A stretch of 59,581 nt of DNA. Source: a virus (Duplodnaviria > Caudoviricetes). Shown here piece by piece: positions 1 through 59,581 of this stretch. How positions within the stretch are numbered: position 1 is the first letter of the stretch; every line of letters starts with the position of its first letter. The DNA lies in IMG/VR virus record IMGVR_UViG_3300031578_000032, positions 1-59,581 of that record; one strand, written 5' to 3'. Position numbers and translations under genes: made by a program. Under the pieces are notes generated by a model that worked only from the letters and a program-made list of their open reading frames with translations, made no database searches and was not told the DNA's origin.

Positions 1-467
1 TGGATATCTTTTCTATCCTCATTTGGTAAAGCTCCAACTCTTGCTATAGTAAGAGAGTTGTATTTAAGTAGTTCGACAAAGGGAATTAGGTTTATTAATC
101 TCATGTCTAAATCTGTATGTATTAAAATGTTATTATAAAGTATAGGTTCAATCCAAGCACATACTAAAGGGACATTCCAATAACCACATGTAAATTTTTC
201 AGTCTCTGGAAAATATTTTTCAATATAAGTTACATCATATTCTTTTAATTGATCAATTGTTTTCCTTTCAGGAACTCGCTTAGATGGACATACACAATAG
301 ATATCAATACCCTTGGGATAGTATTGTCTCCATGACTTTACACATTCAATAGCTTCTTCTTCAAGGGGTTCTCCACCATCTCTTGTATATTCCTTATTTT
401 CCCAATACTTTCCTGCACCTAAATTTGTCTTACTGTTTTCAATTACCAATATTAATGAAGTATTCAT
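1..467 (-). CDS. partial glycosyltransferase-like (GT-A, DxD) protein, runs off window start
   Basis: Manual translation from ATG at 467 (ATGA overlap with upstream rSAM stop): MNTSLILVIENSK...CVKSWRQYYP...LIHTDLDMRL; open to window edge; hydrophobic strand followed by DxD. Confidence 0.5.
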   Translation of the reverse strand, partial: MNTSLILVIENSKTNLGAGKYWENKEYTRDGGEPLEEEAIECVKSWRQYYPKGIDIYCVCPSKRVPERKTIDQLKEYDVTYIEKYFPETEKFTCGYWNVPLVCAWIEPILYNNILIHTDLDMRLINLIPFVELLKYNSLTIARVGALPNEDRKDI

Positions 468-1378
468 CTTCCCAACCTCTCTATTACTTTTTTATATTTA
501 TTCATCCATGGATGTTTTATTTGATCTACTGATACAAGAGTTAGATCATCACAGTCATTACATATGCCTCTATAAATTCCAACTGTTTGCTCTTTCATAT
601 ACTGAGCGAAAATACTATCTTCAGAATATATTTCTTCAAGGGATTGTTTGTATATATTTCCGATTATCAATTTCTTATGTGTGTCCCAACAATTGCATAA
701 AGTAACATCTCCGTTTATAAATATTCCATTATCCACAATAGCATGAGCACAAATCCCTTTTTTTATAATGTCAATTTCACATTGTTTGGGAATTTGACCT
801 GCCCAATTTCTATTGATTAATTCCTGATTCTCCATCTTAGCATTGTAGTTCTTAACTATAAACTCCATTCTCTTATACAATGAAGAATCTTTATCAACAT
901 CACATCTTAAATAATATCTTATTCTGGCTGGGTTTATGTCTTGCTCAACTATGTAGTCGTTGAGGGCATTCAGCTTTGACACAAACAGATTATACAGATC
1001 CCTTCCAGTGGTTTCTTTGTATTGTTCTATGCTGTATCCATATATACTTGGTTCAATAAACCCTTTCTTCATGTATGGGAGCAATTCTAATAATTTTTTG
1101 GATGAATTTAAAAAGTTAGTTACAAACCCATACCATTCAATTTCTGGGATACCTTCTAGAAATTTTAATTTGTCAATATGATTTATATCCAGGAGAAAAT
1201 CTCCTAAGTTTGGAGTTAGATCAAATCTTGTAAATCCAAAATCCACACACAATTTGACGACTTCTTTAAACTGTTTAATTGAGAATACTTCCAGGGGTGG
1301 GCGCTTAACCAGAAATGAGTTCAAACAGAATTTACAGTTGAGTTGACATCTCAATAATTGTGTTATATTTATTATCAT
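464..1378 (-). CDS. radical SAM/SPASM domain protein
   Basis: CQLNCKFC motif; C-terminal C...NGDVTLC...IGNIYKQSLEEIY...CNDC SPASM pattern. Confidence 0.9.
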   Translation of the reverse strand: MIINITQLLRCQLNCKFCLNSFLVKRPPLEVFSIKQFKEVVKLCVDFGFTRFDLTPNLGDFLLDINHIDKLKFLEGIPEIEWYGFVTNFLNSSKKLLELLPYMKKGFIEPSIYGYSIEQYKETTGRDLYNLFVSKLNALNDYIVEQDINPARIRYYLRCDVDKDSSLYKRMEFIVKNYNAKMENQELINRNWAGQIPKQCEIDIIKKGICAHAIVDNGIFINGDVTLCNCWDTHKKLIIGNIYKQSLEEIYSEDSIFAQYMKEQTVGIYRGICNDCDDLTLVSVDQIKHPWMNKYKKVIERLGR

Positions 1379-2301
1379 ATCCAGTCTAAAACTCCATTAT
1401 TTAATTTATGTTTTTTGATCATCTCTGGCTCATCTAAATAATATTCATACTCTCTACATGCATTACACATTTCACTATAGACACCCATTGATTGCTTTTC
1501 AATTATATCTCGGTAGTTCGATTTATCTCCGTATATATCTTCCATGCTCTGATCTAAAATATTTCCTATCAACATCTTTCTGTTAATATCAACCATACCA
1601 CAAAGAGTAACATCAAAATTAGGAAGTATAGCTGTTTGAACTATTGCATGTAAGCATGTACCTTTTCTCTCTGGTTTCTTTGCTAGATATTTTACACCAG
1701 GAAGTTGCCCTGCCCAGTCGTAATTTAATTTGGCATTTCCATTGTCTATAATAATTTTTCCTTTATAAACAGCCTGTAGCCCTCTAATTATTTTAAATAG
1801 TTTAGTATCATATGGAACATTTTCAAACTTATCATATCTCATATAAAATGTAATTGTAGGTCCAAAGAATTTATTTTCTCTCAATTTATTATACAAAGCA
1901 TTTAACCTTTCTTCAAATTGAGGGAATTTTGTTGTTCCTGTCATATCTAAATAATTTTGATTATCATGCCCATAAATACTTATAAATATTTGAGTCTTTT
2001 TTGAATTAACAAAAGATTTCATATCAGTATCTAACATTGCTAATAGATTTGTAACTACATCATAATTCTCAACCTTTTTTTTATCTTCAAGTATATTTAT
2101 CATAATACCATGACGTGGAGTCAAATAGAATTCTCCCACTATTGGCGTAAGATCTACATTTGATAATCTAACTGTTGAGGTTAATTTATCAATTACAAAC
2201 TTAAACTCATCTGGTTCCATAATTTCAGTTAATCTTGCCCTGTTAAGACAAGGATAACACCTCAACTGACATATGTTATTGGTTACCAATTGGATATACA
2301 T
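1375..2301 (-). CDS. radical SAM/SPASM domain protein
   Basis: CQLRCYPC; VGEFYL; C...DVTLC...IGNILDQSMEDIY...CNAC; close paralogue of 464..1378. Confidence 0.9.
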   Translation of the reverse strand: MYIQLVTNNICQLRCYPCLNRARLTEIMEPDEFKFVIDKLTSTVRLSNVDLTPIVGEFYLTPRHGIMINILEDKKKVENYDVVTNLLAMLDTDMKSFVNSKKTQIFISIYGHDNQNYLDMTGTTKFPQFEERLNALYNKLRENKFFGPTITFYMRYDKFENVPYDTKLFKIIRGLQAVYKGKIIIDNGNAKLNYDWAGQLPGVKYLAKKPERKGTCLHAIVQTAILPNFDVTLCGMVDINRKMLIGNILDQSMEDIYGDKSNYRDIIEKQSMGVYSEMCNACREYEYYLDEPEMIKKHKLNNGVLDWI

Positions 2302-3194
2302 TTTTTCAAGATAGTCTCCATATCATTTTCTGGCACCCACCCTATATATTTCTGAATTTTATTTACTACTGGCGATCTGTGTCTTACATCTGAATGATTT
2401 TTTGTAAACCATTCACTGTATGGTTTCAATAATATATTAGAGTTGCTTCTTGTTAATTTTTTAACCATTGTAGCAAGTTCTAATATAGTTATACCATTGT
2501 GTGTGTTACCAACATTAAATATTTCTCCATAACATTTTTCATTTATTATTAATTGATACATAGCTACAACTGCTTCGGAAACATCACAAAAAGATCTGGA
2601 TTGTTCACCATCTCCATGCACAATAATATCTTTATAACCTAATGCTCTTTCAATAAAAGTTGGCACAACCATTCCATATGTAGATACCTGTCTGGGTCCA
2701 ATAATATTAAAAGGTCTAATTATTACTACTGCAGGAAGTTCATATGATAATGCTAAAAATTCACCAGCTAGTTTGGCACAAGAATACCCCCACCTTAAAG
2801 TAGATTTTGGGCATCCTATTTGTAGGTCTTGATCTTCTCTAAACATTTTTTCACTATTGCCATATACCTCACTGGTGCTTGCATATAATATTGGAGTCTC
2901 GTATTTTTTTGCTAATTCAAACACTTCCATTGTAGTTCTAAGGTTGTTAATCATCGCTAAATTTGGATTATTATTAATGTATTGATTACCAACCGAAGCA
3001 GCTAAATGGAATACACAATCACTCTTTTTAAAACCAACTTCAAGACTATTAACATATGTTACCGGAACCATTATGTTACTTTCTTTCCCAGTAGAAAAAT
3101 TATCATAAACATAAACTTTATGCTCTTTCTTTATTAACAATTCAACTAAATGTGAACCTATAAAACCTGCACCACCTATAACAAAAAATTTCAT
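2283..3194 (-). CDS. NAD-dependent nucleotide-sugar epimerase/dehydratase (extended SDR)
   Basis: GGAGFIGSHL, FHLAA, STSEVYG, YxxxK (YSCAK), RPFNIIGPRQ, GDGEQSRSF. Confidence 0.93.
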   Translation of the reverse strand: MKFFVIGGAGFIGSHLVELLIKKEHKVYVYDNFSTGKESNIMVPVTYVNSLEVGFKKSDCVFHLAASVGNQYINNNPNLAMINNLRTTMEVFELAKKYETPILYASTSEVYGNSEKMFREDQDLQIGCPKSTLRWGYSCAKLAGEFLALSYELPAVVIIRPFNIIGPRQVSTYGMVVPTFIERALGYKDIIVHGDGEQSRSFCDVSEAVVAMYQLIINEKCYGEIFNVGNTHNGITILELATMVKKLTRSNSNILLKPYSEWFTKNHSDVRHRSPVVNKIQKYIGWVPENDMETILKKCISNW

Positions 3195-4117
3195 TGTATT
3201 TCTCCCTTTTTATGCTTCAGAAAATATTGTATTGAATACTTGCCAAATTCTGTATCACCAGGGCATTCAACATTATTACAAAGATGAAACCTTGGATATT
3301 TTATTGCTTCATTCATATGAAGATTAGTTAATACTTCACTCTCTCCATCACACCATTTTACATCACCATTCTCATATATGTCAAACCCAGCAGCACATAC
3401 CATTCCTTTAAATGTACCAAACGTGTAACAGTCAGGAACAATATCTTGCTTAACTCCATCTATTAAGACATCTACATTCTTTTTATCAAACCATCCAAAT
3501 ACATTATGTTCATCATATTCATTCTCTTGTCTGAATTTCAAATATTTTTCTTTAAACTTTATTTGATCTATTGGATCTATTTTTAAAATGGGTAATAACT
3601 TTTTGTATTTATTATATATGCTCAATACATGATCCATATTGTTTTCTTGAATCATAATACTTGCACCAACTAATTGATTTCTATTTTGAAGAATTAAAGC
3701 TTTATCGACCCACTCAGGTATATTTCTTACCCAATCAATATGAAGAGTAACAGCAGCATTTGCATACTCTGGAACACTCTTAAAAAAAGATGTTGATTTA
3801 ACCAAGTTGGTTGTAAATCTTATATATATTCTATCCTTGTAAAGGATTTTTAGTTTTTTTATAAAGTATATAAAATAAGGGTGGATGGTAGGTTCTCCTC
3901 CATAGAAATGAAATAATATATACTTCCTATCTTGTTTGTTAATAAATTTAACTATTTTATTGAATAATCTATTGCTGACCATGTTTCCACTGACATTAAT
4001 ATCTTCTATACAATACCAACATCTTAAATTACAATCTCGTATAGTAAATAGATTTATATACAGTGTATCTTCAGCTATATCTTGGTTGTATAAAACAAAC
4101 TTATCTAAGCGTTGCAT
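3191..4117 (-). CDS. radical SAM protein with Cys-rich (twitch-like) C-terminus
   Basis: CNLRCWYC, FYGGEPT, TTNL, MVC...ENGDVKWC...HLC...C. Confidence 0.9.
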   Translation of the reverse strand: MQRLDKFVLYNQDIAEDTLYINLFTIRDCNLRCWYCIEDINVSGNMVSNRLFNKIVKFINKQDRKYILFHFYGGEPTIHPYFIYFIKKLKILYKDRIYIRFTTNLVKSTSFFKSVPEYANAAVTLHIDWVRNIPEWVDKALILQNRNQLVGASIMIQENNMDHVLSIYNKYKKLLPILKIDPIDQIKFKEKYLKFRQENEYDEHNVFGWFDKKNVDVLIDGVKQDIVPDCYTFGTFKGMVCAAGFDIYENGDVKWCDGESEVLTNLHMNEAIKYPRFHLCNNVECPGDTEFGKYSIQYFLKHKKGEIQ

Positions 4118-5079
4118 CTAAATAATACACTCCTATTTTTATATCTCTTTAACTCTTCTAATGTATATTCATCACCTTCTGGTTGAGGATCTTCTATGTT
4201 CTTTATATAATATTTTATTGAGCTTCTTATTACTTCCATATCACAATTAGAAGTATAATTATTACATATATGCCAACCTGGAATTTTTTTATCAGGGGTT
4301 TCAAATACGTTGGTAATTGGGTTATTTATAGTTGGCCAACAATTATACAAGTTTCCATATTCATCAATAATAATTCCTGAACTACACATATGATATTTTT
4401 GTACACTATCTTTATCATAAAATAATTCCTTCTCACTATCTTCAAACATATCCCAATTATCAAACTCCTCTTTATATTCAATATATTTTTTATCATTTAT
4501 GATCTGATCAATGGGGCATACTATGGTGGGTATATCATAATTCTTATGCATATAATGATATATAAGTCCCATGTTTTCCATTTGCATCATCAGAACAGCA
4601 TGATATAATTGCATATTATCATTTAAATATCTTGCTTTTTCAAACCATTCATCTGGATCTTTCACCCAATCACTATGAAAGGAAGCAGCATATATTAATT
4701 CTTTTGGGAGACTCTTAAAATACTCTAAGGGTTTTATTAAGTTTGTGGTTATTAGAATATCAACGTTTCTTTTACCTTCAAAGTATTTTTTAATTTTATA
4801 AACCATATCAGATAGATGTGGATTTAATGTTGGTTCGCCTCCAAAGAAATTAATACAAATATTCGGTTTCTTTGGATGATCTTGTATATCAATAAATTGA
4901 ATAACCTTATCTATATCTGATAAGTCCATATATCTTGATTTTTTAGAATCACCAGTAAGAACATCACAATACCAACATTTGATATTACAAAACTTTGTAA
5001 CTAATAGAGTTACAAACATAGTCCTACTGATGTCTATCAAATCTCTATTGCTCATTAATTTATCATCTTTGAATTTCAT
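4105..5079 (-). CDS. radical SAM protein (likely start MKFKDDK at 5079)
   Basis: CNIKCWYC, FFGGEPT, TTNL, ASFHSDW; AAGGA upstream of 5079. Confidence 0.88.
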   Translation of the reverse strand: MKFKDDKLMSNRDLIDISRTMFVTLLVTKFCNIKCWYCDVLTGDSKKSRYMDLSDIDKVIQFIDIQDHPKKPNICINFFGGEPTLNPHLSDMVYKIKKYFEGKRNVDILITTNLIKPLEYFKSLPKELIYAASFHSDWVKDPDEWFEKARYLNDNMQLYHAVLMMQMENMGLIYHYMHKNYDIPTIVCPIDQIINDKKYIEYKEEFDNWDMFEDSEKELFYDKDSVQKYHMCSSGIIIDEYGNLYNCWPTINNPITNVFETPDKKIPGWHICNNYTSNCDMEVIRSSIKYYIKNIEDPQPEGDEYTLEELKRYKNRSVLFRCNA

Positions 5080-6034
5080 TTTTATTCCTTTTAAAATAAT
5101 CAATTGAATATTTTGGATGGTGAATATCACATATATCACAATTATCGTATAAACATATATGCCAATCAGGAATTTTTTTCAATGCATCCTTAAAAATATT
5201 TAGAATAGGTGATGCCTCAGGATCATCAAATTTTCTCCAACAGTAATACACATCTCCATTCTCTGCAACCCTAAATTTACAATTGCACATCATCAGCTTG
5301 AAGTTATGAAATTGAAAGCCGTCTAAACTCCCCTTTGAACCATCCTTAAATAATATTTCACAATTAGTCGTGTCCTCTTGTTCATACTTATATTGACCCA
5401 GATAGTCTGCATTATATTTTTTAGCTACGTGTTTTGCCCAATCCGTTCCAACCAATTGTTCTTGCACCACAAGTTCATAAACTGAAAATTCATCTGATTT
5501 GTATTTGTCATAAATTTTAACAATTTCTTTTTCATTCTCTGGTGTTAATATGAACTTAATATCTCTTATCATTCCTTTCTTATTAAGATAATATACTTTC
5601 GAGAACCATTGAGCCGGATCTTTAATAGCATGATAATGATATGAGCATGAGAATTTTGTTTGCTTTGGCCAGTTGTATCTCCAATACTCAAATGGTTTCA
5701 TTAAATTTGTAAGAGTATGAATTTTTAACAACTTTTTTCCTTCGTCAAAGTATTCAGTGTCAAGTATTGTATGGAATTCTCTAAAGAGGTGATGTGCTGT
5801 TGGTTCGCCTCCAAAGAACTCAAATGTATAATGTTTATAATCCTGTAATTCTAAAAACTTTAATAATCTTCTAAAGTTACTCCCAGAAGCATAATAATAA
5901 CTATCCTTTCTTTTATTACAACCCCGACTACAATAATTACATCTTACATTACAATTTTCAGTTGGAATATAAATTACCTTACATACTTCATCCCAGTAAT
6001 TTGGATCTACTATACAAAATTTATCAAGTTTCAT
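5063..6034 (-). CDS. radical SAM protein
   Basis: CNVRCNYC, FFGGEPT, MMC...ENGDVYYC...WHIC...CDICD. Confidence 0.9.
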   Translation of the reverse strand: MKLDKFCIVDPNYWDEVCKVIYIPTENCNVRCNYCSRGCNKRKDSYYYASGSNFRRLLKFLELQDYKHYTFEFFGGEPTAHHLFREFHTILDTEYFDEGKKLLKIHTLTNLMKPFEYWRYNWPKQTKFSCSYHYHAIKDPAQWFSKVYYLNKKGMIRDIKFILTPENEKEIVKIYDKYKSDEFSVYELVVQEQLVGTDWAKHVAKKYNADYLGQYKYEQEDTTNCEILFKDGSKGSLDGFQFHNFKLMMCNCKFRVAENGDVYYCWRKFDDPEASPILNIFKDALKKIPDWHICLYDNCDICDIHHPKYSIDYFKRNKNEIQR

Positions 6035-7019
6035 TTACATTTCCTTTCTTAAAATGTTTCATGTAATAATTAACAGAACATTTTGGATATTCTAAATCAC
6101 ATATACACTTCTTCTGCTTACATAAAATCCATTCATCAAGCTTCTTTGGTTCATCTTCTCCCAACACCATAACTTTAGGAATGTCATGTAAACATCTAGT
6201 AATTTTTCCATTGGGATGTACTGATATTTCACAATGACACATCATAAAATAAAAACTTCTATATTTATCATAGTTCAAGTAATCATTTGTACCATCAGAT
6301 AACATAACTTTTATACTTTCACTATCTAATTCTTCATCCCCTCTACAATCAACATGAGTATTGAAGTATTCAAAAGTACCTGAATCTGTTAATTCTTTAA
6401 ATTCTTTATCATATGCAAATTCATTTATTGGATAGACAGTTACCAAATCTACAATGTTTTCATCACTATACTTTATCAAATATTTATCTTTATATTTATC
6501 ATAAACTTCTTTAATCTTATCAGCATTTTTTTCAGTTAGCATTAAAAATACTTTTGATAAACAACCTTTATCATATAAAAGTTCTACTTTAGAAAACCAT
6601 TCTTCATCATCTTTAACACCATGACTGTGATATGAACACGTAAAATCAAAAGACTCTTTAAGTGGTAAACTTTTAAAATATTCATATGGTTTTAATAAAT
6701 TTGTAACTACATGAATATAACTATTTTTTAACTTACCTGCTTCATCAAGAAAGTATGGAAAATCCCTATGAACAGTTGGTTCTCCTCCAATTAAAGTCAT
6801 TGAAATTCTAGGTCTTTCTTGGATTAAAAGGAGTTTAATAAGTTCAGAGAATTGATTTTTTGATAAAAAGTCATATCTTTTTCTCGGTTTATCAAATCCG
6901 CCAATACAATAGTAACAACTATTATTACACTTATTTGTTAGAGTTACATTAGCATGAGCTGTTTCAACAAATTCTTTATAACCATGTATTGCATAATACT
7001 CTAATTTATTTTTTTTCAT
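6024..7019 (-). CDS. radical SAM protein
   Basis: CNNSCYYC, IGGEPT, MMC...NGKITRC...WILC...CICD. Confidence 0.9.
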   Translation of the reverse strand: MKKNKLEYYAIHGYKEFVETAHANVTLTNKCNNSCYYCIGGFDKPRKRYDFLSKNQFSELIKLLLIQERPRISMTLIGGEPTVHRDFPYFLDEAGKLKNSYIHVVTNLLKPYEYFKSLPLKESFDFTCSYHSHGVKDDEEWFSKVELLYDKGCLSKVFLMLTEKNADKIKEVYDKYKDKYLIKYSDENIVDLVTVYPINEFAYDKEFKELTDSGTFEYFNTHVDCRGDEELDSESIKVMLSDGTNDYLNYDKYRSFYFMMCHCEISVHPNGKITRCLHDIPKVMVLGEDEPKKLDEWILCKQKKCICDLEYPKCSVNYYMKHFKKGNVNET

Positions 7020-7821
7020 GAGTTATCCTATAATATTTTTTCATATCCATTCTTGGATATGCTTGATCACAAAAACAAATTTTAGATATACAAAATGTCC
7101 AGTCTTGAAGGTATTGCATCGGATCTGTATATATGTTAAAGATTTTATATTTTCTATCCATTTGTGCCCAACATCTCATAACATCACCATTTTCTCTAAT
7201 AATAAAACCTGGTTTACACATTTGATTTTTATAATTACCGTATATGTGTTCATAAATATTGTCCCAATCATATGTATTTTTCATTACATCATATGCTTCA
7301 GTTCCCAATATCTGATGGATGGGACATATCCAAAGTTGTCTCCTATTGAAATGTTTATAATATAAGTGTAATATTTGCTTGACATTATTTTCTTGAAGCA
7401 TGAAAAAGACCTCAGAATTTTTTAATGAATAAACCTTTTCAAACCACTTATCTATATCCGGAATCCAATCAGAATGAAACGAAGCATTAATTATAAAATT
7501 ATCGTACTTATTAAATTGTTCAAAATATTTCTTTGACCTTAATAAATTAGTGTGCATAAGCAAAGTAACGTTGTCAAATTCTTTATTTAATCTATCAGTA
7601 TATTCAATTAGTTTTGGATGTAACGTTGGTTCACCTCCATAGAATTGAAAGAAAAGATTCTCTTTTTTATGCAGATGTATAAACTCAATAACTTTATCAA
7701 AATTATGTTCGACTGTTTCTCTAACATCTTTTTCTTCATTCCAATAACAATACCAACACTTTATATTACATTTTTGAGTTAATACAAATGTTATTTCAAG
7801 AGTAGTATTATAATCAATCAT
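7006..7821 (-). CDS. radical SAM protein
   Basis: CNIKCWYC, FYGGEPT, ASFHSDW, MC...ENGDVMRC...WTFC...CFCD. Confidence 0.9.
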   Translation of the reverse strand: MIDYNTTLEITFVLTQKCNIKCWYCYWNEEKDVRETVEHNFDKVIEFIHLHKKENLFFQFYGGEPTLHPKLIEYTDRLNKEFDNVTLLMHTNLLRSKKYFEQFNKYDNFIINASFHSDWIPDIDKWFEKVYSLKNSEVFFMLQENNVKQILHLYYKHFNRRQLWICPIHQILGTEAYDVMKNTYDWDNIYEHIYGNYKNQMCKPGFIIRENGDVMRCWAQMDRKYKIFNIYTDPMQYLQDWTFCISKICFCDQAYPRMDMKKYYRITHEKK

Positions 7822-8660
7822 AGTATATCCATAATGGGGTCATCTGATTTAAAAAACCTATCTTTCAATCCTATTTTCTGTAGTTCATGATAACGATACC
7901 ATGAACCATCCTTTATTTTATATTGGTTATTGTATATTATGTTCTTGTTATAAAAATAAGCCTCCATTAATAATCTACATCTAGGTTCAAAATATAGCCC
8001 ATCATGAATATACATATAAGTATCCCATAGTTCAAAAAAGTTTTTTGGATGTTTAACTAAAACTGTTATTCTATTGGTTGGATCAATATTTTTATTACCA
8101 GAAACAATTATATTTTTATTAGTTAATGTTAATGCTCGAGTTAATTCTGTTGCACTTTTACCTGAACAATTAATATAACAATTACTTCTATCCTTTTTAA
8201 CTTCTTTGTAAAGGTCAAATGGAAACCTTAATTTATAATCAACATTTCCAACACCAAATGGCATTTCATTATAAACAGTATAGTTTGGTCTATCAATGTA
8301 GTCGTAAAATCTTTTTATGTAATTTTTATCATGATCGTAAATAATGTGATAGTGTGAGGCAAGTGTGTATGGAAGAACAGAAGTTGTACCATAGTCCATT
8401 ATAAGAATATTGTCAAAAGAGAGGTATATGAGTTTGTATTCTGTTTCTAAAACTATTATGTTATCTTTGTAATTAAAATCTATATTATATCTATCTCTAA
8501 TTATTTTAAATACATCTTCTAATGTAAGATGACGCTTTATAATAAGAATTAATTTTGTATCTTTATTTAATTTTTGTGTTTGCAAATAATATTCTATAAC
8601 ATCAATTAGTGCACCATTAATATGATAACATCTGAATATTATAGCATTCATATATTTCAC
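7818..8660 (-). CDS. hypothetical protein, possibly glycosyltransferase-like
   Basis: 280 aa, first of the coupled rSAM block; C-terminal FEPRCRLLMEAYFY resembles the GT-B E-x7-E-A segment. Confidence 0.35.
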   Translation of the reverse strand: MKYMNAIIFRCYHINGALIDVIEYYLQTQKLNKDTKLILIIKRHLTLEDVFKIIRDRYNIDFNYKDNIIVLETEYKLIYLSFDNILIMDYGTTSVLPYTLASHYHIIYDHDKNYIKRFYDYIDRPNYTVYNEMPFGVGNVDYKLRFPFDLYKEVKKDRSNCYINCSGKSATELTRALTLTNKNIIVSGNKNIDPTNRITVLVKHPKNFFELWDTYMYIHDGLYFEPRCRLLMEAYFYNKNIIYNNQYKIKDGSWYRYHELQKIGLKDRFFKSDDPIMDIL

Positions 8661-8665
8661 CTTTC

Positions 8666-8797
8666 TTATTCTATTTCTGGATATTTAGGGAGTTTATCTT
8701 TCTTTTCTTTATCCCAACATTTATCACATATTTTTTCGTAGTTACTTGTGATAAATATAATATATGTATCTTGACCACATCTATCACAAGTCATCAT
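8666..8797 (-). CDS. 43-aa CxxC...CxxC mini-protein (not in ORF track)
   Basis: Manual translation MMTCDRCGQDTYIIFITSNYEKICDKCWDKEKKDKLPKYPEIE*; AAGGA upstream; fills the intergenic gap. Confidence 0.6.
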   Translation of the reverse strand: MMTCDRCGQDTYIIFITSNYEKICDKCWDKEKKDKLPKYPEIE

Positions 8798-8811
8798 AAT
8801 AGACAGTTTCC

Positions 8812-9504
8812 TTATTTTATTATTGATATAATTTTTATATCATGTTTTTTATCTTCTAAAGATAATATTTCATCTATATTGATGGGTAATTCAAGTTTTG
8901 GTAAATCTTCTGGTATGTGAAGTTCTTCTTTATTATCATACCACTCGACTAATTTATCTTGATCTTGAAGTTCTTGAGCTATTCTTGTTTTCATTTTTAT
9001 TGGACATGAATGTAAGAACTCGAATGTACTGTTTCTTAATCTTCCAGAACTAATCCAATCAATAACTGCCATCTCTTTAATTTTAAATTCCCACATATCC
9101 ATATCTAATTGATGTCTTTTTTCATCTGTCAGGACACCAATCTTTCCTTTTAAGTAAGCAGCTTGTTGATAGAATCTCATAAATTCTCTTTTCGTATCTC
9201 TGATTGCTCTTTCAGATTCTTCCATTAACATAATTTTTTCTTTAAGGTCAACTTTGCATCTTTTTAATTCAAAATCACTTTCTTGACCTGTTTCTATTTT
9301 CCATTCTAGTTCTTCAATGTCAATTTGCAATCTTGCATTATTGGAAGTTAATTCTCTTAATCCTCTAAATCGTTTGTACAATTCTCTTAGTGATTGTTTA
9401 TATTGTCCGTATAAAGTACCGCCTGCTCTAGTCGTTACAAGATAATCATCTTGAAATTGTGGCATCCCTGTTTGGTGGTCATCCAATAATGTTCTTAAAT
9501 TCAT
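8812..9504 (-). CDS. coiled-coil hypothetical phage protein
   Basis: 230 aa, AAGGA RBS, heptad-like E/K/L-rich core, follows the fibre gene. Confidence 0.6.
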   Translation of the reverse strand: MNLRTLLDDHQTGMPQFQDDYLVTTRAGGTLYGQYKQSLRELYKRFRGLRELTSNNARLQIDIEELEWKIETGQESDFELKRCKVDLKEKIMLMEESERAIRDTKREFMRFYQQAAYLKGKIGVLTDEKRHQLDMDMWEFKIKEMAVIDWISSGRLRNSTFEFLHSCPIKMKTRIAQELQDQDKLVEWYDNKEELHIPEDLPKLELPINIDEILSLEDKKHDIKIISIIK

Positions 9505-9524
9505 TTTTCGTTTTCCTTTCTTTT

Positions 9525-9624
9525 TTATATTTTTTGATTTAAAAATTTTTGTGATTCTACACTACAAATTCCCATTCTTAAATTGATGTTTCGCTTCTTG
9601 ACCACACCCATATTCATACAACAT
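9525..9624 (-). pseudogene. internally deleted remnant of an HNH endonuclease gene related to 38759..39679
   Basis: MLYEYGCGQEAKHQFKNG matches HNH N-terminus ICEYGCGREAKYQFKNG; adjoining CSVESQKFLNQ matches its C-terminus; DNA similarity to 38778-38810 and 39609-39655. Confidence 0.85.
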
Positions 9625-9641
9625 TATTTTATAAATCTCCA

Positions 9642-11936
9642 TTAAGAGTAATTTTGCTCGGCTGTTTCTCCATACATAGCTGTTCCGTCACATAAAAATG
9701 TAATTATATCAGTTCCGCTAGTTGTTATTGTTGGAGGAGTTCCACCTGGCCATTTAAAATCGCTGCTATATGATAGTGTATATGAACTAGGGTTTATTAT
9801 TTTTATTGTATAAAAGGCTAATCCATTTGGCATATTAGAAACTCGAAGTTCAGTATTATCGGTCAGTGTTGCTGTTATTATCTGATGTTCTTCTATATCC
9901 CATGATATGACAGCTGAACCATCAATAATTCCTGATGAAATACTTGTAGAATCATAATACTGGGCTTTTTCCCATTGGTTAGATGTTAAAAGCAACGAAC
10001 TTACGTCTCCAGAAGTCCCACTACTACCCGAACTACCATCTGTACCAGAGGTTCCATCAACACCCGAAGTACCGTCAGTTCCGCTCGTTCCATTGGTACC
10101 TGATGTTCCAGAACTACCTGATGAACCACTACTTCCAGATTCCATCCATATTTGCCAATATAATGACCAGTTAACTCCAGTTCCAGGATCATTATCTATA
10201 GCTGGAACATGATCTTGAATACATAAGTAAATTACTCTATTATCTTCAACCACATCATTGATAACATAACCAGTAGAGTCTATTGACCATGATCCTTGAC
10301 TATAAAATCCATCTCCTGATGTACCAGAACTTCCAGAACTTCCACTTGACCCTGATGTTCCTGATGTTCCACTTTCTGCTAATAAATTCCAATAGGTTTC
10401 CCAAGAAGCTCCTACACCAGGTTCATTTGTAGAATCAGCATTATTAAACAGAATACACATATAAGAGGCATTATTATTTATTACTACATCATTAACATAA
10501 TAATCTTCAGTTGAATCCCAACTTCCTAGATAAGCAAAACCAGTTCCTGAACTACCTGCTGTACCACTAGTTCCATCTGTTCCTGATGTACCATCACTTC
10601 CACTAGTTCCTGATGAACCATCACTACCTGAGCTACCTGATGAACCAGAAGTTCCGTTAGTACCTGATGTACCTCCTGTTCCTGATGACCCAGAAGTTCC
10701 TGATGTTCCATTTGTACCTGACGATCCGCTGGATCCTGATGTTCCATTTGTTCCACCTGCAGCAAATAACTCCCAATAGGTAGTCCAACTAACTCCTACA
10801 CCAGGTTCGTTTGTAGTATCAGCGGTATTAAATAATGTACAAACATAATTGTTATTATTATTAATAACTACATTTTGAACATAATAATCTTCAGTTGAAT
10901 CCCAACTTCCTAAATATTCAAAACCGCTTCCTGATGTACCAGAAGATCCTGAACTTCCATCAGTACCTGCGATTCCTGTAAAAGTTCCAAAATCTGACCA
11001 CAGTCCTGTTGAACCATTGTAGATAATAATATGCCCGTCAAGAGTAGCAGAAGTATCAATATCAGCAGGAGCTCCCTTATCTGCTCTAATATCATTTATA
11101 ATTACAAATGTCCATGTTAATACACTTGTTCCATCAATAGCAGCTTCAATCTCGGTAACTTTTGCTTCATCAAAATCTCCATATTCATCAACTTGAAAAC
11201 TAGATCCACTAGATCCACTAGATCCTGATGTACCATGAGAACCTGACCATCCTGAAGAACCAGAACTTCCGCTTGAACCAGATGTTCCATTTGTTCCTTG
11301 AACACCATCTATTCCGCTTGTTCCATCAGTACCATCAACACCTGATGTTCCTGAACTACCTGATGTTCCGGTAGATGAAAACAATTCCCAATAAGTTTCC
11401 CAATCTACACCATCACCAGGTTTATTTGTACTACTAGATATATGATCTAAAATACATATATAATTATTTAAATTAGTTGCGTCAGCAACAACAACTTCAG
11501 TTGCTATATACGCAGAACTATCTTGCCAATATCCTTGATACACAAAACCAGCACCACTGCTACCTGAACTACCAGCTGTTCCACTACTACCTGATGTCCC
11601 GTGTGTTCCGCTAGTACCATCAGTACCAGATATTCCACTACTACCCGAACTACCATCTGTTCCACTAGTGCCTGAACTCCCGCTGCTACCTGATGTTCCA
11701 CTAGTTCCTGATGTTCCACTAACATCAACGAAAGCAGAACCATCCCATACTGTTACAGCAGTGAACTTACCAGTAGATGGTGTAGTTTCCCCTATTGGAC
11801 CGGGAGAATACATTAATAGTTGTTTTGTAAAGTTTTTAGTCTCATTCCCACTAACATCCACACCGACTCCCAGATCATTTGCATCTAATTGCCCTATGAA
11901 TGGATTGAGACCACTTATAGTTTTGTCTTCAGCCAT
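9642..11936 (-). CDS. Gly-X-Y (GTS/GSS) repeat virion fibre-like protein with four Trp/Tyr-rich (CBM5/12-like) modules
   Basis: Proline-free GTSGSSG tracts; 4x Y.G.W...Y...VV...Y.C...N.PG.G..W..YW; N-term AEDKTISGL; C-term KWPGGTPPTITTSGTDIITF typical of fibre ends. Confidence 0.7.
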   Translation of the reverse strand: MAEDKTISGLNPFIGQLDANDLGVGVDVSGNETKNFTKQLLMYSPGPIGETTPSTGKFTAVTVWDGSAFVDVSGTSGTSGTSGSSGSSGTSGTDGSSGSSGISGTDGTSGTHGTSGSSGTAGSSGSSGAGFVYQGYWQDSSAYIATEVVVADATNLNNYICILDHISSSTNKPGDGVDWETYWELFSSTGTSGSSGTSGVDGTDGTSGIDGVQGTNGTSGSSGSSGSSGWSGSHGTSGSSGSSGSSFQVDEYGDFDEAKVTEIEAAIDGTSVLTWTFVIINDIRADKGAPADIDTSATLDGHIIIYNGSTGLWSDFGTFTGIAGTDGSSGSSGTSGSGFEYLGSWDSTEDYYVQNVVINNNNNYVCTLFNTADTTNEPGVGVSWTTYWELFAAGGTNGTSGSSGSSGTNGTSGTSGSSGTGGTSGTNGTSGSSGSSGSDGSSGTSGSDGTSGTDGTSGTAGSSGTGFAYLGSWDSTEDYYVNDVVINNNASYMCILFNNADSTNEPGVGASWETYWNLLAESGTSGTSGSSGSSGSSGTSGDGFYSQGSWSIDSTGYVINDVVEDNRVIYLCIQDHVPAIDNDPGTGVNWSLYWQIWMESGSSGSSGSSGTSGTNGTSGTDGTSGVDGTSGTDGSSGSSGTSGDVSSLLLTSNQWEKAQYYDSTSISSGIIDGSAVISWDIEEHQIITATLTDNTELRVSNMPNGLAFYTIKIINPSSYTLSYSSDFKWPGGTPPTITTSGTDIITFLCDGTAMYGETAEQNYS

Positions 11937-11950
11937 ATAATTTTATCCTA

Positions 11951-12247
11951 TTACTCAAATAATTTTTGTGTACCACTAAGGATTGAGTTTTCATATAAAT
12001 TAGTTAACTTGCTACCAAGTAACCTTTGTGAATTTTTGCCTGTATAAACTCTAAGAGCAGATTCCATAATTTTAACCTTTTCAATAAATTGATATATGGA
12101 ATTTATAATTTGTAGTTCCGCTTGTGACGGGTCATTTTTAGTTTCAAGGTAATCTAATAATACAGTCAATGATTCAAAGGTTATTTTAAATTCTTTTTCA
12201 TGCAACTCATTTAAAAGATTAACTACTAATTGGTTTGGTTTTGACAT
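11951..12247 (-). CDS. hypothetical protein
   Basis: 98 aa ORF, GGAG RBS, co-directional with neighbours. Confidence 0.6.
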   Translation of the reverse strand: MSKPNQLVVNLLNELHEKEFKITFESLTVLLDYLETKNDPSQAELQIINSIYQFIEKVKIMESALRVYTGKNSQRLLGSKLTNLYENSILSGTQKLFE

Positions 12248-12276
12248 ATCTTGCTCTCCATAAGTTTATAAATATT

Positions 12277-13476
12277 TTAACCAGTTACAATAACATTCAA
12301 TGTTACAGTATTTACAGGCATCCAAATTCTAATAGTATTTAATGCAGTTCTATCTATTAACATCGCATCTATCAATTCGCCCGTTGCATTGTCCCAACAT
12401 TGAACAGCAAAGGCATCAGATATAAGTGCTGGTGAAAGAACTGATATATCAACATCTTGATAATAGTCACTTCCTGATAGATTCCAAGCACTTAATTGAC
12501 TTTTAACATTACCAGACACTGAAGCAGATGGGAAAAATAAAATAGAAACAGTTCCAGTTCCAGTGGTTAAAGCAACACCGACCTGTTGATTAGTTTTTAC
12601 ATTTGTAGCTGTACCAGCTTCTGAACTTGAAAGATAAACAAAATCTCCAGCATTTACAGTTACAGCTGCCTGAACTCTAACAGTTAAGGCTCCTGCCCAC
12701 CTTCCCTTTGGATTTGTTCCTACCTCTGTTACTACTGCTTGAGCAAATGTAATTTCTGATGAAGCAATAGCTGTCACCCATGTTGTTCCATCATAATATA
12801 CTAATGAATTTAAAGCAGCTGAGGTAACCATATTAATTCTTGTACCCATTCTGTCTAGTCTTTCCCAAGAATTTAAGATTCCAAAGTAATACATATCATC
12901 ATCTCGTACATGAATAATTCTTCCCTGATCTCTAGTTGCAGAAAATGTTGGAAGAGTATGTTCAACCGACGCCCAAGTACTTGTATTTTGTCTATAAATT
13001 GTAGGAGTACCTGGATCATAATCATATAAAGTACCTATTGCCCACGGACCAGTTGTAGCTGAAACTGCTTTTAAGAAAACATGATTAGCTCCATATGCGC
13101 CTGGAAGTAGACTAGGTGGGATTATTTTTATACTTGCTTGAGGTGCTGGTCTTGATTTAACAAATTCATATTCCAAAACTATGTAATAATAACCAGGTTC
13201 TTTAATGATTGAGCCTCCAAAGTAATGGAGGGCATTATCAAAATCAACTTGATGTTGTGCTGTAATCTGGATCCATATATCATCCTTGAAACATGAACCT
13301 ACTGTTACATTAACATAATTATTTGGTGAAGTTGAATCTGCTATTACATCCATACCTCGTGGGGAAAATAAAAGATCTTCTCCCTGAGTTAGCATTCTTG
13401 TTAATCTGTTAACTATATCACTATTGTATGAAGCAAATGGGTCGACCGCCCGTGTTTGTGTTGGGTATTGAGACAT
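12277..13476 (-). CDS. putative virion structural (tail/fibre-associated) protein
   Basis: T/V/G/S-rich, beta-prone; GDFVYLSSSEAGTAT...QQVGVA motif common in phage virion proteins; AAGGAG RBS. Confidence 0.55.
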   Translation of the reverse strand: MSQYPTQTRAVDPFASYNSDIVNRLTRMLTQGEDLLFSPRGMDVIADSTSPNNYVNVTVGSCFKDDIWIQITAQHQVDFDNALHYFGGSIIKEPGYYYIVLEYEFVKSRPAPQASIKIIPPSLLPGAYGANHVFLKAVSATTGPWAIGTLYDYDPGTPTIYRQNTSTWASVEHTLPTFSATRDQGRIIHVRDDDMYYFGILNSWERLDRMGTRINMVTSAALNSLVYYDGTTWVTAIASSEITFAQAVVTEVGTNPKGRWAGALTVRVQAAVTVNAGDFVYLSSSEAGTATNVKTNQQVGVALTTGTGTVSILFFPSASVSGNVKSQLSAWNLSGSDYYQDVDISVLSPALISDAFAVQCWDNATGELIDAMLIDRTALNTIRIWMPVNTVTLNVIVTG

Positions 13477-13559
13477 TTATTTTCTCCTTAAAAATAATAC
13501 TAACGGCAAATCTTTTACATTTATTTTTATCCTTATTTCTATAGGGATAGAAAAAAATA

Positions 13560-13574
13560 CTATATATATTAATT
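13560..13574 (+). promoter_or_regulatory. recurring motif B, CTATATATATTAAT (copy 1)
   Basis: Identical 14-mer at 13560, 32633 and 56368, all intergenic. Confidence 0.5.
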
Positions 13575-13617
13575 AATGAAAAGGTATATTTATATTTTAT
13601 TATTTGAAGGGTAAGTA

Positions 13618-13646
13618 AGGGTGTTATATATATTTTATAACACCCT
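13618..13646. terminator. perfect 11-bp inverted repeat
   Basis: AGGGTGTTATA-N7-TATAACACCCT, intergenic. Confidence 0.5.
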
Positions 13647-13735
13647 CATAACATTTTTGGTAACTAGTGAAAATAACTTTAATAAGTATTTGATTTATAT
13701 TTTGTTCTATACTTACTACCGTATTAGTTTCTATT

Positions 13736-14407
13736 TTACAGTTGAATGCACCTTTCAATTTTTTTTAATGATGGTGCATTACCTTTAATTTTTATAACCT
13801 TCCATCCACCCGATTTTAATTTCTCTTCTCTTAAAGGATCAATAAAAACATCTTGATTATGCCAGAATGTATCAGGAAATTCAATATTGATTTTTAAAAC
13901 TGGATCAGCGAAGTCTGATATATAACGAAACTTCGTTAACCCCCCCAAGGTCTTTTCTTCAATGAAATAATTTTGTCTGATATTGTGGAAGTACATTGAT
14001 AAATGATTAAAAATTCTTTTTTTCATGCTAGCAACAGGATCTAAAGGAGAATTATCATTTTCATTAACGCCTAATTCTTTAATGATAATAACTTCTTTAT
14101 CGACAACTTCTTCATCACCTATGATACTTTCATCAGTTAAAGTATAGCTATCTTGTTCCACTGGTTCACTAGTTTTAAACATATCTTTATGACGACCATA
14201 TAAACTTTTTATAGCAAATTCTTCATTGGCTAAGGGTGCATCCGGGAATCTTAATTTGTATTCACCATGTGTTACGCTGTGTTTTTTAAGATGTCTTGGG
14301 GATATTATGGCGAATGATTTACCACAGATTTGACAATTAACCTTTCCTGTTTTTTCTTCATAATACGGGTATGGATATGGGTATTCATGTTCAGTGTTTA
14401 TAATCAT
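13736..14407 (-). CDS. zinc-finger plus DUF559/Vsr-like endonuclease domain protein
   Basis: CQICGK...HLKKH; C-terminal SDFADPVLKINIEFPDTFWH...LKSGGWKVIKI. Confidence 0.6.
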   Translation of the reverse strand: MIINTEHEYPYPYPYYEEKTGKVNCQICGKSFAIISPRHLKKHSVTHGEYKLRFPDAPLANEEFAIKSLYGRHKDMFKTSEPVEQDSYTLTDESIIGDEEVVDKEVIIIKELGVNENDNSPLDPVASMKKRIFNHLSMYFHNIRQNYFIEEKTLGGLTKFRYISDFADPVLKINIEFPDTFWHNQDVFIDPLREEKLKSGGWKVIKIKGNAPSLKKIERCIQL

Positions 14408-14430
14408 AGAATTCTCCTTTTCAACCTATA

Positions 14431-14448
14431 ATTTTAATTTTGTTCTAA
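14431..14448 (-). promoter_or_regulatory. recurring motif A, TAGAACAAAATTAAAA (putative phage promoter)
   Basis: About 25 nt upstream of the 14407 start; similar motifs upstream of 37922, 45314, 49040, 56316 and at 13694-13710. Confidence 0.6.
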
Positions 14449-14465
14449 AAAAGGATTAAGATCTA

Positions 14466-14864
14466 ATGAAAATTCCAACTTTAAAAATCGACAAATCTTT
14501 ACCTCACCATTACCTCTTTAGTGTAGCAATTCATACTATGAAAAGTAAAAATGCAGGGCAGATGTTTTTAAAACACGGTCCAATTTATTATACCAATGAT
14601 GATGTTGTTAGAATGTCGAATGTCATTTCAAGATGTACAGATAAGGTATATGAACAAACACAAATGGAAGCAGCAGAAGCTGAAGGTTGTACTCAACTTA
14701 TATCTTCAATAGCAGGTATGAGATTATCAGCTAATGCAAACAGTTGTACTATACATCATTTTTCATCAGCTATAAAATTTGGTGACGATGATCTTGTGTT
14801 ATTAGTTAAGTTAGCAAATACAGATAAATCTTCTAAAAAAAAATTAATGGAGGCAAAAATATGA
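14466..14864 (+). CDS. hypothetical protein
   Basis: 132 aa, first gene of the plus-strand block, ATGA overlap with next gene. Confidence 0.6.
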   Translation: MKIPTLKIDKSLPHHYLFSVAIHTMKSKNAGQMFLKHGPIYYTNDDVVRMSNVISRCTDKVYEQTQMEAAEAEGCTQLISSIAGMRLSANANSCTIHHFSSAIKFGDDDLVLLVKLANTDKSSKKKLMEAKI

Positions 14865-15319
14865 TTAATTCGTTTAAAAATCAACATAAATTTCTTTCAA
14901 ACTTTTATCAAGTTTCAATAAATTTTGAAGGAATTATATATCCAACAGTTGAACATGTATACCAAGCAGCAAAATCATTTGATACTATATATAGAGATAA
15001 GATATCAAGCATTCCGTGGTATAAACCTGGAACAGCTAAAATGTATGGGAACAAGGTTAAGATTCGACCAGATTGGGAAAAAGTTAAAGTAGATATTATG
15101 AAAAAGTTATTGTATAAAAAATTCATGTATCCAGATTTAAGTAACTTATTATTACAGACAGAGGATGATTATCTTGAAGAAGGTAATTTCTGGCATGACA
15201 ATTTCTGGGGAAATTGTAGATGTAAAAAATGCAAAGATATACCCGGTCAAAACATGTTAGGTAAATTATTAATGGATGTACGAGAAGAATTGAAGGAGGA
15301 TACAAATGGTAAAGATTGA
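14861..15319 (+). CDS. NADAR (YbiA-like) family protein
   Basis: FLSNFY, YPTVEHVYQAAK, RPDWEKVK, KKF, LEEGNFWHDNFWG, GQNMLGKLLMDVR. Confidence 0.92.
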   Translation: MINSFKNQHKFLSNFYQVSINFEGIIYPTVEHVYQAAKSFDTIYRDKISSIPWYKPGTAKMYGNKVKIRPDWEKVKVDIMKKLLYKKFMYPDLSNLLLQTEDDYLEEGNFWHDNFWGNCRCKKCKDIPGQNMLGKLLMDVREELKEDTNGKD

Positions 15320-16040
15320 AGTCCTCGGAGTGGGTAATTTGTTCACTCCACAAATAACAAACACCTCTTTTTTATTATCACCTGATATTGGTGGAGATGA
15401 AAAATTTCTTATTGATTGTGGTTATAACGTTTTTCAAAAATTAATTTCTGGTGGTTATGATATTGGAAACATAAAAACTGTAATCATTACTCATACTCAT
15501 CCAGATCATGTTGGTAGTTTGGGAGCATTAATTTATTACAGATGGTTTGTATTTAACAGACATACAACTATTATATGTGGAAATAAAGTTGGTAAATATC
15601 TAAAGGCATATTTAGAGTCAACAGTATTTTATGTTCTTAAACCAGGAGAGATTAGATTGGATAAATATATAGAATGCCCATATTCTCTTGTATCTAATGG
15701 TATACCCACTGGACTTATAACTATGTTTGAAGTTCAACATGGTGATATACCAGCATACGGAGTTTATTTACATAAAGATAAAATAGTTTTTACCGGCGAT
15801 ACAGATCTTTTAAACCCATTATCTACTATGATGTCTAGTGCTGAAATAATATTCCATGATTGTTTAATAGGCCATTTTGCAAGGGGTATTCATTCAAACA
15901 TGGGAGATATGGAAGTAACTTATCCTAAAATAATCAGGGAGAAGATTCAGTTGGTTCATTATGGAAAGAAACTTACACAGAAATTTCTTGATAATGATAT
16001 GACTATTTGTCATGAGGGATCTACTTATACTGTTAAATAA
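15306..16040 (+). CDS. MBL-fold metallo-hydrolase, Apyc1-like cyclic nucleotide phosphodiesterase
   Basis: LGVGNLF..NTS, LIDCG, THTHPDH, FTGDT, IFHDC, IHS, LVHYG. Confidence 0.75.
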   Translation: MVKIEVLGVGNLFTPQITNTSFLLSPDIGGDEKFLIDCGYNVFQKLISGGYDIGNIKTVIITHTHPDHVGSLGALIYYRWFVFNRHTTIICGNKVGKYLKAYLESTVFYVLKPGEIRLDKYIECPYSLVSNGIPTGLITMFEVQHGDIPAYGVYLHKDKIVFTGDTDLLNPLSTMMSSAEIIFHDCLIGHFARGIHSNMGDMEVTYPKIIREKIQLVHYGKKLTQKFLDNDMTICHEGSTYTVK

Positions 16041-16050
16041 AGGGGAATTT

Positions 16051-16440
16051 ATGAAGACAGGAGTTTATAGAGCATATTTTGATGGTTCTGCTTCCCCAAA
16101 CCCAGGTGAAATAACCATTGGAGGTTGTATCAAAAATGGAAATGAAAACATATTTAAATTTTCAAAAAACATGGGGCATGGAACTAACAGTGAAGCTGAA
16201 TATTTGGCTCTTATAGAAGTTTTAGGAAAAATTGTATCTCTAAAAATTGAGAAAGTTGAAGTGTTTGGAGATTCACAATTAATCGTACGTCAAATGAATG
16301 GAGTTTATAGAATTAAACAAGACAATATGAAGAATTTATCTAAACAAGCAAAAGATCTTTTGACTCATATTCCAGAGTGTGAACTATCATGGATTAAGAG
16401 ATCAAAAAATGCAGAAGCTGATTCGTTATCAAAGGGGTAA
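16051..16440 (+). CDS. rnhA: ribonuclease HI-like protein
   Basis: YFDGSASPNPG, TNSEAEYLAL, GDSQLIVRQM, WIKRSKNAEAD; GGGGA RBS before ATG 16051. Confidence 0.88.
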   Translation: MKTGVYRAYFDGSASPNPGEITIGGCIKNGNENIFKFSKNMGHGTNSEAEYLALIEVLGKIVSLKIEKVEVFGDSQLIVRQMNGVYRIKQDNMKNLSKQAKDLLTHIPECELSWIKRSKNAEADSLSKG

Positions 16441-16445
16441 TAATT

Positions 16446-16883
16446 ATGCACTACAGTAAAATTTTATCTAAAAAATATGCAATTGAAATTTGTAATTTTT
16501 TAAACAATGAAAAAATTAATGGAATAGAGTTTAATATTAATTTTAGAACTGTGGGAGATCATAAAGGTCTTTATGTTACGTTGTTTATTTTTAGAAGACA
16601 GTTTGAATTTAATATATACAATATACATCATGAAAAACACTGTTTTGGATGTGGTGCAGAATTAACGGAAGATAATTTTCTTGAAGAAATATATTTATTA
16701 ACAGGATTAGAAGTATGTAGAGTTTGTGATCATAACGGATATAATATTGATGCTGTTCATCCTATTTTTAGAAGGATTGTTAAAATTAATTGGTCCCATG
16801 ATGAAATACTTAAATTATATAATGAACTTCAACATGCTGGTTATGAAGACATAAAACTAACAATAGAAAAGGAGAAAAAATGA
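16446..16883 (+). CDS. hypothetical protein with CxxC pairs
   Basis: CFGC...CRVC. Confidence 0.5.
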   Translation: MHYSKILSKKYAIEICNFLNNEKINGIEFNINFRTVGDHKGLYVTLFIFRRQFEFNIYNIHHEKHCFGCGAELTEDNFLEEIYLLTGLEVCRVCDHNGYNIDAVHPIFRRIVKINWSHDEILKLYNELQHAGYEDIKLTIEKEKK

Positions 16884-17689
16884 AAATTGAATTACTAGTA
16901 ATTGATCCACAGAATGACTTTTGTGACCCTAAAGGGTCGTTATTTGTTTCAGGTGCAGATGCGGATATGGCACGTCTAGCAGCCATGATTGTTCGTCTTA
17001 AAGACAAACTTGATGATATCCATGTTACATTGGATAGTCATCATTTTATTGATGTTGCCCACCCAATCTTTTGGGTAGATTCACAGTCCAATCATCCAGA
17101 TCCGTTTACAATTATCTCTGCCGATGAAGTTGAAAATGGAACATGGAGAACTACAAATCCACAATTCCAGAAACGGGCAAGTGAATATGTTAAGGCTCTT
17201 GAAGCTAACAAACGATATCCCTTATGTATCTGGCCTTATCATTGCTTGATTGGCAGTTGGGGGTATGGTGTTGTTCCAGAATTGTTTGATGCTTTTGTTG
17301 AATGGGAAAAGGATTTTGCATTGGTTGATTATGTAACCAAGGGTTCTAATTTCTGGACCGAACATTATTCAGCAGTTCAAGCAGATGTTCCTGACCCAGA
17401 AGATCCAAGCACTCAACTTAATACAGGGTTAATTAAAACTCTTCAAGATGCAGATATCATTCTTCTTTCTGGAGAGGCACGTTCACATTGTCTGTCGAAT
17501 ACAGTTCGAGATATTGCTGATAATTTTGGAGAAGAGAATGTTAAAAAGATGGTTCTTTTACAGGATGCCACATCTGATGTTCCGGATCCTCCTGGTACAA
17601 CCATGTTCACAGATATGGGAGAACAGTTTGTCAGTGATATGATGGCTAGAGGTATGCAAGTATCAACAACAACAGAGTTCATGAAGTAA
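16880..17689 (+). CDS. nicotinamidase/isochorismatase-family cysteine hydrolase
   Basis: IDPQNDF, TLDSH, WPYHC, KG, GEARSHC catalytic motif. Confidence 0.9.
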   Translation: MKIELLVIDPQNDFCDPKGSLFVSGADADMARLAAMIVRLKDKLDDIHVTLDSHHFIDVAHPIFWVDSQSNHPDPFTIISADEVENGTWRTTNPQFQKRASEYVKALEANKRYPLCIWPYHCLIGSWGYGVVPELFDAFVEWEKDFALVDYVTKGSNFWTEHYSAVQADVPDPEDPSTQLNTGLIKTLQDADIILLSGEARSHCLSNTVRDIADNFGEENVKKMVLLQDATSDVPDPPGTTMFTDMGEQFVSDMMARGMQVSTTTEFMK

Positions 17690-17705
17690 AGGAGGATTAA
17701 ATAGT

Positions 17706-18464
17706 ATGCCAAAATTAATGCAAGATAATAATACGCAAGAAATGAAAATTGCTGGTCCAGGTAATTTTACATTTTCAGCAATCCGGATTGAAGATCTTGG
17801 AGCTACAGAATACACTCTGGTAACAATTGTTTGTGATGTTACTGGAAGCGTTAGAACCTTTGCAGATGAATTATTAAAGATGGTTAAAACTGTTGTCAAA
17901 GCATGTAAGAAAAATGCAAGAGCAGAAAATTTATTACTTAGATATGTTTTATTCAACAATGATATTATGGAAGTACATGGGTTTCTTCCAGTAACATCTA
18001 TTAATGAAGATGATTATGAACAACTTAGACCTGCTGGAACAACTGCATTATATGACGCAGTATTCAGTGGAATTGGTGCTACCCTTAAAATGGCAGAGAC
18101 TCTTTCAGCTCAAGACTTTGATGTAAATGGATGTGTTTATATTATCACGGATGGTGATGATAATGCATCTACTTCTTCTCCATCAATGATTAAAGATCAA
18201 AATAATAGAGCTTTAAACAAAGAAGAGATTGAATCTTTAAGGTCTGTTGTTATTGGTATTACTGATGAAAATGCTTTTGATAAAGCATATTTTGTTGGGA
18301 AACTTGAAAAACTTTGTATCGAAGCGGGTATAACCCAGTTTGTTAATGCTGGTGATGCAACGGCATCTACGTTAGCAAGACTGGGTCAACTTATTAGCCA
18401 GAGCATTAGCTCTGTCTCACAGACTTTAGGATCCGGGCAGGCAAGTCAGCCGCTTGTTTTCTAG
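17706..18464 (+). CDS. vWA domain protein (TerY-like)
   Basis: MIDAS DVTGS, GTTALYDA, IITDGDDNAS. Confidence 0.85.
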   Translation: MPKLMQDNNTQEMKIAGPGNFTFSAIRIEDLGATEYTLVTIVCDVTGSVRTFADELLKMVKTVVKACKKNARAENLLLRYVLFNNDIMEVHGFLPVTSINEDDYEQLRPAGTTALYDAVFSGIGATLKMAETLSAQDFDVNGCVYIITDGDDNASTSSPSMIKDQNNRALNKEEIESLRSVVIGITDENAFDKAYFVGKLEKLCIEAGITQFVNAGDATASTLARLGQLISQSISSVSQTLGSGQASQPLVF

Positions 18465-18485
18465 AGGTTTCATGACTACCTCCTA

Positions 18486-18515
18486 GTTGGGGTGGCTGAC
18501 AAGGTCCACCCCAAC
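18486..18515. terminator. GC-rich 10-bp hairpin after vWA gene
   Basis: GTTGGGGTGG-N10-CCACCCCAAC; no U-tract on the plus strand. Confidence 0.45.
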
Positions 18516-18700
18516 AAACAAAAGGAAAACAAAATAGAATATAAAATTATTTTTTGGGCACTCGCTATATTTATTGCTTTAAAAAGTATATCTGTAGGTA
18601 ATGAATTTAATTTATATTATTGGATTAAATATAAAAAGAAATACATTGATTGGTATTTTGGACGAGAAACTTTTAAACAGTTCTTAAGGAGAATTAAAAA

Positions 18701-19810
18701 ATGACAGAAAAGAAACATGTAGCACAAACTTTAATGAACGTTAATATACACCCCGTAACACTTGATATTATGGATCGAGGAATTGAACAACTATTCCCAG
18801 CAATTACAGAAGTTCAAGGATGGTGGGGATATGATCTCTTTAGTAGAAAACCAGGTCCAGCTTACTATGATGAAACTGGTAAACTTCAGTTAACCAACTT
18901 AGACCTGGTATGTTTTTTATGGGAATTATCCAAACGAGATTCTATCATTAATATTCCCGAATATAAAGCAAGACGATCTGGAAGGAGCAGAACAGATCAG
19001 ATACTTGTATCAAATAAGAATAGAAACGGAACAATTGTGGGTCTCCAATCCAACCAAAACTTCTTTAGTTTTTCAGTTAAGATTAAAGATATGAATGTTA
19101 TTGGCGAAAATTCGGTTGGAGATTTTAGAACATTTATGTTAACTGATCTTGATGGTTCATGGTATGAAGGGTGGAGATCAATCCAATTTATGCCAACTTT
19201 AAAAGAAAATAAATGGCTCTATGAAAATAAACTTTTTACAGGAAACACTATATATTTCAAAAACTTTATTGCACCAACCAGATGGACCAGTTTTTTCGGA
19301 CATCATTATTTTATTACTAAACTTATGATTGAGAGACTTGAAGAAGAAGCTTCTTTTTGCCGGGTAGCATATAAATTGATGATACAAAAAGGAATCAAAT
19401 TTCCAGAGGGAAGTGGCCCCCAGTCATATGAATACGATGAAAAAGCAAAGGGAGTAAAAAAAATATTTAATGCATTTGAAGTAAATCTTCAACACTCTCC
19501 TTTTACTGGAGAATATAAAGTACCAAAAGCAAATCAGAAAAATATGATGGAACTCTATAATAGACAAAAAAGATATGGTAAAATCCTTAGTAATCTTCGT
19601 TTTATGATAAGAGCAACTGAATTCTCTCATTATAGTAATCCTGAAAATTTTCCTGCATGGTTGAAAAATACCAAATGGGAACCTAATTATGTCGAAAAGG
19701 GAAAAAGAATAAAATGGCAACGGTTAGTTTTATTCCAACCTGGAGTAGGAGAAACTGCCTGGTCAATCCTCAAGCGAACATATGAAAAATCGACTGAGGT
19801 TGCCGCATGA
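18701..19810 (+). CDS. hypothetical protein
   Basis: 369 aa, AAGGAG RBS, no recognised motif. Confidence 0.7.
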   Translation: MTEKKHVAQTLMNVNIHPVTLDIMDRGIEQLFPAITEVQGWWGYDLFSRKPGPAYYDETGKLQLTNLDLVCFLWELSKRDSIINIPEYKARRSGRSRTDQILVSNKNRNGTIVGLQSNQNFFSFSVKIKDMNVIGENSVGDFRTFMLTDLDGSWYEGWRSIQFMPTLKENKWLYENKLFTGNTIYFKNFIAPTRWTSFFGHHYFITKLMIERLEEEASFCRVAYKLMIQKGIKFPEGSGPQSYEYDEKAKGVKKIFNAFEVNLQHSPFTGEYKVPKANQKNMMELYNRQKRYGKILSNLRFMIRATEFSHYSNPENFPAWLKNTKWEPNYVEKGKRIKWQRLVLFQPGVGETAWSILKRTYEKSTEVAA

Positions 19811-20050
19811 TATTATGAGGAGTAGATTGTATTCTACCCCTCATAAAATAAAAGAAAGGAGATATCATATGATACCTCAATTTTTAAGTAAAAAATGGAA
19901 ACCTTATGAAGAACCAGCTGAACATATAATAAGAGATAGAGAGTCAAAAATCAAAGATGTAAAATTTAACGGGTCTTCTAAAGCTCTTATCTTTTTTATA
20001 CTCGGTGTTATGTTTACTTCATTATTATTTTATTTTTAAAGGAGTTAGAT

Positions 20051-20887
20051 ATGAAAATATACATTGATCATTTATTAAAAATAGGAAAGACTCATAAAGT
20101 ATGTGAGGATTATATTATTTCAGGTCATACCCCAGTCCCTTATATTATTTTATCGGATGGATGTTCTAGTTCTAAAGACACTGATGTTGGGGCTAGAATT
20201 CTATGTTATAGAGCTAAACAATATTTACAACGGAATGGATCTCTTGATTCTGTAAATGAATCTGAAATGGGCGATTATATTATTTGGTCTTCTAAATTAG
20301 CTATAGACCTTCTTGGATTAGATGTAACTGCTTTAGATGCGACTTTAACGATTGCCTATTACGTCAATGGAATATTAAAAATTATTATGTATGGCGATGG
20401 AAATATAGTTTATATTGATAACAATAAAGATAGTATATCAATTGAAATTAATTATACTAAAAATACTCCATATTATTTATCATATGAATTAGATCAAAAA
20501 AGAAAACAAATATATCAGGATAACAACATTAAAAAAACAATTGGGGGCTATTGTTATTATTCAGATATAAATAAAGTAAAAAGTGGAACAACCGGGATAA
20601 TAAAATGTGACAAACCATATATTTCTACTTATATAATTGAACCTAATACAGATCAAACTATTTTAATTTTCTCTGATGGGATTTCAACCTTTTTTAATAA
20701 AGAACAACAAGAATTCTTGCCTATAAAGGATCTTATACAAGATTTTTCATCTTTCAAAACTTTAAAAGGGGAGTTCTTACAAAGAAGGTTATTAAGTAAA
20801 AATGGTGCTATAACTAAGTTAGAACAACAAGGTTATGATCACTTTGATGATTTATCAGTTGGAGCTTTTGTTATTCGATGCAACTAA
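20051..20887 (+). CDS. PP2C-family protein phosphatase (TerY-P type)
   Basis: GKTHKVCED, LSDGCSS, ATL, GDG, FSDG, DDLS. Confidence 0.88.
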   Translation: MKIYIDHLLKIGKTHKVCEDYIISGHTPVPYIILSDGCSSSKDTDVGARILCYRAKQYLQRNGSLDSVNESEMGDYIIWSSKLAIDLLGLDVTALDATLTIAYYVNGILKIIMYGDGNIVYIDNNKDSISIEINYTKNTPYYLSYELDQKRKQIYQDNNIKKTIGGYCYYSDINKVKSGTTGIIKCDKPYISTYIIEPNTDQTILIFSDGISTFFNKEQQEFLPIKDLIQDFSSFKTLKGEFLQRRLLSKNGAITKLEQQGYDHFDDLSVGAFVIRCN

Positions 20888-21082
20888 CCAGAAGGAAAGA
20901 CTTAAGAATAGCAATTCTCTTACATATTGCTAACACTATTAGTGGTGAATTAATGGATTGGAATGGTTTAGAAGGGTGGTTGAATTTTAAATTTATTAAC
21001 GAAAAAGAAAGAGATATAGCAGCTGATATGTTTATAGCAGAAATACATCGTTTGCACAAAAGAATTGATTAAGGAGAAAAAA

Positions 21083-21289
21083 ATGCCATACTATAAATGT
21101 AGCGGATGCCACCATGAGTGGGAAGATTCTCAAGAACGAAAATGTGATTGGTGTGATACAAAAAACCCAATAGTTCTTGAAGAAAAAACTCCGTTAGAGA
21201 AATTTGTAAAAATACTTTTAAAAGATCCAGTCGGATTCTTTAAAGGAATAGGGGATAATAAAGATGTATCACATACGAGGAAAAAATAA
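21083..21289 (+). CDS. small zinc-ribbon protein
   Basis: MPYYKCSGCHHEWE...CDWC; AAGGAG RBS. Confidence 0.55.
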   Translation: MPYYKCSGCHHEWEDSQERKCDWCDTKNPIVLEEKTPLEKFVKILLKDPVGFFKGIGDNKDVSHTRKK

Positions 21290-22952
21290 AAAAGTTAAAT
21301 TTACACAGAACAACTTTATAGCAAAAGGTGGTGAAGGAAGTGTTTATAGAATAGGTAATGTTGTATATAAAATTTATGAAGACTCCTCTAAAATGATTCC
21401 CGAAGCCAAAATTAAAGAACTTAATAATATCAGCGATAGTAACATCATCAAACCTATTGATATTATTTTAGACCCATCTAATAAAGTTGTTGGTTTTACA
21501 ATGAGATATGTAAAAGGTGAACCTTTATGTAAACTATTCACAACTGCTTTTAGAGACAGAAATAATATATCTGATGATATGACTCTTGAACTGGTTGAAA
21601 ACATTAAAGATTCTACCTATAATATTCATTCAAATAAGTGTTTGATTGTGGATGGAAATGAATTAAATTATATGGTTGATAAATCATTTGTTGTTCCATT
21701 TTTCATTGATGTTAATAGTTGGCAAACTCCAAGTTTTCCAGCTACAGCAATTATGTCATCAGTTAGAGACTGGAATGTAAATACATTTTCTGAAATAACA
21801 GATTGGTTCTCATTTGCTATAGTTACATTCCAGTTGTTTGTAGGAATTCATCCATATAAAGGAAAACATGATAAGTATAAAAAGAATGATTTTCAAAAAA
21901 GAGTTGTAGACTGTGTTTCTGTATTTAATAAGAATGTTGGGGTTCCACCTGCAGCAAGGAGTTTTGATTTAATTCCTAACCATTATAAAGATTGGTATTA
22001 TAATCTATTTGAAAAAGGTAAGAGAAATGAACCACCAACTAAACCTGGTGTACGAAGTCCAATTACTACCAGACATATTATTATTAACAGTACAGATAAT
22101 TTTGTAATCAAAGAAATTCATGAGTTTAATTCTGAAATTATTTATTATGATGTAGTATATGGAGTTGAAGTCATTAAAACAAAAAATACCTTATACATTA
22201 ATAATAAAAAATATACAGTAGCACCAAACGTTGAAGTTTTATTTACAACTCAAAATTTAAATCCAATATTTGTTAAAATTGAATCTGGTCAATTGAAGTA
22301 TTTTTCTCCGGACTCTATCAAAATAAATTACTCTAAATTAAACTGTTCAGATAAAATGATTTATAAAAATTCTTTGTTTATAAAAAATGAGGGAAAATTA
22401 ATTGAAATATCTCTCAAGGAAATGAATAAACAAATATTTCCAACAGTAAAACATACATGGGGAATACTTCCGTATGCTAGTGAAATGTTTAGTGGGTGTG
22501 TTTCTCAAAGTGTATTTGGAAGACAGTTCTTTGTTATTATAGAACCAAATTCATCAGGAAATTCTGAATCATATGTTATTAAAGTTGATGATTTAGATGG
22601 TTATCGAGTTATTGATGCTAAATATGAATCCAATGTTTTAATTGCCACAACTTATAAAGATAGTCAATATGATAGGTTTATTATTAAACTTGATCTAAAA
22701 AATAATAAGTACACTTATAGAAAAGAAGAAGGTATTGATTTTATACCTGCTAATTTTATAGTGCTTGACAATGGAATTGTTATAAATATAAATGATCAAG
22801 ATTCCGTTCAGATATTTTCTAATATATACGGAAAAGATGCAGTTAAGGAAATTAAAGATCCTGCAATAGATTCATCAATGAAATTGGTCAAAGATGGAAC
22901 ACAAGCAAAATTTTTCAAAGGTAATAAATTATTTACAATAAAAACAAAATGA
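21264..22952 (+). CDS. Ser/Thr protein kinase-like protein (TerY-P type)
   Basis: GGEGSVY, VYKIY, IVDGNELN, IDVNSWQ, DWFSFA...GIHPYKG. Confidence 0.85.
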   Translation: MYHIRGKNKKVKFTQNNFIAKGGEGSVYRIGNVVYKIYEDSSKMIPEAKIKELNNISDSNIIKPIDIILDPSNKVVGFTMRYVKGEPLCKLFTTAFRDRNNISDDMTLELVENIKDSTYNIHSNKCLIVDGNELNYMVDKSFVVPFFIDVNSWQTPSFPATAIMSSVRDWNVNTFSEITDWFSFAIVTFQLFVGIHPYKGKHDKYKKNDFQKRVVDCVSVFNKNVGVPPAARSFDLIPNHYKDWYYNLFEKGKRNEPPTKPGVRSPITTRHIIINSTDNFVIKEIHEFNSEIIYYDVVYGVEVIKTKNTLYINNKKYTVAPNVEVLFTTQNLNPIFVKIESGQLKYFSPDSIKINYSKLNCSDKMIYKNSLFIKNEGKLIEISLKEMNKQIFPTVKHTWGILPYASEMFSGCVSQSVFGRQFFVIIEPNSSGNSESYVIKVDDLDGYRVIDAKYESNVLIATTYKDSQYDRFIIKLDLKNNKYTYRKEEGIDFIPANFIVLDNGIVININDQDSVQIFSNIYGKDAVKEIKDPAIDSSMKLVKDGTQAKFFKGNKLFTIKTK

Positions 22953-22968
22953 AGGAAGGAGAAGAAAT

Positions 22969-23499
22969 ATGCAAGCTGGATTGAAACACATTGATTTTGA
23001 TTCATTGGTTAACCCAATGGTTAAATTCATCAGAAGCAACCCTACTCGGAGGATGGTAAAGGATCCTGAAACAGGAAATATTGTCACCGACGACCGTGGG
23101 AAAATTGTCTATAAAAAGAAAGGTGGAAAGAAGGTCGGCGTTCTTGTTGCTGGAATTCATCCACAAAAAGACTATAAAATCATTGTCGGTTTTTCTATGT
23201 GTTGTAAGAAAGATAAGTTCAACTGGATTACAACAAGTGGAGGAAAAATGAGGGTAGACGGTTTTGGTAAAAGAGTTGCTACCAAACGTGCCATGAAATG
23301 GGAAGACTATGATAAAGTCTGGATTGGCAAACTTCCAGATGAGATAGAGAGAGACCCAACAGGATTGGTTATAATTCCTGACTCAATTTCTGTTGAACTT
23401 GGAGCATTCCTTGGTCGGTGTGCTGCTTATTATAAAGATAAAGAAGCACCTGTCTGGGTAGAATCCATGACTGTAGCAAGTCAAATTGAATCGTCATAA
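22969..23499 (+). CDS. hypothetical phage protein
   Basis: 176 aa; GFSMCCKKDKF...GKRVATKRA motif; strong RBS. Confidence 0.6.
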   Translation: MQAGLKHIDFDSLVNPMVKFIRSNPTRRMVKDPETGNIVTDDRGKIVYKKKGGKKVGVLVAGIHPQKDYKIIVGFSMCCKKDKFNWITTSGGKMRVDGFGKRVATKRAMKWEDYDKVWIGKLPDEIERDPTGLVIIPDSISVELGAFLGRCAAYYKDKEAPVWVESMTVASQIESS

Positions 23500-23524
23500 A
23501 ATTTTCGACCGTGGGAGGCGAAAA

Positions 23525-23551
23525 GGGCGGGTACAAAGATTGTGCCTGCCC
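23525..23551 (+). terminator. GC-rich hairpin
   Basis: GGGCGGGTACAA-aga-TTGTGCCTGCCC (G-U pairs favour the plus strand). Confidence 0.5.
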
Positions 23552-24007
23552 AACTTATGAAAGGGGATTGAAAAATGAAGCAAAATTATAATTTTGTCTT
23601 AAAGAAATTTAAATTTAAAATTCCATTTATTAAACTAAAAATACCGTGTGGATATATTTTTTATAATACAGATAATATATTAAATAAAGGAACTTTAGTT
23701 GATTCTTTATTGGCAGAAGGATTTAAAGATAATCAACAATTTGAATTAATAGTAAAGGAGACATAAAATGATAAAATTTTGTGATAATATAGAAGCAGCA
23801 GATAGAGATGCAATATTAACACACGGAAAATGTTTTCTTAAAAAAATGGAAATATTAGAAGCGGATAAAATATCAAGGTATCTTTATGAAAATGATATTG
23901 ATATTAATATTCAAATTCATCAAGTTCTTGAATTGAAATACATTATATCTAAAATGAATGGAGATCTTGATCCTTCTGTTAATGGAGATTTTATGTTGGA
24001 TTAAATT

Positions 24008-24217
24008 ATGGAAACAAAAACATTTTATGAAGTTAAAAAAAGAATATGTACTGGTTGTAACAACTATATAAATGATGATGATGATACGTGTAATATATGT
24101 ATAAGACCTATAAACGACAGAGGAGAGATATGCCCATGCTCATTATGTTTAATTAAATCAATGTGTAGTCAATCATGTGAAGAATTTAGAAATTATTGTA
24201 ATAAAGGAGAAGTATAA
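24008..24217 (+). CDS. small Cys-rich protein
   Basis: CTGC...CPCSLCLIKSMCSQSC. Confidence 0.55.
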   Translation: METKTFYEVKKRICTGCNNYINDDDDTCNICIRPINDRGEICPCSLCLIKSMCSQSCEEFRNYCNKGEV

Positions 24218-25372
24218 ATGTCAAATGTGAAAGTATTACCAATGCTCTTTGGAGTAAGTAGAGTAGGAAAAGTAAAACAATGGCAACCAAAAGTTGAAGA
24301 ACAGGAAAACGGAACAGCAATTATTATAATTGATTCAGGATATGTTGGGGGAAAGATTCGAGAAAGTCCTAAGGTGATTAAGAAAGGAAAGAATATTGGC
24401 AAATCAAATGAAACAACTCCATATACTCAAGCTCTATCAGAAATTGAATCTGCATGGACTGCCAAGCGATATGAAAATTATGAACCTGATCAAATGGATC
24501 CTAATAATTATATACCAAGATATATGCTTCCTCAATTAGCTAAAGGCCCTGGTGCTGGAAAGATTGTATATCCAGCATTTATTGAACCCAAATTAAATGG
24601 AGTTTGTAACTTAGCAGAACCTCCTATGGTTCCGCCTTATTATTCTCCATCACGAGATTTAATTCTTCATCATACAAAGGGTGGACACTTTTTTGAAACC
24701 CTTGCTCATCTTGATGAATGGGTACATAAATTTAATGCTCCAGCACCACTTCATGGAGAATTATACAAACATGGGTGGAGTCTTCAAAAAATTGGTGCAT
24801 ATACCAAGAAAATAAAACCAGATCAACATCTATTGGAATATTGGTTATATGATATTGCTTGGGTAAATGTTCCTTTCATAACGAGAATTGAATGGCTTGA
24901 AGAAAGAATTCATTTGATAACAAAGAACTTCCCAGAATGCCCCATCAAATTCACTCCAACAGAGATAGTTAATAATTACGCTGAAGCAAAAATTTATCAT
25001 GATAGATGTGTGGTAAATGGTTTTGAAGGAGCTATGTTAAAAAATAAACATGGTATGTATATGTTTCAGTACAGATCAAATGAAATTGAAAAAGTTAAAG
25101 ATTATAAAACAGAGGAATTTGAAATTGTTGGTGGAAAAGAAGGAAGTGGAACTGATGAAGGCTGTATCGTATATAGATGTATAACCGAAGGTGGTCTTGA
25201 GTTTGATGCTCGACCAAGAGGTACGGTAGAGGATCGTCAAGAGATGTTTATAAACCTTCCAAATGATATTGGTAAAATGTTAACCGTAAGATTTGCTGAA
25301 TTTTCTGACGACGGAGTTCCTCTTCAACCAGTTGGGATTCCTGAAGCAGAAGTAATAAGAGATTATGAATGA
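24218..25372 (+). CDS. ATP-dependent DNA ligase
   Basis: EPKLNGV (motif I variant), HGELY, EGAMLK, KVKDY, OB-fold LTVRF...GVP. Confidence 0.88.
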   Translation: MSNVKVLPMLFGVSRVGKVKQWQPKVEEQENGTAIIIIDSGYVGGKIRESPKVIKKGKNIGKSNETTPYTQALSEIESAWTAKRYENYEPDQMDPNNYIPRYMLPQLAKGPGAGKIVYPAFIEPKLNGVCNLAEPPMVPPYYSPSRDLILHHTKGGHFFETLAHLDEWVHKFNAPAPLHGELYKHGWSLQKIGAYTKKIKPDQHLLEYWLYDIAWVNVPFITRIEWLEERIHLITKNFPECPIKFTPTEIVNNYAEAKIYHDRCVVNGFEGAMLKNKHGMYMFQYRSNEIEKVKDYKTEEFEIVGGKEGSGTDEGCIVYRCITEGGLEFDARPRGTVEDRQEMFINLPNDIGKMLTVRFAEFSDDGVPLQPVGIPEAEVIRDYE

Positions 25373-25535
25373 TAAATTCCCTTGTAAAGAATGTATATGT
25401 ATAGCGATATGTAGTGGAAAAGATTTTAGTGTATTAATGGAGGATTGTATTTTAATTCATGACTATTATTATTTTTCAAGAGAAGAAAATTTTGAAATTC
25501 TTCGAGAAATGGTTGAATATCTTAACCCACCATGA
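25365..25535 (+). CDS. 56-aa Cys-rich protein (not in ORF track)
   Basis: Manual translation MNDKFPCKECICIAICSGK...LNPP*; shares PCxxCxxxxxC with 24008..24217. Confidence 0.5.
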   Translation: MNDKFPCKECICIAICSGKDFSVLMEDCILIHDYYYFSREENFEILREMVEYLNPP

Positions 25536-25981
25536 AAATAAAATTTAAAAGGAGTTTAATTATGAGTACTATCACAACCCAAGGATCAATATTTGACGAA
25601 ATGCTGGGAAATATTCCTCCCAATAAAGGTAAAATCTTTCCGTTTAATGTAAGAGTTGGACTCATTAAATATCGCCCACCTCGTCATGACTTTTTTGAAT
25701 TTATACAATTTATGGGGAAACCCAATATTGGGGCAATTTTATATCATGAAAAATTTGACCCGGCAAGTTTTCTTACTTTTGTATTTCCTGAAGCACAAAT
25801 GAGTGTTCATGAAGAACGAATGTTTACATATAAATTAAGTAACCATCCTGAAGTTGATAAGATAGAACAAGTTGATATTATAACAAAATCTCCCATAATC
25901 ATTAGTAGTTTTAGGGCTGAAATGATTAGAATCATTACTTGGGAAGGTGATGAAAAATATGAAAATGTTGGAAAGGATTAA
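25532..25981 (+). CDS. hypothetical protein
   Basis: 149 aa ORF; AAGGAG precedes the internal ATG at 25562. Confidence 0.55.
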   Translation: MKIKFKRSLIMSTITTQGSIFDEMLGNIPPNKGKIFPFNVRVGLIKYRPPRHDFFEFIQFMGKPNIGAILYHEKFDPASFLTFVFPEAQMSVHEERMFTYKLSNHPEVDKIEQVDIITKSPIIISSFRAEMIRIITWEGDEKYENVGKD

Positions 25982-25998
25982 CAAGGAGGACAAACCTC

Positions 25999-26286
25999 AT
26001 GATATTTATTATCAAATTAATGTTACTGTTTTTTATCTTAGGTCTTTCGATGTTAGGAATAACTGGATTTGCTTTCTGTATTCATCTTGCTCAAAAACTA
26101 AATTCAACAATAAGAATTATAATATATACTGGATTCACTATAATATTTCTTGTTACTTTGGGTATGGATTTATCATTTAACGGAATTCCTATATTAGCAT
26201 TATATGGTATGGGTTTTATTCTTATTGGTTTCTGTAGTATACCAATCAGATATTTATGGAGAACTACTGATGAAAACCAAAGATAA
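25999..26286 (+). CDS. small membrane protein
   Basis: About three hydrophobic segments; AAGGAGG RBS. Confidence 0.55.
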   Translation: MIFIIKLMLLFFILGLSMLGITGFAFCIHLAQKLNSTIRIIIYTGFTIIFLVTLGMDLSFNGIPILALYGMGFILIGFCSIPIRYLWRTTDENQR

Positions 26287-26455
26287 AAAAGTAGTATATA
26301 CAGTTTATGATATAATAAGAAATGAAATCAATATGGAACCTTTAATATGTCTTCATTGTAAACAAGTTGGTGAGGTTACATATTATCATGATATGGAAGA
26401 TGCCCATTGCGAACTTTGCGGTAAATGGCAACTCAATAAATAAGGAGGAATATTA

Positions 26456-26689
26456 ATGGAAAGATATATATATTTTATAGATATTTTAGCATGGATATTT
26501 GCAATTTTATCTACATTATTTGTTGTTGGTAGGTTAATTGCTTATTCACTATATGATGACTTAGATAAATTACGAGATAAATTAAATGGAGTAGAAGCAA
26601 GGTTTCCAATAATCAATGGAAGTATTGTAGCAATTATATGTTGGGTTTGGATAATTGCCTCCTATTTAGTTGAAGGTAAATTATTATGA
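26456..26689 (+). CDS. small membrane protein
   Basis: Two hydrophobic segments; AAGGAGG RBS. Confidence 0.55.
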   Translation: MERYIYFIDILAWIFAILSTLFVVGRLIAYSLYDDLDKLRDKLNGVEARFPIINGSIVAIICWVWIIASYLVEGKLL

Positions 26690-27345
26690 AAACAAACATT
26701 ATAGTAACCGGAGATGTTCATGGAGATTTTGGTGCCTTAAATGAGATAATTTCTAAAAAGAAAAAACATGGTTTGGAATTAGTTATCTGTTGTGGAGATT
26801 TTGGATTTTGGCCACAGGGACCTGGCCAAGTCATAAAAGGAATTAAAAATCAAGGAGTTAAAATTCTTTTCTGTGATGGAAACCATGAAAATCATCATGC
26901 ATTAAGAGATAGAAAATCTGATGAAATTGTTCCAAATGTTTTCTATATGCCCAGAGGTTCCACTTATAAATTAGATGATGGAAGAAATGTTTTGTTTATG
27001 GGTGGAGCAGATTCAATAGATAAACAATGGAGAACTCCTGGTTGGGATTGGTTTCCAGAAGAACATATCACACAAAAAGATATGGAAAATTTACCAGACA
27101 AAAAAGTTGATATATTTATTACTCATACTTGTCCAACCGAATTAGTTCCTGATATGATAAAATATGATTATAGAAAAAAAGATGATCCATCAAATCATTA
27201 TTTATCAGAATTATGGAAAAAATACAAACCAGACTTATGGTATTTTGGGCACTGGCACACTGATACAACTGGTGTATTAATGGGAACAAGGTGGTACGCT
27301 TTAAATATGTCAAGACACACTAACTTTTGGAAATGGTTAGACTAA
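26686..27345 (+). CDS. calcineurin-like metallophosphoesterase
   Basis: GDVHG, GDFG, DGNHE, THTCP, FGHWH. Confidence 0.92.
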   Translation: MKTNIIVTGDVHGDFGALNEIISKKKKHGLELVICCGDFGFWPQGPGQVIKGIKNQGVKILFCDGNHENHHALRDRKSDEIVPNVFYMPRGSTYKLDDGRNVLFMGGADSIDKQWRTPGWDWFPEEHITQKDMENLPDKKVDIFITHTCPTELVPDMIKYDYRKKDDPSNHYLSELWKKYKPDLWYFGHWHTDTTGVLMGTRWYALNMSRHTNFWKWLD

Positions 27346-27396
27346 AAAGGAGATAACAATAAATTAAAGAAATTATATAATTATTAGAGGTGCAAA

Positions 27397-27996
27397 ATGA
27401 AAAAGTTATTTCAAATAATGTTACTGATAAGTTTATTATCAACAAATGTTTATGCTTTGAATTTAAAGGAAGGAGTAAAGTTTGCAGGAGGAGCATTGAC
27501 TTCTTATATGATACATGAAGGAGGTCACTATTTTGCAGCTGAAGTAACCAATAATGATATGGAATGGGAATTTATGAAGGATGGACAACTTATCTCTTTT
27601 TACTCAAATCCAGAATCAGATCATGATGGACTTTACATTAATTCTGCTGGATTGGTTTCGCAAGCTATAATGTCAGAAATCATTATTGATAGTAAATTGA
27701 ATAATGATGACTTTTTTGTAAGAGGGATGATGTTCTGGAATGTCTTAAATCCTATTATGTATGCAGTTGATTATTGGTGGTTAAAAAGAACTAATGAAAT
27801 AAAAGATAATACATATTTTGGCGATTTAGCAGGTATCGAATATTATTCTGATAAAAAAACAGCTAACATTTTCGCCGGAACTATGGTATTATTAGCACTG
27901 TGGCATGGACATAGATTTTGTAGTGAAGAGACTACAAACTTTAATCTCATGCCAATAAAAGATGGAGTTGGATTAAATTTTACATATAGATTTTAA
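27397..27996 (+). CDS. exported/membrane protein with HExxH motif
   Basis: Signal peptide (VYA|L), IHEGGH, SAG, C-terminal aromatic beta-strand LNFTYRF. Confidence 0.6.
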   Translation: MKKLFQIMLLISLLSTNVYALNLKEGVKFAGGALTSYMIHEGGHYFAAEVTNNDMEWEFMKDGQLISFYSNPESDHDGLYINSAGLVSQAIMSEIIIDSKLNNDDFFVRGMMFWNVLNPIMYAVDYWWLKRTNEIKDNTYFGDLAGIEYYSDKKTANIFAGTMVLLALWHGHRFCSEETTNFNLMPIKDGVGLNFTYRF

Positions 27997-27998
27997 AA
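27963..27998 (+). repeat. 36-bp direct repeat, copy 1 (3' end of the 27397 gene)
   Basis: TGGAGTTGGATTAAatTTTACATATAGaTTTTAAAA; 33/36 identical to 29665-29700. Confidence 0.85.
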
Positions 27999-28126
27999 AT
28001 GAAAGAAAAGAAGACCTAATTTTAATTAACTGAACTGAAAGTAGAAAGAGTTAAAAAATAATATCATATCAAATGGAGGGATAATTATGTCCCTCCCAAC
28101 AACATAAAAATTTTGAAGGAGGAAAC

Positions 28127-29173
28127 ATGTTACAAACACACGTTGCGTTTTGTATTGATGAAAGTGGGTCGGTTACAGGAATTATCAAACCCCTCGTTGA
28201 AGCGTATAATCAAACAGTTATAGATATTCGGGGGTCAGTATTAGACGAAGGTCAAGAAGCGTCAATGACCGCCCTTGCATTTGGAGATAGAGTTCTCCGA
28301 CATAGGATTCTTTATTCTGGTCAACAAGTTCAGACCGTTAAACCTTTAAGTTATAAAGATTTCAATCCAAGTGGGATGACTCCATTATTTGATTCTGTAT
28401 ATCGTGCCATCAAAAAATTAGAAGAGCTGGATGATGGAAAAGAAGATACATCATTTGTTGTATCAGTTATTACAGATGGACAGGAAAATGATTCTCGTGA
28501 TCCAGGTGTTCCAGCAACGATCAGATTGATTGAGCAAAAGACAGTGACTAATCGGTGGACATTTACATTTCTGGTGCCCAACGGTAGTGAAGATGTATTT
28601 TCCAGACAATTTAATATCCCCAGAGGAAATGTTCAAGGTTGGGATACACAAACTGCTGCCGGAACCAAGGAGGCATTTATTGTAAGTTCCAATTCATATC
28701 GAGGATTCTTCAAACAAAAATCTGCTGTCGGTATTGGTAAAAAGATGTCCAGTAAATCATTTTATTCCGATACCTCTGATCTAACCGTAAGGGCAGCAAG
28801 ATCAGAACTATCCGAGATTACCAACCAGGTTGTATTTATAGTGCCTCGTATGGACTGTAAAATTCGTGATGCCATCATTAATCATGGAAGAGAATGGATC
28901 AAGGGTGCAGCATTCTATGCCCTAATTAAAACTGAGAAGAAAGTCCAGCCTTATAAAATGGTTGCTCTTCGAGTTAAAACTTCAGGTAAAGTTTACTCTG
29001 GTCAAGCAGCTCGTGATATGCTCGGTATTGGAAATGCAACAGGAACAGTTCGATTGGTTCCTGGAGATCATGGTAAGTTTGATGTGTTTATTCAATCAAC
29101 AAGCATCAATCGAAAGATTCCAGCTGGTACCGAAGTACTTTATTGGCCAAAAGTCGGAAGTCAAAAGAAATGA
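28127..29173 (+). CDS. vWA domain protein (second copy)
   Basis: DESGS MIDAS, GMTPLFDS, ITDGQENDS. Confidence 0.88.
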   Translation: MLQTHVAFCIDESGSVTGIIKPLVEAYNQTVIDIRGSVLDEGQEASMTALAFGDRVLRHRILYSGQQVQTVKPLSYKDFNPSGMTPLFDSVYRAIKKLEELDDGKEDTSFVVSVITDGQENDSRDPGVPATIRLIEQKTVTNRWTFTFLVPNGSEDVFSRQFNIPRGNVQGWDTQTAAGTKEAFIVSSNSYRGFFKQKSAVGIGKKMSSKSFYSDTSDLTVRAARSELSEITNQVVFIVPRMDCKIRDAIINHGREWIKGAAFYALIKTEKKVQPYKMVALRVKTSGKVYSGQAARDMLGIGNATGTVRLVPGDHGKFDVFIQSTSINRKIPAGTEVLYWPKVGSQKK

Positions 29174-29651
29174 AAGTTGCCCAGTGTAATGGTTGTGGGT
29201 ATTGTTGTATGAGCTCTCCATGTGATGTGTCACGTAGATTATATAAAAGCGCTGATATATGCCCACAACTACAATGGCATGAAGATAAAGCTAAATACTT
29301 TTGTGGTTTAATGTTTCTACCAGGAAATATAGGATTTGAATATAGAAAAGAGTTACATGCCGGAGCTGGATGCTGTAGTAATTTGAATAGTTGAGAAAGG
29401 ACATCAAAGAACGAAGTAGAGGAGCTTTATCATACCAACACCAAGCTATTCCTATTGTATTTCAAGTTTTCTTAAGAGCTTATGGTAGTGAACCTTTTCT
29501 ATCTAGAGATTTAACAGAAATAATATTATGTCGATTTCAGGATGGGTTAAAAGCAATTGACTATTCAGATGACGAAATTAAGCATATTATGGGAAACGTT
29601 AGTCATTATATAAATAGTAACAAATCGTCAATGTTTGATGGTTTTATATAA
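29170..29651 (+). pseudogene. Cys-cluster (YkgJ-like) gene probably split by a 1-nt deletion
   Basis: CNGCGYCC...CCSNLNS* continues as RKDIKER in a shifted frame; adding one G gives NSWRKD. Confidence 0.5.
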
Positions 29652-29664
29652 AGAAGATACAAGG

Positions 29665-29700
29665 TGGAGTTGGATTAACCTTTACATATAGGTTTTAAAA
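29665..29700 (+). repeat. 36-bp direct repeat, copy 2 (orphan GVGLTFTYRF* remnant)
   Basis: 33/36 identical to 27963-27998. Confidence 0.85.
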
Positions 29701-29710
29701 GGAGGATAAA

Positions 29711-29928
29711 ATGCCAGCATTCTATAAAACTGTTTTGTTTCCTATCAAAGTGTCAGAAGGCGACTATTGTTGGGGAAAAGGGTGTTGCTATCCTCAGTTT
29801 GATAATGAGAGTGACATGCTACTTGTCAATACAATATAGATTACAAAGGAAAGGGGTTTGGACTAAAATATGACAAAATTGGTCATGTCCCCAAACCTGA
29901 CTTCTGTAAAAACCTATTAGAAAAATAA
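29711..29928 (+). pseudogene. small frameshifted ORF
   Basis: AAGGAGG RBS, MPAFYK...FDNES, then a second frame HATCQYN...KPDFCKNLLEK*. Confidence 0.4.
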
Positions 29929-29951
29929 ATAAAAAGGAGAATTAATTGTAA

Positions 29952-31070
29952 TTGGCTGAATTAAAAGTTGAAGTTTGTAAAATTGATGATATTAGAGACC
30001 ATCCTAATGCAGACAAATTAGAACTTGCATACATTGGTGGAAAAAATGGATGGCAATCATGTGTAAGAATTGGGGAGTTTAAAGTGGGTCAAAAGGTGGT
30101 TTATATTCCAGTTGATTCTCTGCTCCCCATGGATGTCGAAAAAATCTTATTTGGGGAAGATTCTAAAATAACCCTAACAAAATCACGAGTTCGTTCTATT
30201 AAAATCAGAGGAGCTATCTCCCAAGGAATGATCGTATCATTAGAAGGTTTGGGTTTAAATCCTCATTTAAAAATAGGAACTGATATAGCAGAAAAATTAG
30301 GAATAGAAAAATATACACCCCCTGAAAAAGGACAACCTTCTCAAATGCAGGCAGTAAAACACCGTCATAAAAATCCCAACTTTAAAAAATATACTGAAAT
30401 TAATCATTTTAAATATTATTCAAATGCTCTAGATGATTTAGAAATAGTAGTAACTGAAAAAATACACGGAACAAATTTTAGGGCTGGATATGTTAAGTTT
30501 AATGCTTATAATCTATGGACTAAATTCCTTAGTTTTATTGGTAAGCTATTTAATAAATGGCAATATGAATTTGCATACGGAAGTCATAATATTCAACTAA
30601 CAAATAAAGGTAAGAAAAATAAAACCTTTTATGGAAAAAATGTCTATTATAAAATAGCTGAACAATATAACTTAAAAAATATACTTAAAGATAATGAAGT
30701 ACTTTATGCTGAAATATATGGGCATGGAATACAAAAAGGTTATACATATGGTTGTAAACAAGATGAACATAAAATGGCAGTTATAGATATAATGATTAAT
30801 GGCAAATATCTTAACCATGCAGATGCAGAATCATTTTGTATGGAAAGAGGATTGCCATATATGAAAGTTTTATATATTGGTAAATATAATTATGAAATTG
30901 TAAATAAATTAGCAAATTCTGAACATTCCTTTGTAGACCCAAAAACAAAACCCATAGAAGGAGTAGTTATAAAACCTGTTATAGAAACTAAAGGATATAT
31001 GGGAAGAATGATATTCAAATGGATTGGTGATAAATATTGGTTAAACAAAGGAAATAGTGATTGGAAATAA
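29952..31070 (+). CDS. RNA ligase (Rnl2/DRB0094 family, N-terminal OB fold)
   Basis: HPNADKLELA, IRGAISQG, TEKIHGTN, YAEIYG, EGVVIK. Confidence 0.92.
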   Translation: MAELKVEVCKIDDIRDHPNADKLELAYIGGKNGWQSCVRIGEFKVGQKVVYIPVDSLLPMDVEKILFGEDSKITLTKSRVRSIKIRGAISQGMIVSLEGLGLNPHLKIGTDIAEKLGIEKYTPPEKGQPSQMQAVKHRHKNPNFKKYTEINHFKYYSNALDDLEIVVTEKIHGTNFRAGYVKFNAYNLWTKFLSFIGKLFNKWQYEFAYGSHNIQLTNKGKKNKTFYGKNVYYKIAEQYNLKNILKDNEVLYAEIYGHGIQKGYTYGCKQDEHKMAVIDIMINGKYLNHADAESFCMERGLPYMKVLYIGKYNYEIVNKLANSEHSFVDPKTKPIEGVVIKPVIETKGYMGRMIFKWIGDKYWLNKGNSDWK

Positions 31071-31082
31071 AAGGAGTATGAT

Positions 31083-31376
31083 ATGACAATTATAGAGCTT
31101 ATTGAAACAGACAAGGGCTTATATGAATGTGATGATTGTAAAAGCACATTCACCGCAGAAGAAATTAAATTAGTTGATCCTGCTGATAATTTTAAAATAC
31201 TAACTCCAGGATTTCATTTTATGTGTGTAGAGAAAGATGGTACTATATGTGGTAAAGCAGACCCTAAAAAAGAGGATGGAGATAAGTTATTATCTTGTCC
31301 TAAATGTGGTTATATTCATTTTACTGGTTTTAATAAAAAAAGTAAGGAGACCATATGTTTAAAGTTTATCCAATAA
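31083..31376 (+). CDS. zinc-ribbon protein
   Basis: CDDC...CPKCG; AAGGAG RBS. Confidence 0.55.
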   Translation: MTIIELIETDKGLYECDDCKSTFTAEEIKLVDPADNFKILTPGFHFMCVEKDGTICGKADPKKEDGDKLLSCPKCGYIHFTGFNKKSKETICLKFIQ

Positions 31377-31588
31377 AAGAAGATGGTGAAACTCAATATT
31401 TTAAATTAAAAGAGACAATACAAGGAATTAACTTAGTGGCCTGTGATAATAATGGTTGTGTTCCATTGGGAGGTTATATTTTAAGTCTTTCTGAAGATGG
31501 TATTCGCTTATTCAGTGAGGTAAATTATAACCTGGGTATTCAACTAGATTCTGAAAAGCATGTTCTTATACAAAAAGAGGAGAGTTAA

Positions 31589-31960
31589 ATGAAAAAACAA
31601 ACGTACTTTGTGTTTGGTATTTTAATAGGTATTATTCTTATGATAACACTATTAATACAAACAGTAGAAGCAAAAGATTATAAATTTATACCAGCAGACA
31701 CTACTAATATAATGATTACTATTAATGAACTTAAAACTAATCCTAAATTAGAAATTGACATTTTTGGTTATGTTGAATCTTTTACTAAAGATAATGATAA
31801 TAAATTAATAGAGGAAGTATTAAAGATTCGAGAACGTTATTTGAAAGCCGAAATAGATGAAATTAGAATTACAATTGGTCTTGGTAATAAAGGCGGTTTG
31901 ATAGAAGAAAAATATAAGTTTGAAAAGGATGGAGTATATGTCAAACTTGGTTCAAAATAG
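31589..31960 (+). CDS. exported/membrane-anchored hypothetical protein
   Basis: N-terminal hydrophobic helix ending VEA. Confidence 0.55.
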   Translation: MKKQTYFVFGILIGIILMITLLIQTVEAKDYKFIPADTTNIMITINELKTNPKLEIDIFGYVESFTKDNDNKLIEEVLKIRERYLKAEIDEIRITIGLGNKGGLIEEKYKFEKDGVYVKLGSK

Positions 31961-32333
31961 ACCTTTTCGGTTTATACAACTGTATGTAAATAATAAATTT
32001 GAAAAAGATCTTTCATATATTAAGACCGATTTAAAAAAAGATGAAAAATTTGCTACGGATGTATATCGTGCATTATGTAATATGAGATGGAGAATGAAAT
32101 GGACTTCCTTTAAATACTCATGTTCATGGAGATATGCTGGAGGGTTGGTTGCAGATTTAAGAGAGCAGGGTGAAGATTATATAGATTTTTATTGCTCTGG
32201 TGATGAAGGAATCGTTGCACCAAACGTGAAAGAAATATTCTACAATCTTGGGTGGATTCCAAGTCCGTGGACTAAAGATAGAGCAATTAACCTCAGAGCT
32301 ATTTATGCATGTATTAAAAAATTGGTTTGGTAA
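31938..32333 (+). CDS. hypothetical phage protein
   Basis: YRALCN...SCSWRYAGGLVADLR...DYIDFYCSG..EG. Confidence 0.6.
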   Translation: MSNLVQNRPFRFIQLYVNNKFEKDLSYIKTDLKKDEKFATDVYRALCNMRWRMKWTSFKYSCSWRYAGGLVADLREQGEDYIDFYCSGDEGIVAPNVKEIFYNLGWIPSPWTKDRAINLRAIYACIKKLVW

Positions 32334-32357
32334 TAATAAAAAAAAGGAGAAATAGTT

Positions 32358-32561
32358 ATGTATACTACACTTAAACAAGAACACTATGAAGCTCTTCAAG
32401 AAACCATTCTAAGACAAATTGAAAAAATCAAGGAGCTTGAAAGATTGAAGGCAAATCTTCTTGATGAAAATCAATCTATGTCAAATGAATTAAAAAGGAT
32501 TGAGACTTGTGTTGTTACCAACCCTCAAGATCTGATTGATGAAGCTAACAAACAATTATGA
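32358..32561 (+). CDS. small coiled-coil protein
   Basis: 67 aa, AAGGAG RBS. Confidence 0.55.
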   Translation: MYTTLKQEHYEALQETILRQIEKIKELERLKANLLDENQSMSNELKRIETCVVTNPQDLIDEANKQL

Positions 32562-32570
32562 TATGAAAAT

Positions 32571-32611
32571 GGATGGGGCCTCAAAAGGGTTCCATCCCAT
32601 AATCTTTTTTT
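32571..32611 (+). terminator. probable intrinsic terminator
   Basis: GGATGGGGCCT-caaaa-GGGTTCCATCC followed by a T7 tract. Confidence 0.6.
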
Positions 32612-32632
32612 GTTCTATTATATAATCATTTA

Positions 32633-32647
32633 CTATATATATTAATA
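32633..32647 (+). promoter_or_regulatory. recurring motif B (copy 2)
   Basis: CTATATATATTAAT just after a terminator. Confidence 0.5.
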
Positions 32648-32656
32648 ACTAATATA

Positions 32657-32808
32657 GGGTATTGGCGATTGCTCTTTTATGATGGAAAGCGTTTTAAGGA
32701 ACGCGCCGATTACTTACTCCACTCCACGTTGTCGCCATTAGCAATATAGAAAACCATGCGGGGTATCCGGTGGATTGCTCTTACGGGATATGGAGTTTGT
32801 ATTTCGGT
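32657..32808 (+). ncRNA. candidate structured non-coding RNA or leader
   Basis: GC-elevated, no convincing ORF; possible helices TGGCGAT/GTCGCCA, GCGTT/AACGC, TATCC/GGATA, ACTCCA/TGGAGT. Confidence 0.35.
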
Positions 32809-32831
32809 ATTTTATAGAAAAGGAGACTAAA

Positions 32832-33056
32832 ATGAATTTGGTTAATGAAATTTTGGTTACGTTTATTATTATATTTGGTGTGGGATCATATTATCTTATT
32901 CCTTGTTTTGTATGTGCTTACGCTGCACAAAAAAAAGGTCTATCCACAATAGGATATTTATTATTTGCAATAATCTTTACACCAGTAATAGGTTTCTTGG
33001 CAGTGATTGCTATACCAAGTAAGAAAACACAAAAGTTAACTATTAGGAGAAAGTAA
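32832..33056 (+). CDS. small membrane protein
   Basis: Two hydrophobic segments; AAGGAG RBS before ATG 32832. Confidence 0.55.
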   Translation: MNLVNEILVTFIIIFGVGSYYLIPCFVCAYAAQKKGLSTIGYLLFAIIFTPVIGFLAVIAIPSKKTQKLTIRRK

Positions 33057-33092
33057 GTTTCATTTTGGTAACTTTATAGAAAGGAGAATAAT

Positions 33093-33371
33093 ATGGAAAT
33101 TTTACTATTCAAGGTTATTATATTTTGTTTTGTTATGGCAATGATCCTAATTGGAATTGATGGATGTGTTTTATTTATCCAATATATCAATAGGTTTGAT
33201 TCAACAATATCAACTATAACATACTCAGGAATTATCTTGATAATTATAGTTAGCATTGCTGCTAATCTAAAATATATGGGAGTTCCATTTATAGTAATAT
33301 ATTGTGTGGTAATGGCAAGTGTTGGGTATAGCACTAAAGTATTATCTTGGTTAAAAATTATAGGAGGATAA
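33093..33371 (+). CDS. small membrane protein
   Basis: Three hydrophobic segments; AAGGAG RBS. Confidence 0.55.
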   Translation: MEILLFKVIIFCFVMAMILIGIDGCVLFIQYINRFDSTISTITYSGIILIIIVSIAANLKYMGVPFIVIYCVVMASVGYSTKVLSWLKIIGG

Positions 33372-33373
33372 TT

Positions 33374-34339
33374 ATGTATGCACATAAAGTAACAAAACAA
33401 CTTGATAAGTATCTTCAACGAAATCGTATAGACGATGATATATACAGATCGGCTCTTGAAATATTATCTCCCGCAATAAAAAGAGCTCAAAAATTTCATC
33501 TTGGGGAACTTTCCACGTATAAAAATATTTTGAATAATATGAAAGGTGAACTATTCATGGGAGAAAATGGAATTAATGTTAAATGCCCATACCCTGAGAT
33601 GTGGATTGATTATAACATCAAAGAAGGAAATCCTCCAGTAGGAGATCAAGAACCAAGTAGTAAACGTGGGATTTATATTTGTGAAATATTTAAAGATACT
33701 CTCCTGTGTCATATTGTTTCATATGCAGACCAAGATAAAATTTGGTTGCCAGCTTTTGCTCAACATCTTTATTTAATTAATAATAAATTTGAAAACAGAC
33801 CTGATGTAATGGCCTTTTTAGATAATAAATGGTCTGGAGATGCAAAAAAAGAAATGTTAGAAACAATCAAAACTAATAATTATACTTTTATATCTATTTC
33901 ACATTTAATGAATCAAATGGCAAACGAAGGAGATAAAGGTCGAGATTCTGTGTTTGCACATTTAGATCAAGATAGAAATGAACTTGCTATAATAAACATG
34001 ACACTCAAACTATTATGTTGTAAAAATATTATAAGCGAAGATATACAACCCATAAAACTAGTCAAAAAAAAGAAACGTATTGTTTCAATGCCTGATAAAA
34101 GAAAGGCAACATTTAAAGTATTAAAACTTCTATTACCAAAAACTCGTAAGAAAAGAAAGGTAAATAAATCAACAAATGAGCATGTTCGTGTTCATTTCTG
34201 TCGAGGTCATTTCAAAACATACACTAAGGATGCTCCACTATTTGGAAAAATAATTGGAACATTCTGGTGGCAACCTAATGTTAGAGGGACTACATCTGAA
34301 GGTATATCCCTTAAAACATATGAACTAAAACCGGTATAA
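33374..34339 (+). CDS. hypothetical phage protein with C-terminal HxxRGH motif
   Basis: RVHFCRGHFKTY...FWWQPNVRG; AGGAGG RBS. Confidence 0.65.
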   Translation: MYAHKVTKQLDKYLQRNRIDDDIYRSALEILSPAIKRAQKFHLGELSTYKNILNNMKGELFMGENGINVKCPYPEMWIDYNIKEGNPPVGDQEPSSKRGIYICEIFKDTLLCHIVSYADQDKIWLPAFAQHLYLINNKFENRPDVMAFLDNKWSGDAKKEMLETIKTNNYTFISISHLMNQMANEGDKGRDSVFAHLDQDRNELAIINMTLKLLCCKNIISEDIQPIKLVKKKKRIVSMPDKRKATFKVLKLLLPKTRKKRKVNKSTNEHVRVHFCRGHFKTYTKDAPLFGKIIGTFWWQPNVRGTTSEGISLKTYELKPV

Positions 34340-34346
34340 TAACAGT

Positions 34347-34431
34347 TTGAGTAGGGGTGTCTATCTGTAGAGATCCTGGGATGTAACATTCCATCCTCGT
34401 AGATCAGGTAGTTGTTGCCACCCCTGCTCAA
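34347..34431 (+). ncRNA. 85-nt nested stem-loop (candidate structured RNA or leader)
   Basis: TTGAGTAGGGGTG/CACCCCTGCTCAA outer stem; CTATCTG/CAGGTAG, GATC/GATC, GGATG/CATCC inner stems. Confidence 0.5.
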
Positions 34432-34455
34432 TTCATTTAAAGGAGGAATATTAAA

Positions 34456-35472
34456 ATGGGTATAAATAAACAAAATGCAAATCTAGTATTAAATTACTTG
34501 ACAGAGGCCAATCTTAATTTTGAAAAAATTTTACCTTATGGGACAATTAAAAAGATGGCAACTTCATTATCTTTATCAACTTTAGCTGCCAAAACCGCAT
34601 TAAGAGATCTTCGAAAACAACATGGAATAAGTACAAGAGGTAAACCCAAAAGAAAGTTAATAAAAAAATATATCATTGAACAAAATTATGATCTGACAAA
34701 AAAACTACCTTTTGGAACTACTACAGCCATTGCAAATAAGTTGAACGTAAAGACTTATGATGTTACTAATGCGTTTGTTGCAATTCGCAAAGCTAGTCAT
34801 CTTGAAACGTTTTCAGGAAATCCAATAGTAGCAGACAAACAAAGTGGGTTTCCAAATATATTTACTGAGCACTGTATTGAAAACAACCTCACTCGAAAAA
34901 ATCCAAATTCTGAGTTGACTGCCTGCAACACAATTTCAAACTATCTCGTACGAAACATTCCCCACGGAGGAGACGGAATGATTATCGGGACACCAACTGC
35001 ATTTTGTGCATCTCTTAACACAAATAATAAGATGTTTTTTACCGATAACCTTAAAGTTGCACATGCTCTGGATATGACCACAGACACCCCACCTACTATA
35101 ATTATTGGTGCAGGGGTTGATCCAAAGAAGGCAGCAATAAAAGCACACCATTGGAAGATCAATAATACAACATTTCATTTCAAAGTCATAACAGATATTG
35201 TTGATCGTAATGCTCTAATTCATCATGTTACCAAGATGGCTGAGCAACATGATTTTTGTAAGGTCATAATCATGACTAGTGGTGTATGGTCTTGTTCATT
35301 AACTACACAAAGAAAATGGAAACTGGATTTGAATTTCAAAGCAGCTTCTGAATATCTTACTATGAAATATCCAAACCTTCATATTATTGCAATGACAACT
35401 GGGGATGGTGGAAGTTATCATTATCAAATCAAACATCTCAATAATGGTAAGGAAATCGTGGTTGCCCCATAG
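34456..35472 (+). CDS. hypothetical protein with two N-terminal HTH-like repeats
   Basis: LPYGTIKKMATSL...LRDLRK and LPFGTTTAIANKL...FVAIRK; AAGGAGG RBS. Confidence 0.55.
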   Translation: MGINKQNANLVLNYLTEANLNFEKILPYGTIKKMATSLSLSTLAAKTALRDLRKQHGISTRGKPKRKLIKKYIIEQNYDLTKKLPFGTTTAIANKLNVKTYDVTNAFVAIRKASHLETFSGNPIVADKQSGFPNIFTEHCIENNLTRKNPNSELTACNTISNYLVRNIPHGGDGMIIGTPTAFCASLNTNNKMFFTDNLKVAHALDMTTDTPPTIIIGAGVDPKKAAIKAHHWKINNTTFHFKVITDIVDRNALIHHVTKMAEQHDFCKVIIMTSGVWSCSLTTQRKWKLDLNFKAASEYLTMKYPNLHIIAMTTGDGGSYHYQIKHLNNGKEIVVAP

Positions 35473-35481
35473 AATGTTAAT

Positions 35482-35522
35482 AAAAATGAGTAGGGAAGAA
35501 GATTATCCCTGCTCATTTTTTT
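35482..35522 (+). terminator. intrinsic terminator
   Basis: AAAAATGAGTAGGG-N11-CCCTGCTCATTTTTTT. Confidence 0.75.
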
Positions 35523-35773
35523 ATAAGGAGGAATAAAATGCAAGCAGAAGATCTCAAAAAATTTTCAAGTGAATTTATTAAAAGTCTTGTTTCTAGCTAT
35601 GTTGAGTTCATATTAGAAAACTTTGACAGTTTTCTAGATTATAGCAATATTGTTAATGAAATGCCAAGAGAATCTCATGAATTCCAAAATCTTTCAAAAT
35701 ATCATTCACATGGTATGGAGAATAAAAAGTATGAAGAATTCTATCGAAAGGGTATAAAAGAGAAGGAGGAAAA

Positions 35774-36331
35774 ATGATAATATATAAAGACGCAATAACA
35801 AGCACAGCAAGGGGTGGACGTATATCTTTACAAATACCAGAACACGGCATTTTTGCTAGAAGAGAACTGTATGAAACTGAAGAAGTTCCTGATGAATGGC
35901 TTGTTAGGCTTCGTAGATATAAGTATCCTGCAATAGGTACAGAAGATGGGTATTTATTCTTAACAAGAACAGGATGGAATGCTAATAAAGATAAAATTGA
36001 AGAAGCTTTTAGTACCGCCAAATTTCAACGAGGAACTTGGCAAGAATTTTTACAACATGTTGAATATCATTTTAAGCGGGTTGAAAAAAGCACACTCCGA
36101 AGAATTAAATTTCTTGAATCAAAAGTTAATAAAATGAGAAATGTTATGCATGTTACTTTAAAGGATGAAAAAATATTAACAAAAACAGAACATATAAAAA
36201 AAATTGACAATTTATTTCATGGGTTATGGACAAAAGCAGTTGGTACAAAAGATTATGATAAAAAAGAATATCAAGACAAAAACTGCGAAAGAGACCAGAT
36301 GAACCTAAAGATATTCCTGAATGGATTTTAA
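35774..36331 (+). CDS. hypothetical protein
   Basis: 185 aa, AAGGAGG RBS; last gene of the plus-strand block. Confidence 0.55.
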   Translation: MIIYKDAITSTARGGRISLQIPEHGIFARRELYETEEVPDEWLVRLRRYKYPAIGTEDGYLFLTRTGWNANKDKIEEAFSTAKFQRGTWQEFLQHVEYHFKRVEKSTLRRIKFLESKVNKMRNVMHVTLKDEKILTKTEHIKKIDNLFHGLWTKAVGTKDYDKKEYQDKNCERDQMNLKIFLNGF

Positions 36332-36408
36332 GATTAAGTGAGGGGTATCATAGAATTTTTGGTTGTGGAAGCTTAAAGTTTGAACTTACAAAATAATCAA
36401 TTTAAACG

Positions 36409-36450
36409 AAAAATCCTCAACCATCCAACTAAGAATGATTGAGAATTTTT
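36409..36450 (-). terminator. terminator after the major capsid gene
   Basis: Minus-strand AATTCTCAATCATTC-loop-GGATGGTTGAGGATT followed by TTT, at the convergence of two blocks. Confidence 0.65.
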
Positions 36451-36470
36451 TTGTTCTATTAAATTACTTC

Positions 36471-37922
36471 TTATGCACCGATTGTCAAAGCAGCTATGCC
36501 ACTGGATCTGACAAGCGCAGTTGCGTACCGACTTAAGATTGTCAGACTTGGTGTATAACCAAGTGGATACGGATGTAAAACCGCTGGAACATAAGGTGAG
36601 TAAAAGTAAACAGCCTTTAATTCTTCCATTGGTTTGAAGACCATTAACATAGTACCTTGTGGAACTACAGCACTAGTTAGCACTCTCCATTTTCCACCAG
36701 CAACTGTCGCTGATCTGTAACCTAAGTCACCGTCAACTGAAGAAGTTCCAACATAATTAAATGTTTGTAGATCTTCAAGAATAGCAACATCAAGTGGATT
36801 AGCTAAAATAGTGTTTCCAGCATCAATGTTAGTATCTGTATAAATTGTACCAGACAATTCATTCAGTGGAACGATGATATTTTCATGCCAATACTTAGTT
36901 CCCCAAGTATACGTATCAGGCGGGGTTCTATTAAATGTCTTAGTATGTGTAGCACCATTTAATCTTGTATTAGCTGTAATCAGAGCATTAATTATCTCTC
37001 TGTCAATATCCAGAGCAACTTGCTGACCCAAAATATTTACGATTTCTGCTTGAATTGAAACATCAAATAGAGCTCTCATATCTTGCTCCATATTGACTGA
37101 CCAATTAGCAGAGATTTGACGATCTCTAGCATATAGACGAATTTTGTCTACACTTAAAGTAACAGAAGGATTGATTCTATTTTCTTCCAGAGATGTAGTG
37201 ACTTGATACTTAACATAAACTGCAACACCAGTTGTGTTAGAAATTGCAAGAGTACCGTTTAAGTAATCAACCATACCTGAAACAACGTCTGAATTTGCAC
37301 CTATTGTTATACTTGAACTAAAATGTCCTTCAACAGCTGGAACGATTGAAACGCTTGTCCATGCTGTACCATCTGTAGAAACAGCTGTAATCTCAAAGTC
37401 TCTTTCTAAATGAGCTTGAGCTGATGTTAAACTAGCAACAGCAAGAACATCTAGAGCACTTTGTGGAACAGATGTAGTAGCTGTAACCGGAGTACCAATT
37501 CCAACACCTTGAGAAATATCAGGTGTAGTAACAGGCGCATTATACTGTATTGAGCTGTTTGATGGAGAAAATGTAGCTTTAATAAATGCTTTTACACTTT
37601 CTGGTTTATCCATTGGTGAAACTGTAATTGCTTCTTTAGCAACCAGTTTAGGATAGAACACTCTTAAAATAGGCAGTGTTAAACTTTCATAAGGATTAAT
37701 CTGAAACATTGAATTTTCTAAAAGATTAATTCTTGTGTTTTCTGCCAGTTGTGTAAATGTTTTACGATCTTTTTTATCCTCGATTGATTCCGCTAACCCA
37801 GTAACGTATGCATTAAAAGCTGCGTCGTCGATAAGTACTGCTTTCATATTGCCAGGTTTTGAAGGATCAATTCCGGATAACTTTTTAGTAGTCCGATAGA
37901 CTTCTGTTAGTAATTCTTTCAT
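36471..37922 (-). CDS. major capsid protein (T4 gp23-like)
   Basis: LPILRVFYPKLVAKEAITVSPM, ARDRQISANWSVNMEQD, VALDIDREII, YFYSPYVP, LSRYA; GGAGG RBS. Confidence 0.9.
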   Translation of the reverse strand: MKELLTEVYRTTKKLSGIDPSKPGNMKAVLIDDAAFNAYVTGLAESIEDKKDRKTFTQLAENTRINLLENSMFQINPYESLTLPILRVFYPKLVAKEAITVSPMDKPESVKAFIKATFSPSNSSIQYNAPVTTPDISQGVGIGTPVTATTSVPQSALDVLAVASLTSAQAHLERDFEITAVSTDGTAWTSVSIVPAVEGHFSSSITIGANSDVVSGMVDYLNGTLAISNTTGVAVYVKYQVTTSLEENRINPSVTLSVDKIRLYARDRQISANWSVNMEQDMRALFDVSIQAEIVNILGQQVALDIDREIINALITANTRLNGATHTKTFNRTPPDTYTWGTKYWHENIIVPLNELSGTIYTDTNIDAGNTILANPLDVAILEDLQTFNYVGTSSVDGDLGYRSATVAGGKWRVLTSAVVPQGTMLMVFKPMEELKAVYFYSPYVPAVLHPYPLGYTPSLTILSRYATALVRSSGIAALTIGA

Positions 37923-37970
37923 TAATTTGTTACCTCCATAATTATGATTTATAATAAGAATTTACTCATA

Positions 37971-37988
37971 TTTTAATTATGTTCTAAA
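37971..37988 (-). promoter_or_regulatory. motif A upstream of the major capsid gene
   Basis: TAGAACATAATTAAAA. Confidence 0.6.
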
Positions 37989-38061
37989 CTTATATAAAGG
38001 TTAGTTTTATGCCTATCGGGAGGGGTGGGGTGGTTTGTTTCTCAAATTATTTAGAAACAAA

Positions 38062-38475
38062 CTATCTGGAAAATCGTTTTCCTATAATCTTGAGGGTGTT
38101 TGCTAAGTGATAATCAAGTTTTTCTTCTGTAAGCGTATCAATAATTTTTAATAGAATTACCATCTCATGTTTTAAATTACCATCATGAATTAATCCAGAA
38201 GATACTAACTTATTAATTCTATCTAGTAATTTAGATTCTTTTTGTTTTTTCTTATAATCTTTGATACCTTGTTCAAGTTGTCTTTTCGATTCTAATACCT
38301 GAACTTGTTTACTTTCTAATACTTTTTCTAATTTATTAACCTGTTCCACTTTGGTACTAAAAATTTCATCAAATAAAGGGTAAATATTTCTTATAATATT
38401 ATCAGCTAAAACAACTTTTGATTGGTTAATATTTTCTTCATGAACATCAGGGATTTTAGTTTCAATTATATTCAT
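38062..38475 (-). CDS. coiled-coil hypothetical protein (head module)
   Basis: 137 aa between protease and MCP. Confidence 0.6.
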   Translation of the reverse strand: MNIIETKIPDVHEENINQSKVVLADNIIRNIYPLFDEIFSTKVEQVNKLEKVLESKQVQVLESKRQLEQGIKDYKKKQKESKLLDRINKLVSSGLIHDGNLKHEMVILLKIIDTLTEEKLDYHLANTLKIIGKRFSR

Positions 38476-38762
38476 AGTTCACTCCCCAAACTTTCTAGTA
38501 TTTTTTCTCTTAATTTTACATTTGAATTATTTATTAATTCAAATTTTGTATCTAAATTTTTTTGAAGTTTTTCACCTTGTTTAACTAAATAATTTTTCTT
38601 TTCAATTTTTTTGTTTAAATTTTCAATAACATATTCCACAGATTCTAGTTTATCTTTTAATGGAAAATTAGGATCTGTTTTGCAAATAGCAAATATTCTT
38701 TCAAGAACTTGTGGCAACATTTCTTTTGATGTTTGCCTTCTTTCTATTTTTTCAATTCTCAT
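38472..38762 (-). CDS. hypothetical protein (head module)
   Basis: 96 aa, ATGA overlaps on both sides. Confidence 0.55.
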   Translation of the reverse strand: MRIEKIERRQTSKEMLPQVLERIFAICKTDPNFPLKDKLESVEYVIENLNKKIEKKNYLVKQGEKLQKNLDTKFELINNSNVKLREKILESLGSEL

Positions 38763-39679
38763 ATATTCTCCAATGACTGATTTAAAAATTTTTGTGATTC
38801 CACACTACAAGTTATTTTTGCTAAATTTCCAGTTGAACATTCACTACCAGCTGGATGACCATATTTGTAGTGGCATCTCTCGCAAACAGATATTGCATAA
38901 TCTGGATCTAGTGCAAAAAATGGTTCAAGCTTTTTAGGTCTTAAATGATGAACTATGGTCGCATGTTCTCCACAGTAGTGGCACAGTTCGTTATCTCTTT
39001 TTAAAACAAGTTGATTTAAAGTATCAAGTTCTGTTGAAGTGTAAGGTAATTTATTATCTTTAATTTCATATGGATCATTTTGTAGCCCATATAAAAAGCA
39101 TGTATCCTTACAGTGTTGAGAACAGTAAAAGTAACTTAAATCATGACCATAATTTTCTAAAGCGCTTATTCTAGCTTCTAATTGTCTACTAGTTGGAGTG
39201 AACCATCCATCTTTTTCTTTTGAGTTTTTACATTCATGGTTTTTACAATGGACCTGTATTTCTCTCTCTTCTAATGGTTTATATGGGTTGTATCTCATTT
39301 CTTCTATTTTAGAAAAGAAAAGATATTTTTCATTTATTATTTCTATACTTCTTCTACAGGAGTATGCTTCTATACCCTTATTCCAAGGCTCTCTTCCTTT
39401 TAATTTTTTTCTCAAAATTTCTTTAACTTTTTCACTTCTTGGACAATTTTTGTTATGTGGAATTCTACCAAGAGCTTTTAATCTTATTTTTTCTTTTGCT
39501 TCAGAAGTTTGTTTTCTTTTATACATAGGATTGTTTTTTCCAATTGTTTGTTGTTTAAGTCTTTCTCTGTTAGCGGGACAACTTTGCCATTTTTCACTAC
39601 AACACCATTTCCCATTCTTAAACTGATATTTTGCTTCTCTACCACAACCATATTCGCAAATTTTCAAATTTAGACCCAC
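38759..39679 (-). CDS. HNH homing endonuclease with NUMOD3-like repeats
   Basis: CEYGCG, GKNNPMY, PWNKG, RDNELCHYCG...VHH...CERCH. Confidence 0.85.
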   Translation of the reverse strand: MGLNLKICEYGCGREAKYQFKNGKWCCSEKWQSCPANRERLKQQTIGKNNPMYKRKQTSEAKEKIRLKALGRIPHNKNCPRSEKVKEILRKKLKGREPWNKGIEAYSCRRSIEIINEKYLFFSKIEEMRYNPYKPLEEREIQVHCKNHECKNSKEKDGWFTPTSRQLEARISALENYGHDLSYFYCSQHCKDTCFLYGLQNDPYEIKDNKLPYTSTELDTLNQLVLKRDNELCHYCGEHATIVHHLRPKKLEPFFALDPDYAISVCERCHYKYGHPAGSECSTGNLAKITCSVESQKFLNQSLENI

Positions 39680-40335
39680 CTTTCAAAAAAGTTTGCTACT
39701 TTAGTTTCAATCAATTTATCAAAATAATTTGGCATAAAACATTGTCCATCTACACATATTAGTCCATTGTCAGATTCAAATAACATAGCTTGCTCAAATT
39801 TCATTTCATTAAAATCAACAACAGCAGCTCTATGTGATGGCATTGACACAGCATCAAATGCTATAATAGTTAATGGAGATCTAACAACACTATGATCTTT
39901 TAATCTTTCTAATTCTGCTAATCCTCTCATTGAAAATCCAACGCCAGTCTTATCTCGTAATAATGAAAACAAAGTATTTCCTTTTTGGGTACTTAATGTT
40001 TCCATTTCTCCAATTAAAACATTTTGTTTAAATTCATATGCTCTTATAATGTGAGATGCATTATTTAATGAAACAGTTGTTTGTCTTATACCATCAATTT
40101 GATCATTCCCTGTTGGCAAAGGATGGTCAAGCTCTGAATAAAACGCTCTCCTGTTCATTCTCATATCACAATGTCCCATACCCTCACCTAACACTGAACT
40201 TGGATATAACCTACCATTTTGATTTATTTCATCAGTAGTTTGTATTGGGCATCTGAATATTGCTCGGGTTGGCGTTTGTTTAACAATCTCAGCTTCTGAA
40301 TAAATACCCTGCTCTATAATAAATTTTGAACTCAT
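39670..40335 (-). CDS. prohead protease (T4 gp21-like)
   Basis: NQNGRLYP, ELDHP, SHII, GFSMRG, FDAVSMPSH. Confidence 0.92.
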   Translation of the reverse strand: MSSKFIIEQGIYSEAEIVKQTPTRAIFRCPIQTTDEINQNGRLYPSSVLGEGMGHCDMRMNRRAFYSELDHPLPTGNDQIDGIRQTTVSLNNASHIIRAYEFKQNVLIGEMETLSTQKGNTLFSLLRDKTGVGFSMRGLAELERLKDHSVVRSPLTIIAFDAVSMPSHRAAVVDFNEMKFEQAMLFESDNGLICVDGQCFMPNYFDKLIETKVANFFERWV

Positions 40336-40338
40336 TAT

Positions 40339-41001
40339 TTAATCCTCGTTATCTTTGTTATTTTTAAAATAGTCTCTAACTTTTTTATATGAAACATCTA
40401 GAAATTTATAAAATATGATTATAATATCATCTAACTTTTCTTTATAAACATCGAAGTTAGCTGATAATGTTTTGAATAAATCAATTGCTTTTGAAATTAA
40501 ATTTCTTACTTCAATCATTTCCATGTCAGTAACATCTTGTAACATATTCTCTAGTGCTGATAATCTTGTGTATATCTTCTTGAGTTCATATACTCTTCCA
40601 ATTTGACCTGGAGTTAATGGTTCTTCTTTTTCTTCACCAGGCATACCACCCATTTCATCGCCCATACCAGCTTCGGCACCCATGTCACCCATATCTTCTT
40701 CACCACCAGCCATAGCTGGATCTTCCACAGCAGCTTCTTCACCACCTTCAATTTCTGGTGTAGTAAGGTCAGGTTCTGGGACTTCTGTTGGAATTTCTTC
40801 CTCCTCTTCCTCCTGTTCTTTTATTTCTTTAGTTTCTCCATATGGTCTATGAGTTATATATTCATCATCATCAACAAAAGGTACATCAACTGGGTCATCA
40901 TTCTTTTGGTTACTAAGAGTTGTATCTTGTGTTGTAGTTATTTCATATTTAAGAAACAACATATTTTGTAAACTTGTTATAATATCTCTTGGATTAGACA
41001 T
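40339..41001 (-). CDS. acidic head-assembly/prohead core-like protein
   Basis: E/G/M-rich low-complexity region; between portal and protease. Confidence 0.5.
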   Translation of the reverse strand: MSNPRDIITSLQNMLFLKYEITTTQDTTLSNQKNDDPVDVPFVDDDEYITHRPYGETKEIKEQEEEEEEIPTEVPEPDLTTPEIEGGEEAAVEDPAMAGGEEDMGDMGAEAGMGDEMGGMPGEEKEEPLTPGQIGRVYELKKIYTRLSALENMLQDVTDMEMIEVRNLISKAIDLFKTLSANFDVYKEKLDDIIIIFYKFLDVSYKKVRDYFKNNKDNED

Positions 41002-41013
41002 TTTTATCTCCTA

Positions 41014-42924
41014 TTAAAATCCACCCATTGCTCCTCCGCCCATTCCACCCATTCCACCCATTCCACCCATTTCATCTTCTTTCTTAGATGGATCAAGAGT
41101 TTGGTCAATCTTAACATCAGTTTCATATTTAGAAACTTCATCCCAATCAATTTGTGGAAGATATTTCTTTCTAGAATACTCTTTTGGTATTCCTACTCTT
41201 TCAAGTCCATCAATCAATCCGGTAACTTCATTCATATATCTCGCTTCTCTTTCATATTGTAATGATTTTGGTGGTGGAAATGAAACTTGAACATTATCAA
41301 ATATTGTTAGAGCTTCTTCTGGACTCATTATATCAAATAATTTTTCAATCAGATCCTGTACCTGATGTGTTAGATATTTTTGATGTGATATGATTGTTCT
41401 TGCAAATAATATATTTTCTTCAGTCAATGTATTCTTAGCAGAAATGTTTTCTTCAATCCCAATAAATCCAGGTGGGACTCCAAGACCAGCTACAAGTTGA
41501 TCTCTCATAAATTTAAGTTCATCAACTTTGCTTCTAACATCAACATTTCCTTCATTAAATGTACTAATATCTACAAATGGTTTTCCATCTCGTTGTGGGA
41601 TATAAACATCTTCAAAAGTTGTAATCATACTTGGAATTGTATCAACTGTACCGAAACTATCCAGGGTAATTTTTCTTTTTCTAAATTCTTCTTTAAGTTT
41701 TTCAATTACCTTTTTAGCATCTCTTGGAAGACCAACTTCAACAGCAATCTTTCTTTTTTCAGTTGATCTTGATAATCGTTGTATTGCTAATGCAGTTTCA
41801 AGAGCAATTAAAACTTTTGCTGAAAATTGACCATTATCAAATATTGATTCTCCATATGGATAATATTTACTTGAAGGAATTCTAAAATGAACCATTTTAT
41901 CAGGAGACACATATCTAATTTCTATTGATTTATTATAATCAGATTGTGCTAGCATTTGACGAATAATATGTTTAAGTTCATCATTATTTTTAAATTCTTG
42001 CATTTGTGGAATTTTTGCTTCCAGACTTTTAAGAATTGAAAGTACAATATTATTAATAGCATCTTCTGCAATAGAGGTACCAGGAACTGCTGTTATTTGT
42101 GGAAAAATTAAATAACCAAAACAAACCGGAAATAATGAACTCTGTAATCTTAAAACATATTGTGGCTCATGATAAATTAATTTCAGATTCTTAAGCAATT
42201 TCATACTTTTAATATCTTTATTATCCTCTTTCTTTTCAGTAAGAGAAGAATAATTAATTGAGAAATTATATATCTCTTTATTAATAGTTTCATTAAAATT
42301 ATCAACATCACCAACCCTTTTTGAAGTTTCAACAGCATTAAGATATTCTTTTTCTGAAAGTAATGATTTACTTGTTAAAGCTGTAATAGCATCCCCAATT
42401 TCACAGAAAAAATCGCCAAATAATAATGTATTTTTTACAATTAAATTTAAATCTTTTTCTAACTTAATCTTTTTAATAACATTCTTAACTCTTCTTACTT
42501 GAGCTTCTTCTGATACATCCTCAGAATCAACAGATGAACCTGTGGATTTAATATCCAAAGAAATTTTTGTAATATCATCAGGAGATAAAATGTTATCAAC
42601 TATAACATTTAAGGCTCTATGACAATAATTAATATTAGAAATTATTGCTTGATAGGTTTTATATCTAAGTATTCTACCACCTTGCCCAAATGATGATGGT
42701 CCAGCTCCTCCTTGAGAAAAAAGACCACTAGATGAACTAATTTGAACATTAGCATTTTTAGATATTAAACTTTTAACGAGATCAATATATCCATTACGCC
42801 CACTATTACTTCTATATGTTGATATATCTTTTACAACTTGATCTAGTTTAGCATCAATTTTTTGAGTCCGTGTACCCATTACTGCTAATTTCAATTTAGT
42901 AAACGTATCTTTTATTTCTGGCAT
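41014..42924 (-). CDS. portal protein (T4 gp20-like)
   Basis: YPYGESI, LETALAIQRLSRSTEKR, EDVYIPQRDG, DELKFMRDQLVAGLGVP, FARTI. Confidence 0.9.
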   Translation of the reverse strand: MPEIKDTFTKLKLAVMGTRTQKIDAKLDQVVKDISTYRSNSGRNGYIDLVKSLISKNANVQISSSSGLFSQGGAGPSSFGQGGRILRYKTYQAIISNINYCHRALNVIVDNILSPDDITKISLDIKSTGSSVDSEDVSEEAQVRRVKNVIKKIKLEKDLNLIVKNTLLFGDFFCEIGDAITALTSKSLLSEKEYLNAVETSKRVGDVDNFNETINKEIYNFSINYSSLTEKKEDNKDIKSMKLLKNLKLIYHEPQYVLRLQSSLFPVCFGYLIFPQITAVPGTSIAEDAINNIVLSILKSLEAKIPQMQEFKNNDELKHIIRQMLAQSDYNKSIEIRYVSPDKMVHFRIPSSKYYPYGESIFDNGQFSAKVLIALETALAIQRLSRSTEKRKIAVEVGLPRDAKKVIEKLKEEFRKRKITLDSFGTVDTIPSMITTFEDVYIPQRDGKPFVDISTFNEGNVDVRSKVDELKFMRDQLVAGLGVPPGFIGIEENISAKNTLTEENILFARTIISHQKYLTHQVQDLIEKLFDIMSPEEALTIFDNVQVSFPPPKSLQYEREARYMNEVTGLIDGLERVGIPKEYSRKKYLPQIDWDEVSKYETDVKIDQTLDPSKKEDEMGGMGGMGGMGGGAMGGF

Positions 42925-42934
42925 GTTGTCTCCT

Positions 42935-43183
42935 TTATTGTCTTGCCTTACTTCTCACACGTGGACCATATTTTTGATGAACTTTTTCTTTAAATTGACG
43001 GTATTTTTCTTTAAAATATATCATTCTTTTATATAACGGATCATTATGTTTTCTAGCTTGAGCGCTTGCCATCTGCCCAGCGGATCTTTTTATTTTACTT
43101 TGTCTTGTTATGTCACTTGATGAAGTCGTTTTAATCTCATCTAATATATTATCAACTAAAATATCAACTTTACTTAACTCCAT
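42935..43183 (-). CDS. basic small hypothetical protein
   Basis: 82 aa, GAGG RBS. Confidence 0.55.
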   Translation of the reverse strand: MELSKVDILVDNILDEIKTTSSSDITRQSKIKRSAGQMASAQARKHNDPLYKRMIYFKEKYRQFKEKVHQKYGPRVRSKARQ

Positions 43184-43612
43184 TTATTTATCCTCTAAAT
43201 TATCATCTGTCATTAAATTATCCATTGATTCTTTTCTTATTTCATCATTTTCATATCTCAAATTGAAATATTCTAAAAGATTAAATGTAAAAGATTCAAT
43301 GTTTCCATATAAAAATAAAAATTCTTTTTGAAGAGATGGTCCAATGAGTTTTTGAACTAATTGTACGTACTCTTTAGAAATGTTATCAATATCTTTTTCA
43401 TCAACTTTAATTGCATCTAAAGAATAAATTAAGATTCTATCTTTATATATTAAATCAAAAGCTCTCTCCATATTGTATTCAAGAGTAGCTCTATAATCAA
43501 TAAAATTTTTTGTAACATAGTTCCGTTTAATATCGTAATACATCCAGCAAATAACAAATAAAAATATTATAAAACAAAATGTCGTTCCTATTATTACACT
43601 AATCCCCCACAT
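43184..43612 (-). CDS. membrane-anchored hypothetical protein
   Basis: N-terminal transmembrane helix. Confidence 0.55.
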   Translation of the reverse strand: MWGISVIIGTTFCFIIFLFVICWMYYDIKRNYVTKNFIDYRATLEYNMERAFDLIYKDRILIYSLDAIKVDEKDIDNISKEYVQLVQKLIGPSLQKEFLFLYGNIESFTFNLLEYFNLRYENDEIRKESMDNLMTDDNLEDK

Positions 43613-43623
43613 TATGTTCTCCT

Positions 43624-43923
43624 TTAGTCTTCATCGGTTAATGTATACTCATCTTGTTCACCTGGTTCTTTTTTCTTGGAATGTATAACATCTCTGGATT
43701 TTGTTTTTATTGGTTTTTGTGTATCGACCATTTCTTTAATTACTATAGATATTATTTTACTTGGTCTGGTAATTACGGATGTGAATTTAGTTTGTAGGAT
43801 TGATATATTATTATTCTCAAGTATTGAAGATAATTTTTTAGAATATGTTTCTAATTCTTCTTCGTCATCATCATTAATTGAAATCAGTTTTGTACCCTCT
43901 TGATGTATTGTTATAGTCTTCAT
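43624..43923 (-). CDS. hypothetical protein
   Basis: 99 aa, coupled to upstream gene. Confidence 0.55.
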   Translation of the reverse strand: MKTITIHQEGTKLISINDDDEEELETYSKKLSSILENNNISILQTKFTSVITRPSKIISIVIKEMVDTQKPIKTKSRDVIHSKKKEPGEQDEYTLTDED

Positions 43924-44264
43924 TCGAGTGCCAACCTTTCTAAATATGATAAATCTTCAGGTAATTCAATTTCTTCAATGATTGGTTCTTCATCATCTTG
44001 AGGTAATTCAATTTCTTCAATGATTGGTTCTTCATCATCTTGAGATATATCTTGTACTATTGGTTTTATATTTTTTACAACTATAGGCCCAAAAGAATAA
44101 TATTCATCTGTTATCCCTTTAGATCTTAGTTGAAGTTTAATGTTATTAAATTCATCATCTGTAAGTTTAATATCAACAGGAGTTCTAACAACTCTTCCAT
44201 GAGTAATTATAGTTTCTCCTTTAGCAGTTATTCTCAGTAGTTTTTTCATAAAAATTCCTTTCAT
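43920..44264 (-). CDS. hypothetical protein with a duplicated 14-aa acidic motif
   Basis: QDDEEPIIEEIELP x2. Confidence 0.55.
   Translation of the reverse strand: MKGIFMKKLLRITAKGETIITHGRVVRTPVDIKLTDDEFNNIKLQLRSKGITDEYYSFGPIVVKNIKPIVQDISQDDEEPIIEEIELPQDDEEPIIEEIELPEDLSYLERLALE
43959..44042. repeat. perfect 42-bp tandem duplication
   Basis: aggtaattcaatttcttcaatgattggttcttcatcatcttg at 43959 and 44001. Confidence 0.9.
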
Positions 44265-44299
44265 AATGTGAGTGGATAATTAAAATACCCACTCACATT
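44265..44299. terminator. hairpin after the acidic protein gene
   Basis: AATGTGAGTGG-N13-CCACTCACATT. Confidence 0.55.
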
Positions 44300-44306
44300 T
44301 TAATAT

Positions 44307-45314
44307 TTAAACTTTTATTTCTTCTTCCTCACCTTCATCTTCGTCTTCGTCTTCAACTTCTTCTTGTTCTTTTACTTCTTCCTCACCTTCATCTTCATCT
44401 TCATCTTCAATTTGTTCTTTAAAGATTTGAAATGCTTCCTCTATATCTTCTTCATCTTCGCCCATACCCGGTTTACCCATTGCACCCTTAGCTTTTATGG
44501 GTCCACCACCAACTCCGGCGTCTTCTTTAATTTTTTCATCTACATCTAATTCTTCTTCCTCAGGTTCTTCAGCATCTTCCTGTTCTGAATAATTTTTAGG
44601 TTTTACAAATGAATCAGCAACATCTTTTCTGTTAGGAACTTTCCCGGCATCTGTGCCTGTACCCGCCTGTTCTGTCCCTGCTCCAGTGGTATCTTCCTCT
44701 GAATTTTTTGATTTCTTTTCTTTTGAGGCTTCCATGCCAGCAGCTACACCATCAAAATCTTTTTTGCCAGCCATGGTTTCACCTTCTTCTAAATCTTCTT
44801 CTTCTTCTTCATCTTCTTCTTCCATTTCAGCAATGAGTTTTTCAATAACAGCATTTTCGATATCTTCTGTTACTTCTTCCTCACCTTCTTCAGATTTATC
44901 ATCGACTTCTTCTTGTTCTTCTACTTCTTCCTCTTCATCATCTTCATCATCTTTGATTTCTTCTTGCTCTTTAGCGATATCTTTTTCTTTTTCAGTTTTT
45001 GAAGCTGCTACTGTGTTAGCTTTAGATGTGCCAGCTTGAGATGTACCAGCACCCTCAGCATCTTTCATTGCCTCACCTGCTGAACTACCTTCATCTTCAG
45101 TAGCCATTTCAATGTCACCATCTTGATTTTCATTGAAATAGTATCTCTCTAAAATGCTAGCAGCATCTTGATTTGTGGGTAATTCACCCCCACCATCCCA
45201 TTTTAAAATCCCATCAAGAAATGGTCCTTTAACTTCTGCATGTTTCGCTACATCAGTAAATTCTGAGATAGCTTCCTTTAGTAAATTCTTATACGAAACT
45301 CTTTTCGTAGCCAT
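44307..45314 (-). CDS. highly acidic scaffold/prohead core-like protein
   Basis: E/D-rich; repeated (L/I/V/F)xE sites (LLKE, IAKEQ, FKEQ, VKEQ) resembling gp21-type cleavage sites; own motif A and terminator. Confidence 0.55.
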   Translation of the reverse strand: MATKRVSYKNLLKEAISEFTDVAKHAEVKGPFLDGILKWDGGGELPTNQDAASILERYYFNENQDGDIEMATEDEGSSAGEAMKDAEGAGTSQAGTSKANTVAASKTEKEKDIAKEQEEIKDDEDDEEEEVEEQEEVDDKSEEGEEEVTEDIENAVIEKLIAEMEEEDEEEEEDLEEGETMAGKKDFDGVAAGMEASKEKKSKNSEEDTTGAGTEQAGTGTDAGKVPNRKDVADSFVKPKNYSEQEDAEEPEEEELDVDEKIKEDAGVGGGPIKAKGAMGKPGMGEDEEDIEEAFQIFKEQIEDEDEDEGEEEVKEQEEVEDEDEDEGEEEEIKV

Positions 45315-45360
45315 TGTTAATTTCCTCCTATGAAATTGTCTTTTTTACATGTAATATACA

Positions 45361-45378
45361 TTTTTATTTTGTTCTAAT
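45361..45378 (-). promoter_or_regulatory. motif A upstream of the acidic protein gene
   Basis: TAGAACAAAATAAAAA. Confidence 0.55.
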
Positions 45379-45408
45379 TTTATTCACTTGAAAAAGTCAG
45401 TTCGTTTC

Positions 45409-46896
45409 TCAAATTTCACAGCCAGGAAAACTCATTGGAGCATTTTGTGTTGAATCTGCCTTCCTAACATTAACCAATAAATTAGCATTAAGAAACTTAA
45501 ATTTATCAAATGCTACTTGAAAATTAATTGACACTCCGCTCTTACCACTACGGTTTTTACCAACTTTTCCATAAACAATTGTGTCATCTGTTTGATCTTT
45601 TGCCATTAACATAACAAAATCTGCATGCTCTACTTTTTTAATTGATTCCGACATTTGATCTACATTTAATTGACTTGCTTCTTGTATTCTGTATGCAGCT
45701 CTTCCTAATTGTGAAGCTGTAACCACAGGGATATTATATTGTACTGCTAAAGTTTTCAATGATAAAGTAATATGCCCTAATTCTAATCTATACATATCAT
45801 ATCCTGTATCTGCTTTTAACAGATCTAAATAATCAACATACAACCCAGCAATAGCTTCTTTACCATAATCGTTTATTGCATCATCAACAACCCCCATTAA
45901 ATCAACTACACTAATACTCATTGCTGGAAAATATTTCATAATAATTGTTGAGCCACAGTTGGTAAATTTATTAACTATTTTTTTCTTAAATTCTTCAATA
46001 TTAAAATTTTCCCTTGTAAGTTCTCGTAACATTTGAGGTGTTGTTTTATTAAACATTGGTTGATAAGTTCTAATTAAAGCTTCTTCAATTGTATTTTCCA
46101 TGGTTACATAAACATAAACCTTGTTTATTTCATTTGGTTTTATTATTGGTTTATTAGGATCTATTAATGTTGCTGATTTATAAATTGTATTATTTAACAT
46201 TGTTGATTTACCAGCTCCAGATCCTCCACCAAAAACATATAATCTGGATGGTTCATACCCACCAAGCATTATATTATTATCAAAAATTGGAAATCCAGTT
46301 GGAGTTGTATTTTGTCTTTCATATTTTTTCTTAATCATTTCAACAACATGACTATAATCATCCTTGACTAAATCTAGCGATGCTGATGCTTCAATAGTAA
46401 CTGATCTATTACTTTCCATTAAATTTGAATATAGTTTCTTTATAGTTACTTCATAATCTTCAACCATATTATCAATAGAATCAAATGACCCCTCTTTAAT
46501 TGAATCCAGCACATCACTTAATTCATCATAATTTTGGAATAGAGCATTAATCTTTTTTCTTAATCTAATTTGATTAATAATATCTTGGAATGCATGATCT
46601 TTAATATTTTCATTAACCTTCAAGTCTATAAAACCAACATGCTGCCTGAACTTTTCTCCAATCATAATACTATCTATTGCATTCTCAACAATTTTATCCT
46701 TTAGAAACATTCCACATAATTGTTTTAATAACTCTAACTTATTCTGAACTTCTACCGGAACATCAAATGACTTTTGTCCCTCACTGAACTTCAATACATC
46801 CAAAATATCTCTGTATAATGCTTTTACCTTTCTAATTTTAGAATTTTTATTCAGAAGTAAGATAAAACATGAATTAAGAAATGAATCAGTAATCAT
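45409..46896 (-). CDS. replicative DNA helicase (DnaB/T4 gp41-like)
   Basis: GGSGAGKS Walker A, YVTMEN, VDYLDLL, TASQLGR, KNRSG. Confidence 0.92.
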   Translation of the reverse strand: MITDSFLNSCFILLLNKNSKIRKVKALYRDILDVLKFSEGQKSFDVPVEVQNKLELLKQLCGMFLKDKIVENAIDSIMIGEKFRQHVGFIDLKVNENIKDHAFQDIINQIRLRKKINALFQNYDELSDVLDSIKEGSFDSIDNMVEDYEVTIKKLYSNLMESNRSVTIEASASLDLVKDDYSHVVEMIKKKYERQNTTPTGFPIFDNNIMLGGYEPSRLYVFGGGSGAGKSTMLNNTIYKSATLIDPNKPIIKPNEINKVYVYVTMENTIEEALIRTYQPMFNKTTPQMLRELTRENFNIEEFKKKIVNKFTNCGSTIIMKYFPAMSISVVDLMGVVDDAINDYGKEAIAGLYVDYLDLLKADTGYDMYRLELGHITLSLKTLAVQYNIPVVTASQLGRAAYRIQEASQLNVDQMSESIKKVEHADFVMLMAKDQTDDTIVYGKVGKNRSGKSGVSINFQVAFDKFKFLNANLLVNVRKADSTQNAPMSFPGCEI

Positions 46897-47212
46897 ATGG
46901 TCTCCCTATATAATGTCTTTTCATAGAATCTGGATGTGAAAGAGATTCTAATATTTCTTTATCTATTTGTTTTGCTACTTCTCGTGTCATTTCTTCCATA
47001 AGTTTGCCCTGAAAATCTATCTCAAAACTATTAGATGTTTCACTCATACTTGTCTGACTAAACGATACTTTAAAAAACCTTGGTTTTATACTTCCCATGG
47101 CATTAGTCACCCAATCAAGTTTTCCTTTTCCCATACATTTTGGGCATAGATTTTTAATATATCCTATATCATTACATTTGTCGCATATTACTTCACCATC
47201 ATTTAGTATCAT
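46886..47212 (-). CDS. DnaJ-type zinc finger fused to a major-capsid-like fragment
   Basis: GEVICDKC...CPKCMGKGKLDWV; tail aligns ungapped with the MCP in this window. Confidence 0.7.
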   Translation of the reverse strand: MILNDGEVICDKCNDIGYIKNLCPKCMGKGKLDWVTNAMGSIKPRFFKVSFSQTSMSETSNSFEIDFQGKLMEEMTREVAKQIDKEILESLSHPDSMKRHYIGRPYDY

Positions 47213-47658
47213 TTGTCAGCCACCACATTCATAATTTTTTGTCTCCATGATATTTTTTCTTTATAAGGAATTGTTTTAATTTTAGGTAATTGACGTATAT
47301 TTACTTTAGACTTTTGTTTAAGAGACTTTCCACCAGGTATGCTTTTTGGTGAAGAGGGTGGGAGTGTATTGATAAAATAAAATGGGATGTAAAGTTTTGC
47401 ATGACCACTACTACCACCAACAATATGTGCTGATGATGAATTCAGTCCATTAGTTCCAGACATCCCAGCGCCAGTCGCATTAGTTATCCAATCAAGTTTT
47501 CCTTTACCTAAACAATGATAACATCGAGAAACTTTATTATCTTCACAATCATAAAAATATCCCCAACCATTACAGACCTCACATATACAATCACCATCTT
47601 TAAAATCTTCAAATTTCTTTATATCAGTTTTTCTGTAATAAACGGCCTCTTTGTTCAT
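47209..47658 (-). CDS. DnaJ-type zinc finger paralogue with a G/S-rich tail
   Basis: CEVCNGWG...CYHCLGKGKLDWI; GMSGTNG..SSS..GGSSG. Confidence 0.65.
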   Translation of the reverse strand: MNKEAVYYRKTDIKKFEDFKDGDCICEVCNGWGYFYDCEDNKVSRCYHCLGKGKLDWITNATGAGMSGTNGLNSSSAHIVGGSSGHAKLYIPFYFINTLPPSSPKSIPGGKSLKQKSKVNIRQLPKIKTIPYKEKISWRQKIMNVVADK

Positions 47659-49040
47659 ATTTTTAATAACTCCGTTTCATGATTTAAATTAATAAATTCA
47701 TCCTTATCTAAAAACCTTTTAACTAAATCTTCACAATAATTTTCATCTAATTGTACTAACATATCCAATGATCTTGCAACCATAGCAGCTTTCTTTACAC
47801 CCTTTTTTGTCATTTTACCACTATTTAAATCTCTTGTTAATGTTGCACATTGGATTTCAAATTCGCCTTTTTCACCCGACTTATATAACGGATAAATTTC
47901 ATCTGCAAGTTTTCTAGATCGTTCTTGAATTTCTGCCCATTGCCATAACATATATAGCATTGAATATACTTTTACATCTTCATAAAATGTTCCAGTCTTT
48001 GGATCATAAACTTCACCAACTTTAATCTTTTTGAAATTCATTTTATCTGAAAATTCATCTAGAATTATTTGTAACTGTTCATAAACCCTAACATATTTAC
48101 TAAACATGTTATTTAGATTTGGAGTCCTCAAATCCATTTTTTGAAGATGACCATCTGGGTGGTCAACCCATAAATATCTTCCAATCATTAAAGACTTAAA
48201 TAAACCAGACGAGTCATAAGTGATGTTTAATTTTATATTATGTTTTTCTAATACAACTTTCCTAAATAATTCATAAAAAGTTACATCTCGAAAATTTGCT
48301 CCACCTAAAATATGAAAGTTCAAAAAATCTCTTCCATATCTTTTAGCTTCATTCAATAAAGGAATTATTGGTAGAACATATATAATACAAGGAATAACCA
48401 TATCTGAAGACATGTTTGCTACAATACCACCTGTACCATGATATTGAAATGAGTTAAACATATTATCTTCTCGAAGTATTTTTGTGTAAAGTTTCCATAA
48501 TTCTGGTGTTCTAAAATGATGTATATAAATTATTTTTTTTCTAATATCATCGGGAAGTTCTTTAGCCCGATTATATGATTCTAAGTTTAGTTCATACACA
48601 TCTTTAAATGTTTTAAATATTTCACAATTTGGACCAGGCGGAATATCTAAAATAAATGCTCGTTCTATAACTTGATGGTGATTTTCAATCCACTCATAAT
48701 ACATTTTACCAAGTAAATTAGATTCCTCTCTAGTTAATCTACCAACAGATATTTGAAATCCTCCTGAGTCTACTATCAAATCTGATGAATTGAAAAACCC
48801 CCAACTTCGACATTTGTTATATACATTTTCTTCATTTTTATTATAGTTTTTATATCTTTTTTTACCAGCAAAATTTTGACCATATGAATGAAGGAATCCA
48901 GAGCAGATTTCCCCAAGAAAATCAGAAATTTGATCCCTCGTAAAGTTGTCATAAAATCGATCTTTTTTACCTAACATATAATTATTTAATATAGAAGCAA
49001 GACTTTCAAATCCTGCCAAAATGTAACCAGATTTAACCAT
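47655..49040 (-). CDS. TGT/DpdA-like base-exchange transglycosylase
   Basis: LIVDSGGFQ, ILDIP, GTGG, FHILGG, TYDSS pattern of the TGT fold; QueE nearby. Confidence 0.7.
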   Translation of the reverse strand: MVKSGYILAGFESLASILNNYMLGKKDRFYDNFTRDQISDFLGEICSGFLHSYGQNFAGKKRYKNYNKNEENVYNKCRSWGFFNSSDLIVDSGGFQISVGRLTREESNLLGKMYYEWIENHHQVIERAFILDIPPGPNCEIFKTFKDVYELNLESYNRAKELPDDIRKKIIYIHHFRTPELWKLYTKILREDNMFNSFQYHGTGGIVANMSSDMVIPCIIYVLPIIPLLNEAKRYGRDFLNFHILGGANFRDVTFYELFRKVVLEKHNIKLNITYDSSGLFKSLMIGRYLWVDHPDGHLQKMDLRTPNLNNMFSKYVRVYEQLQIILDEFSDKMNFKKIKVGEVYDPKTGTFYEDVKVYSMLYMLWQWAEIQERSRKLADEIYPLYKSGEKGEFEIQCATLTRDLNSGKMTKKGVKKAAMVARSLDMLVQLDENYCEDLVKRFLDKDEFINLNHETELLKI

Positions 49041-49057
49041 TTATTCACCTCATTCAT

Positions 49058-49076
49058 ATTTTTAATTTTGTTCCAA
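49058..49076 (-). promoter_or_regulatory. motif A upstream of the DpdA-like gene
   Basis: TGGAACAAAATTAAAAA. Confidence 0.55.
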
Positions 49077-49092
49077 ATTCATTTATTATCAT

Positions 49093-49488
49093 CTATTTTA
49101 TAGTAAAATTTAAAGCAATAGTATAAGTGGTGTTAACCGGTTTAATATTAATATTAATATACTTATTTATACAACTTGATTTAACTTCATAATCAATAAT
49201 TACTTTATTTACCTGTAAAGATTCTAAATGTTCTTTCATTTTTTTATTAAAAATATATATATTATTAAAATCTTCACTACAAGCTATCTGTTTAATAGAT
49301 GAAATAAATTCTCTGACGTCTATACGTTCTAAAATTGACCTTTTTTTACTTTTTATTACAGCATTAGAAATCCAGTCAATCTTTCCAATACCATCACATT
49401 TTCCACATATATAAATATCATTTGTATCGTGGGTAGTTCCTTTACAAACAGGACATATCATTTCACCTTCTTCTAATTTAAGATTCAT
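49093..49488 (-). CDS. DnaJ-type zinc finger fused to a tail-sheath C-terminal-like domain
   Basis: GEMICPVC...CGKCDGIGKIDWI; SILERIDVRE...IK, IIDYEV, INIKPV...IALNFTIK. Confidence 0.7.
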   Translation of the reverse strand: MNLKLEEGEMICPVCKGTTHDTNDIYICGKCDGIGKIDWISNAVIKSKKRSILERIDVREFISSIKQIACSEDFNNIYIFNKKMKEHLESLQVNKVIIDYEVKSSCINKYININIKPVNTTYTIALNFTIK

Positions 49489-49501
49489 TTTTCACTATTC
49501 C

Positions 49502-49744
49502 TCATCTAAAATCATGGGTTGTATTGAAAGTATTTCTTTTGCCATTAACTTTGGATATACTGTTTTTCATAACAAATACAGACCTTGGAGGAGCTTTTCC
49601 AACACATGCCTCAATCCAATCAAGTTTTCCAGCACCCCAACATTTCATACAAACAGTAACGGACTCACCAAAACTTTTAGATTTTCCATGACAATTATCA
49701 CAAATTATTTCACCTTCTTCTAATTTAATATCTTTCATTCTCAA
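49502..49744 (-). CDS. DnaJ-type zinc finger paralogue with a short tail
   Basis: GEIICDNC...CMKCWGAGKLDWI. Confidence 0.65.
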   Translation of the reverse strand: MRMKDIKLEEGEIICDNCHGKSKSFGESVTVCMKCWGAGKLDWIEACVGKAPPRSVFVMKNSISKVNGKRNTFNTTHDFR

Positions 49745-50262
49745 AATTCCTTAATTACATATGGAGGTCCAGTTGCCATATCATATGTAGTTGATGCCTT
49801 TAAAGCTGCCATTATTCGTCTTTTAGAATTACTCCATGTTCTTGTTGTCCATAATGATCCAAGTGCATAAGGAGCACCAGAACCAATCGCTACAAAGTCT
49901 TTAAGCTCATTCATTTGAAAATCAGTTAAAATCTCAAATAATTTTCCATTAGGTGTAGCTATTAAAAAATTTGATGATTGTATAGAAGTTTGGTCTTCTG
50001 GATTTACAGCTAAACAGCCCTTAATTTCTAACTGTTCCCTTATCTTATCAGGAAATTCAAAAATATCTTTAGGGGGATTAAAATACTCTGATCTAATTAC
50101 TTGTCCTGTTCTGATGACTCCAACATGTCCAATAAGATAAGGATGATTATAAAACATTTTTTTATTTATTATACGTCTTCTTTCTCCCTCTGCAGTAGTA
50201 GCATAACTATCAGCTCCCATCCACACTTTTCCGTTATCAATAATCCCAACAATAGTAGACAT
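49741..50262 (-). CDS. Ntn-hydrolase (HslV/proteasome beta-like) peptidase
   Basis: MSTIVG...MGADS, K, AIGSGAPYALG. Confidence 0.8.
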   Translation of the reverse strand: MSTIVGIIDNGKVWMGADSYATTAEGERRRIINKKMFYNHPYLIGHVGVIRTGQVIRSEYFNPPKDIFEFPDKIREQLEIKGCLAVNPEDQTSIQSSNFLIATPNGKLFEILTDFQMNELKDFVAIGSGAPYALGSLWTTRTWSNSKRRIMAALKASTTYDMATGPPYVIKEF

Positions 50263-50263
50263 A

Positions 50264-51082
50264 TTATTCTCCTTTTAATTTCATATCGTCTTTCATTCTT
50301 AAACATTTAGCAAGATCAAATGCGTAATCATAAATATGTAACCCTTTAGATGTAGCAATCATTTCTCCATTTTCAACTCCAATTTCTGCTGCTATATATT
50401 GTTTAAGCAATTCAATCCCCGCTAAATTTGCAGGTAAGCCCCCGTAAAGGTCCCAACTCCGAAAATATGGAAAAAAGTGTAATTTTCCATCTTGAATACG
50501 AGTATCTATATGTCGTAAACAAGGGGGATCTTGAAGTAACATATCAGTAGGTTGTGATACTTGTAAAACCATTTGATTATTTCTATACCCCTTATTTTTA
50601 TAAGTCCAGATTAAAAGTTCTATTTGACTCAAGAATTTATTAATCATTGTATCTTCTTTATCGCCTTTAATTATTATTGTATCATCATTCCATGCTTCAT
50701 CATCTTGAATTAAAATATCTTTAAATTTATCTAGTTTATACATTTCCCAATCTGGTCTAAAAGGCATTTTTGTCAGTCTTTGCCCATAAGTATATGATTC
50801 ACCAGGTTTTAAATCGCCTGTCATTAAATATGGAAGATAATCATCGAGATAATCATCAGACACTGGATTTGGAATACCATAATGTGCTTCAATTTGTGGT
50901 AATAATGGAAGTACATCAGGATGTTGAATTCTTATTGTAACCCAGTCAAATTCAAGTCTTTTTTGCCCAGCATAAGATCCTCGATCAATTTTAAATACTC
51001 TACCCTCCTCAAGCATTCTAAAAAGGGTTTGAAACCAGGCATCTCCTAAATTTGTTGCTTCAATAAATTGAGTATTTAACAT
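50264..51082 (-). CDS. thyA: thymidylate synthase
   Basis: YTYGQR, DPPCL catalytic Cys, FRSWD...PAN (Asn indicates dUMP specificity), LHIY. Confidence 0.88.
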   Translation of the reverse strand: MLNTQFIEATNLGDAWFQTLFRMLEEGRVFKIDRGSYAGQKRLEFDWVTIRIQHPDVLPLLPQIEAHYGIPNPVSDDYLDDYLPYLMTGDLKPGESYTYGQRLTKMPFRPDWEMYKLDKFKDILIQDDEAWNDDTIIIKGDKEDTMINKFLSQIELLIWTYKNKGYRNNQMVLQVSQPTDMLLQDPPCLRHIDTRIQDGKLHFFPYFRSWDLYGGLPANLAGIELLKQYIAAEIGVENGEMIATSKGLHIYDYAFDLAKCLRMKDDMKLKGE

Positions 51083-51084
51083 TT

Positions 51085-51378
51085 TTATTCACCTTCCTTT
51101 TTACTCATAATTCCATACACTTCATCATACTTTAAAACTTTACATAAATGACGATCGAGAATTATATCCATACCACCATGTTTATTAAACATAATTATAT
51201 CACCTACTTCAATATCTTTTACTAATCCACCAATAGATGTTACTTTTCCTAATCCTTGTGGTTTCAACTTACCTTGTGCTACTTCGGGTACAATAATTCC
51301 ACCTTCTGTTTTGTTATCCTCTTCTAATATTTTTACTATTATTTTATCATTGACTGCAATTGCATTTAATTCATTCAT
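51085..51378 (-). CDS. groES: co-chaperonin GroES
   Basis: DKIIVK, KTEGGIIVP mobile loop, G.V..IG, VGDIIMF. Confidence 0.9.
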   Translation of the reverse strand: MNELNAIAVNDKIIVKILEEDNKTEGGIIVPEVAQGKLKPQGLGKVTSIGGLVKDIEVGDIIMFNKHGGMDIILDRHLCKVLKYDEVYGIMSKKEGE

Positions 51379-51655
51379 TTCTTTTCCTCCATTTTTTAGC
51401 TATCATCTTTTTATACTGTTCTTCTCTTTCGAGTTCTTTTTGTTCTTCCTTTTCAATATTACGAATACAATTTGCCTTCTTTCTCCGTTTTTTATCACCA
51501 GGTTTTTCATAAAACATTCTTTGATAAAGTTCCCTGGATAGTCCACTCTTAGAATACTTTTTTCTAAATCTTTTTATCAAGGATTCTATATCTTCACCTT
51601 TTCGGCTGGTTACTACAAACATGGTTTTCTTTTTAATTCGATTAATATTAATCAC
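51371..51655 (-). CDS. rpsU: ribosomal protein bS21
   Basis: GEDIESLIKRFRKK...G...E...RMFYEKPGDKKRRKK; probable GTG start at 51655 after GGGGGA. Confidence 0.8.
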   Translation of the reverse strand: MININRIKKKTMFVVTSRKGEDIESLIKRFRKKYSKSGLSRELYQRMFYEKPGDKKRRKKANCIRNIEKEEQKELEREEQYKKMIAKKWRKRNE

Positions 51656-51665
51656 AATTCCCCCT

Positions 51666-52328
51666 TTATATAAACCCGTATATGACATGATCTCTTGACG
51701 AAAAATTAAAATTATATTCTTCACAAGCATCAAATACAGCTCCAGAATTTTTTATTAAGTCTGCTCTTGTTACTCCCTCAATCATTAAATATACTCGTTG
51801 GTTTACATTAAGGACAGACAAAGCTTCTAAATAATCATTAACCAAAGCTCTGTCTTCATAAACAACTTTAAAATAAACATTCGGATATTTGATTAATTGT
51901 CCAGTTGAGATTATTTCATTCTCTAAATCTCTTTGTGTAAATATTTTTGGCGAATATGAATAATTTACATTTTTGTCTGCTTTAACTTGTGAAATAAGGG
52001 ACAGAAGATTATAGCCATTAGTTTCAACATTTGCTATTGGATAATCTAATTCATTTAACAAAAGTAAACATTCCTTAAAATGTTTAGCTATTGTTGGTTC
52101 TCCACCTGTTACTAAAATTCCACATTTATGTTCATCTATAACTTTTTGAATGGCTGATAAATCATAAATACCTTCTTGTGAAATTCTCATTTTAACATTT
52201 GTATCACAAAAACTACATTTCCTATTACAATACTTAAACCTTAAAATGACCATTAAACGACCTCTATCTACTCCCTCCCCCTGAAAACTCCTAAAAAATT
52301 CAATAAGTTTTACTTGTTTTCCTTCCAT
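51666..52328 (-). CDS. queE: 7-carboxy-7-deazaguanine synthase-like radical SAM
   Basis: EFFRSFQGEG, CNRKCSFCDT, TGGEP, ETNG, SPK. Confidence 0.85.
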   Translation of the reverse strand: MEGKQVKLIEFFRSFQGEGVDRGRLMVILRFKYCNRKCSFCDTNVKMRISQEGIYDLSAIQKVIDEHKCGILVTGGEPTIAKHFKECLLLLNELDYPIANVETNGYNLLSLISQVKADKNVNYSYSPKIFTQRDLENEIISTGQLIKYPNVYFKVVYEDRALVNDYLEALSVLNVNQRVYLMIEGVTRADLIKNSGAVFDACEEYNFNFSSRDHVIYGFI

Positions 52329-52345
52329 TAATAATCTCCTTTCAT

Positions 52346-53083
52346 TTATTTTTTGTTCTTAATTTCATCCACTATATCTTTATCTTCTTCATCTTTATAA
52401 ATAACTCTTTTATGATAAATACTTTCAAGTTCTTTAGTTAATATTCTTTTAATTTGTTTAATAGCACCATGTAATATTTTGTCCAACTGGTCATCATCAT
52501 CCAGTCTCTCAATAGTTGATTGAATAATTCGTTTTATAAATACTCCATTTTCTTCATCATCTTTTCTTTGTATAATCATTGCTCGAGATGTTGCTTCTAC
52601 TGAATCCACAATCATCAAAACAATTGATTCCATTGAAGTTGGTTTTCTACCCTTGTAACGAAAAAGATCTTCCGGAGATTCTTCTTCTTTTTTATGAAAT
52701 TGTCTTAAAAGAGTATCACCATGATGTTCACTAATAATCTTTATAACTTCAATTGGAAAATCGTTTTGTAAAAGAATCAAAACCCCATCAGAGACATGTC
52801 TTGTAATTAAATGATAAGATACATTTGGTTCAATATCATCATGTATATTTGTTTTTGCAGGTTGATTTTCAGAAAAATTCAACGGATAATTCATCTTTCC
52901 AATATCATGGTATAAACCACAACATCTCATGAGATCTACATCAAGTTCTAATTCAATAGCAATCGACTCACAAATGTTAGCAACATTTTGTGAATGTTTA
53001 TAAGAACCTGGCGCTATTTCTCTATACTTTTCGAGTAAAGGAAAAGTAGGATCAATATATTTTTTATATTTGTCATTGCTCAT
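52346..53083 (-). CDS. stand-alone HDIG/HD domain protein, PgpH-like phosphodiesterase
   Basis: APGSYKHS, YHDIGK, FSENQ, HDD..P..S...I..HV.DG, EHHG, FRYKG.KP, DSVEA. Confidence 0.82.
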   Translation of the reverse strand: MSNDKYKKYIDPTFPLLEKYREIAPGSYKHSQNVANICESIAIELELDVDLMRCCGLYHDIGKMNYPLNFSENQPAKTNIHDDIEPNVSYHLITRHVSDGVLILLQNDFPIEVIKIISEHHGDTLLRQFHKKEEESPEDLFRYKGRKPTSMESIVLMIVDSVEATSRAMIIQRKDDEENGVFIKRIIQSTIERLDDDDQLDKILHGAIKQIKRILTKELESIYHKRVIYKDEEDKDIVDEIKNKK

Positions 53084-56000
53084 TATATTGTTATAACCTC
53101 CATGTTTTGTTTAGAATCTATTAATGGTTTTAACATTAATTCATGACGATCTTCAAAGCAGAATTTTAAATTGCCTTTTACATCTGGAAAAAAGTATGTT
53201 GGAAGTCGAGCTTCTTCATCCGGTATAGCTATAACTTCAAGTTTTCCATGTTCAGCAACAAATTTGTCATATTTCTTAACTACATCTGGTGGTGCAGTCA
53301 TTGTATCAATTCCATTTACTCTATACATATATCCTTTAGTTCCTGTATTATGAATATCATACATGATATTGTTCCATGCCTGCATAGCTTTTACACCCTG
53401 TGGAACTAATTTATAATCTTTAATTTTCTTTCCCCATGATACTGGTCTGGCGATTGATTTATCTCCTTTTTTTATTAAATTAATAAATTCTGATTTCTCT
53501 GTATTAATAAACTTTAATAGTTGTGGTAAAGATACTTTTTCAGTTTTTAGAATTAAATCAATTAGCTGTGATAAAAATTCTTTTGATTTACTTGGGTAAT
53601 CTGATCTTTTAATTTCAACTCCCATATATTCAACTTTATTAATATCTTTTCCCTCTTTATTAATAACTCTAATTGCATATCGTTTTTTAGCTAAAAATAA
53701 ACCTCGTGAAATAACCAACTCATTTTTTAAATTTAACCCATTACAATCTAAAGGAACATTATGTCTTTTTACAATACTAGTCATAATATCATTATTAAGA
53801 AAACTTTGAATACTCTCACACCAAGTTTGAATTTGACTAACTGTTTTTTCACCAGAAAAGTTTTGAAAACAACAGAAAATTGAATCAGTATCTCCTGTAA
53901 TAATATACTCATGACTTCTGTTTAACATTTCTTTTTCATACATTTCTTTTTTAGATATTTCTAATGGTTTAACATAAGCTTTTCCTGTATCAAGATATCT
54001 CATATAAGCATCACCTTCAACAATAGATGCCTTTAAAGCTTCCTGTCCACTTAATGTTACTGCTGCTGCTAATGATAAATCAAAAAATCTAAATGATTTA
54101 TTAGCAACAACTCCATATAATGTATTAGCTAAAACCTTATATACTAACTGCCTAGTATAATAAAAAAATTCTGATGTTTTATCTTTTTCTTCAATTGAAT
54201 CAAACATTTTATCTTTGTAGCCTTTTCTAGTTGACATTAGTCCACCAACTACATCACTAAAAACAGAAACTTCTTTATCATGTGCCTTAAAGAAACAACC
54301 ATTAATTGTATAAACCAAATTCTGTTCCTTAATTTTCTTTAATAGTTGAACTGATGTTATTATAACTTCTTTTTTAGCATATGTTGGATCTATTATAACT
54401 TTGATTTTTTCTGGTAAATTTTCAGGATGATATGTCAAGTCATATCCCAATAATGGATCATCAAATTTCATAACAAAGTTATTTATTCCAATGTTATAAG
54501 TCATAATAATCTTTGGATATAGAGATTCAAAGTCAAAATCTGTAATGTCATTATAAATTCCAGGAATTGGATCAAATACAAAAGCTCCAGCATATTTCTT
54601 TTTCTTAATATACATATCTGCATTTTTAGATGCCCAACCCTTATTCTTAAGATGATTAACCATTAAAGAATCAATCTGTGAAAATGATGAAATACCCTCA
54701 AAACTTGTTTTACAAACAATCCTTAGTTCATTTATTAAATTAATATGTTGAAGTTTATCTTCTAGTTCTTTAATAATTTCTGTATCTCTAATATTATAAT
54801 CAATTGATAAGTTTAACATTTTCCAATACATTTCGTTCATTGGTAATGGTAATTGAATTTTTGTTTTTCCTAATTCATGTTGTGCTATAAATCCAAGTTT
54901 GTAGTTTTCCATTTTAGTAAATGTAAATGTTCTATACATAAACTCTTGATCTATAGCAATACACCCAGCTAGTTTACAAAAATATTTTGGACCATCAACA
55001 TAGAATTCATTAAACAGACTCAGGCTTCTTTGAACAATTTTTAATTTTGGTAAACGATTAAATATATAACTAAGATCAAAATTAATAGAATTCCACCCTG
55101 CGATATAATCAGGATCTTCATCTTTAAAATCTTTAATAAATTCTTTCATCATTGTATATTCGCTTTTAAAGATTTTTAACTCAAACCCTTTCTTTTCAGT
55201 AATCAGTTCTGTTTTATTATCTACAACATAGCTTATTTGTCTTTTATTATAAATACTTGAAATCTCATTAATTGGAAATGCAGCATCTATTGCATGTGGA
55301 AATCCCCTATATTTTCCCGTATCAATCTCAATGTCAAAAAATTTAATATTATTCTCTGTCTTTTTAGCTTCTCCTTTACTAAAATGATAATAGTCCATTG
55401 CATGTTTTATAGTAATTTTAACATCACCTTCATATGTTATATCAGGATCTAACACAGACTGATCTCTAAAAGCAACACACACTTGATCTAGTTCATCATA
55501 CGGAACAATTTTTCTTGTTTCTAAACCAGGAGGAGCTTGATAGCAAATATAATCATCATTTTCTGTATGATATATTTTCTTATTATTAGAATCTCTAAAA
55601 ATATATAAAACCTTTTTCTGTGTACTAAGATATTGAACATCAATTAATCTATAATTTTCTGTATAAAATTTTTCGGGTATTTTATATCTGTAAATACCTT
55701 TCTTATCCAGCTTTTGTACTTCACTACTTGTCTTAATGTTAATTTTTTCCCCTTCCATCATTTCTGAAATTTTTGCCATATCTTCTTCAAATTTTGGTAA
55801 CCATACTTTTTGATTTCTATTAACAAATGATGGATGAACTGTTAAAAAAATATTATAGTTTTTCCATTTAAAAATATTTCCGTGAATTTTAGTAATACCT
55901 GATTTAGCAATATCAAATGCTTTCATTGGACTTGTACCTAATAATACAACTAATTTGGGATTACAAACTTCTATTAAATTCATACAGTTAACTTTACATT

Positions 56001-56316
56001 TTTCAATTACATCATCAGTTGGATTGCCTGTAGTTCCATCTGGATTAATTGTTTGACATAAAACTACATTAGTAATTAAATATTTAAGTTTATTTAATTT
56101 GAATTGCTTAAAAAATTTACGAAAAGTTTGCCCACTACGCCCAATTAAAGGACATGGTGGGTTAGCTTCACACTCTACTTTTCCTGGATTTTCAGCTATA
56201 AAAATTACATCAACTTGACTTAGATCCTTTTCACAATTAGTTTCAAGAATACAGGAAGGGGAATCTAATAGTTCACATTCCAAACAATTTGCAAAAGATT
56301 TTTTTATTGAATTCAT
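53083..56316 (-). CDS. family B DNA polymerase with an N-terminal family-4 uracil-DNA glycosylase domain
   Basis: UDG: CLEC, AENPG, GRSG, TNVVLC, HPS; exonuclease DIEID, WNSINFD, YNIRD; polymerase DFESLYP, KVLANTLYG, GDTDS, KKRY. Confidence 0.92.
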   Translation of the reverse strand: MNSIKKSFANCLECELLDSPSCILETNCEKDLSQVDVIFIAENPGKVECEANPPCPLIGRSGQTFRKFFKQFKLNKLKYLITNVVLCQTINPDGTTGNPTDDVIEKCKVNCMNLIEVCNPKLVVLLGTSPMKAFDIAKSGITKIHGNIFKWKNYNIFLTVHPSFVNRNQKVWLPKFEEDMAKISEMMEGEKINIKTSSEVQKLDKKGIYRYKIPEKFYTENYRLIDVQYLSTQKKVLYIFRDSNNKKIYHTENDDYICYQAPPGLETRKIVPYDELDQVCVAFRDQSVLDPDITYEGDVKITIKHAMDYYHFSKGEAKKTENNIKFFDIEIDTGKYRGFPHAIDAAFPINEISSIYNKRQISYVVDNKTELITEKKGFELKIFKSEYTMMKEFIKDFKDEDPDYIAGWNSINFDLSYIFNRLPKLKIVQRSLSLFNEFYVDGPKYFCKLAGCIAIDQEFMYRTFTFTKMENYKLGFIAQHELGKTKIQLPLPMNEMYWKMLNLSIDYNIRDTEIIKELEDKLQHINLINELRIVCKTSFEGISSFSQIDSLMVNHLKNKGWASKNADMYIKKKKYAGAFVFDPIPGIYNDITDFDFESLYPKIIMTYNIGINNFVMKFDDPLLGYDLTYHPENLPEKIKVIIDPTYAKKEVIITSVQLLKKIKEQNLVYTINGCFFKAHDKEVSVFSDVVGGLMSTRKGYKDKMFDSIEEKDKTSEFFYYTRQLVYKVLANTLYGVVANKSFRFFDLSLAAAVTLSGQEALKASIVEGDAYMRYLDTGKAYVKPLEISKKEMYEKEMLNRSHEYIITGDTDSIFCCFQNFSGEKTVSQIQTWCESIQSFLNNDIMTSIVKRHNVPLDCNGLNLKNELVISRGLFLAKKRYAIRVINKEGKDINKVEYMGVEIKRSDYPSKSKEFLSQLIDLILKTEKVSLPQLLKFINTEKSEFINLIKKGDKSIARPVSWGKKIKDYKLVPQGVKAMQAWNNIMYDIHNTGTKGYMYRVNGIDTMTAPPDVVKKYDKFVAEHGKLEVIAIPDEEARLPTYFFPDVKGNLKFCFEDRHELMLKPLIDSKQNMEVITI

Positions 56317-56330
56317 GTATAATCCTTTTT

Positions 56331-56350
56331 ATTTTTAATTATTTGTTCCC
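56331..56350 (-). promoter_or_regulatory. motif A variant upstream of the polymerase gene
   Basis: GGGAACAAATAATTAAAAAT. Confidence 0.5.
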
Positions 56351-56367
56351 ATTTTTAAAATTAATGT

Positions 56368-56382
56368 CTATATATATTAATA
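56368..56382 (+). promoter_or_regulatory. recurring motif B (copy 3)
   Basis: CTATATATATTAAT upstream of the lone plus-strand gene at 56514. Confidence 0.55.
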
Positions 56383-56513
56383 AATGAATAGTCATATTTA
56401 ATATTTTATAATACCTTTAATTTAAAAGAAAGGAGGTCAATTATGTCCAGATAAATTTTTTTATTTTTCAATAACCTTATCTATTTTTTAACCATTTATT
56501 AAGGAGAATAATT

Positions 56514-57305
56514 ATGCAAACAAACATTACTTATCAAAAAGCAATAGACATCTTACAATTGAATAAACAAAACATTACAATTCCGCATACATTAATCAAT
56601 TTCAGGTCTATGATTGCAAATGATGAATTAACAGATTATTCGGAGTCCAGTTTAATAGAAGCCAAAAATATCATACTCCGTTCATGGATCGAAGAACAAC
56701 TTCAAAAACAAGGTCATTGGGAGTTAAAGTCTCCTTACAAAGATGAATGTAAAAGGTGTAATGGTACTGGCGAAATCTATAAATTAGAGAAAGAGAAAAA
56801 ACCATGTCATGCATGTAATGGTGATGGTTACTTATGGGTTAAATGTAGAAATTGCGAAGGTACAGGCAGATTTATAAGAGATGATAAAAAGGCCAAAGGT
56901 CTTATAATAAATGTTGAATGTAATTGTACCAAATTTGCCAACCATTATGGCGATAAATACAAAGGTAAAATTCGAGTTCGGTGCCGAGAATGTCTTGGAA
57001 AAGGAAATATTGAAAATTTGAAAAATTCCAAGGAATGGAAAAATAAGAATTTTAGATATACAGGAAAAATTTATACCACTACTAAATGCCCAAACTGTTA
57101 TGGTTTTGGTTTTCCTGTTACACCAAGAGGTCATTTGAATCCAGTTTTATCAAACCGCCTTGTACAAATCATCAATACTGAAGACACTGTTCATGTGGAT
57201 CCTCTTAGTTTGGATCCTTTGTATGTTATACATAGAATACCAATAAGAACTACTCATTCTGTGATAGATTCTTCGATGCTTAAAATTGCTAGAGAATCCA
57301 TTTAA
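56514..57305 (+). CDS. DnaJ-like zinc-finger (CxxCxGxG repeat) protein lacking HPD
   Basis: CKRCNGTG, CHACNGDG, CRNCEGTG, CRECLGKG, CPNCYGFG. Confidence 0.7.
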   Translation: MQTNITYQKAIDILQLNKQNITIPHTLINFRSMIANDELTDYSESSLIEAKNIILRSWIEEQLQKQGHWELKSPYKDECKRCNGTGEIYKLEKEKKPCHACNGDGYLWVKCRNCEGTGRFIRDDKKAKGLIINVECNCTKFANHYGDKYKGKIRVRCRECLGKGNIENLKNSKEWKNKNFRYTGKIYTTTKCPNCYGFGFPVTPRGHLNPVLSNRLVQIINTEDTVHVDPLSLDPLYVIHRIPIRTTHSVIDSSMLKIARESI

Positions 57306-57310
57306 TTTTT

Positions 57311-57865
57311 TTAGGAAAACTTTTCCTTTTCAATAATGGAGAAGTTTTCCTTTAAAAAGTCATTTAGTGAAATATTTTTCTTCTCTATTTTTTTTGTTCC
57401 TCGTTTAACTTTTTTCTTTTTTACTATCTCAATATTTAAAGTTTGATATATAGATTCTTTATCTTCAGATTTATCAATAATATTACATAATAATGAAATA
57501 TCATTATTTTTTAAAGTTGATAATTTTTCTCTTAATGTATTGAATAATTTTGTTTGATGATTATACCTAAAATATCCTATATCACTTTTCCTAACCCTAA
57601 AATCCAAAACACATTTTTTAATAAATTTAAATAACTCTTCTTTATCAAGATATCTAAGTCCCATATTATTAAAATGTTTGTTAAGATAATGATTCAACGG
57701 ACCATTTTTAACAAACATTGAAATTAAATAGGTTGGAGTGATGGGCGAGTTATACTTCAACAAATTTATTTTCTCTGTTGCTTTTGGTATTGGACTGGTT
57801 CTACTTCCATCAAATAACCAATTTGAAAAAACAGTATATGGGCTTATCATTATAGATCCTTTCAC
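57311..57865 (-). CDS. hypothetical protein
   Basis: 184 aa, co-directional with replication genes. Confidence 0.55.
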   Translation of the reverse strand: MKGSIMISPYTVFSNWLFDGSRTSPIPKATEKINLLKYNSPITPTYLISMFVKNGPLNHYLNKHFNNMGLRYLDKEELFKFIKKCVLDFRVRKSDIGYFRYNHQTKLFNTLREKLSTLKNNDISLLCNIIDKSEDKESIYQTLNIEIVKKKKVKRGTKKIEKKNISLNDFLKENFSIIEKEKFS

Positions 57866-58615
57866 TTATTTATTTTGATCTAATAAATTATAAATATCTG
57901 TTTTTAACTCATTCGTTGATGGTATATAATCAACATAATTTATATATTTCCATTTATAATTTTTTAAATATCTTCTTCTTTTTTCATCATAAATTTTATC
58001 TTTATGCCAATAACTTCCATCATATTCTATAACTAGTCTTTTTTCTGGAATAGCAATATCTAAACTGTAATTAAAAAAAGGATAATTAAGAACAGCAGTA
58101 GAAAATATCTTTTGAACTTTATTAAACAGCTCAACTTGTGGTTTAGATGGATTCTTAATAAAAAAATTACAATATGCAGCTTGACCACTATTCATTTTTA
58201 TTGATTGTATTTTTCTTTGTTTTAATCCATTAGAACTATTCCACCATTTCTTACATGTCTTTGATATCTTTTCTCTTGTTGTTTTTTTATGTTCTTTTTT
58301 ATAAAAATGATGATTTTTTCCAGACTGACTTTTACTTGATTTTAATTTACTTTCCTCAGTATGGTGTTTATTTTTCCAATAACCTTCTGTTCCATAAACT
58401 GGATGATTTTTGCCTTTTGGAGTATTCAAAAATTGTTTTTGTTTAACTTCTGGATTCTTATATGCTTTAAGAACTCCTTCTTTTATTTTTTCTTTGTGAA
58501 CTTTACTATATGGTCCTTTGAGTCTTCCTTTGAAATAATGACCTTTTATATATTTATTTGATTTATTTGTTACTTTTATTCCACACCCACATTTACAAAA
58601 AGGTAGGTCCATCAT
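57866..58615 (-). CDS. NUMOD3 plus Vsr/DUF559-like homing endonuclease
   Basis: CKCGCG, KHHTEESKLK, GKNHHFY, LDIAIPEKRLVIEYDGSYWH. Confidence 0.8.
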   Translation of the reverse strand: MMDLPFCKCGCGIKVTNKSNKYIKGHYFKGRLKGPYSKVHKEKIKEGVLKAYKNPEVKQKQFLNTPKGKNHPVYGTEGYWKNKHHTEESKLKSSKSQSGKNHHFYKKEHKKTTREKISKTCKKWWNSSNGLKQRKIQSIKMNSGQAAYCNFFIKNPSKPQVELFNKVQKIFSTAVLNYPFFNYSLDIAIPEKRLVIEYDGSYWHKDKIYDEKRRRYLKNYKWKYINYVDYIPSTNELKTDIYNLLDQNK

Positions 58616-58617
58616 AA

Positions 58618-59559
58618 TTAACTCCTTATAATATATTTTACTAAATCTGTAAAAAAATTATCAACAGACTTTTGACATTTTAATTTGGGAACTAAATAGG
58701 TTTCACTATTTAAAATTTTATCTAATTTTATTTCAAGATCTTCAAAATTATCATATAAATATTCATTGTCTAATAATTCAGGAAAACAAAGTCTATTTGG
58801 AGCTAATACTATAGTATTGTTATTTATAGCTTCTAATATAGTATAGTTAAAAGTATCTTCTTGAGATGATATTAATAAAACTTTAGATGAAGAAAGAAAT
58901 TTATAATAATCTTCCCAATTGTTAGTCTCTATTCTTTTAATTTCTCCAAATTTTTTATTTATCTTTTCTTCTATTTTATAATCAACTTTTTGTTTTGTTG
59001 GTCTTGCAACCGATATAATATCATATATTTTCTTTTCTTTAAATGTTTGATAAGGAGGATTGGGCAAATAAGTTACTTTTGTATTTGTCCAATTAAGTTT
59101 TTCAGCATGATAGTTACTTCCAACAAAGATAGTATCAAACAATGTTGAGTGAGCTGTTTCGACTGGAAATTTAGAATGCGTAACGTTTTCAAAATAATCA
59201 TATTTGTTTAAAGATGTTGCATGACAAAACGCAAACATGTGTTTTGGTCTTTTATGATATAAAGCACTGCAAAAAATACCAGGAAAACTAATATCTGATA
59301 AAAATAAAATATCATCATCTTTTAAATCTAATTTCATATATTCTTCTATTTGACTAGTTTCCCATCTTATAGACTGTTCAACTGGGGAAAATAGCTCAGA
59401 GCGTCCTCTAATAAAAGCAGTCTTTAAAAAATCACGACCACCTAATGTAGTAACACTCATAGGAACTATATCAGCAAATGCATCAAAAAATGAACGTTCC
59501 CACCATTGCTGATATCTCATTGGTGTTGGATATTGTGGTACAAAAATTATTCTTTTCAT
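58618..59559 (-). CDS. GT-B glycosyltransferase-like protein
   Basis: HATS, RPTKQK, EDTFNYTILEA...VLAPNRLCFPEL GT4-like motif. Confidence 0.75.
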   Translation of the reverse strand: MKRIIFVPQYPTPMRYQQWWERSFFDAFADIVPMSVTTLGGRDFLKTAFIRGRSELFSPVEQSIRWETSQIEEYMKLDLKDDDILFLSDISFPGIFCSALYHKRPKHMFAFCHATSLNKYDYFENVTHSKFPVETAHSTLFDTIFVGSNYHAEKLNWTNTKVTYLPNPPYQTFKEKKIYDIISVARPTKQKVDYKIEEKINKKFGEIKRIETNNWEDYYKFLSSSKVLLISSQEDTFNYTILEAINNNTIVLAPNRLCFPELLDNEYLYDNFEDLEIKLDKILNSETYLVPKLKCQKSVDNFFTDLVKYIIRS

Positions 59560-59581
59560 GTCACTAATCTAAGCCACCTTT

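Follow-up and report, generated by a model that had tools for sequence, protein, structure and literature searches.

Four small open reading frames, all on the minus strand, lie at 46886-47212, 47209-47658, 49093-49488 and 49502-49744 of the phage DNA analysed here (the window, a stretch of 59,581 nucleotides), which covers about 19% of a jumbo T4-like genome. Each encodes a zinc-finger protein followed by a tail. These genes, their parts and the other genes of the window that bear on them are:

36471-37922, minus strand: gp23-type major capsid protein (MCP; phrog_20655, 1.4e-39; Pfam Gp23, 5.4e-33), parent of the C1 and C2 tail types
36975-37124, minus strand: MCP residues 267-316, matched by the C1 tail profile
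37572-37712, minus strand: MCP residues 71-117, matched by the C2 tail profile; equivalent of the Gol region
45409-46896, minus strand: DnaB-like helicase gene (Pfam DnaB_C, 2.4e-18), the start of which overlaps the end of P0001
46886-47212, minus strand: P0001, 108 aa; zinc-finger module, disordered Ser/Thr-rich linker and long helix; C1 (MCP-like) tail class
47093-47212, minus strand: module of P0001, residues 1-40, CxxC...CxxCxGxGKLDW
46937-47026, minus strand: P0001 residues 63-92, aligned with MCP 286-314
47209-47658, minus strand: P0002, 149 aa; module at residues 16-63; tail Gly/Ser/Thr-rich, Pro-rich and basic
47655-49040, minus strand: 461-aa gene between the two pairs of finger genes; weak TGT/DpdA-like match (phrog_887, E 1.2e-4)
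49093-49488, minus strand: P0003, 131 aa; module at residues 1-45 plus a domain like the sheath C-terminal domain and gp25; C3 tail class
49096-49344, minus strand: P0003 residues 49-131, two helices and three strands
49502-49738, minus strand: P0004, 78 aa from ATG (80 aa from TTG at 49744); module and 37-aa tail
49741-50262, minus strand: HslV-family peptidase gene (phrog_1040, 9.1e-16), abutting P0004

The ATG at 49738 is more likely to be the start of P0004 than the TTG at 49744, and the 78-aa form is present in the protein database as P0022. The finger genes were initially annotated as lying outside the structural operon, two on each side of a DpdA-like gene. Indeed, they abut or overlap replication genes and share an operon with DNA-modification-type genes, but portal and head genes follow downstream on the same strand, from 42924. 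Likewise, the positions relative to the 461-aa gene hold, but its DpdA identity is weak and no Pfam match was found for it; the product is 45% identical to a syntenic 468-aa ORF of a related locus, L007.

As the initial annotation had claimed, the four proteins have in common an N-terminal module of ~45 aa, of the DnaJ/Anti-TRAP type with a single zinc centre and ending in GK(L/I)DW, in which 11 positions are invariant (G, I, C, C, C, C, G, G, K, D and W), and their tails are unrelated to one another (best tail-to-tail BLAST E 33-43). The motif G.GK[LIVM]DW was found in exactly these four ORFs by a six-frame regular-expression scan of the window. Each protein has two Cys pairs, of which the second is always CxxCxGxG, the complete pattern being present at the first pair too in P0002 only; P0001-P0004 possess neither the two-zinc-centre DnaJ pattern of four CxxCxGxG repeats nor a J domain (Pfam scan, E <= 10). 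Their scores remain below the cut-offs of the DnaJ cysteine-rich domain, PF00684 (DnaJ_CXXCXGXG; 14.6-19.2 bits against a gathering cut-off of 32.7), and of Anti-TRAP, PF15777 (17.9 bits for P0004 to 21.3 for P0001 against 32). At E <= 0.01, PF00684 is matched by 126 of 148 family members (best 3.9e-10) and the Anti-TRAP model by 111 of them. Pfam PF27659, a precomputed database label carried by P0003, P0005, P0015, P0018 and P0019 (C1 as well as C3 types), probably corresponds to the common module.

Among solved folds, Anti-TRAP of B. subtilis and B. licheniformis comes nearest to the P0001 model, with prob 0.84-0.93 (E 0.25 at prob 0.93), TM 0.53-0.56 by target and 35-38% identity across some 40 columns. 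It is likewise small, its fold of about 53 aa consisting of a finger with a single DnaJ-type zinc centre and a helix behind it. Unlike Anti-TRAP, which acts by binding the surface of another protein, the window proteins have GK(L/I)DW, long variable tails, an arrangement in phage arrays and no link to TRAP. The other near fold is that of BSD2, a small DnaJ-type finger protein solved, according to PDB titles, in complex with RbcL8. The family also shares CxxCxGxG zinc-finger chemistry with the DnaJ cysteine-rich domain, and class profiles match E. coli DnaJ (1exk); it differs from both DnaJ and BSD2 in having one zinc centre instead of two, no J domain, and tails consisting of virion-protein pieces.

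The tail of P0001 had been noticed to align with the phage's own MCP, and this observation was substantiated. Against MCP 286-314, 9 of 29 residues are identical (pairwise E 3e-4), and the alignment score was reached by 0 of 200 shuffles. A profile built from 27 C1-like tails matches MCP 267-316 at E 1.3e-9 among 86 ORFs, the next non-self ORF following at E 0.032, and for 24 of these 27 tails the best local alignment falls inside MCP 265-324. Residues A80, D84, E86, I87 and L88, invariant in the tails of P0001 orthologs (47-58% identity, tail retained), align with the invariant MCP residues A303, D307, E309, I310 and I311. In the AF2 model of P0001, based on a 27-row alignment, the module has a pLDDT of about 90, the linker at 48-64 falls below 50, and a helix is predicted at 67-92. 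Within the 376-position Gp23 model (PF07068), C1 tails cover only about positions 168-195, which is not a match to the full HK97-type fold, and P0001 alone gives no Pfam Gp23 match. These alignments identify the P0001 tail as a diverged copy of that segment of the gp23-type capsid protein which consists of a strand and a long helix. A C1-type finger gene lies directly upstream of DnaB both in the window and in L007, whose core proteins are only 43-59% identical, and the finger array of another locus, L002, also ends with a C1-type gene.

A different part of the same capsid protein is the parent of C2 tails, a type without a gene in the window. Their profile matches the window MCP at 71-117 (E 1.1e-10) and aligns to residues 97-122 of T4 gp23, within the Gol region, which we take to span residues 93-122 of that protein. 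The likeness lies in aligned sequence; unlike the T4 Gol region, the C2 segment forms the tail of a separate small zinc-finger protein. In T4, the 29-residue Gol region is described in a review as the most conserved part of gp23, as binding EF-Tu and as triggering the Lit protease via EF-Tu (extract of PMC3014915).

The assignment of the P0003 tail to the sheath C-terminal domain found support only from class profile and predicted fold, and P0003 alone gave no sheath match in Pfam, PHROG or tblastn. The class profile of the P0003 type, A5, matches residues 545-643 of the T4 sheath protein gp18 (E 1.8e-4), and a tail-only C3 HMM matches positions 558-659 of the 660-aa sheath of a complete relative, G003 (E 1.6e-12); Phage_sheath_1C (PF17482) and phrog_10581 are matched by 4 and 6 of 148 members, respectively. 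P0003 orthologs are 64-82% identical over the full length. The AF2 model, in which three strands accompany two helices, has a pLDDT of 84-95 across residues 51-130. In the lists of both Foldseek (top, T4 gp18 3j2m, E 0.04, prob 1.00) and VIA (Z 8.2 for T4 gp25, 7.8 for the phi812 sheath and 7.5 for the Lin1278 sheath), the leading entries are sheath chains and gp25; by the tool's own remark, E 0.04 and Z 7.5-8.2 are common for unrelated folds. Class profile and predicted fold together support the P0003 tail as a diverged copy of the sheath C-terminal domain. Its predicted two-helix, three-strand fold resembles that of the gp18 C-terminal domain and of T4 gp25, but unlike in gp18 the 83 residues make up a domain of their own, joined to a zinc finger, and are not part of a 660-aa sheath; P0003 is not a full-length sheath subunit, since only residues 49-131 of its 131 aa match and the N-terminal and middle domains are missing.

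T4 gp25, whose fold is that of the sheath C-terminal domain, is named 'sheath polymerization initiator' in its PDB entry. GPW_gp25 (PF04965) is not among the 25 families listed of the 34 Pfam families matched by 148 members, and it has no match in the window. Relatives encode a separate 144-aa gp25 ORF. No C3-type finger gene was found in a complete 277-kb relative, where the A5 matches are one sheath gene and module-only matches. Because the complete relative has its own gp25 and shows no C3-type finger gene, P0003 is not the sheath initiator of this lineage.

The other two tails, once suspected of resembling fibre or baseplate motifs, did not bear this out, so that in the window a virion-like tail is supported for P0001 and P0003 only. 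No supported virion match was obtained for the P0002 tail; its similarity to a collagen-repeat ORF was rejected at E 1.0 after composition correction. Its relatives P0026 and P0029 have the same composition, and P0029 also the same C-terminal motif; at 47368, contigs from three further studies lack 15 nt of this gene without loss of frame. No match was found for the P0004 tail.

The module family is phage-borne, comprises 1653 clusters and recurs in many uncultured phages. Each locus has one to six module-bearing ORFs; of 12 IMG/VR loci, three of them near-identical, 11 have at least two. The proposal of a constant zinc-finger scaffold with swappable structural pieces holds across this family: 52 of the best 150 members have MCP- or sheath-like tails, and 69 have a tail without a class. 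Significant profile or structure matches of the tails to virion proteins and an enrichment of structural fragments were both looked for and found, Gp23 and sheath families being among the matches. Among the 25 families listed of 34, Gp23 (6/148) and Phage_sheath_1C (4/148) are the only Pfam families outside zinc/cysteine families and DUFs that are matched by more than one member. Of the 78 PHROG families matched, 25 were listed, and five of these are annotated: three stand for virion proteins, namely major head (7/148 and 4/148) and tail sheath (6/148), one for anti-termination Q-like and one for DNA-binding protein. Neither portal nor terminase is represented among these 25 Pfam and 25 PHROG families. 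By tblastn, single family members match gp23 genes in 1901 and sheath genes in 2322 GenBank phage records. Further recurrent tail classes are C4, C6 and C8, and another tail type corresponds to the sheath N-terminus (residues 4-19 of the G003 sheath, E 5.3e-6). As judged from sequence, every supported tail class is derived from a polymerising virion protein, i.e. from MCP 267-316, MCP 71-117, the sheath C-terminal domain or the sheath N-terminus.

Our best guess at function, held tentatively at a probability of about 35%, is that the tails are interface mimics capping unassembled virion subunits. A compact single-zinc-centre finger ending in the invariant GK(L/I)DW turn or helix would be connected through a flexible linker to a variable tail, and the tail would occupy the surface on unassembled capsid or sheath subunits that its parent segment normally contacts. 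The small protein would then cap or hold polymerising subunits and control or block assembly, while the finger would serve as the constant handle through which the protein associates with itself or with a shared partner. Subunits of the phage itself or of a co-infecting relative may be the target, and P0002 and P0004 would combine the same handle with tails that may have other specificities. Any binding, and any effect on assembly, is what we infer. This reading is favoured because the solved folds closest to the module are those of Anti-TRAP and of BSD2 in its RbcL8 complex, because the supported tail classes all come from virion proteins that polymerise and no portal or terminase family was among those listed, because the invariant tail positions of P0001 orthologs coincide with invariant MCP positions, because the C1-type gene keeps its place directly upstream of DnaB in the window and L007, and because P0003 is not a baseplate part. 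Anti-TRAP and BSD2 both exert their effect on an oligomeric protein by attaching to its surface; BSD2, a chaperone of assembly, caps an intermediate of that process. Counting against interface mimics, the tail repertoire differs between syntenic relatives, C3 being present in the window and not found in the 277-kb relative, which suits accessory genes better than dedicated chaperones. Also against them, the finger genes overlap or abut replication and nucleotide-metabolism genes, not late genes, and two of the four window tails, as well as the 69 family members mentioned above, are without a classified tail. The phage's own MCP is more than 80% identical across the 120 clusters listed; a mimic of segments so conserved would also hit the own MCP, so that discrimination between self and rival would be hard.

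The main rival, doubtful but to be weighed seriously, is that the tails are immune decoys, an option already raised in the initial annotation beside dominant-negative inhibitors and assembly regulators; such decoys would be produced alongside replication genes, imitate conserved virion epitopes and occupy host sensors without activating them. The variable arrays, the gain and loss of finger genes between syntenic relatives and the operon position with DNA-modification-type genes would all suit such a role. Terminase and portal are well-known triggers of Avs, and the lack of both among the families listed speaks against decoys; moreover, a sensor partner is not known in the host of this phage, and no precedent for fragment decoys was found in the literature searched. 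The capsid points in both directions: sensing of MCP by CapRel is published (extract of PMC13728456) and C2 tails copy the Lit trigger, but, because the short Gol region by itself confers Gol function, a free Gol-like tail should be expected to trigger a Lit-type system instead of silencing it (extract of PMC3014915).

It is improbable that the tails are anchors co-assembling with their parents, a sheath domain with the sheath and fibre-type repeats with fibres, with the finger carried on or in the particle as cargo or decoration. A constant head with a variable tail does resemble anchor-plus-payload designs, the sheath-domain tail is predicted to be a complete small domain, and further tail classes (C4, C6 and C8) recur. 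However, an isolated MCP helix or Gol-region peptide could presumably not replace a subunit in the capsid lattice, the C3 type was not found in the complete relative, and a fibre nature of C4 and C8 found no support in searches. Still less probable, and purely conjectural, are specificity adaptors, in which the tail would bind the parent virion protein and the finger would recruit a shared enzyme or chaperone, for instance host DnaK or the HslV-family peptidase, for folding or degradation. The peptidase gene next to P0004 and the DnaJ-like module fit this idea, but the J domain is absent, and in the syntenic L007, which retains the finger array, no counterpart of the HslV-like gene exists at E <= 1e-5. 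That the tails are chance similarities or functionless remnants of duplicated structural genes is very unlikely and largely refuted by conservation. The low identity of P0001 to its own MCP and the lack of a direct sheath match for P0003 alone would be expected of decay, but orthologs keep full-length tails at 47-82% identity, profile E-values reach 1e-9 to 1e-12, the thousands of tblastn matches are confined to parent genes, and contigs from three other studies keep the P0002 frame with an in-frame 15-nt indel only.

The data support a family-wide design of a constant zinc-finger head and swappable tails, many of which are virion-protein pieces. No published description of this finger/virion-fragment family was found in the literature searched. 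A bolder version of the decoy idea, to which we give somewhat less credence than to decoys in general, is that jumbo T4-like phages carry programmable cassettes, in which the finger scaffold bears alternative copies of those capsid, sheath and perhaps fibre pieces of the phage itself that are most conserved and sensor-exposed, made before the virion proteins and blinding capsid- and tail-sensing immunity, including Lit-type sensing of Gol. If true, a virus would here, for the first time, be overcoming pattern recognition by imitating molecular patterns of its own.

The four ORFs reported in the initial annotation are all present in the window, on the minus strand, and the N-terminal module claimed to be common to them runs to about 45 residues, 11 of which are invariant (CxxC ... 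CxxCxGxGK(L/I)DW). It is followed by tails that, as had also been stated, do not align with one another. The features concerned are these:

36471-37922 (-), gp23-type major capsid protein (MCP; phrog_20655, 1.4e-39; Pfam Gp23, 5.4e-33)
46886-47212 (-), P0001, zinc-finger ORF
47209-47658 (-), P0002, zinc-finger ORF
47655-49040 (-), 461-aa gene with a weak TGT/DpdA-like match
49093-49488 (-), P0003, zinc-finger ORF
49502-49738/49744 (-), P0004, zinc-finger ORF
49741-50262 (-), HslV-family peptidase gene
53083-56316 (-), family-B DNA polymerase with an N-terminal UDG-superfamily domain, 1077 aa, a single ORF

The motif G.GK[LIVM]DW is confined to P0001-P0004 in a six-frame scan of the window. Pfam gives a sub-threshold DnaJ_CXXCXGXG/Anti-TRAP finger on the module, which is probably what the Pfam label PF27659 covers. 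A 263-aa ORF at 56514-57305 (+), which falls just below the DnaJ_CXXCXGXG cut-off (32.3 vs 32.7 bits), was rejected as a fifth member for want of the GK(L/I)DW ending, despite its five CxxCxGxG motifs. DUF2779 clusters from an ESM Atlas feature search scored low (0.75) and were dismissed as chance.

The window is a linear viral contig of 59,581 bp and about 30% G+C, about 19% complete by CheckV. It also encodes a T4-type portal (Pfam Portal_T4, 8.3e-24), a DnaB-like helicase, a thymidylate-synthase-like protein, and radical-SAM and HD proteins; no sheath gene was found in it. G003, a relative whose complete 277-kb genome has terminal repeats, is collinear with the window over the 36-57 kb block, with core proteins 43-59% and MCP 77% identical, and encodes a gp25 as well as a sheath of 660 aa; the UDG-polymerase ORF is conserved there at 50% identity. 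The lineage is an abundant environmental one, its MCP being >80% identical across the 120 clusters listed. Among GenBank phages, the 5.7-kb region, P0003 and the 461-aa protein found no match, and a related-locus search with the 461-aa protein found no relative. The gene order is HslV-family peptidase, P0004, P0003, the 461-aa gene, P0002, P0001 and DnaB; the finger genes overlap or abut their neighbours, so that they are taken to form a single operon together with genes of replication and nucleotide metabolism; next on that strand come the portal and head genes. The peptidase gene abuts P0004, and at E <= 1e-5 a counterpart is missing from the syntenic locus L007. Scans for promoters, terminators and TATAAATA found about as many as chance would give (18 vs 15.5 expected; 74 vs 79.9 expected), so that the timing of expression is not readable from motifs, and no RNA run is among the sequencing runs listed for the sequence.

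Several other genes of the window were recorded. Nine ORFs, each roughly 270-344 aa long, stand in tandem and point the same way at 464-8660 (-); one of them, 4105-5139, matches a radical-SAM PHROG (1.4e-11), the two tested at 464-1378 and 7818-8660 gave no match, and the array looks like a lineage-specific expansion. An ORF of the metallo-beta-lactamase fold at 15306-16040 (+) matches the anti-Pycsar protein Apyc1 partially and below threshold (39.2 bits vs a cut-off of 50), and is a possible anti-defence gene. A PP2C-type phosphatase ORF (20051-20887, +) and two short ORFs precede a 562-aa ORF with a sub-threshold protein-kinase match (21264-22952, +), and the plus-strand block includes an ATP-dependent DNA ligase (24218-25372, +; PHROG 3.9e-43) and an RNA ligase (29952-31070, +; PHROG 1.5e-53).

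The search with a module profile that the initial annotation had proposed, here built from the four modules, revealed a large family, many of whose tails are virion-like: among 1.84 billion proteins, 1653 cluster representatives (50% identity) were found at E <= 0.001, and 104 at <= 1e-10. The best 150 of the 1653 are mostly 47-165 aa long with the module at the N-terminus. A regular-expression search of IMG/VR gave 12 loci (three near-identical) with 1-6 module-bearing ORFs each; two or more, usually in tandem, occur in 11 of the 12, and G003 has seven module matches, five of them inside 2.3 kb.

Tail classes by HMM over the 150 best representatives, a sample skewed to window-like modules in which each seed necessarily matches the HMM built from it
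C1, MCP helix segment: 22 of 150
C2, MCP 71-117: 4 of 150
C3, sheath C-domain: 20 of 150
C7, sheath N-terminus: 6 of 150
C4, C6 and C8, recurrent tails, origin unverified: 29 of 150
No class: 69 of 150, including 5 unrelated long proteins and 12 tails of <20 aa

Pfam and PHROG scans, which are independent of the HMM classes, agree with these counts. Pfam found Gp23 in 6 of 148 members (best 7.9e-11) and Phage_sheath_1C in 4, and PHROG found major-head families in 7 and 4 of 148 and a tail-sheath family in 6 (best 9e-16); the other families listed (best 25 of 34 for Pfam, 25 of 78 for PHROG) are zinc/cysteine motifs or mostly unannotated. C4, C6 and C8, at first considered fibre-type motifs, match only PHROGs of unknown function and no ORF of the window, and were left uncounted as virion-derived. 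C7 tails gave no sheath match in PDB or PHROG, and the class is supported by a single position-specific match, to residues 4-19 of the G003 sheath. The C2 profile matches the window MCP at 71-117 (E 1.1e-10) and, at E ~0.02 across PDB, residues 97-122 of T4 gp23, in which the Gol region spans residues 93-122.

The claim that the P0001 tail (class C1) aligns with the phage's own MCP is borne out: residues 63-91 align with MCP 286-314 (9/29 identical, pairwise E 3e-4, a score reached by 0 of 200 shuffles), and the family profile backs the match. Given 86 ORFs and four tails this pair is thin by itself, and it becomes solid together with the family sequences. An HMM from 27 same-motif C1 tails, chosen by eye from the family listing, matches MCP 267-316 among the window ORFs at E 1.3e-9 (next non-self ORF, E 0.032) and the G003 MCP at 268-316 (E 2.6e-9). 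The best local alignment lies inside MCP 265-324 for 24 of the 27 tails, and for 11 the score was reached by none of 200 shuffles. The tail is retained in P0001 orthologs of 47-58% identity. P0073, another C1-type member, is identical to MCP at 23 of 46 positions and by tblastn has matches in 1901 GenBank phage records; in all 25 rows listed the match falls within tail residues 58-117, and 17 of them are annotated as major head or capsid protein. Against PDB, the C1 profile found gp24 no better than at E 0.59. In the AF2 model of P0001 the finger is confident (pLDDT ~90), residues 48-64 form a disordered linker, and residues 67-92 a long helix. Complex prediction with the MCP alignment and P0001 tail 41-108 gave no answer (score 0.00), which speaks neither for nor against binding. 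A P0001 match to the 562-aa ORF (E 0.002) was set aside, as that ORF is kinase-like, not sheath, and the C1 profile gives it E 0.97.

The proposal that the P0003 tail is a sheath C-terminal domain holds through class profiles, with fold comparisons in agreement, but not for P0003 alone, which has no direct sheath match in Pfam, PHROG or tblastn. P0003 has orthologs of 64-82% identity, and of the 150 best module matches a further 19 are remoter relatives in its class (C3). The C3 alignment (24 rows) finds T4 gp18 545-643 of 659 in PDB (E 1.8e-4 in the best row), and the C3 HMM matches the G003 sheath at 558-659 (E 1.6e-12). P0044, a C3 member, matches tail-sheath PHROGs at 7.8e-11 and 2322 records of GenBank phages, 24 of the 25 rows listed being annotated tail sheath. 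The AF2 model of P0003 has two helices and three strands (pLDDT 78 overall, 84-95 over the tail). Foldseek placed T4 gp18 on top (E 0.04), followed by other sheaths, and VIA gave Z scores of 8.2 for T4 gp25 ('sheath polymerization initiator'), 7.8 for the phi812 sheath and 7.5 for Lin1278. These model-based scores are middling by themselves, yet agree with the sequence evidence.

The supposed fibre or baseplate likeness of the other two tails found no support. The P0002 tail is Gly/Ser/Thr-rich, then Pro-rich and basic; its BLAST matches to a collagen-repeat ORF (E 0.046 and weaker) fell to E 1.0 on composition correction, and the module is its only PHROG match. No match was found for the 37-residue tail of P0004. 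The collagen-repeat ORF (9642-11936, -; 764 aa; Pfam Collagen 2.6e-30) has triple-helix repeats and lies where G+C peaks among the 2-kb bins of the window (0.394).

Between relatives, a C1-type gene stands immediately upstream of DnaB in both the window and G003. P0003 and P0004 have no counterpart at the same position in G003, which carries a different finger set after a 468-aa gene; the C3 profile run over the whole G003 record matched the sheath gene, with no C3-type finger gene among its matches. The finger genes recur without base changes in contigs of three other studies, one per study, and in all three of these contigs the P0002 tail has lost 15 nt in frame at 47368. A contig from run X2 fuses the P0001 module to that of P0004 (47147/49613), skipping 2465 bases, with only 21 letters fitting on the shorter side of the junction; the paralogous modules may have recombined, or the join may be an artefact of assembly.

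The family proteins are tentatively read as putative interface mimics acting on assembly (probability roughly 0.35). This reading is favoured because all supported tail classes derive from polymerising virion proteins, because the position of the C1 gene is conserved, and because Anti-TRAP and BSD2, the nearest solved relatives of the finger, work by binding oligomer surfaces. That they are putative immune decoys is the main alternative, somewhat less likely; it fits the arrays, their turnover and the operon in which they lie, but the Gol class should, according to the literature (PMC3014915), trigger a Lit-type system, not silence it. [quoted passage not shown] Anchoring to the virion, a function as adaptors, and decay of leftovers are less likely.

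No description of such a family was found in the literature searched. With 1653 clusters and an abundant environmental lineage, annotation of the family would therefore name many 'hypothetical' genes. If the tails do act by mimicking virion interfaces, nature would have supplied in this family a highly diverse library of mini-domains and short peptides, and each member would bind a subunit of the capsid or of the sheath, or whatever senses these. Simple co-expression tests could then address how capsid and sheath polymerisation is controlled, how phages compete and how bacteria sense virion proteins, and the Gol-region class ties the family to an abortive-infection trigger that is among the oldest known.

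Follow-up and report, generated by a model that had tools for sequence, protein, structure and literature searches.

A small zinc-knuckle protein of an uncultured large phage carries a C-terminal tail that resembles part of the major capsid protein (MCP) of the same phage. The question raised by this locus is whether the resemblance reflects common descent and what a capsid fragment on a zinc handle might do for the phage. The protein, ZF108 (P0001), is encoded within a window of 59,581 nt, meaning the whole stretch of DNA analysed, and the numbers in the names ZF108, ZF149, ZF131 and ZF78 are lengths in amino acids. No description of a protein joining a zinc finger to a Gp23 fragment was found in the literature searched. 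We consider it highly probable (about 0.93), on the basis of sequence comparisons across the wider family, that the ZF108 tail helix is homologous to the spine helix of Gp23-type MCPs, while the proposed function is more tentative.

Organization of ZF108 and its paralogues

ZF108 is a two-module protein in which a zinc module with an LDW motif is joined through a flexible linker to an MCP-type helix of ~30 residues. The gene, its parts and its paralogues are as follows.

46886..47212, minus strand: ZF108, 108 aa, zinc-knuckle protein with a capsid-type helix tail
47090..47206, minus strand: zinc module and LDW motif (residues 3-41), one DnaJ-CRD-type zinc centre
47027..47089, minus strand: linker (residues 42-62), Ser/Thr-rich, low-confidence (AF2 pLDDT 56-75)
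46937..47026, minus strand: amphipathic helix (residues 63-92), probable copy of the MCP spine helix
46889..46936, minus strand: C-terminal motif (residues 93-108), S-x-P-x-S-L-K-x-Y...Y-D
47209..47658, minus strand: paralogue ZF149, same zinc module, unrelated tail
49093..49488, minus strand: paralogue ZF131, same zinc module, third tail type
49502..49738, minus strand: paralogue ZF78, same zinc module, short tail

The zinc-centre cysteines are C10, C13, C23 and C26, the second pair in a CxxCxGxG motif and the first in a degenerate one, and the conserved motif K-L-D-W-V-x-N-x-x-G follows. Across alignments of 93 and of 149 sequences there is no variation at C23, C26, G28 or W34, and conservation is 90% or more at C10, C13, K31, D33 and G40. 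AF2 models this module with strands at residues 7-9 and 31-33 and a helix at 34-39 (pLDDT 82-93). The linker appears to be a decayed remnant of the MCP strand and short helix: in the hhalign register, F51 of ZF108 stands opposite MCP W274, an invariant residue, and the family column is F in 40% and W in 34% of sequences.

The tail helix, modelled by AF2 at residues 64-92 with a pLDDT of about 95, has the core motif A-x-x-I-D-K-E-I-L. Residues 63-92 correspond to MCP residues 286-315 and to T4 gp23 residues about 282-311. The best conserved family positions in the helix are D84 (99%), I87 (90%), I83 (87%) and A80 (83%), each of which in ZF108 is the same as the invariant MCP residue. Beyond the helix, residues 93-108 had no match to the MCP, and their motif is conserved in the alignments of the closest ZF108 subfamily only.

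The start of ZF108 overlaps the stop of the upstream paralogue ZF149, and the similarity between the two (BLASTP, 21/46, E 2e-12) covers the zinc module only. Copies of this module number four in the window and reach about nine or more in related loci.

The ZF108 tail and the capsid protein of the window

The MCP and the segment that matches the tail lie downstream on the same strand.

36471..37922, minus strand: MCP, Gp23 family, 483 aa (Pfam Gp23, 3.2e-31)
36981..37127, minus strand: MCP residues 266-314, source-type segment (strand, short helix, spine helix)

The MCP has 677 homologues at E<=1e-10, which are 81-100% identical among the 120 matches listed, and the segment 266-314 is nearly invariant across the clade. 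The original prediction, that the tail is an ungapped look-alike of about 49 residues, was exact in its coordinates and strings (ZF108 43-91 against MCP 266-314). Its identity counts were recovered as well: 11 of 49 positions across the whole alignment and 9 of 29 within the helix, the latter also given by BLASTP. Similarly, profile alignment returned the same register as the ungapped comparison (F47/I270, F51/W274), and the helix retains the hydrophobic stripe that is invariant in the MCP, in agreement with the claim of a conserved hydrophobic register.

The ungapped 49-mer has a BLOSUM62 score of 54. The best ungapped segment (ZF108 63-91 against MCP 286-314) also scores 54, and thus the first 20 tail residues contribute nothing to the pairwise comparison. 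None of 1000 tail shuffles reached this score (mean 26.8, sd 4.0, max 52). As a single pair, ZF108 and the MCP gave 25.4 bits in BLASTP (E 3e-4), and in a phmmer search of ZF108 against all 295 window frames (stop-to-stop, >=50 aa) the MCP was the best non-self match at E 0.023, followed by a match at 0.12. The prediction had named two outcomes that would speak against it, namely the lack of a Gp23 profile hit and shuffled controls that score equally well. The first was observed, in that the window protein has no match to Pfam PF07068 at E<=1, and the second was not. Taken alone, the pair is suggestive, not decisive, and marginal; the resemblance is judged to be more than chance because of the family-level evidence.

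Homology in the wider family

Among ten picked relatives of ZF108, eight exceeded the Pfam Gp23 cut-off (PF07068 gathering score 24.4 bits) at profile positions 148-203, and 17 of 149 family members matched Pfam Gp23 at E<=0.01, with E as low as 1e-12. In one relative (P0142), the tail is identical to the window MCP at 23/46 positions (50%, E 2e-15), and the protein matches phrog_138 'major head protein' at 3.7e-10. The identity of the tail as a segment of Gp23 is thereby borne out through relatives that match Pfam Gp23 and the window MCP directly. Further, 47 of 96 helix-motif tails matched the MCP at E<=1e-3, compared with 0/96 after shuffling and 0/96 after reversal, and 87 of 95 tail matches fell within MCP residues 255-330.

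The tails form a continuum from E 2.5e-16 down to no individual similarity to the MCP. When 93 ZF sequences were aligned with 41 MCPs, hhalign gave a probability of 95.3 (E 2e-8) in the same register; the closest ZF108 subfamily alone gave a probability of 33 (E 4.6e-4). A profile built from 49 individually non-similar tails had the MCP as its sole non-self match in the window (E 9.4e-4, the next being 3.0). Over 1742 ORFs of the related loci, a tail-helix profile matched ZF ORFs and five MCP ORFs only. A search with P0180 against 50,697 phage records matched 187 records, and all 40 matches listed fell under capsid genes.

In addition, a related phage encodes a sister ZF protein (L025) that carries another piece of the MCP (Gp23 profile 3-49, 29.1 bits, above the cut-off), and in L039 the helix segment also occurs as an independent ORF of 75 aa. 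Both observations, like the conservation of D84 and I87, speak against an accidental connection with the MCP. A homologue search with this 75-aa ORF returned itself alone. Short 'Gp23 domain-containing' proteins in the Atlas score 0.81; these are a lead only and are possibly cut capsid genes. A chance resemblance between two amphipathic helices would fit the window-wide E value of the pair, the absence of a Gp23 match in the window protein and a score that comes from 29 residues only, but it is contradicted by the family-level profile matches and by the reversed and shuffled controls, and we regard it as very improbable.

The segment can be placed on T4 gp23, where the 29 scoring ZF108 residues align with about 282-310 and the copied piece as a whole corresponds to 265-316, spine helix included. 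This region is the spine helix (alpha3) of the Gp23-family HK97 fold with its preceding strand (PDB 6uzc, 5vf3), to which ZF108 is probably homologous via its relatives. The tail had been described as the segment leading into the long helix; it is indeed a Gp23 segment, but the scoring residues are the spine helix itself. The position of the helix in the MCP rests on the T4 alignment and on PMC9546572, because AF2 modelled the MCP too poorly to be of use (mean pLDDT 53.5, with residues 247-315 under 50).

Divergence had been ascribed to an old capture or to a donor from another phage. The former fits, because the tails grade continuously whereas the MCP segment hardly varies within the clade, and the latter is not needed. 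An ancestor probably captured about 50 MCP residues (strand, short helix and spine helix), and the window lineage has kept no more of these than the helix, with vestiges of the strand.

Genomic setting

The genes around ZF108 and towards the MCP gene are as follows.

45409..46896, minus strand: DnaB-like helicase, directly downstream of ZF108 (Pfam DnaB_C, 2.4e-18)
49741..50262, minus strand: HslV-like peptidase, same gene run (phrog_1040, 9.1e-16)
51085..51378, minus strand: phage GroES/Cpn10 homologue (Pfam Cpn10, 2.9e-12, above cut-off; synteny)
41014-42924, minus strand: portal, between ZF108 and the MCP (phrog_213, 4e-23)
39670..40335, minus strand: head maturation protease (phrog_207, 1.3e-23)
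38062-38475: scaffold candidate

The GroES homologue heads a tightly packed same-strand gene run that contains ZF108. The same-strand cluster holds DNA polymerase, GroES, thymidylate-synthase-like, HslV, DpdA-like and ZF genes, then helicase, portal, protease, scaffold candidate and MCP, and it is conserved in 20 of 35 related loci. The last 11 nt of the ZF108 gene overlap the start of the helicase gene, an arrangement also found between ZF and helicase genes in L003, L006, L014, L020 and L023. In 11 of 16 loci (E<=1e-3), the helicase gene is preceded by a helix-type ZF gene at a distance of no more than 1.5 kb, and this conserved position points to a core gene. Between positions 44000 and 53500, promoter-like sites numbered 50 (54.5 expected) and terminator-like sites one (2.4 expected); these counts are uninformative as to timing.

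Divergence and variety of the tails

ZF108-type tails diverge fast, with 33-44% identity to relatives; the contrast in rate with the MCP is drawn from the listing of MCP homologues and the identities of ZF108 relatives. Reads from three DNA sequencing runs were identical to ZF108, and selection is not readable from them because there is no variation among them. The ZF family comprises at least 285 representative clusters and is so far found only in uncultured large phages. With ZF108 as tblastn query, 15 of the 50,697 phage records were matched, none below E 3, and no cultured relative was found.

Members of the family occur in expanded tandem arrays whose tails are of many unrelated kinds. 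The idea that all of these are copies of the phage's own structural proteins was considered and is unsupported beyond the MCP. In a 248-kb record (G002), 0 of 7 ZF tails matched any of the 323 other ORFs at E<0.01, the best match (0.014) being Gly-rich and of low complexity, so copying of client proteins is not general; in the 35 loci, MCPs were the only clear non-ZF targets of ZF tails. A 'D-N-R-I-I-S' C-terminal extension, present in 11 relatives, was rejected as an MCP piece, as its profile matches the MCP via the helix only.

Comparison with known systems

With Gp23 capsid proteins, ZF108 shares the hydrophobic register and the I-D-K/R-E-I core of the spine helix. Unlike them, it holds a piece of only about 30-50 residues out of about 480, which is attached to a zinc knuckle and evolves far faster than the MCP; with neither A nor P domain, ZF108 cannot build a shell. 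The full HK97-type fold is absent, the matches of relatives covering only positions 148-203 of about 376 in the profile; the 67-residue tail, modelled by AF2 as one long helix, is a probable fragment homologue and not a capsid protein.

The zinc module resembles the DnaJ cysteine-rich domain (PF00684) in its CxxCxGxG-type cysteine pairs. DnaJ has two zinc centres and a J domain, whereas ZF108 has one zinc centre and no J domain, and no J-domain family was found among the Pfam matches of ZF108 and 149 relatives. PF00684 needs four CxxCxGxG repeats and at least 32.7 bits; ZF108 has two cysteine pairs, the first of the form CxxCxxxG, and scores 14.9 bits (E 0.032). The family was matched by 124 of 149 relatives at E<=0.01, with the scored examples examined all below the cut-off. 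Anti-TRAP (PF15777), a protein of about 53 aa that binds TRAP, gave 21.3 bits with the 108-aa ZF108 (E 2.8e-4, below the 32-bit cut-off) and matched 99 of 149 family members at E<=0.01. For BSD2 (PF25436), 6 of 149 relatives matched at E<=0.01, the best at 5e-4. No zinc-module family match reached its curated cut-off. The LDW motif and the MCP-derived tail of ZF108 are absent from the DnaJ, Anti-TRAP and BSD2 families.

A Foldseek search of the ZF108 model against the PDB found nothing at E<=0.001, and its seven weak rows were all Anti-TRAP (3ld0, E 0.88, TM 0.27/0.52) or BSD2 (E 2.8-5.4). Both are small zinc-knuckle proteins that bind other proteins, a point in favour of the folding or assembly role proposed below. 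BSD2 acts as a Rubisco assembly chaperone. According to the entry title, its structure was solved in complex with an RbcL8 assembly; by analogy, it would be the nearest working model for the proposed capsid role.

Two further parallels concern capsids. T4 gp31, the GroES analogue, is a folding factor supplied by the phage and dedicated to a Gp23-type MCP; ZF108 has no sequence or fold relation to gp31, and a role in folding is only presumed for it. Fv1 is a gag-derived, capsid-derived host restriction factor. In both cases, part of a capsid gene has been taken over and put to new use in a small protein of its own, with capsids as a conceivable target; unlike Fv1, ZF108 is encoded by the virus, its piece has 30-50 residues rather than a domain, and it is not known to restrict.

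Two other kinships were rejected. The match of ZF108 to a lambda-type Q antiterminator (phrog_127/6060, PF03589) is limited to residues 7-31 (phrog_127, 0.01), and its tblastn matches to Q genes have E>=4 over residues 2-30. The T4 prohead core protein gp67 has a probability of 0.1 against the ZF family profile, and its likeness to T4 gp23 (E 0.6) lies outside the spine helix.

Possible functions

The reading that we favour, at somewhat less than even odds, is that ZF108 controls capsid folding or assembly by helix mimicry. Because the helix keeps the MCP-invariant hydrophobic stripe and the polar I-D-K/R-E-I core, we infer that it would sit in trans at the site normally taken by the spine helix of the MCP. 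Such a site might be offered by the P-domain sheet or the N-arm of the folding MCP itself, by the scaffold, or by the GroEL/phage-GroES route. The zinc module may be a common handle that binds a shared partner, and ZF108 would then be an MCP-directed folding or assembly factor, acting as holdase or timer. According to PMC9546572, the T4 gp23 substitutions G292S, V306I and V307I together, in the spine helix, remove the need for the gp31 co-chaperonin. In sequence alignments, positions 292, 306 and 307 stand opposite ZF108 E73, I87 and L88, and the window phage has its own GroES homologue and an HslV-like peptidase in the run. The SPP1 scaffold touches the N-terminal helix of the MCP and the amino end of the spine helix (PMC6813328), and these elements are the same two kinds of MCP piece as are found on ZF handles.

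Several points count against this reading. Fast-diverging tails opposite a near-invariant MCP segment are accounted for by relaxed constraint or an arms race no less readily than by a dedicated chaperone, the gene to which ZF108 is translationally coupled is that of the helicase rather than that of the MCP, some 9 kb distant, and arrays with many unrelated tails are more typical of accessory genes. A complex prediction for the MCP (41-row alignment) and ZF108 (93-row), run without controls, scored 0.00 in two runs, and this score counts neither for nor against binding.

Among the alternatives, the arrays with their fast-changing tails and the location of ZF108 in a replication/modification run, not the late module, would suit an immune decoy or antagonist that shows MCP pieces early on a zinc handle and thereby blocks or pre-empts host capsid sensors. 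The copied pieces are also the most conserved MCP stretches, and the sister protein carries an N-terminal conserved MCP region. In T4 gp23, the Gol region lies in the first quarter; it activates the Lit protease and has been called the best conserved stretch of the protein (PMC3014915). By analogy, the L025 piece may correspond to this region. An accurate imitation of a trigger would be expected to act as a trigger too, however, and tails only about 20-50% identical to an invariant segment would be poor decoys. The helix-type ZF gene moreover occupies a conserved syntenic slot, like a core gene, and no defence or anti-defence family was matched among those searched, a set without the padloc library. 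We consider a decoy unlikely.

A replication-linked or other non-capsid role, with ZF108 as loader, regulator or zinc-binding accessory of the DnaB-like helicase and the captured helix exapted as a generic amphipathic or oligomerisation helix, seems similarly unlikely. It would account for the overlap with the helicase start, here and in five loci, and for helicase adjacency in 11 of 16 loci; 3 of 149 members weakly match a primase-helicase zinc ribbon (best 8e-4), and Anti-TRAP-like zinc modules oligomerise. A generic helix, however, is not expected to keep the polar core of the MCP (D84 99%), and a second ZF protein carries another MCP piece, a stand-alone helix copy lies away from any helicase, and differently tailed paralogues belong to the run although their genes do not adjoin the helicase gene. 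Still less probable is inter-phage interference or self-timing, in which a dominant-negative helix poisons or delays capsid assembly, either in co-infecting relatives or, ahead of initiation, with the MCP of the phage itself as its target. The tail is a probable fragment of an element that is assembly-critical, and one fragment could act on many relatives because the capsid segment is nearly identical clade-wide; but the phage's own identical segment would be poisoned too, and in our judgement the conserved slot and gene order are unlike those of known exclusion genes.

Capsid mimicry can also be framed around the handle. Across this large family, the zinc knuckle may present short pieces of the phage's capsid protein in trans, namely the spine helix in ZF108 and, in the sister protein, the conserved N-terminal region, either as a donor-segment chaperone or timer beside the phage GroES or as an antagonist of capsid-sensing immunity; we hold this to be possible and rather doubtful.

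Implications

The ZF family is large and apparently undescribed, and its helix-type tails now have a probable domain origin in the Gp23 capsid protein. Chaperone dependence is strong among Gp23-type capsid proteins, and bacterial immune systems are known to be triggered by capsid proteins. With its probable copy of the folding-critical spine helix on a DnaJ-like knuckle, the conserved ZF108 gene would offer a handle on both the chaperone and the immunity questions. ZF108 could show how very large phages control the folding and assembly of their shell proteins, or whether phages deploy pieces of their own capsids against sensors.

Likeness between the ZF108 tail and the capsid protein

The original prediction held that the tail of the zinc-knuckle protein ZF108 (the part after its zinc module, residue ~42 onward) resembles the backbone helix of the Gp23-type major capsid protein (MCP).

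Genes for the capsid protein, ZF108 and its paralogues
36471-37922 (-): MCP, 483 aa, Pfam Gp23 3.2e-31
46886-47212 (-): ZF108, 108 aa, zinc-module paralogue with helix tail
47209-47658 (-): ZF149, zinc-module paralogue with unrelated tail
49093-49488 (-): ZF131, zinc-module paralogue with unrelated tail
49502-49738 (-): ZF78, zinc-module paralogue with unrelated tail

The paired strings were located at ZF108 residues 43-91 and MCP residues 266-314 (nt 36981-37127), and the predicted identity was confirmed at 11/49 overall and 9/29 over ZF108 63-91 against MCP 286-314. These last 29 residues supply the whole BLOSUM62 score of 54, which none of 1000 shuffles of the tail, the control named in the prediction, attained (mean 26.8, max 52). 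Single-pair BLASTP gave E 3e-4; when the tail was compared with all of the window's 295 stop-to-stop frames, its top non-self match was the MCP (E 0.023; runner-up 0.12). ZF108 alone had no Pfam Gp23 match at E<=1. On its own the pair is suggestive of homology and does not settle it.

Zinc module and its relatives

In the N-terminal module, K-L-D-W comes after two cysteine pairs, of which one is a canonical CxxCxGxG; C23, C26, G28 and W34 are invariant in the ZF family. Matches of ZF108 to known families were all under cut-off, and Foldseek returned weak rows only, each Anti-TRAP or BSD2. The four window paralogues carry four different tails, and related loci contain tandem arrays of up to ~nine or more ZF genes. 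A 263-aa window protein at 56514-57305 (+) has several CxxCxGxG repeats (DnaJ_CXXCXGXG 1.2e-7, just below cut-off). Three public DNA runs, each from a different study, have contigs in which 15 bases are missing at position 47368, an in-frame loss of 5 codons within the ZF149 tail; the ZF108 sequence is identical in these runs.

C-terminal to the helix, 11 helix-type relatives (P0134, P0157, P0178, P0182, P0185, P0191, P0192, P0202, P0229, P0240 and P0267) carry the motif D-N-R-I-I-S and then hydrophobic residues; no counterpart of this motif was found in the capsid protein.

Family-level evidence for homology

Word-based search found 11 close relatives of ZF108, and exhaustive phmmer defined a family of 285 representative clusters (E<=1e-3), many matches covering both zinc module and tail as far as residue ~92. 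The tail-helix motif is present in 96 of the 157 sequences inspected. Among ten relatives chosen by eye, eight exceeded the Pfam Gp23 gathering score (profile positions 148-203, best E 1.1e-12); a scan of 149 relatives at E<=0.01 recovered Gp23 in 17, DnaJ_CXXCXGXG in 124 and Anti-TRAP in 99. One relative, P0142, is identical to the window MCP at 23/46 positions of residues 269-314 (E 2e-15), aligns with T4 gp23 265-316 (PDB) and matches phrog_138 'major head protein' (3.7e-10). With another, P0180, tblastn against 50,697 phage records gave 187 matching records; among the matches listed, all 40 rows lay under capsid genes.

Tail-only comparison with the MCP gave an unbroken gradient from E 2.5e-16 down to no match. 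The MCP was matched by 47/96 tails at E<=1e-3 and by 16/96 at E<=1e-6, and by none of the 96 shuffled or 96 reversed tails; the best match lay inside MCP 255-330 for 87 of 95. Because the 96 tails had been selected by the helix motif, a profile was made solely from the 49 that were individually worse than 1e-3; it found the window MCP at E 9.4e-4 (next frame 3.0), and a profile of the 76 tails worse than 1e-5 did so at E 2.7e-6. Against 1742 ORFs from 35 related loci, a helix-only profile matched ZF ORFs and five capsid ORFs, and nothing else. In hhalign, 93 ZF proteins aligned with 41 capsid proteins at probability 95.3 (E 2e-8), pairing ZF 47-96 with MCP 270-319 in the same ungapped register as predicted; the closest ZF108 subfamily only (7 sequences) gave probability 33 and E 4.6e-4 (ZF 66-92, MCP 289-315). 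Judged by these family profiles, controls and profile alignments of sequences, the ZF108 tail is a diverged homologue of the MCP segment.

Identity of the copied segment

In T4 numbering the copied segment is gp23 265-316. The prediction described it as leading into the long helix; the segment stands, but the 29 scoring residues correspond to the spine helix itself, given the T4 mapping and the residue positions in PMC9546572. The same paper reports that gp23 G292S/V306I/V307I remove the need for the gp31 co-chaperonin; by alignment, these positions are window MCP 296, 310 and 311, and ZF108 E73, I87 and L88. An AF2 model of ZF108 (93-row alignment, mean pLDDT 82) has a small zinc ribbon (7-33), a short helix (34-39), a low-confidence linker (40-63) and a single long helix (64-92, pLDDT ~95); the MCP model was too poor for use. 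Family columns facing invariant MCP residues are conserved at A80 (83%), I83 (87%), D84 (99%), E86 (60%) and I87 (90%), and column 51, opposite MCP W274, is aromatic in 79% (F 40%, W 34%, Y 5%). Across the clade the MCP segment hardly varies; ZF relatives are just 33-44% identical to ZF108.

The available portions of full-text literature held no description of a zinc-finger/Gp23-fragment protein, and in tblastn of 50,697 phage records ZF108 had no cultured-phage relative with E under 3. Its component parts are of known kinds and their combination is new.

Capsid pieces elsewhere

Two ORFs in related phage loci carry other copies.

L025 9646-9981 (+): sister ZF protein bearing another part of the capsid protein, its conserved N-terminal region (Gp23 profile 3-49, 29.1 bits, cut-off 24.4, E 8.7e-7; phrog_138 8.5e-6)
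L039 1462-1689 (+), record G001: 75-aa ORF, a stand-alone strand and spine-helix copy without zinc module (Gp23 profile 141-198, 2.5e-7), ~23 kb upstream from its own phage's capsid gene

The Atlas clusters nearest ZF108 are viral 'Gp23 domain-containing' proteins of 69-89 aa (score 0.81), a lead only, as they may be cut genes. No source protein was found for the other ZF tails.

Genomic context

At 31% GC the contig is AT-rich; it is a piece of a large uncultured phage whose MCP is ~25% identical to those of the nearest cultured phages. ZF108 sits in a tightly packed same-strand run: DNA polymerase, HD-domain protein, QueE-like, GroES, thymidylate-synthase-like, HslV-like peptidase, ZF78, ZF131, DpdA-like, ZF149, ZF108, DnaB-like helicase, portal, protease, scaffold candidate and MCP.

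Further genes of the run
47655-49040 (-): DpdA / queuine-tRNA-ribosyltransferase-like, phrog_887, 1.2e-4
49741-50262 (-): HslV-like peptidase, phrog_1040, 9.1e-16
51085-51378 (-): GroES/Cpn10 homologue, Pfam Cpn10 2.9e-12
51666-52328 (-): QueE-like, by eye only

The DpdA-like and QueE-like genes suggest 7-deazaguanine modification of phage DNA. The scaffold candidate is separated from the head protease by a cysteine/histidine-rich ORF (38759-39679, -) that by eye looks HNH-type endonuclease-like and may be a mobile insertion into the head module. At 464-8651 (-), ~eight tandem paralogous ORFs of 270-330 aa with N-terminal C-x3-C-x2-C-like motifs resemble radical-SAM enzymes by eye.

Gene order is kept in 20 of 35 related loci. 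In 11/16 loci (E<=1e-3) the helicase has a helix-type ZF no more than 1.5 kb upstream of it; three more loci come just above that threshold, but their ZF-region ORFs are identical and the three may represent a single phage. Overlap of the ZF gene with the helicase start is frequent. Given this conserved order and slot, the helix-type ZF behaves like a core gene with fast-evolving sequence.

Possible function

The architecture, homology and synteny of ZF108 are shown; everything further we infer. The reading we favour, at a probability of about 0.4, is that ZF108 may work by mimicry in head morphogenesis. Against it stand the coupling of its gene to the helicase gene, the quick divergence of the tails and a family expansion resembling that of accessory genes. 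A replication-linked role, with the helix exapted, is unlikely, and we rate about equally low an immune decoy or antagonist, for which it speaks that Lit is triggered by the Gol region in the first quarter of T4 gp23, called its most conserved part in PMC3014915. Dominant-negative interference seems less probable still, and chance resemblance is very improbable.

Mimicry in head morphogenesis gains support from SPP1, whose scaffold, according to PMC6813328, contacts the MCP at the spine helix and the N-terminal region, the same two kinds of capsid piece that occur on ZF handles. The tail retains the buried stripe and polar core of the spine helix, on which folding depends in T4 (PMC9546572). 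Through the invariant zinc module, the ZF proteins would share a binding partner.

Follow-up and report, generated by a model that had tools for sequence, protein, structure and literature searches.

A gene of 131 codons in a tailed-virus record raises the question of what part of a contractile tail sheath might do when it is encoded on its own, behind a zinc ribbon and among replication genes. The record analyzed here, referred to as the window, is the whole stretch of 59,581 bases, with an estimated completeness of about 19% and a GC content of about 30%. The first-pass annotation had described the gene as a zinc finger fused to a truncated sheath C-terminal domain, which could cap or poison sheath assembly or act as a decoy.

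The gene and its family

The features at the locus that the argument needs first are as follows.

49093–49488, minus strand: Z131, 131 aa, zinc ribbon plus sheath C-terminal domain (open reading frame list; five close homologs)
49354–49488, minus strand: zinc ribbon of Z131, residues 1–45 (conserved cysteines; DnaJ CxxCxGxG and Anti-TRAP profiles)
49096–49353, minus strand: sheath C-terminal ("handshake") domain of Z131, residues 46–131, complete as judged by AlphaFold2, hhalign, PF17482 in relatives, and fold
49499–49503, minus strand: GAGGA, putative ribosome-binding site (Shine–Dalgarno box), as read from the sequence
49502–49744, minus strand: Z80, 80 aa, zinc ribbon plus short C-terminal tail (44% identity to Z131)

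The frame is intact, running from ATG to stop over 131 codons, and the three segments on which the sheath call had been based, SILERIDVREFISSIK, HLESLQVNKVIIDYEV, and ININIKPVNTTYTIALNFTIK, are all present in this minus-strand frame. The GAGGA box, 10 nt 5' of the ATG, shares bases with the stop codon of Z80, the next paralog upstream. A word-indexed protein search returned five relatives of 131–133 aa with 64–82% identity, and an exhaustive profile search returned 376 proteins at E ≤ 1e-3. Among the best 150 of these 376 representatives, 58 matched nearly the full profile (P0002 and 57 others, the criterion being a match that extends to profile position 125 or beyond), and these full-length relatives are 125–190 aa long. 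The Z131 family thus holds at least 58 clusters (at 50% identity) of like length. The alignment used below has 63 rows, made up of the first 6 sequences and the full-length relatives, with 24–82% identity to Z131; its C-terminal consensus reads S.L..INVRR...I ... L..L.....I.DY ... I.I.IKP....E.I.

Searches of 50,697 phage records with blastn and tblastn gave no match to the region or to Z131, and scans of viral contigs with the single protein or a shallow alignment gave zero matches. The same kind of scan with the 63-row alignment found 33 loci. A metagenome scan found four loci, none of the four with a sheath-domain ortholog.

A complete sheath C-terminal domain

Z131 itself had no match to Phage_sheath_1C (PF17482) at E ≤ 10, and neither this family nor Phage_sheath_1 (PF04984) matched anywhere in the window at the same threshold. 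Pfam and PHROG scans of Z131 alone gave sub-threshold zinc-finger matches only and none to sheath, and a profile search of PDB sequences returned only zinc-finger noise (E ≥ 0.69). It is in the relatives that the domain becomes visible. PF17482 matches 28 of the 63 family members (E ≤ 10), with a best E-value of 9.1e-9. Measured against the curated cut-off of 26.9 bits, 10 sampled members divided into three above it (27.0, 29.3, and 30.4 bits), three below it, and four without a match. Two orthologs on viral contigs also exceed the cut-off, one in L010 (147 aa, 27.8 bits) and one in L011 (158 aa, 27.6 bits). Orthologs match the 104-position Pfam model from positions 3–8 up to 103–104; for L010 and L011 the stretch matched is given by positions 3–8 and 67–103.

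The reverse comparison, from the family to real sheaths, agreed. The sheaths compared are those of relatives with 76–85% capsid identity; the window has no sheath gene, and none of the records analyzed combines the Z131 gene with a sheath gene. An 89-position HMM built from the C-terminal columns of the family found Z131 as its sole match in the window (E = 9.5e-24; the next best was 0.049), and in five related jumbo-phage records it matched the extreme C-terminus of the sheath, with E-values of 4e-15 to 1e-13. A five-sequence domain profile gave E-values of about 1e-15 on sheaths, and the overall range for profiles was 1e-13 to 1e-16. With hhalign, the 63-row family aligned to five sheaths of 660–664 aa (lengths counted from the first ATG) with a probability of 98.1% and an E-value of 8.4e-14 over 102 columns. 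Even pairwise BLASTP between Z131 and the nearest sheath, that of G010, gave an E-value of 0.003.

Taken with the predicted fold described below, these results bear out the first-pass call of a sheath C-terminal domain; similarity to sheath was looked for by profile and by structure and was found both ways. By the profile evidence, homology to this domain is secure; the fold alone would be no more than suggestive. The word "truncated", by contrast, does not hold. The family spans the whole Pfam domain in the orthologs, and the hhalign alignment stops at sheath residue 659 of 660, thus reaching the true C-terminus of the clade sheaths. On this sequence comparison the domain is complete, and what is missing is the roughly 550 N-terminal residues of a sheath, including the arm and the outer domains.

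We also considered whether the domain is a recent duplicate from the sheath of its own clade, and found this unsupported. The domain profile scores 48–53 bits on clade sheaths and 41–45 bits on the sheaths of T4-like phages, cyanophages, and E. coli jumbo phages. Since clade sheaths score just 5–10 bits higher, the domain does not appear to have been copied recently and adapted to its own sheath.

Predicted fold

AlphaFold2 gave a poor model from 6 sequences (pLDDT 59.4) and a much better one from 63 (pLDDT 89.3, pTM 0.70), with the topology unchanged. The model has helices at residues 56–71 and 77–93 and strands at 97–105, 110–117, and 124–129. Foldseek with the poor 6-sequence model already put sheath proteins and gp25 in the lead, with weak E-values. 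With the 63-sequence model, its top 10 rows were all sheath entries (E-values of 0.022–0.12, none at or below 0.001). A second aligner ranked the Lin1278 sheath (Z 8.0), T4 gp25 (Z 7.7, rmsd 3.2, 80 aligned), the phi812 sheath (Z 7.5), and PanC (Z 7.2) for the 6-sequence model.

A comparison with 48,161 representative chains, independent of Foldseek, gave residues 491–579 of the phi812 sheath as the best match (Z 8.0, rmsd 2.7, 76 aligned). Among the 12 leading chains, ten come from contractile tails, injection systems, and T6SS baseplates or from gp25-like proteins (IraD, 2ia7), where the chain identity in several cryo-EM entries is taken from chain length; PanC and a yeast ribosome factor make up the rest. 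IraD scored Z 6.7–6.8. In the T6SS baseplate entry 6gj1, a chain of 121 residues, which we take to be TssE, scored Z 6.8. These fold scores are middling (Z of 8 at most), and the PanC C-terminal domain is nearly equal to them at Z 6.8–7.2. Nothing in the ESM Atlas rose above its own bar, and the weak structural rows there include gp25 and Phage_sheath_1C clusters.

One detail of these alignments concerns the last strand. Matches to assembled sheaths mostly end at model residues 119–121, while those to monomeric crystal forms reach 130–131. Because residues 124–129 are skipped in most assembled-sheath alignments and included in the monomeric crystals, they fit an exchangeable C-terminal strand that would here be folded back.

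A chaperone-type zinc ribbon

The zinc-finger half of the proposed fusion proved to be a zinc ribbon of the CxxC...CxxCxGxG type at the N-terminus. In Z131 it reads C12-x2-C15 ... C28-x2-C31-x-G-x-G-K-I-D-W, with four cysteines and a GKIDW end, and every one of the 63 family sequences keeps the four cysteines, G33, and W39. The DnaJ_CXXCXGXG profile matches 59 of the 63 members and the Anti-TRAP profile 54 (both at E ≤ 10), and BSD2_CRD matches 15. Z131 alone reaches 15.3 bits for DnaJ_CXXCXGXG, below the cut-off of 32.7.

The N-terminal 45 residues of Z131 share the CxxCxG and CxxCxGxG knuckles of DnaJ, Anti-TRAP, and BSD2, but they fall below every curated cut-off for these families. The cysteine-rich domain of DnaJ has four CxxCxGxG repeats with eight cysteines and two zinc sites, and it lies beside a J domain. 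Compared with this central domain (PF00684), Z131 has two knuckles, four cysteines, and one predicted zinc site, and a J domain is absent from it. The ribbon also ends in a conserved GK-x-DW-I/V-x-N tail which, unlike the knuckles, is specific to this phage family.

Gene neighborhood and related jumbo phages

Three further zinc-ribbon genes lie close to Z131: Z80, listed above, and the two below.

47209–47658, minus strand: Z149, 149 aa, zinc ribbon plus Gly/Ser-rich tail (weak low-complexity matches)
46886–47212, minus strand: Z108, 108 aa, zinc ribbon plus capsid-like C-terminal segment (BLASTP; Gp23 match in an ortholog)

The order along the minus strand is DNA polymerase (53083–56316), a 245-aa frame (52346–53083), a QueE-like radical SAM protein, a bS21 homolog, GroES, a ThyA-like protein, an HslV-like peptidase, Z80, Z131, a TGT/DpdA-like protein, Z149, Z108, DnaB helicase, and three frames of at least 100 aa. 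Then, on the same strand, come the portal, a frame, the prohead protease, an HNH endonuclease, another frame, and the gp23-type major capsid protein. The block around Z131 therefore consists of replication, nucleotide-modification, and chaperone genes and contains no tail or baseplate cluster. The T4 late-promoter motif, TATAAATA, is not enriched in the window, with 18 occurrences found and 15.5 expected.

A gene combining the zinc ribbon and the sheath domain recurs beside a ThyA-like or DpdA-like gene in L010, L011, and L020. In L007, the gene block and the paralog with the capsid fragment are kept, and there is no Z131-type gene. Among the related jumbo-phage records, which are myoviruses with a canonical sheath, identity to the capsid protein of the window is 85% for G010, 78% for G005, 77% for G011, and 76% for G012. 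G005 is a complete genome of 277 kb with terminal repeats, and it carries a normal sheath and a canonical gp25. In G005, G010, G011, G009, and G013, the profile finds the sheath itself and no second gene with the sheath domain, and at the position matching that of Z131 they have different zinc-ribbon paralogs. Zinc-ribbon paralogs number four in the window, five in G005, three in G010, and seven in G012. In the last of these, the seven motif-bearing genes belong to a tandem run of eight small frames flanked by the DpdA-like gene and DnaB, and they include one sheath-domain version.

The zinc-ribbon proteins thus form an expanding tandem family in which Z131 is an accessory and variable member. 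It is accessory and not essential because the sheath-domain version is lacking in close relatives, among them a complete genome, and its absence from relatives with 77–85% identical capsid proteins means that it cannot be a required assembly factor.

Virion-like tails of the paralogs

The paralogs share the ribbon and differ in what follows it. Z80 shares 44% identity with Z131 in a stretch of 52 aa (E = 9e-12 against a database of the window alone). The tail of Z149 weakly resembles the collagen-repeat protein of the window (positions 9642–11936, 764 aa, E = 2.6e-30), in low-complexity matches with E-values of 0.15–8. In G010, the paralog located between the HslV-like and DpdA-like genes, which is the Z80/Z131 position, has a collagen-like repeat at its end and scores 24.4 bits for Collagen, below the cut-off of 27.2.

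The capsid-like segment of Z108 resembles residues 286–314 of the gp23-type capsid protein of the window (BLASTP E = 0.017), and its 139-aa ortholog at L011:11872–12291 matches Pfam Gp23 over positions 149–194 with 34.3 bits (cut-off 24.4, E = 2.2e-8) and residues 258–314 of the window capsid with an E-value of 6e-7 in a small database. In the window and in L007, L011, G005, and G010, the gene immediately upstream of DnaB encodes a zinc ribbon with a capsid-like tail. Across the 96 other zinc-ribbon proteins (the 92 remaining representatives, the three window paralogs, and the L011 protein), Gp23 was matched at E ≤ 0.01 in four, BSD2_CRD at the same threshold in 11, and a helix motif defined by our own regular expression in 10.

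We considered whether the capsid fragment could be the Gol peptide, the trigger of the Lit protease. Gol lies within the first quarter of gp23 (PMC3014915). The fragment corresponds to residues 258–314 of a 483-aa capsid protein, outside the Gol region, and the identity was rejected on that ground. Separately, in L011 a neighboring paralog opens with a short stretch similar to the part of the sheath that leads into the C-terminal domain (E = 0.11).

Comparison with sheaths and baseplate initiators

By profile and fold, Z131 is homologous to the C-terminal domain of contractile sheaths (PF17482), as in T4 gp18, phi812, Lin1278, and DSY3957. It differs from a whole sheath subunit in having only 131 residues, with no Phage_sheath_1 (PF04984) and no outer domains. 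The clade sheaths begin with a conserved N-terminal stretch, M-x-x-x-S-P-G-V, without counterpart in Z131, which has no N-terminal arm and starts with the zinc ribbon. It is also a stand-alone protein with the ribbon first, encoded away from tail genes. Going by its sequence, then, Z131 contains a domain of the sheath_1C type yet is no sheath protein.

The baseplate initiators gp25, TssE, and XM1 gp15 (PF04965) are the closer analogs in form. They are likewise stand-alone proteins, of about 120–135 aa, with the same fold of two helices and three strands. However, GPW_gp25 (PF04965) matched nothing in the window at E ≤ 1, and it falls outside the 25 families that the 63 family members matched most often; in G005, GPW_gp25 scores 36.5 bits on a separate 144-aa frame. 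The neighbors of Z131 are HslV-like, DpdA-like, ThyA-like, GroES, QueE, and DnaB genes and not the baseplate wedge genes expected of an initiator. Z131 has the size and, going by the model, the fold of gp25 and TssE and may work likewise, but neither its sequence nor its gene context places it in that family.

Proposed role in sheath polymerization

In a structural account, the sheath N-terminus pairs with the C-terminus of a neighbor and adds to the sheet of a C-terminal domain one ring below, the platform for this handshake being the two-stranded sheet of that domain. Initiators of the gp25 type have the same fold, hold the termini of first-ring sheath subunits, and start polymerization (PMC10457771). 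By analogy, our proposal for Z131 is a soluble platform of the gp25 kind, which would bind the termini of sheath subunits and hold or cap them; we give this prediction a probability of roughly 40%. The free platform would be the hairpin at residues 97–117, taking up the terminal strands of unassembled subunits. Alternatively, Z131 could donate its own last strand (124–129) to an exposed platform. Z131 lacks the N-terminal arm and the parts for building the next ring, and either way bound subunits would be held or capped.

The likeliest role would be control of sheath polymerization during infection, in which Z131 would either act on the phage's own sheath as a holdase or block that of a rival. 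Such an accessory protein might tune the phage's own assembly or interfere with a rival phage, a tailocin, or a T6SS. An essential role in assembly is unlikely, since close relatives do without Z131. In hhalign, the end of the zinc ribbon aligns with the sheath strand that immediately precedes the C-terminal domain; the ribbon may therefore, tentatively, replace the missing part of the sheath inner domain, where it would serve as a stabilizing or oligomerizing module.

We count several features of the locus in favor of a free platform: the GroES and HslV-like neighbors, the head genes downstream, the conserved synteny, and the presence in paralogs of fragments of other virion proteins that self-assemble. 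Against it count the position of Z131 among genes of replication and nucleotide metabolism and not among tail genes, its absence from close relatives, the narrow margin by which the domain scores higher on clade sheaths, and the middling fold scores that PanC nearly equals. A complex prediction of Z131 with the G010 sheath as a stand-in (capsid 85% identical), run without controls, scored 0.00, which speaks neither for nor against binding.

Alternative explanations

Among the alternatives, an immune decoy survives best, and we still regard it as unlikely. Here the paralogs would display pieces of virion proteins and occupy host defense proteins that sense folds, without activating them. We know of no defense system that senses the sheath C-terminal domain, which weakens this explanation, and similarity to known anti-defense proteins was not seen. 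Decoys would nevertheless account for a tandem, fast-changing family with differing tails and the copy numbers given above, for a gene outside the tail module, and for a sheath-domain version that is patchy among close relatives, as expected of genes in an arms race. One study describes bacterial receptors of the STAND/Avs type that recognize the major capsid protein, the tail tube, and other core virion folds, with the tail sheath as a speculated further target (PMC13581612).

A broader idea, which we hold to be about as doubtful, takes the tandem family as a whole to be "zinc ribbon plus bait". The baits would copy self-association elements of virion proteins that the phage itself encodes, namely the sheath handshake, a capsid segment, and collagen-like repeats, and the mimics would be either decoys or homotypic placeholders that time or place polymerization, Z131 being the one directed at the sheath.

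Z131 could instead be a virion component or tag, docked on the tail by its sheath domain as a baseplate initiator or a neck cap, with the variable tails targeting each paralog to the matching part. Its 131-aa size and its fold match gp25 and TssE, the platform hairpin and the C-terminal strand are both present and could slot in at the end of a sheath, the capsid and fiber-like pieces of the paralogs could co-assemble, and head genes follow on the same strand. However, the complete relative G005 has a canonical gp25 and no Z131-type gene, Z131 lies outside any tail or baseplate cluster, and its sequence places it in the sheath family and not in GPW_gp25. On balance we find this placement quite unlikely.

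The fold could also have been re-used for regulation unrelated to tails, with Z131 binding a host or phage regulator, the DnaK/DnaJ chaperone, or the HslV-like peptidase encoded nearby. E. coli IraD, whose fold is gp25-like, binds RssB, and TRAP is bound by a zinc ribbon, Anti-TRAP. IraD, which matches the Z131 model with the scores given above, is a precedent for the same fold serving outside the tail as a binding module, although it is a host protein without a zinc ribbon and its likeness to Z131 was seen in the fold. The Anti-TRAP and DnaJ zinc-finger matches across most of the family (54 and 59 of 63) would suit such a role, as would the surrounding block of replication, nucleotide-modification, and chaperone genes, which may be expressed early or in mid-infection. 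Yet the sheath signature remains strong enough to reach T4-like sheaths at 41 bits, which points to continued selection on sheath-type contacts, and regulation leaves the virion-fragment theme of the paralogs unexplained. By our analysis, regulatory re-use is improbable. Evolutionary debris, a functionless recombination relic of a sheath gene, is hinted at by the L011 paralog whose start resembles the pre-domain sheath segment (E = 0.11), but it is highly improbable given an intact frame with a putative ribosome-binding site, a length of 125–160 aa, four cysteines, and domain motifs kept over 63 sequences down to 24% identity, and synteny preserved in three further loci (L010, L011, and L020).

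Significance of the architecture

In contractile injection machines, whether phage tails, tailocins, or T6SS, the C-terminal domain of the sheath serves as the universal joint. To our knowledge, its free-standing form has so far been known only in the baseplate initiators gp25 and TssE. Z131 is a second free-standing form, derived from a sheath, carrying a chaperone-type zinc ribbon, encoded outside the tail genes, and patchy among relatives. Full-text literature searches did not find the architecture of a zinc ribbon with a sheath domain; the family carries a very recent Pfam number (PF27659), and prior curation is possible. The zinc-ribbon passages of a jumbo-phage survey likewise do not mention it (PMC7824862).

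The same design in the neighbors, with a capsid fragment or collagen-like repeats in place of the sheath domain, points to a general strategy in which a phage expresses, on their own, the modules through which its virion proteins interact. If control of assembly is the correct reading, these would be small natural inhibitors or holdases of sheath polymerization. If they are decoys, they would form a new class of counter-defense against receptors that sense virion folds. The theme of the paralogs is the part most worthwhile to follow up.

As a separate observation on these paralogs, the gene directly upstream of DnaB in G012 encodes 204 aa, with a tail that we judged by eye to be capsid-like.

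A zinc-ribbon paralogue carrying a capsid fragment

The zinc-ribbon paralogue directly upstream of DnaB has a C-terminal segment homologous to the middle part of the gp23-type capsid protein that the phage itself encodes. Capsid-fragment paralogues were found in the window and in three related viral loci:

Window 46886-47212, minus strand: capsid-fragment paralogue upstream of DnaB
L011:11872-12291: orthologue with a Pfam Gp23 match
L016:10239-10598: capsid-fragment paralogue
L025:10190-10573: capsid-fragment paralogue

The Gp23 match in L011 scores 34.3 bits and aligns with residues 258-314 of the window capsid protein. The position of the gene is kept in relatives without the sheath-domain paralogue. 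As a separate observation, the approximately 23 N-terminal residues of the L011 protein (11872-11950) resemble the sheath segment immediately preceding the sheath C-terminal domain (sheath residues 472-494, E 0.11); this stretch could be a recombination scar or a chance match.

Other zinc-ribbon relatives

In record G012, locus L020 has seven tandem zinc-ribbon genes (8743-11215), flanked by a DpdA-like gene and DnaB, with a 107-aa ORF lacking the zinc-ribbon motif immediately upstream of them (8423-8746). Two of the seven proteins end in the motif G-x-x-[YW]-x...[YF]-x-x-x-G-W, which is also present in the 133-aa paralogue of G005, a complete 277-kb relative lacking the sheath-domain gene. 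The window also encodes a longer relative of the family, on the strand opposite to it:

Window 56514-57305, plus strand: 263-aa DnaJ-type CxxCxGxG protein with several knuckles

Its DnaJ-type score falls slightly below the cut-off (32.3 versus 32.7 bits), and its PHROG assignment is 127, "antitermination Q-like".

Putative modification genes and other features of the window

Window 47655-49040, minus strand: TGT/DpdA-like protein (weak PHROG 887 match)
Window 49741-50262: HslV-like peptidase
Window 50264-51082: ThyA-like enzyme
Window 51371-51733, minus strand: ribosomal protein bS21 homologue (PF01165, 53.9 bits)
Window 51666-52328, minus strand: QueE-like radical-SAM enzyme
Window 464-7821, minus strand: tandem array of seven radical-SAM/SPASM ORFs
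Window 9642-11936, minus strand: 764-aa collagen-repeat protein (PF01391 triple-helix repeats, E 2.6e-30)
Window 38759-39679, minus strand: HNH endonuclease
Window 57866-58615, minus strand: homing-endonuclease-like ORF

Together, the DpdA-like and QueE-like proteins suggest that the DNA carries 7-deazaguanine modification; the peptidase and ThyA-like genes lie between them. The bS21 homologue is kept between QueE and GroES in L010, L011 and G010 (L025). So many radical-SAM enzymes as the array holds are unusual in a phage, and their role is perhaps sugar or nucleotide modification. Five of these ORFs are 24-33% identical to one another, another pair shares 34% identity, and an NAD-dependent epimerase/dehydratase (2283-3194) interrupts the array.

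The collagen-repeat protein is probably a fibre, and the stretch around its gene has a GC content of 0.39 versus approximately 0.30. Short collagen-like tails also occur on zinc-ribbon paralogues of this clade. The HNH endonuclease, between the prohead protease and capsid genes, and the homing-endonuclease-like ORF, near DNA polymerase, are mobile elements within core modules.
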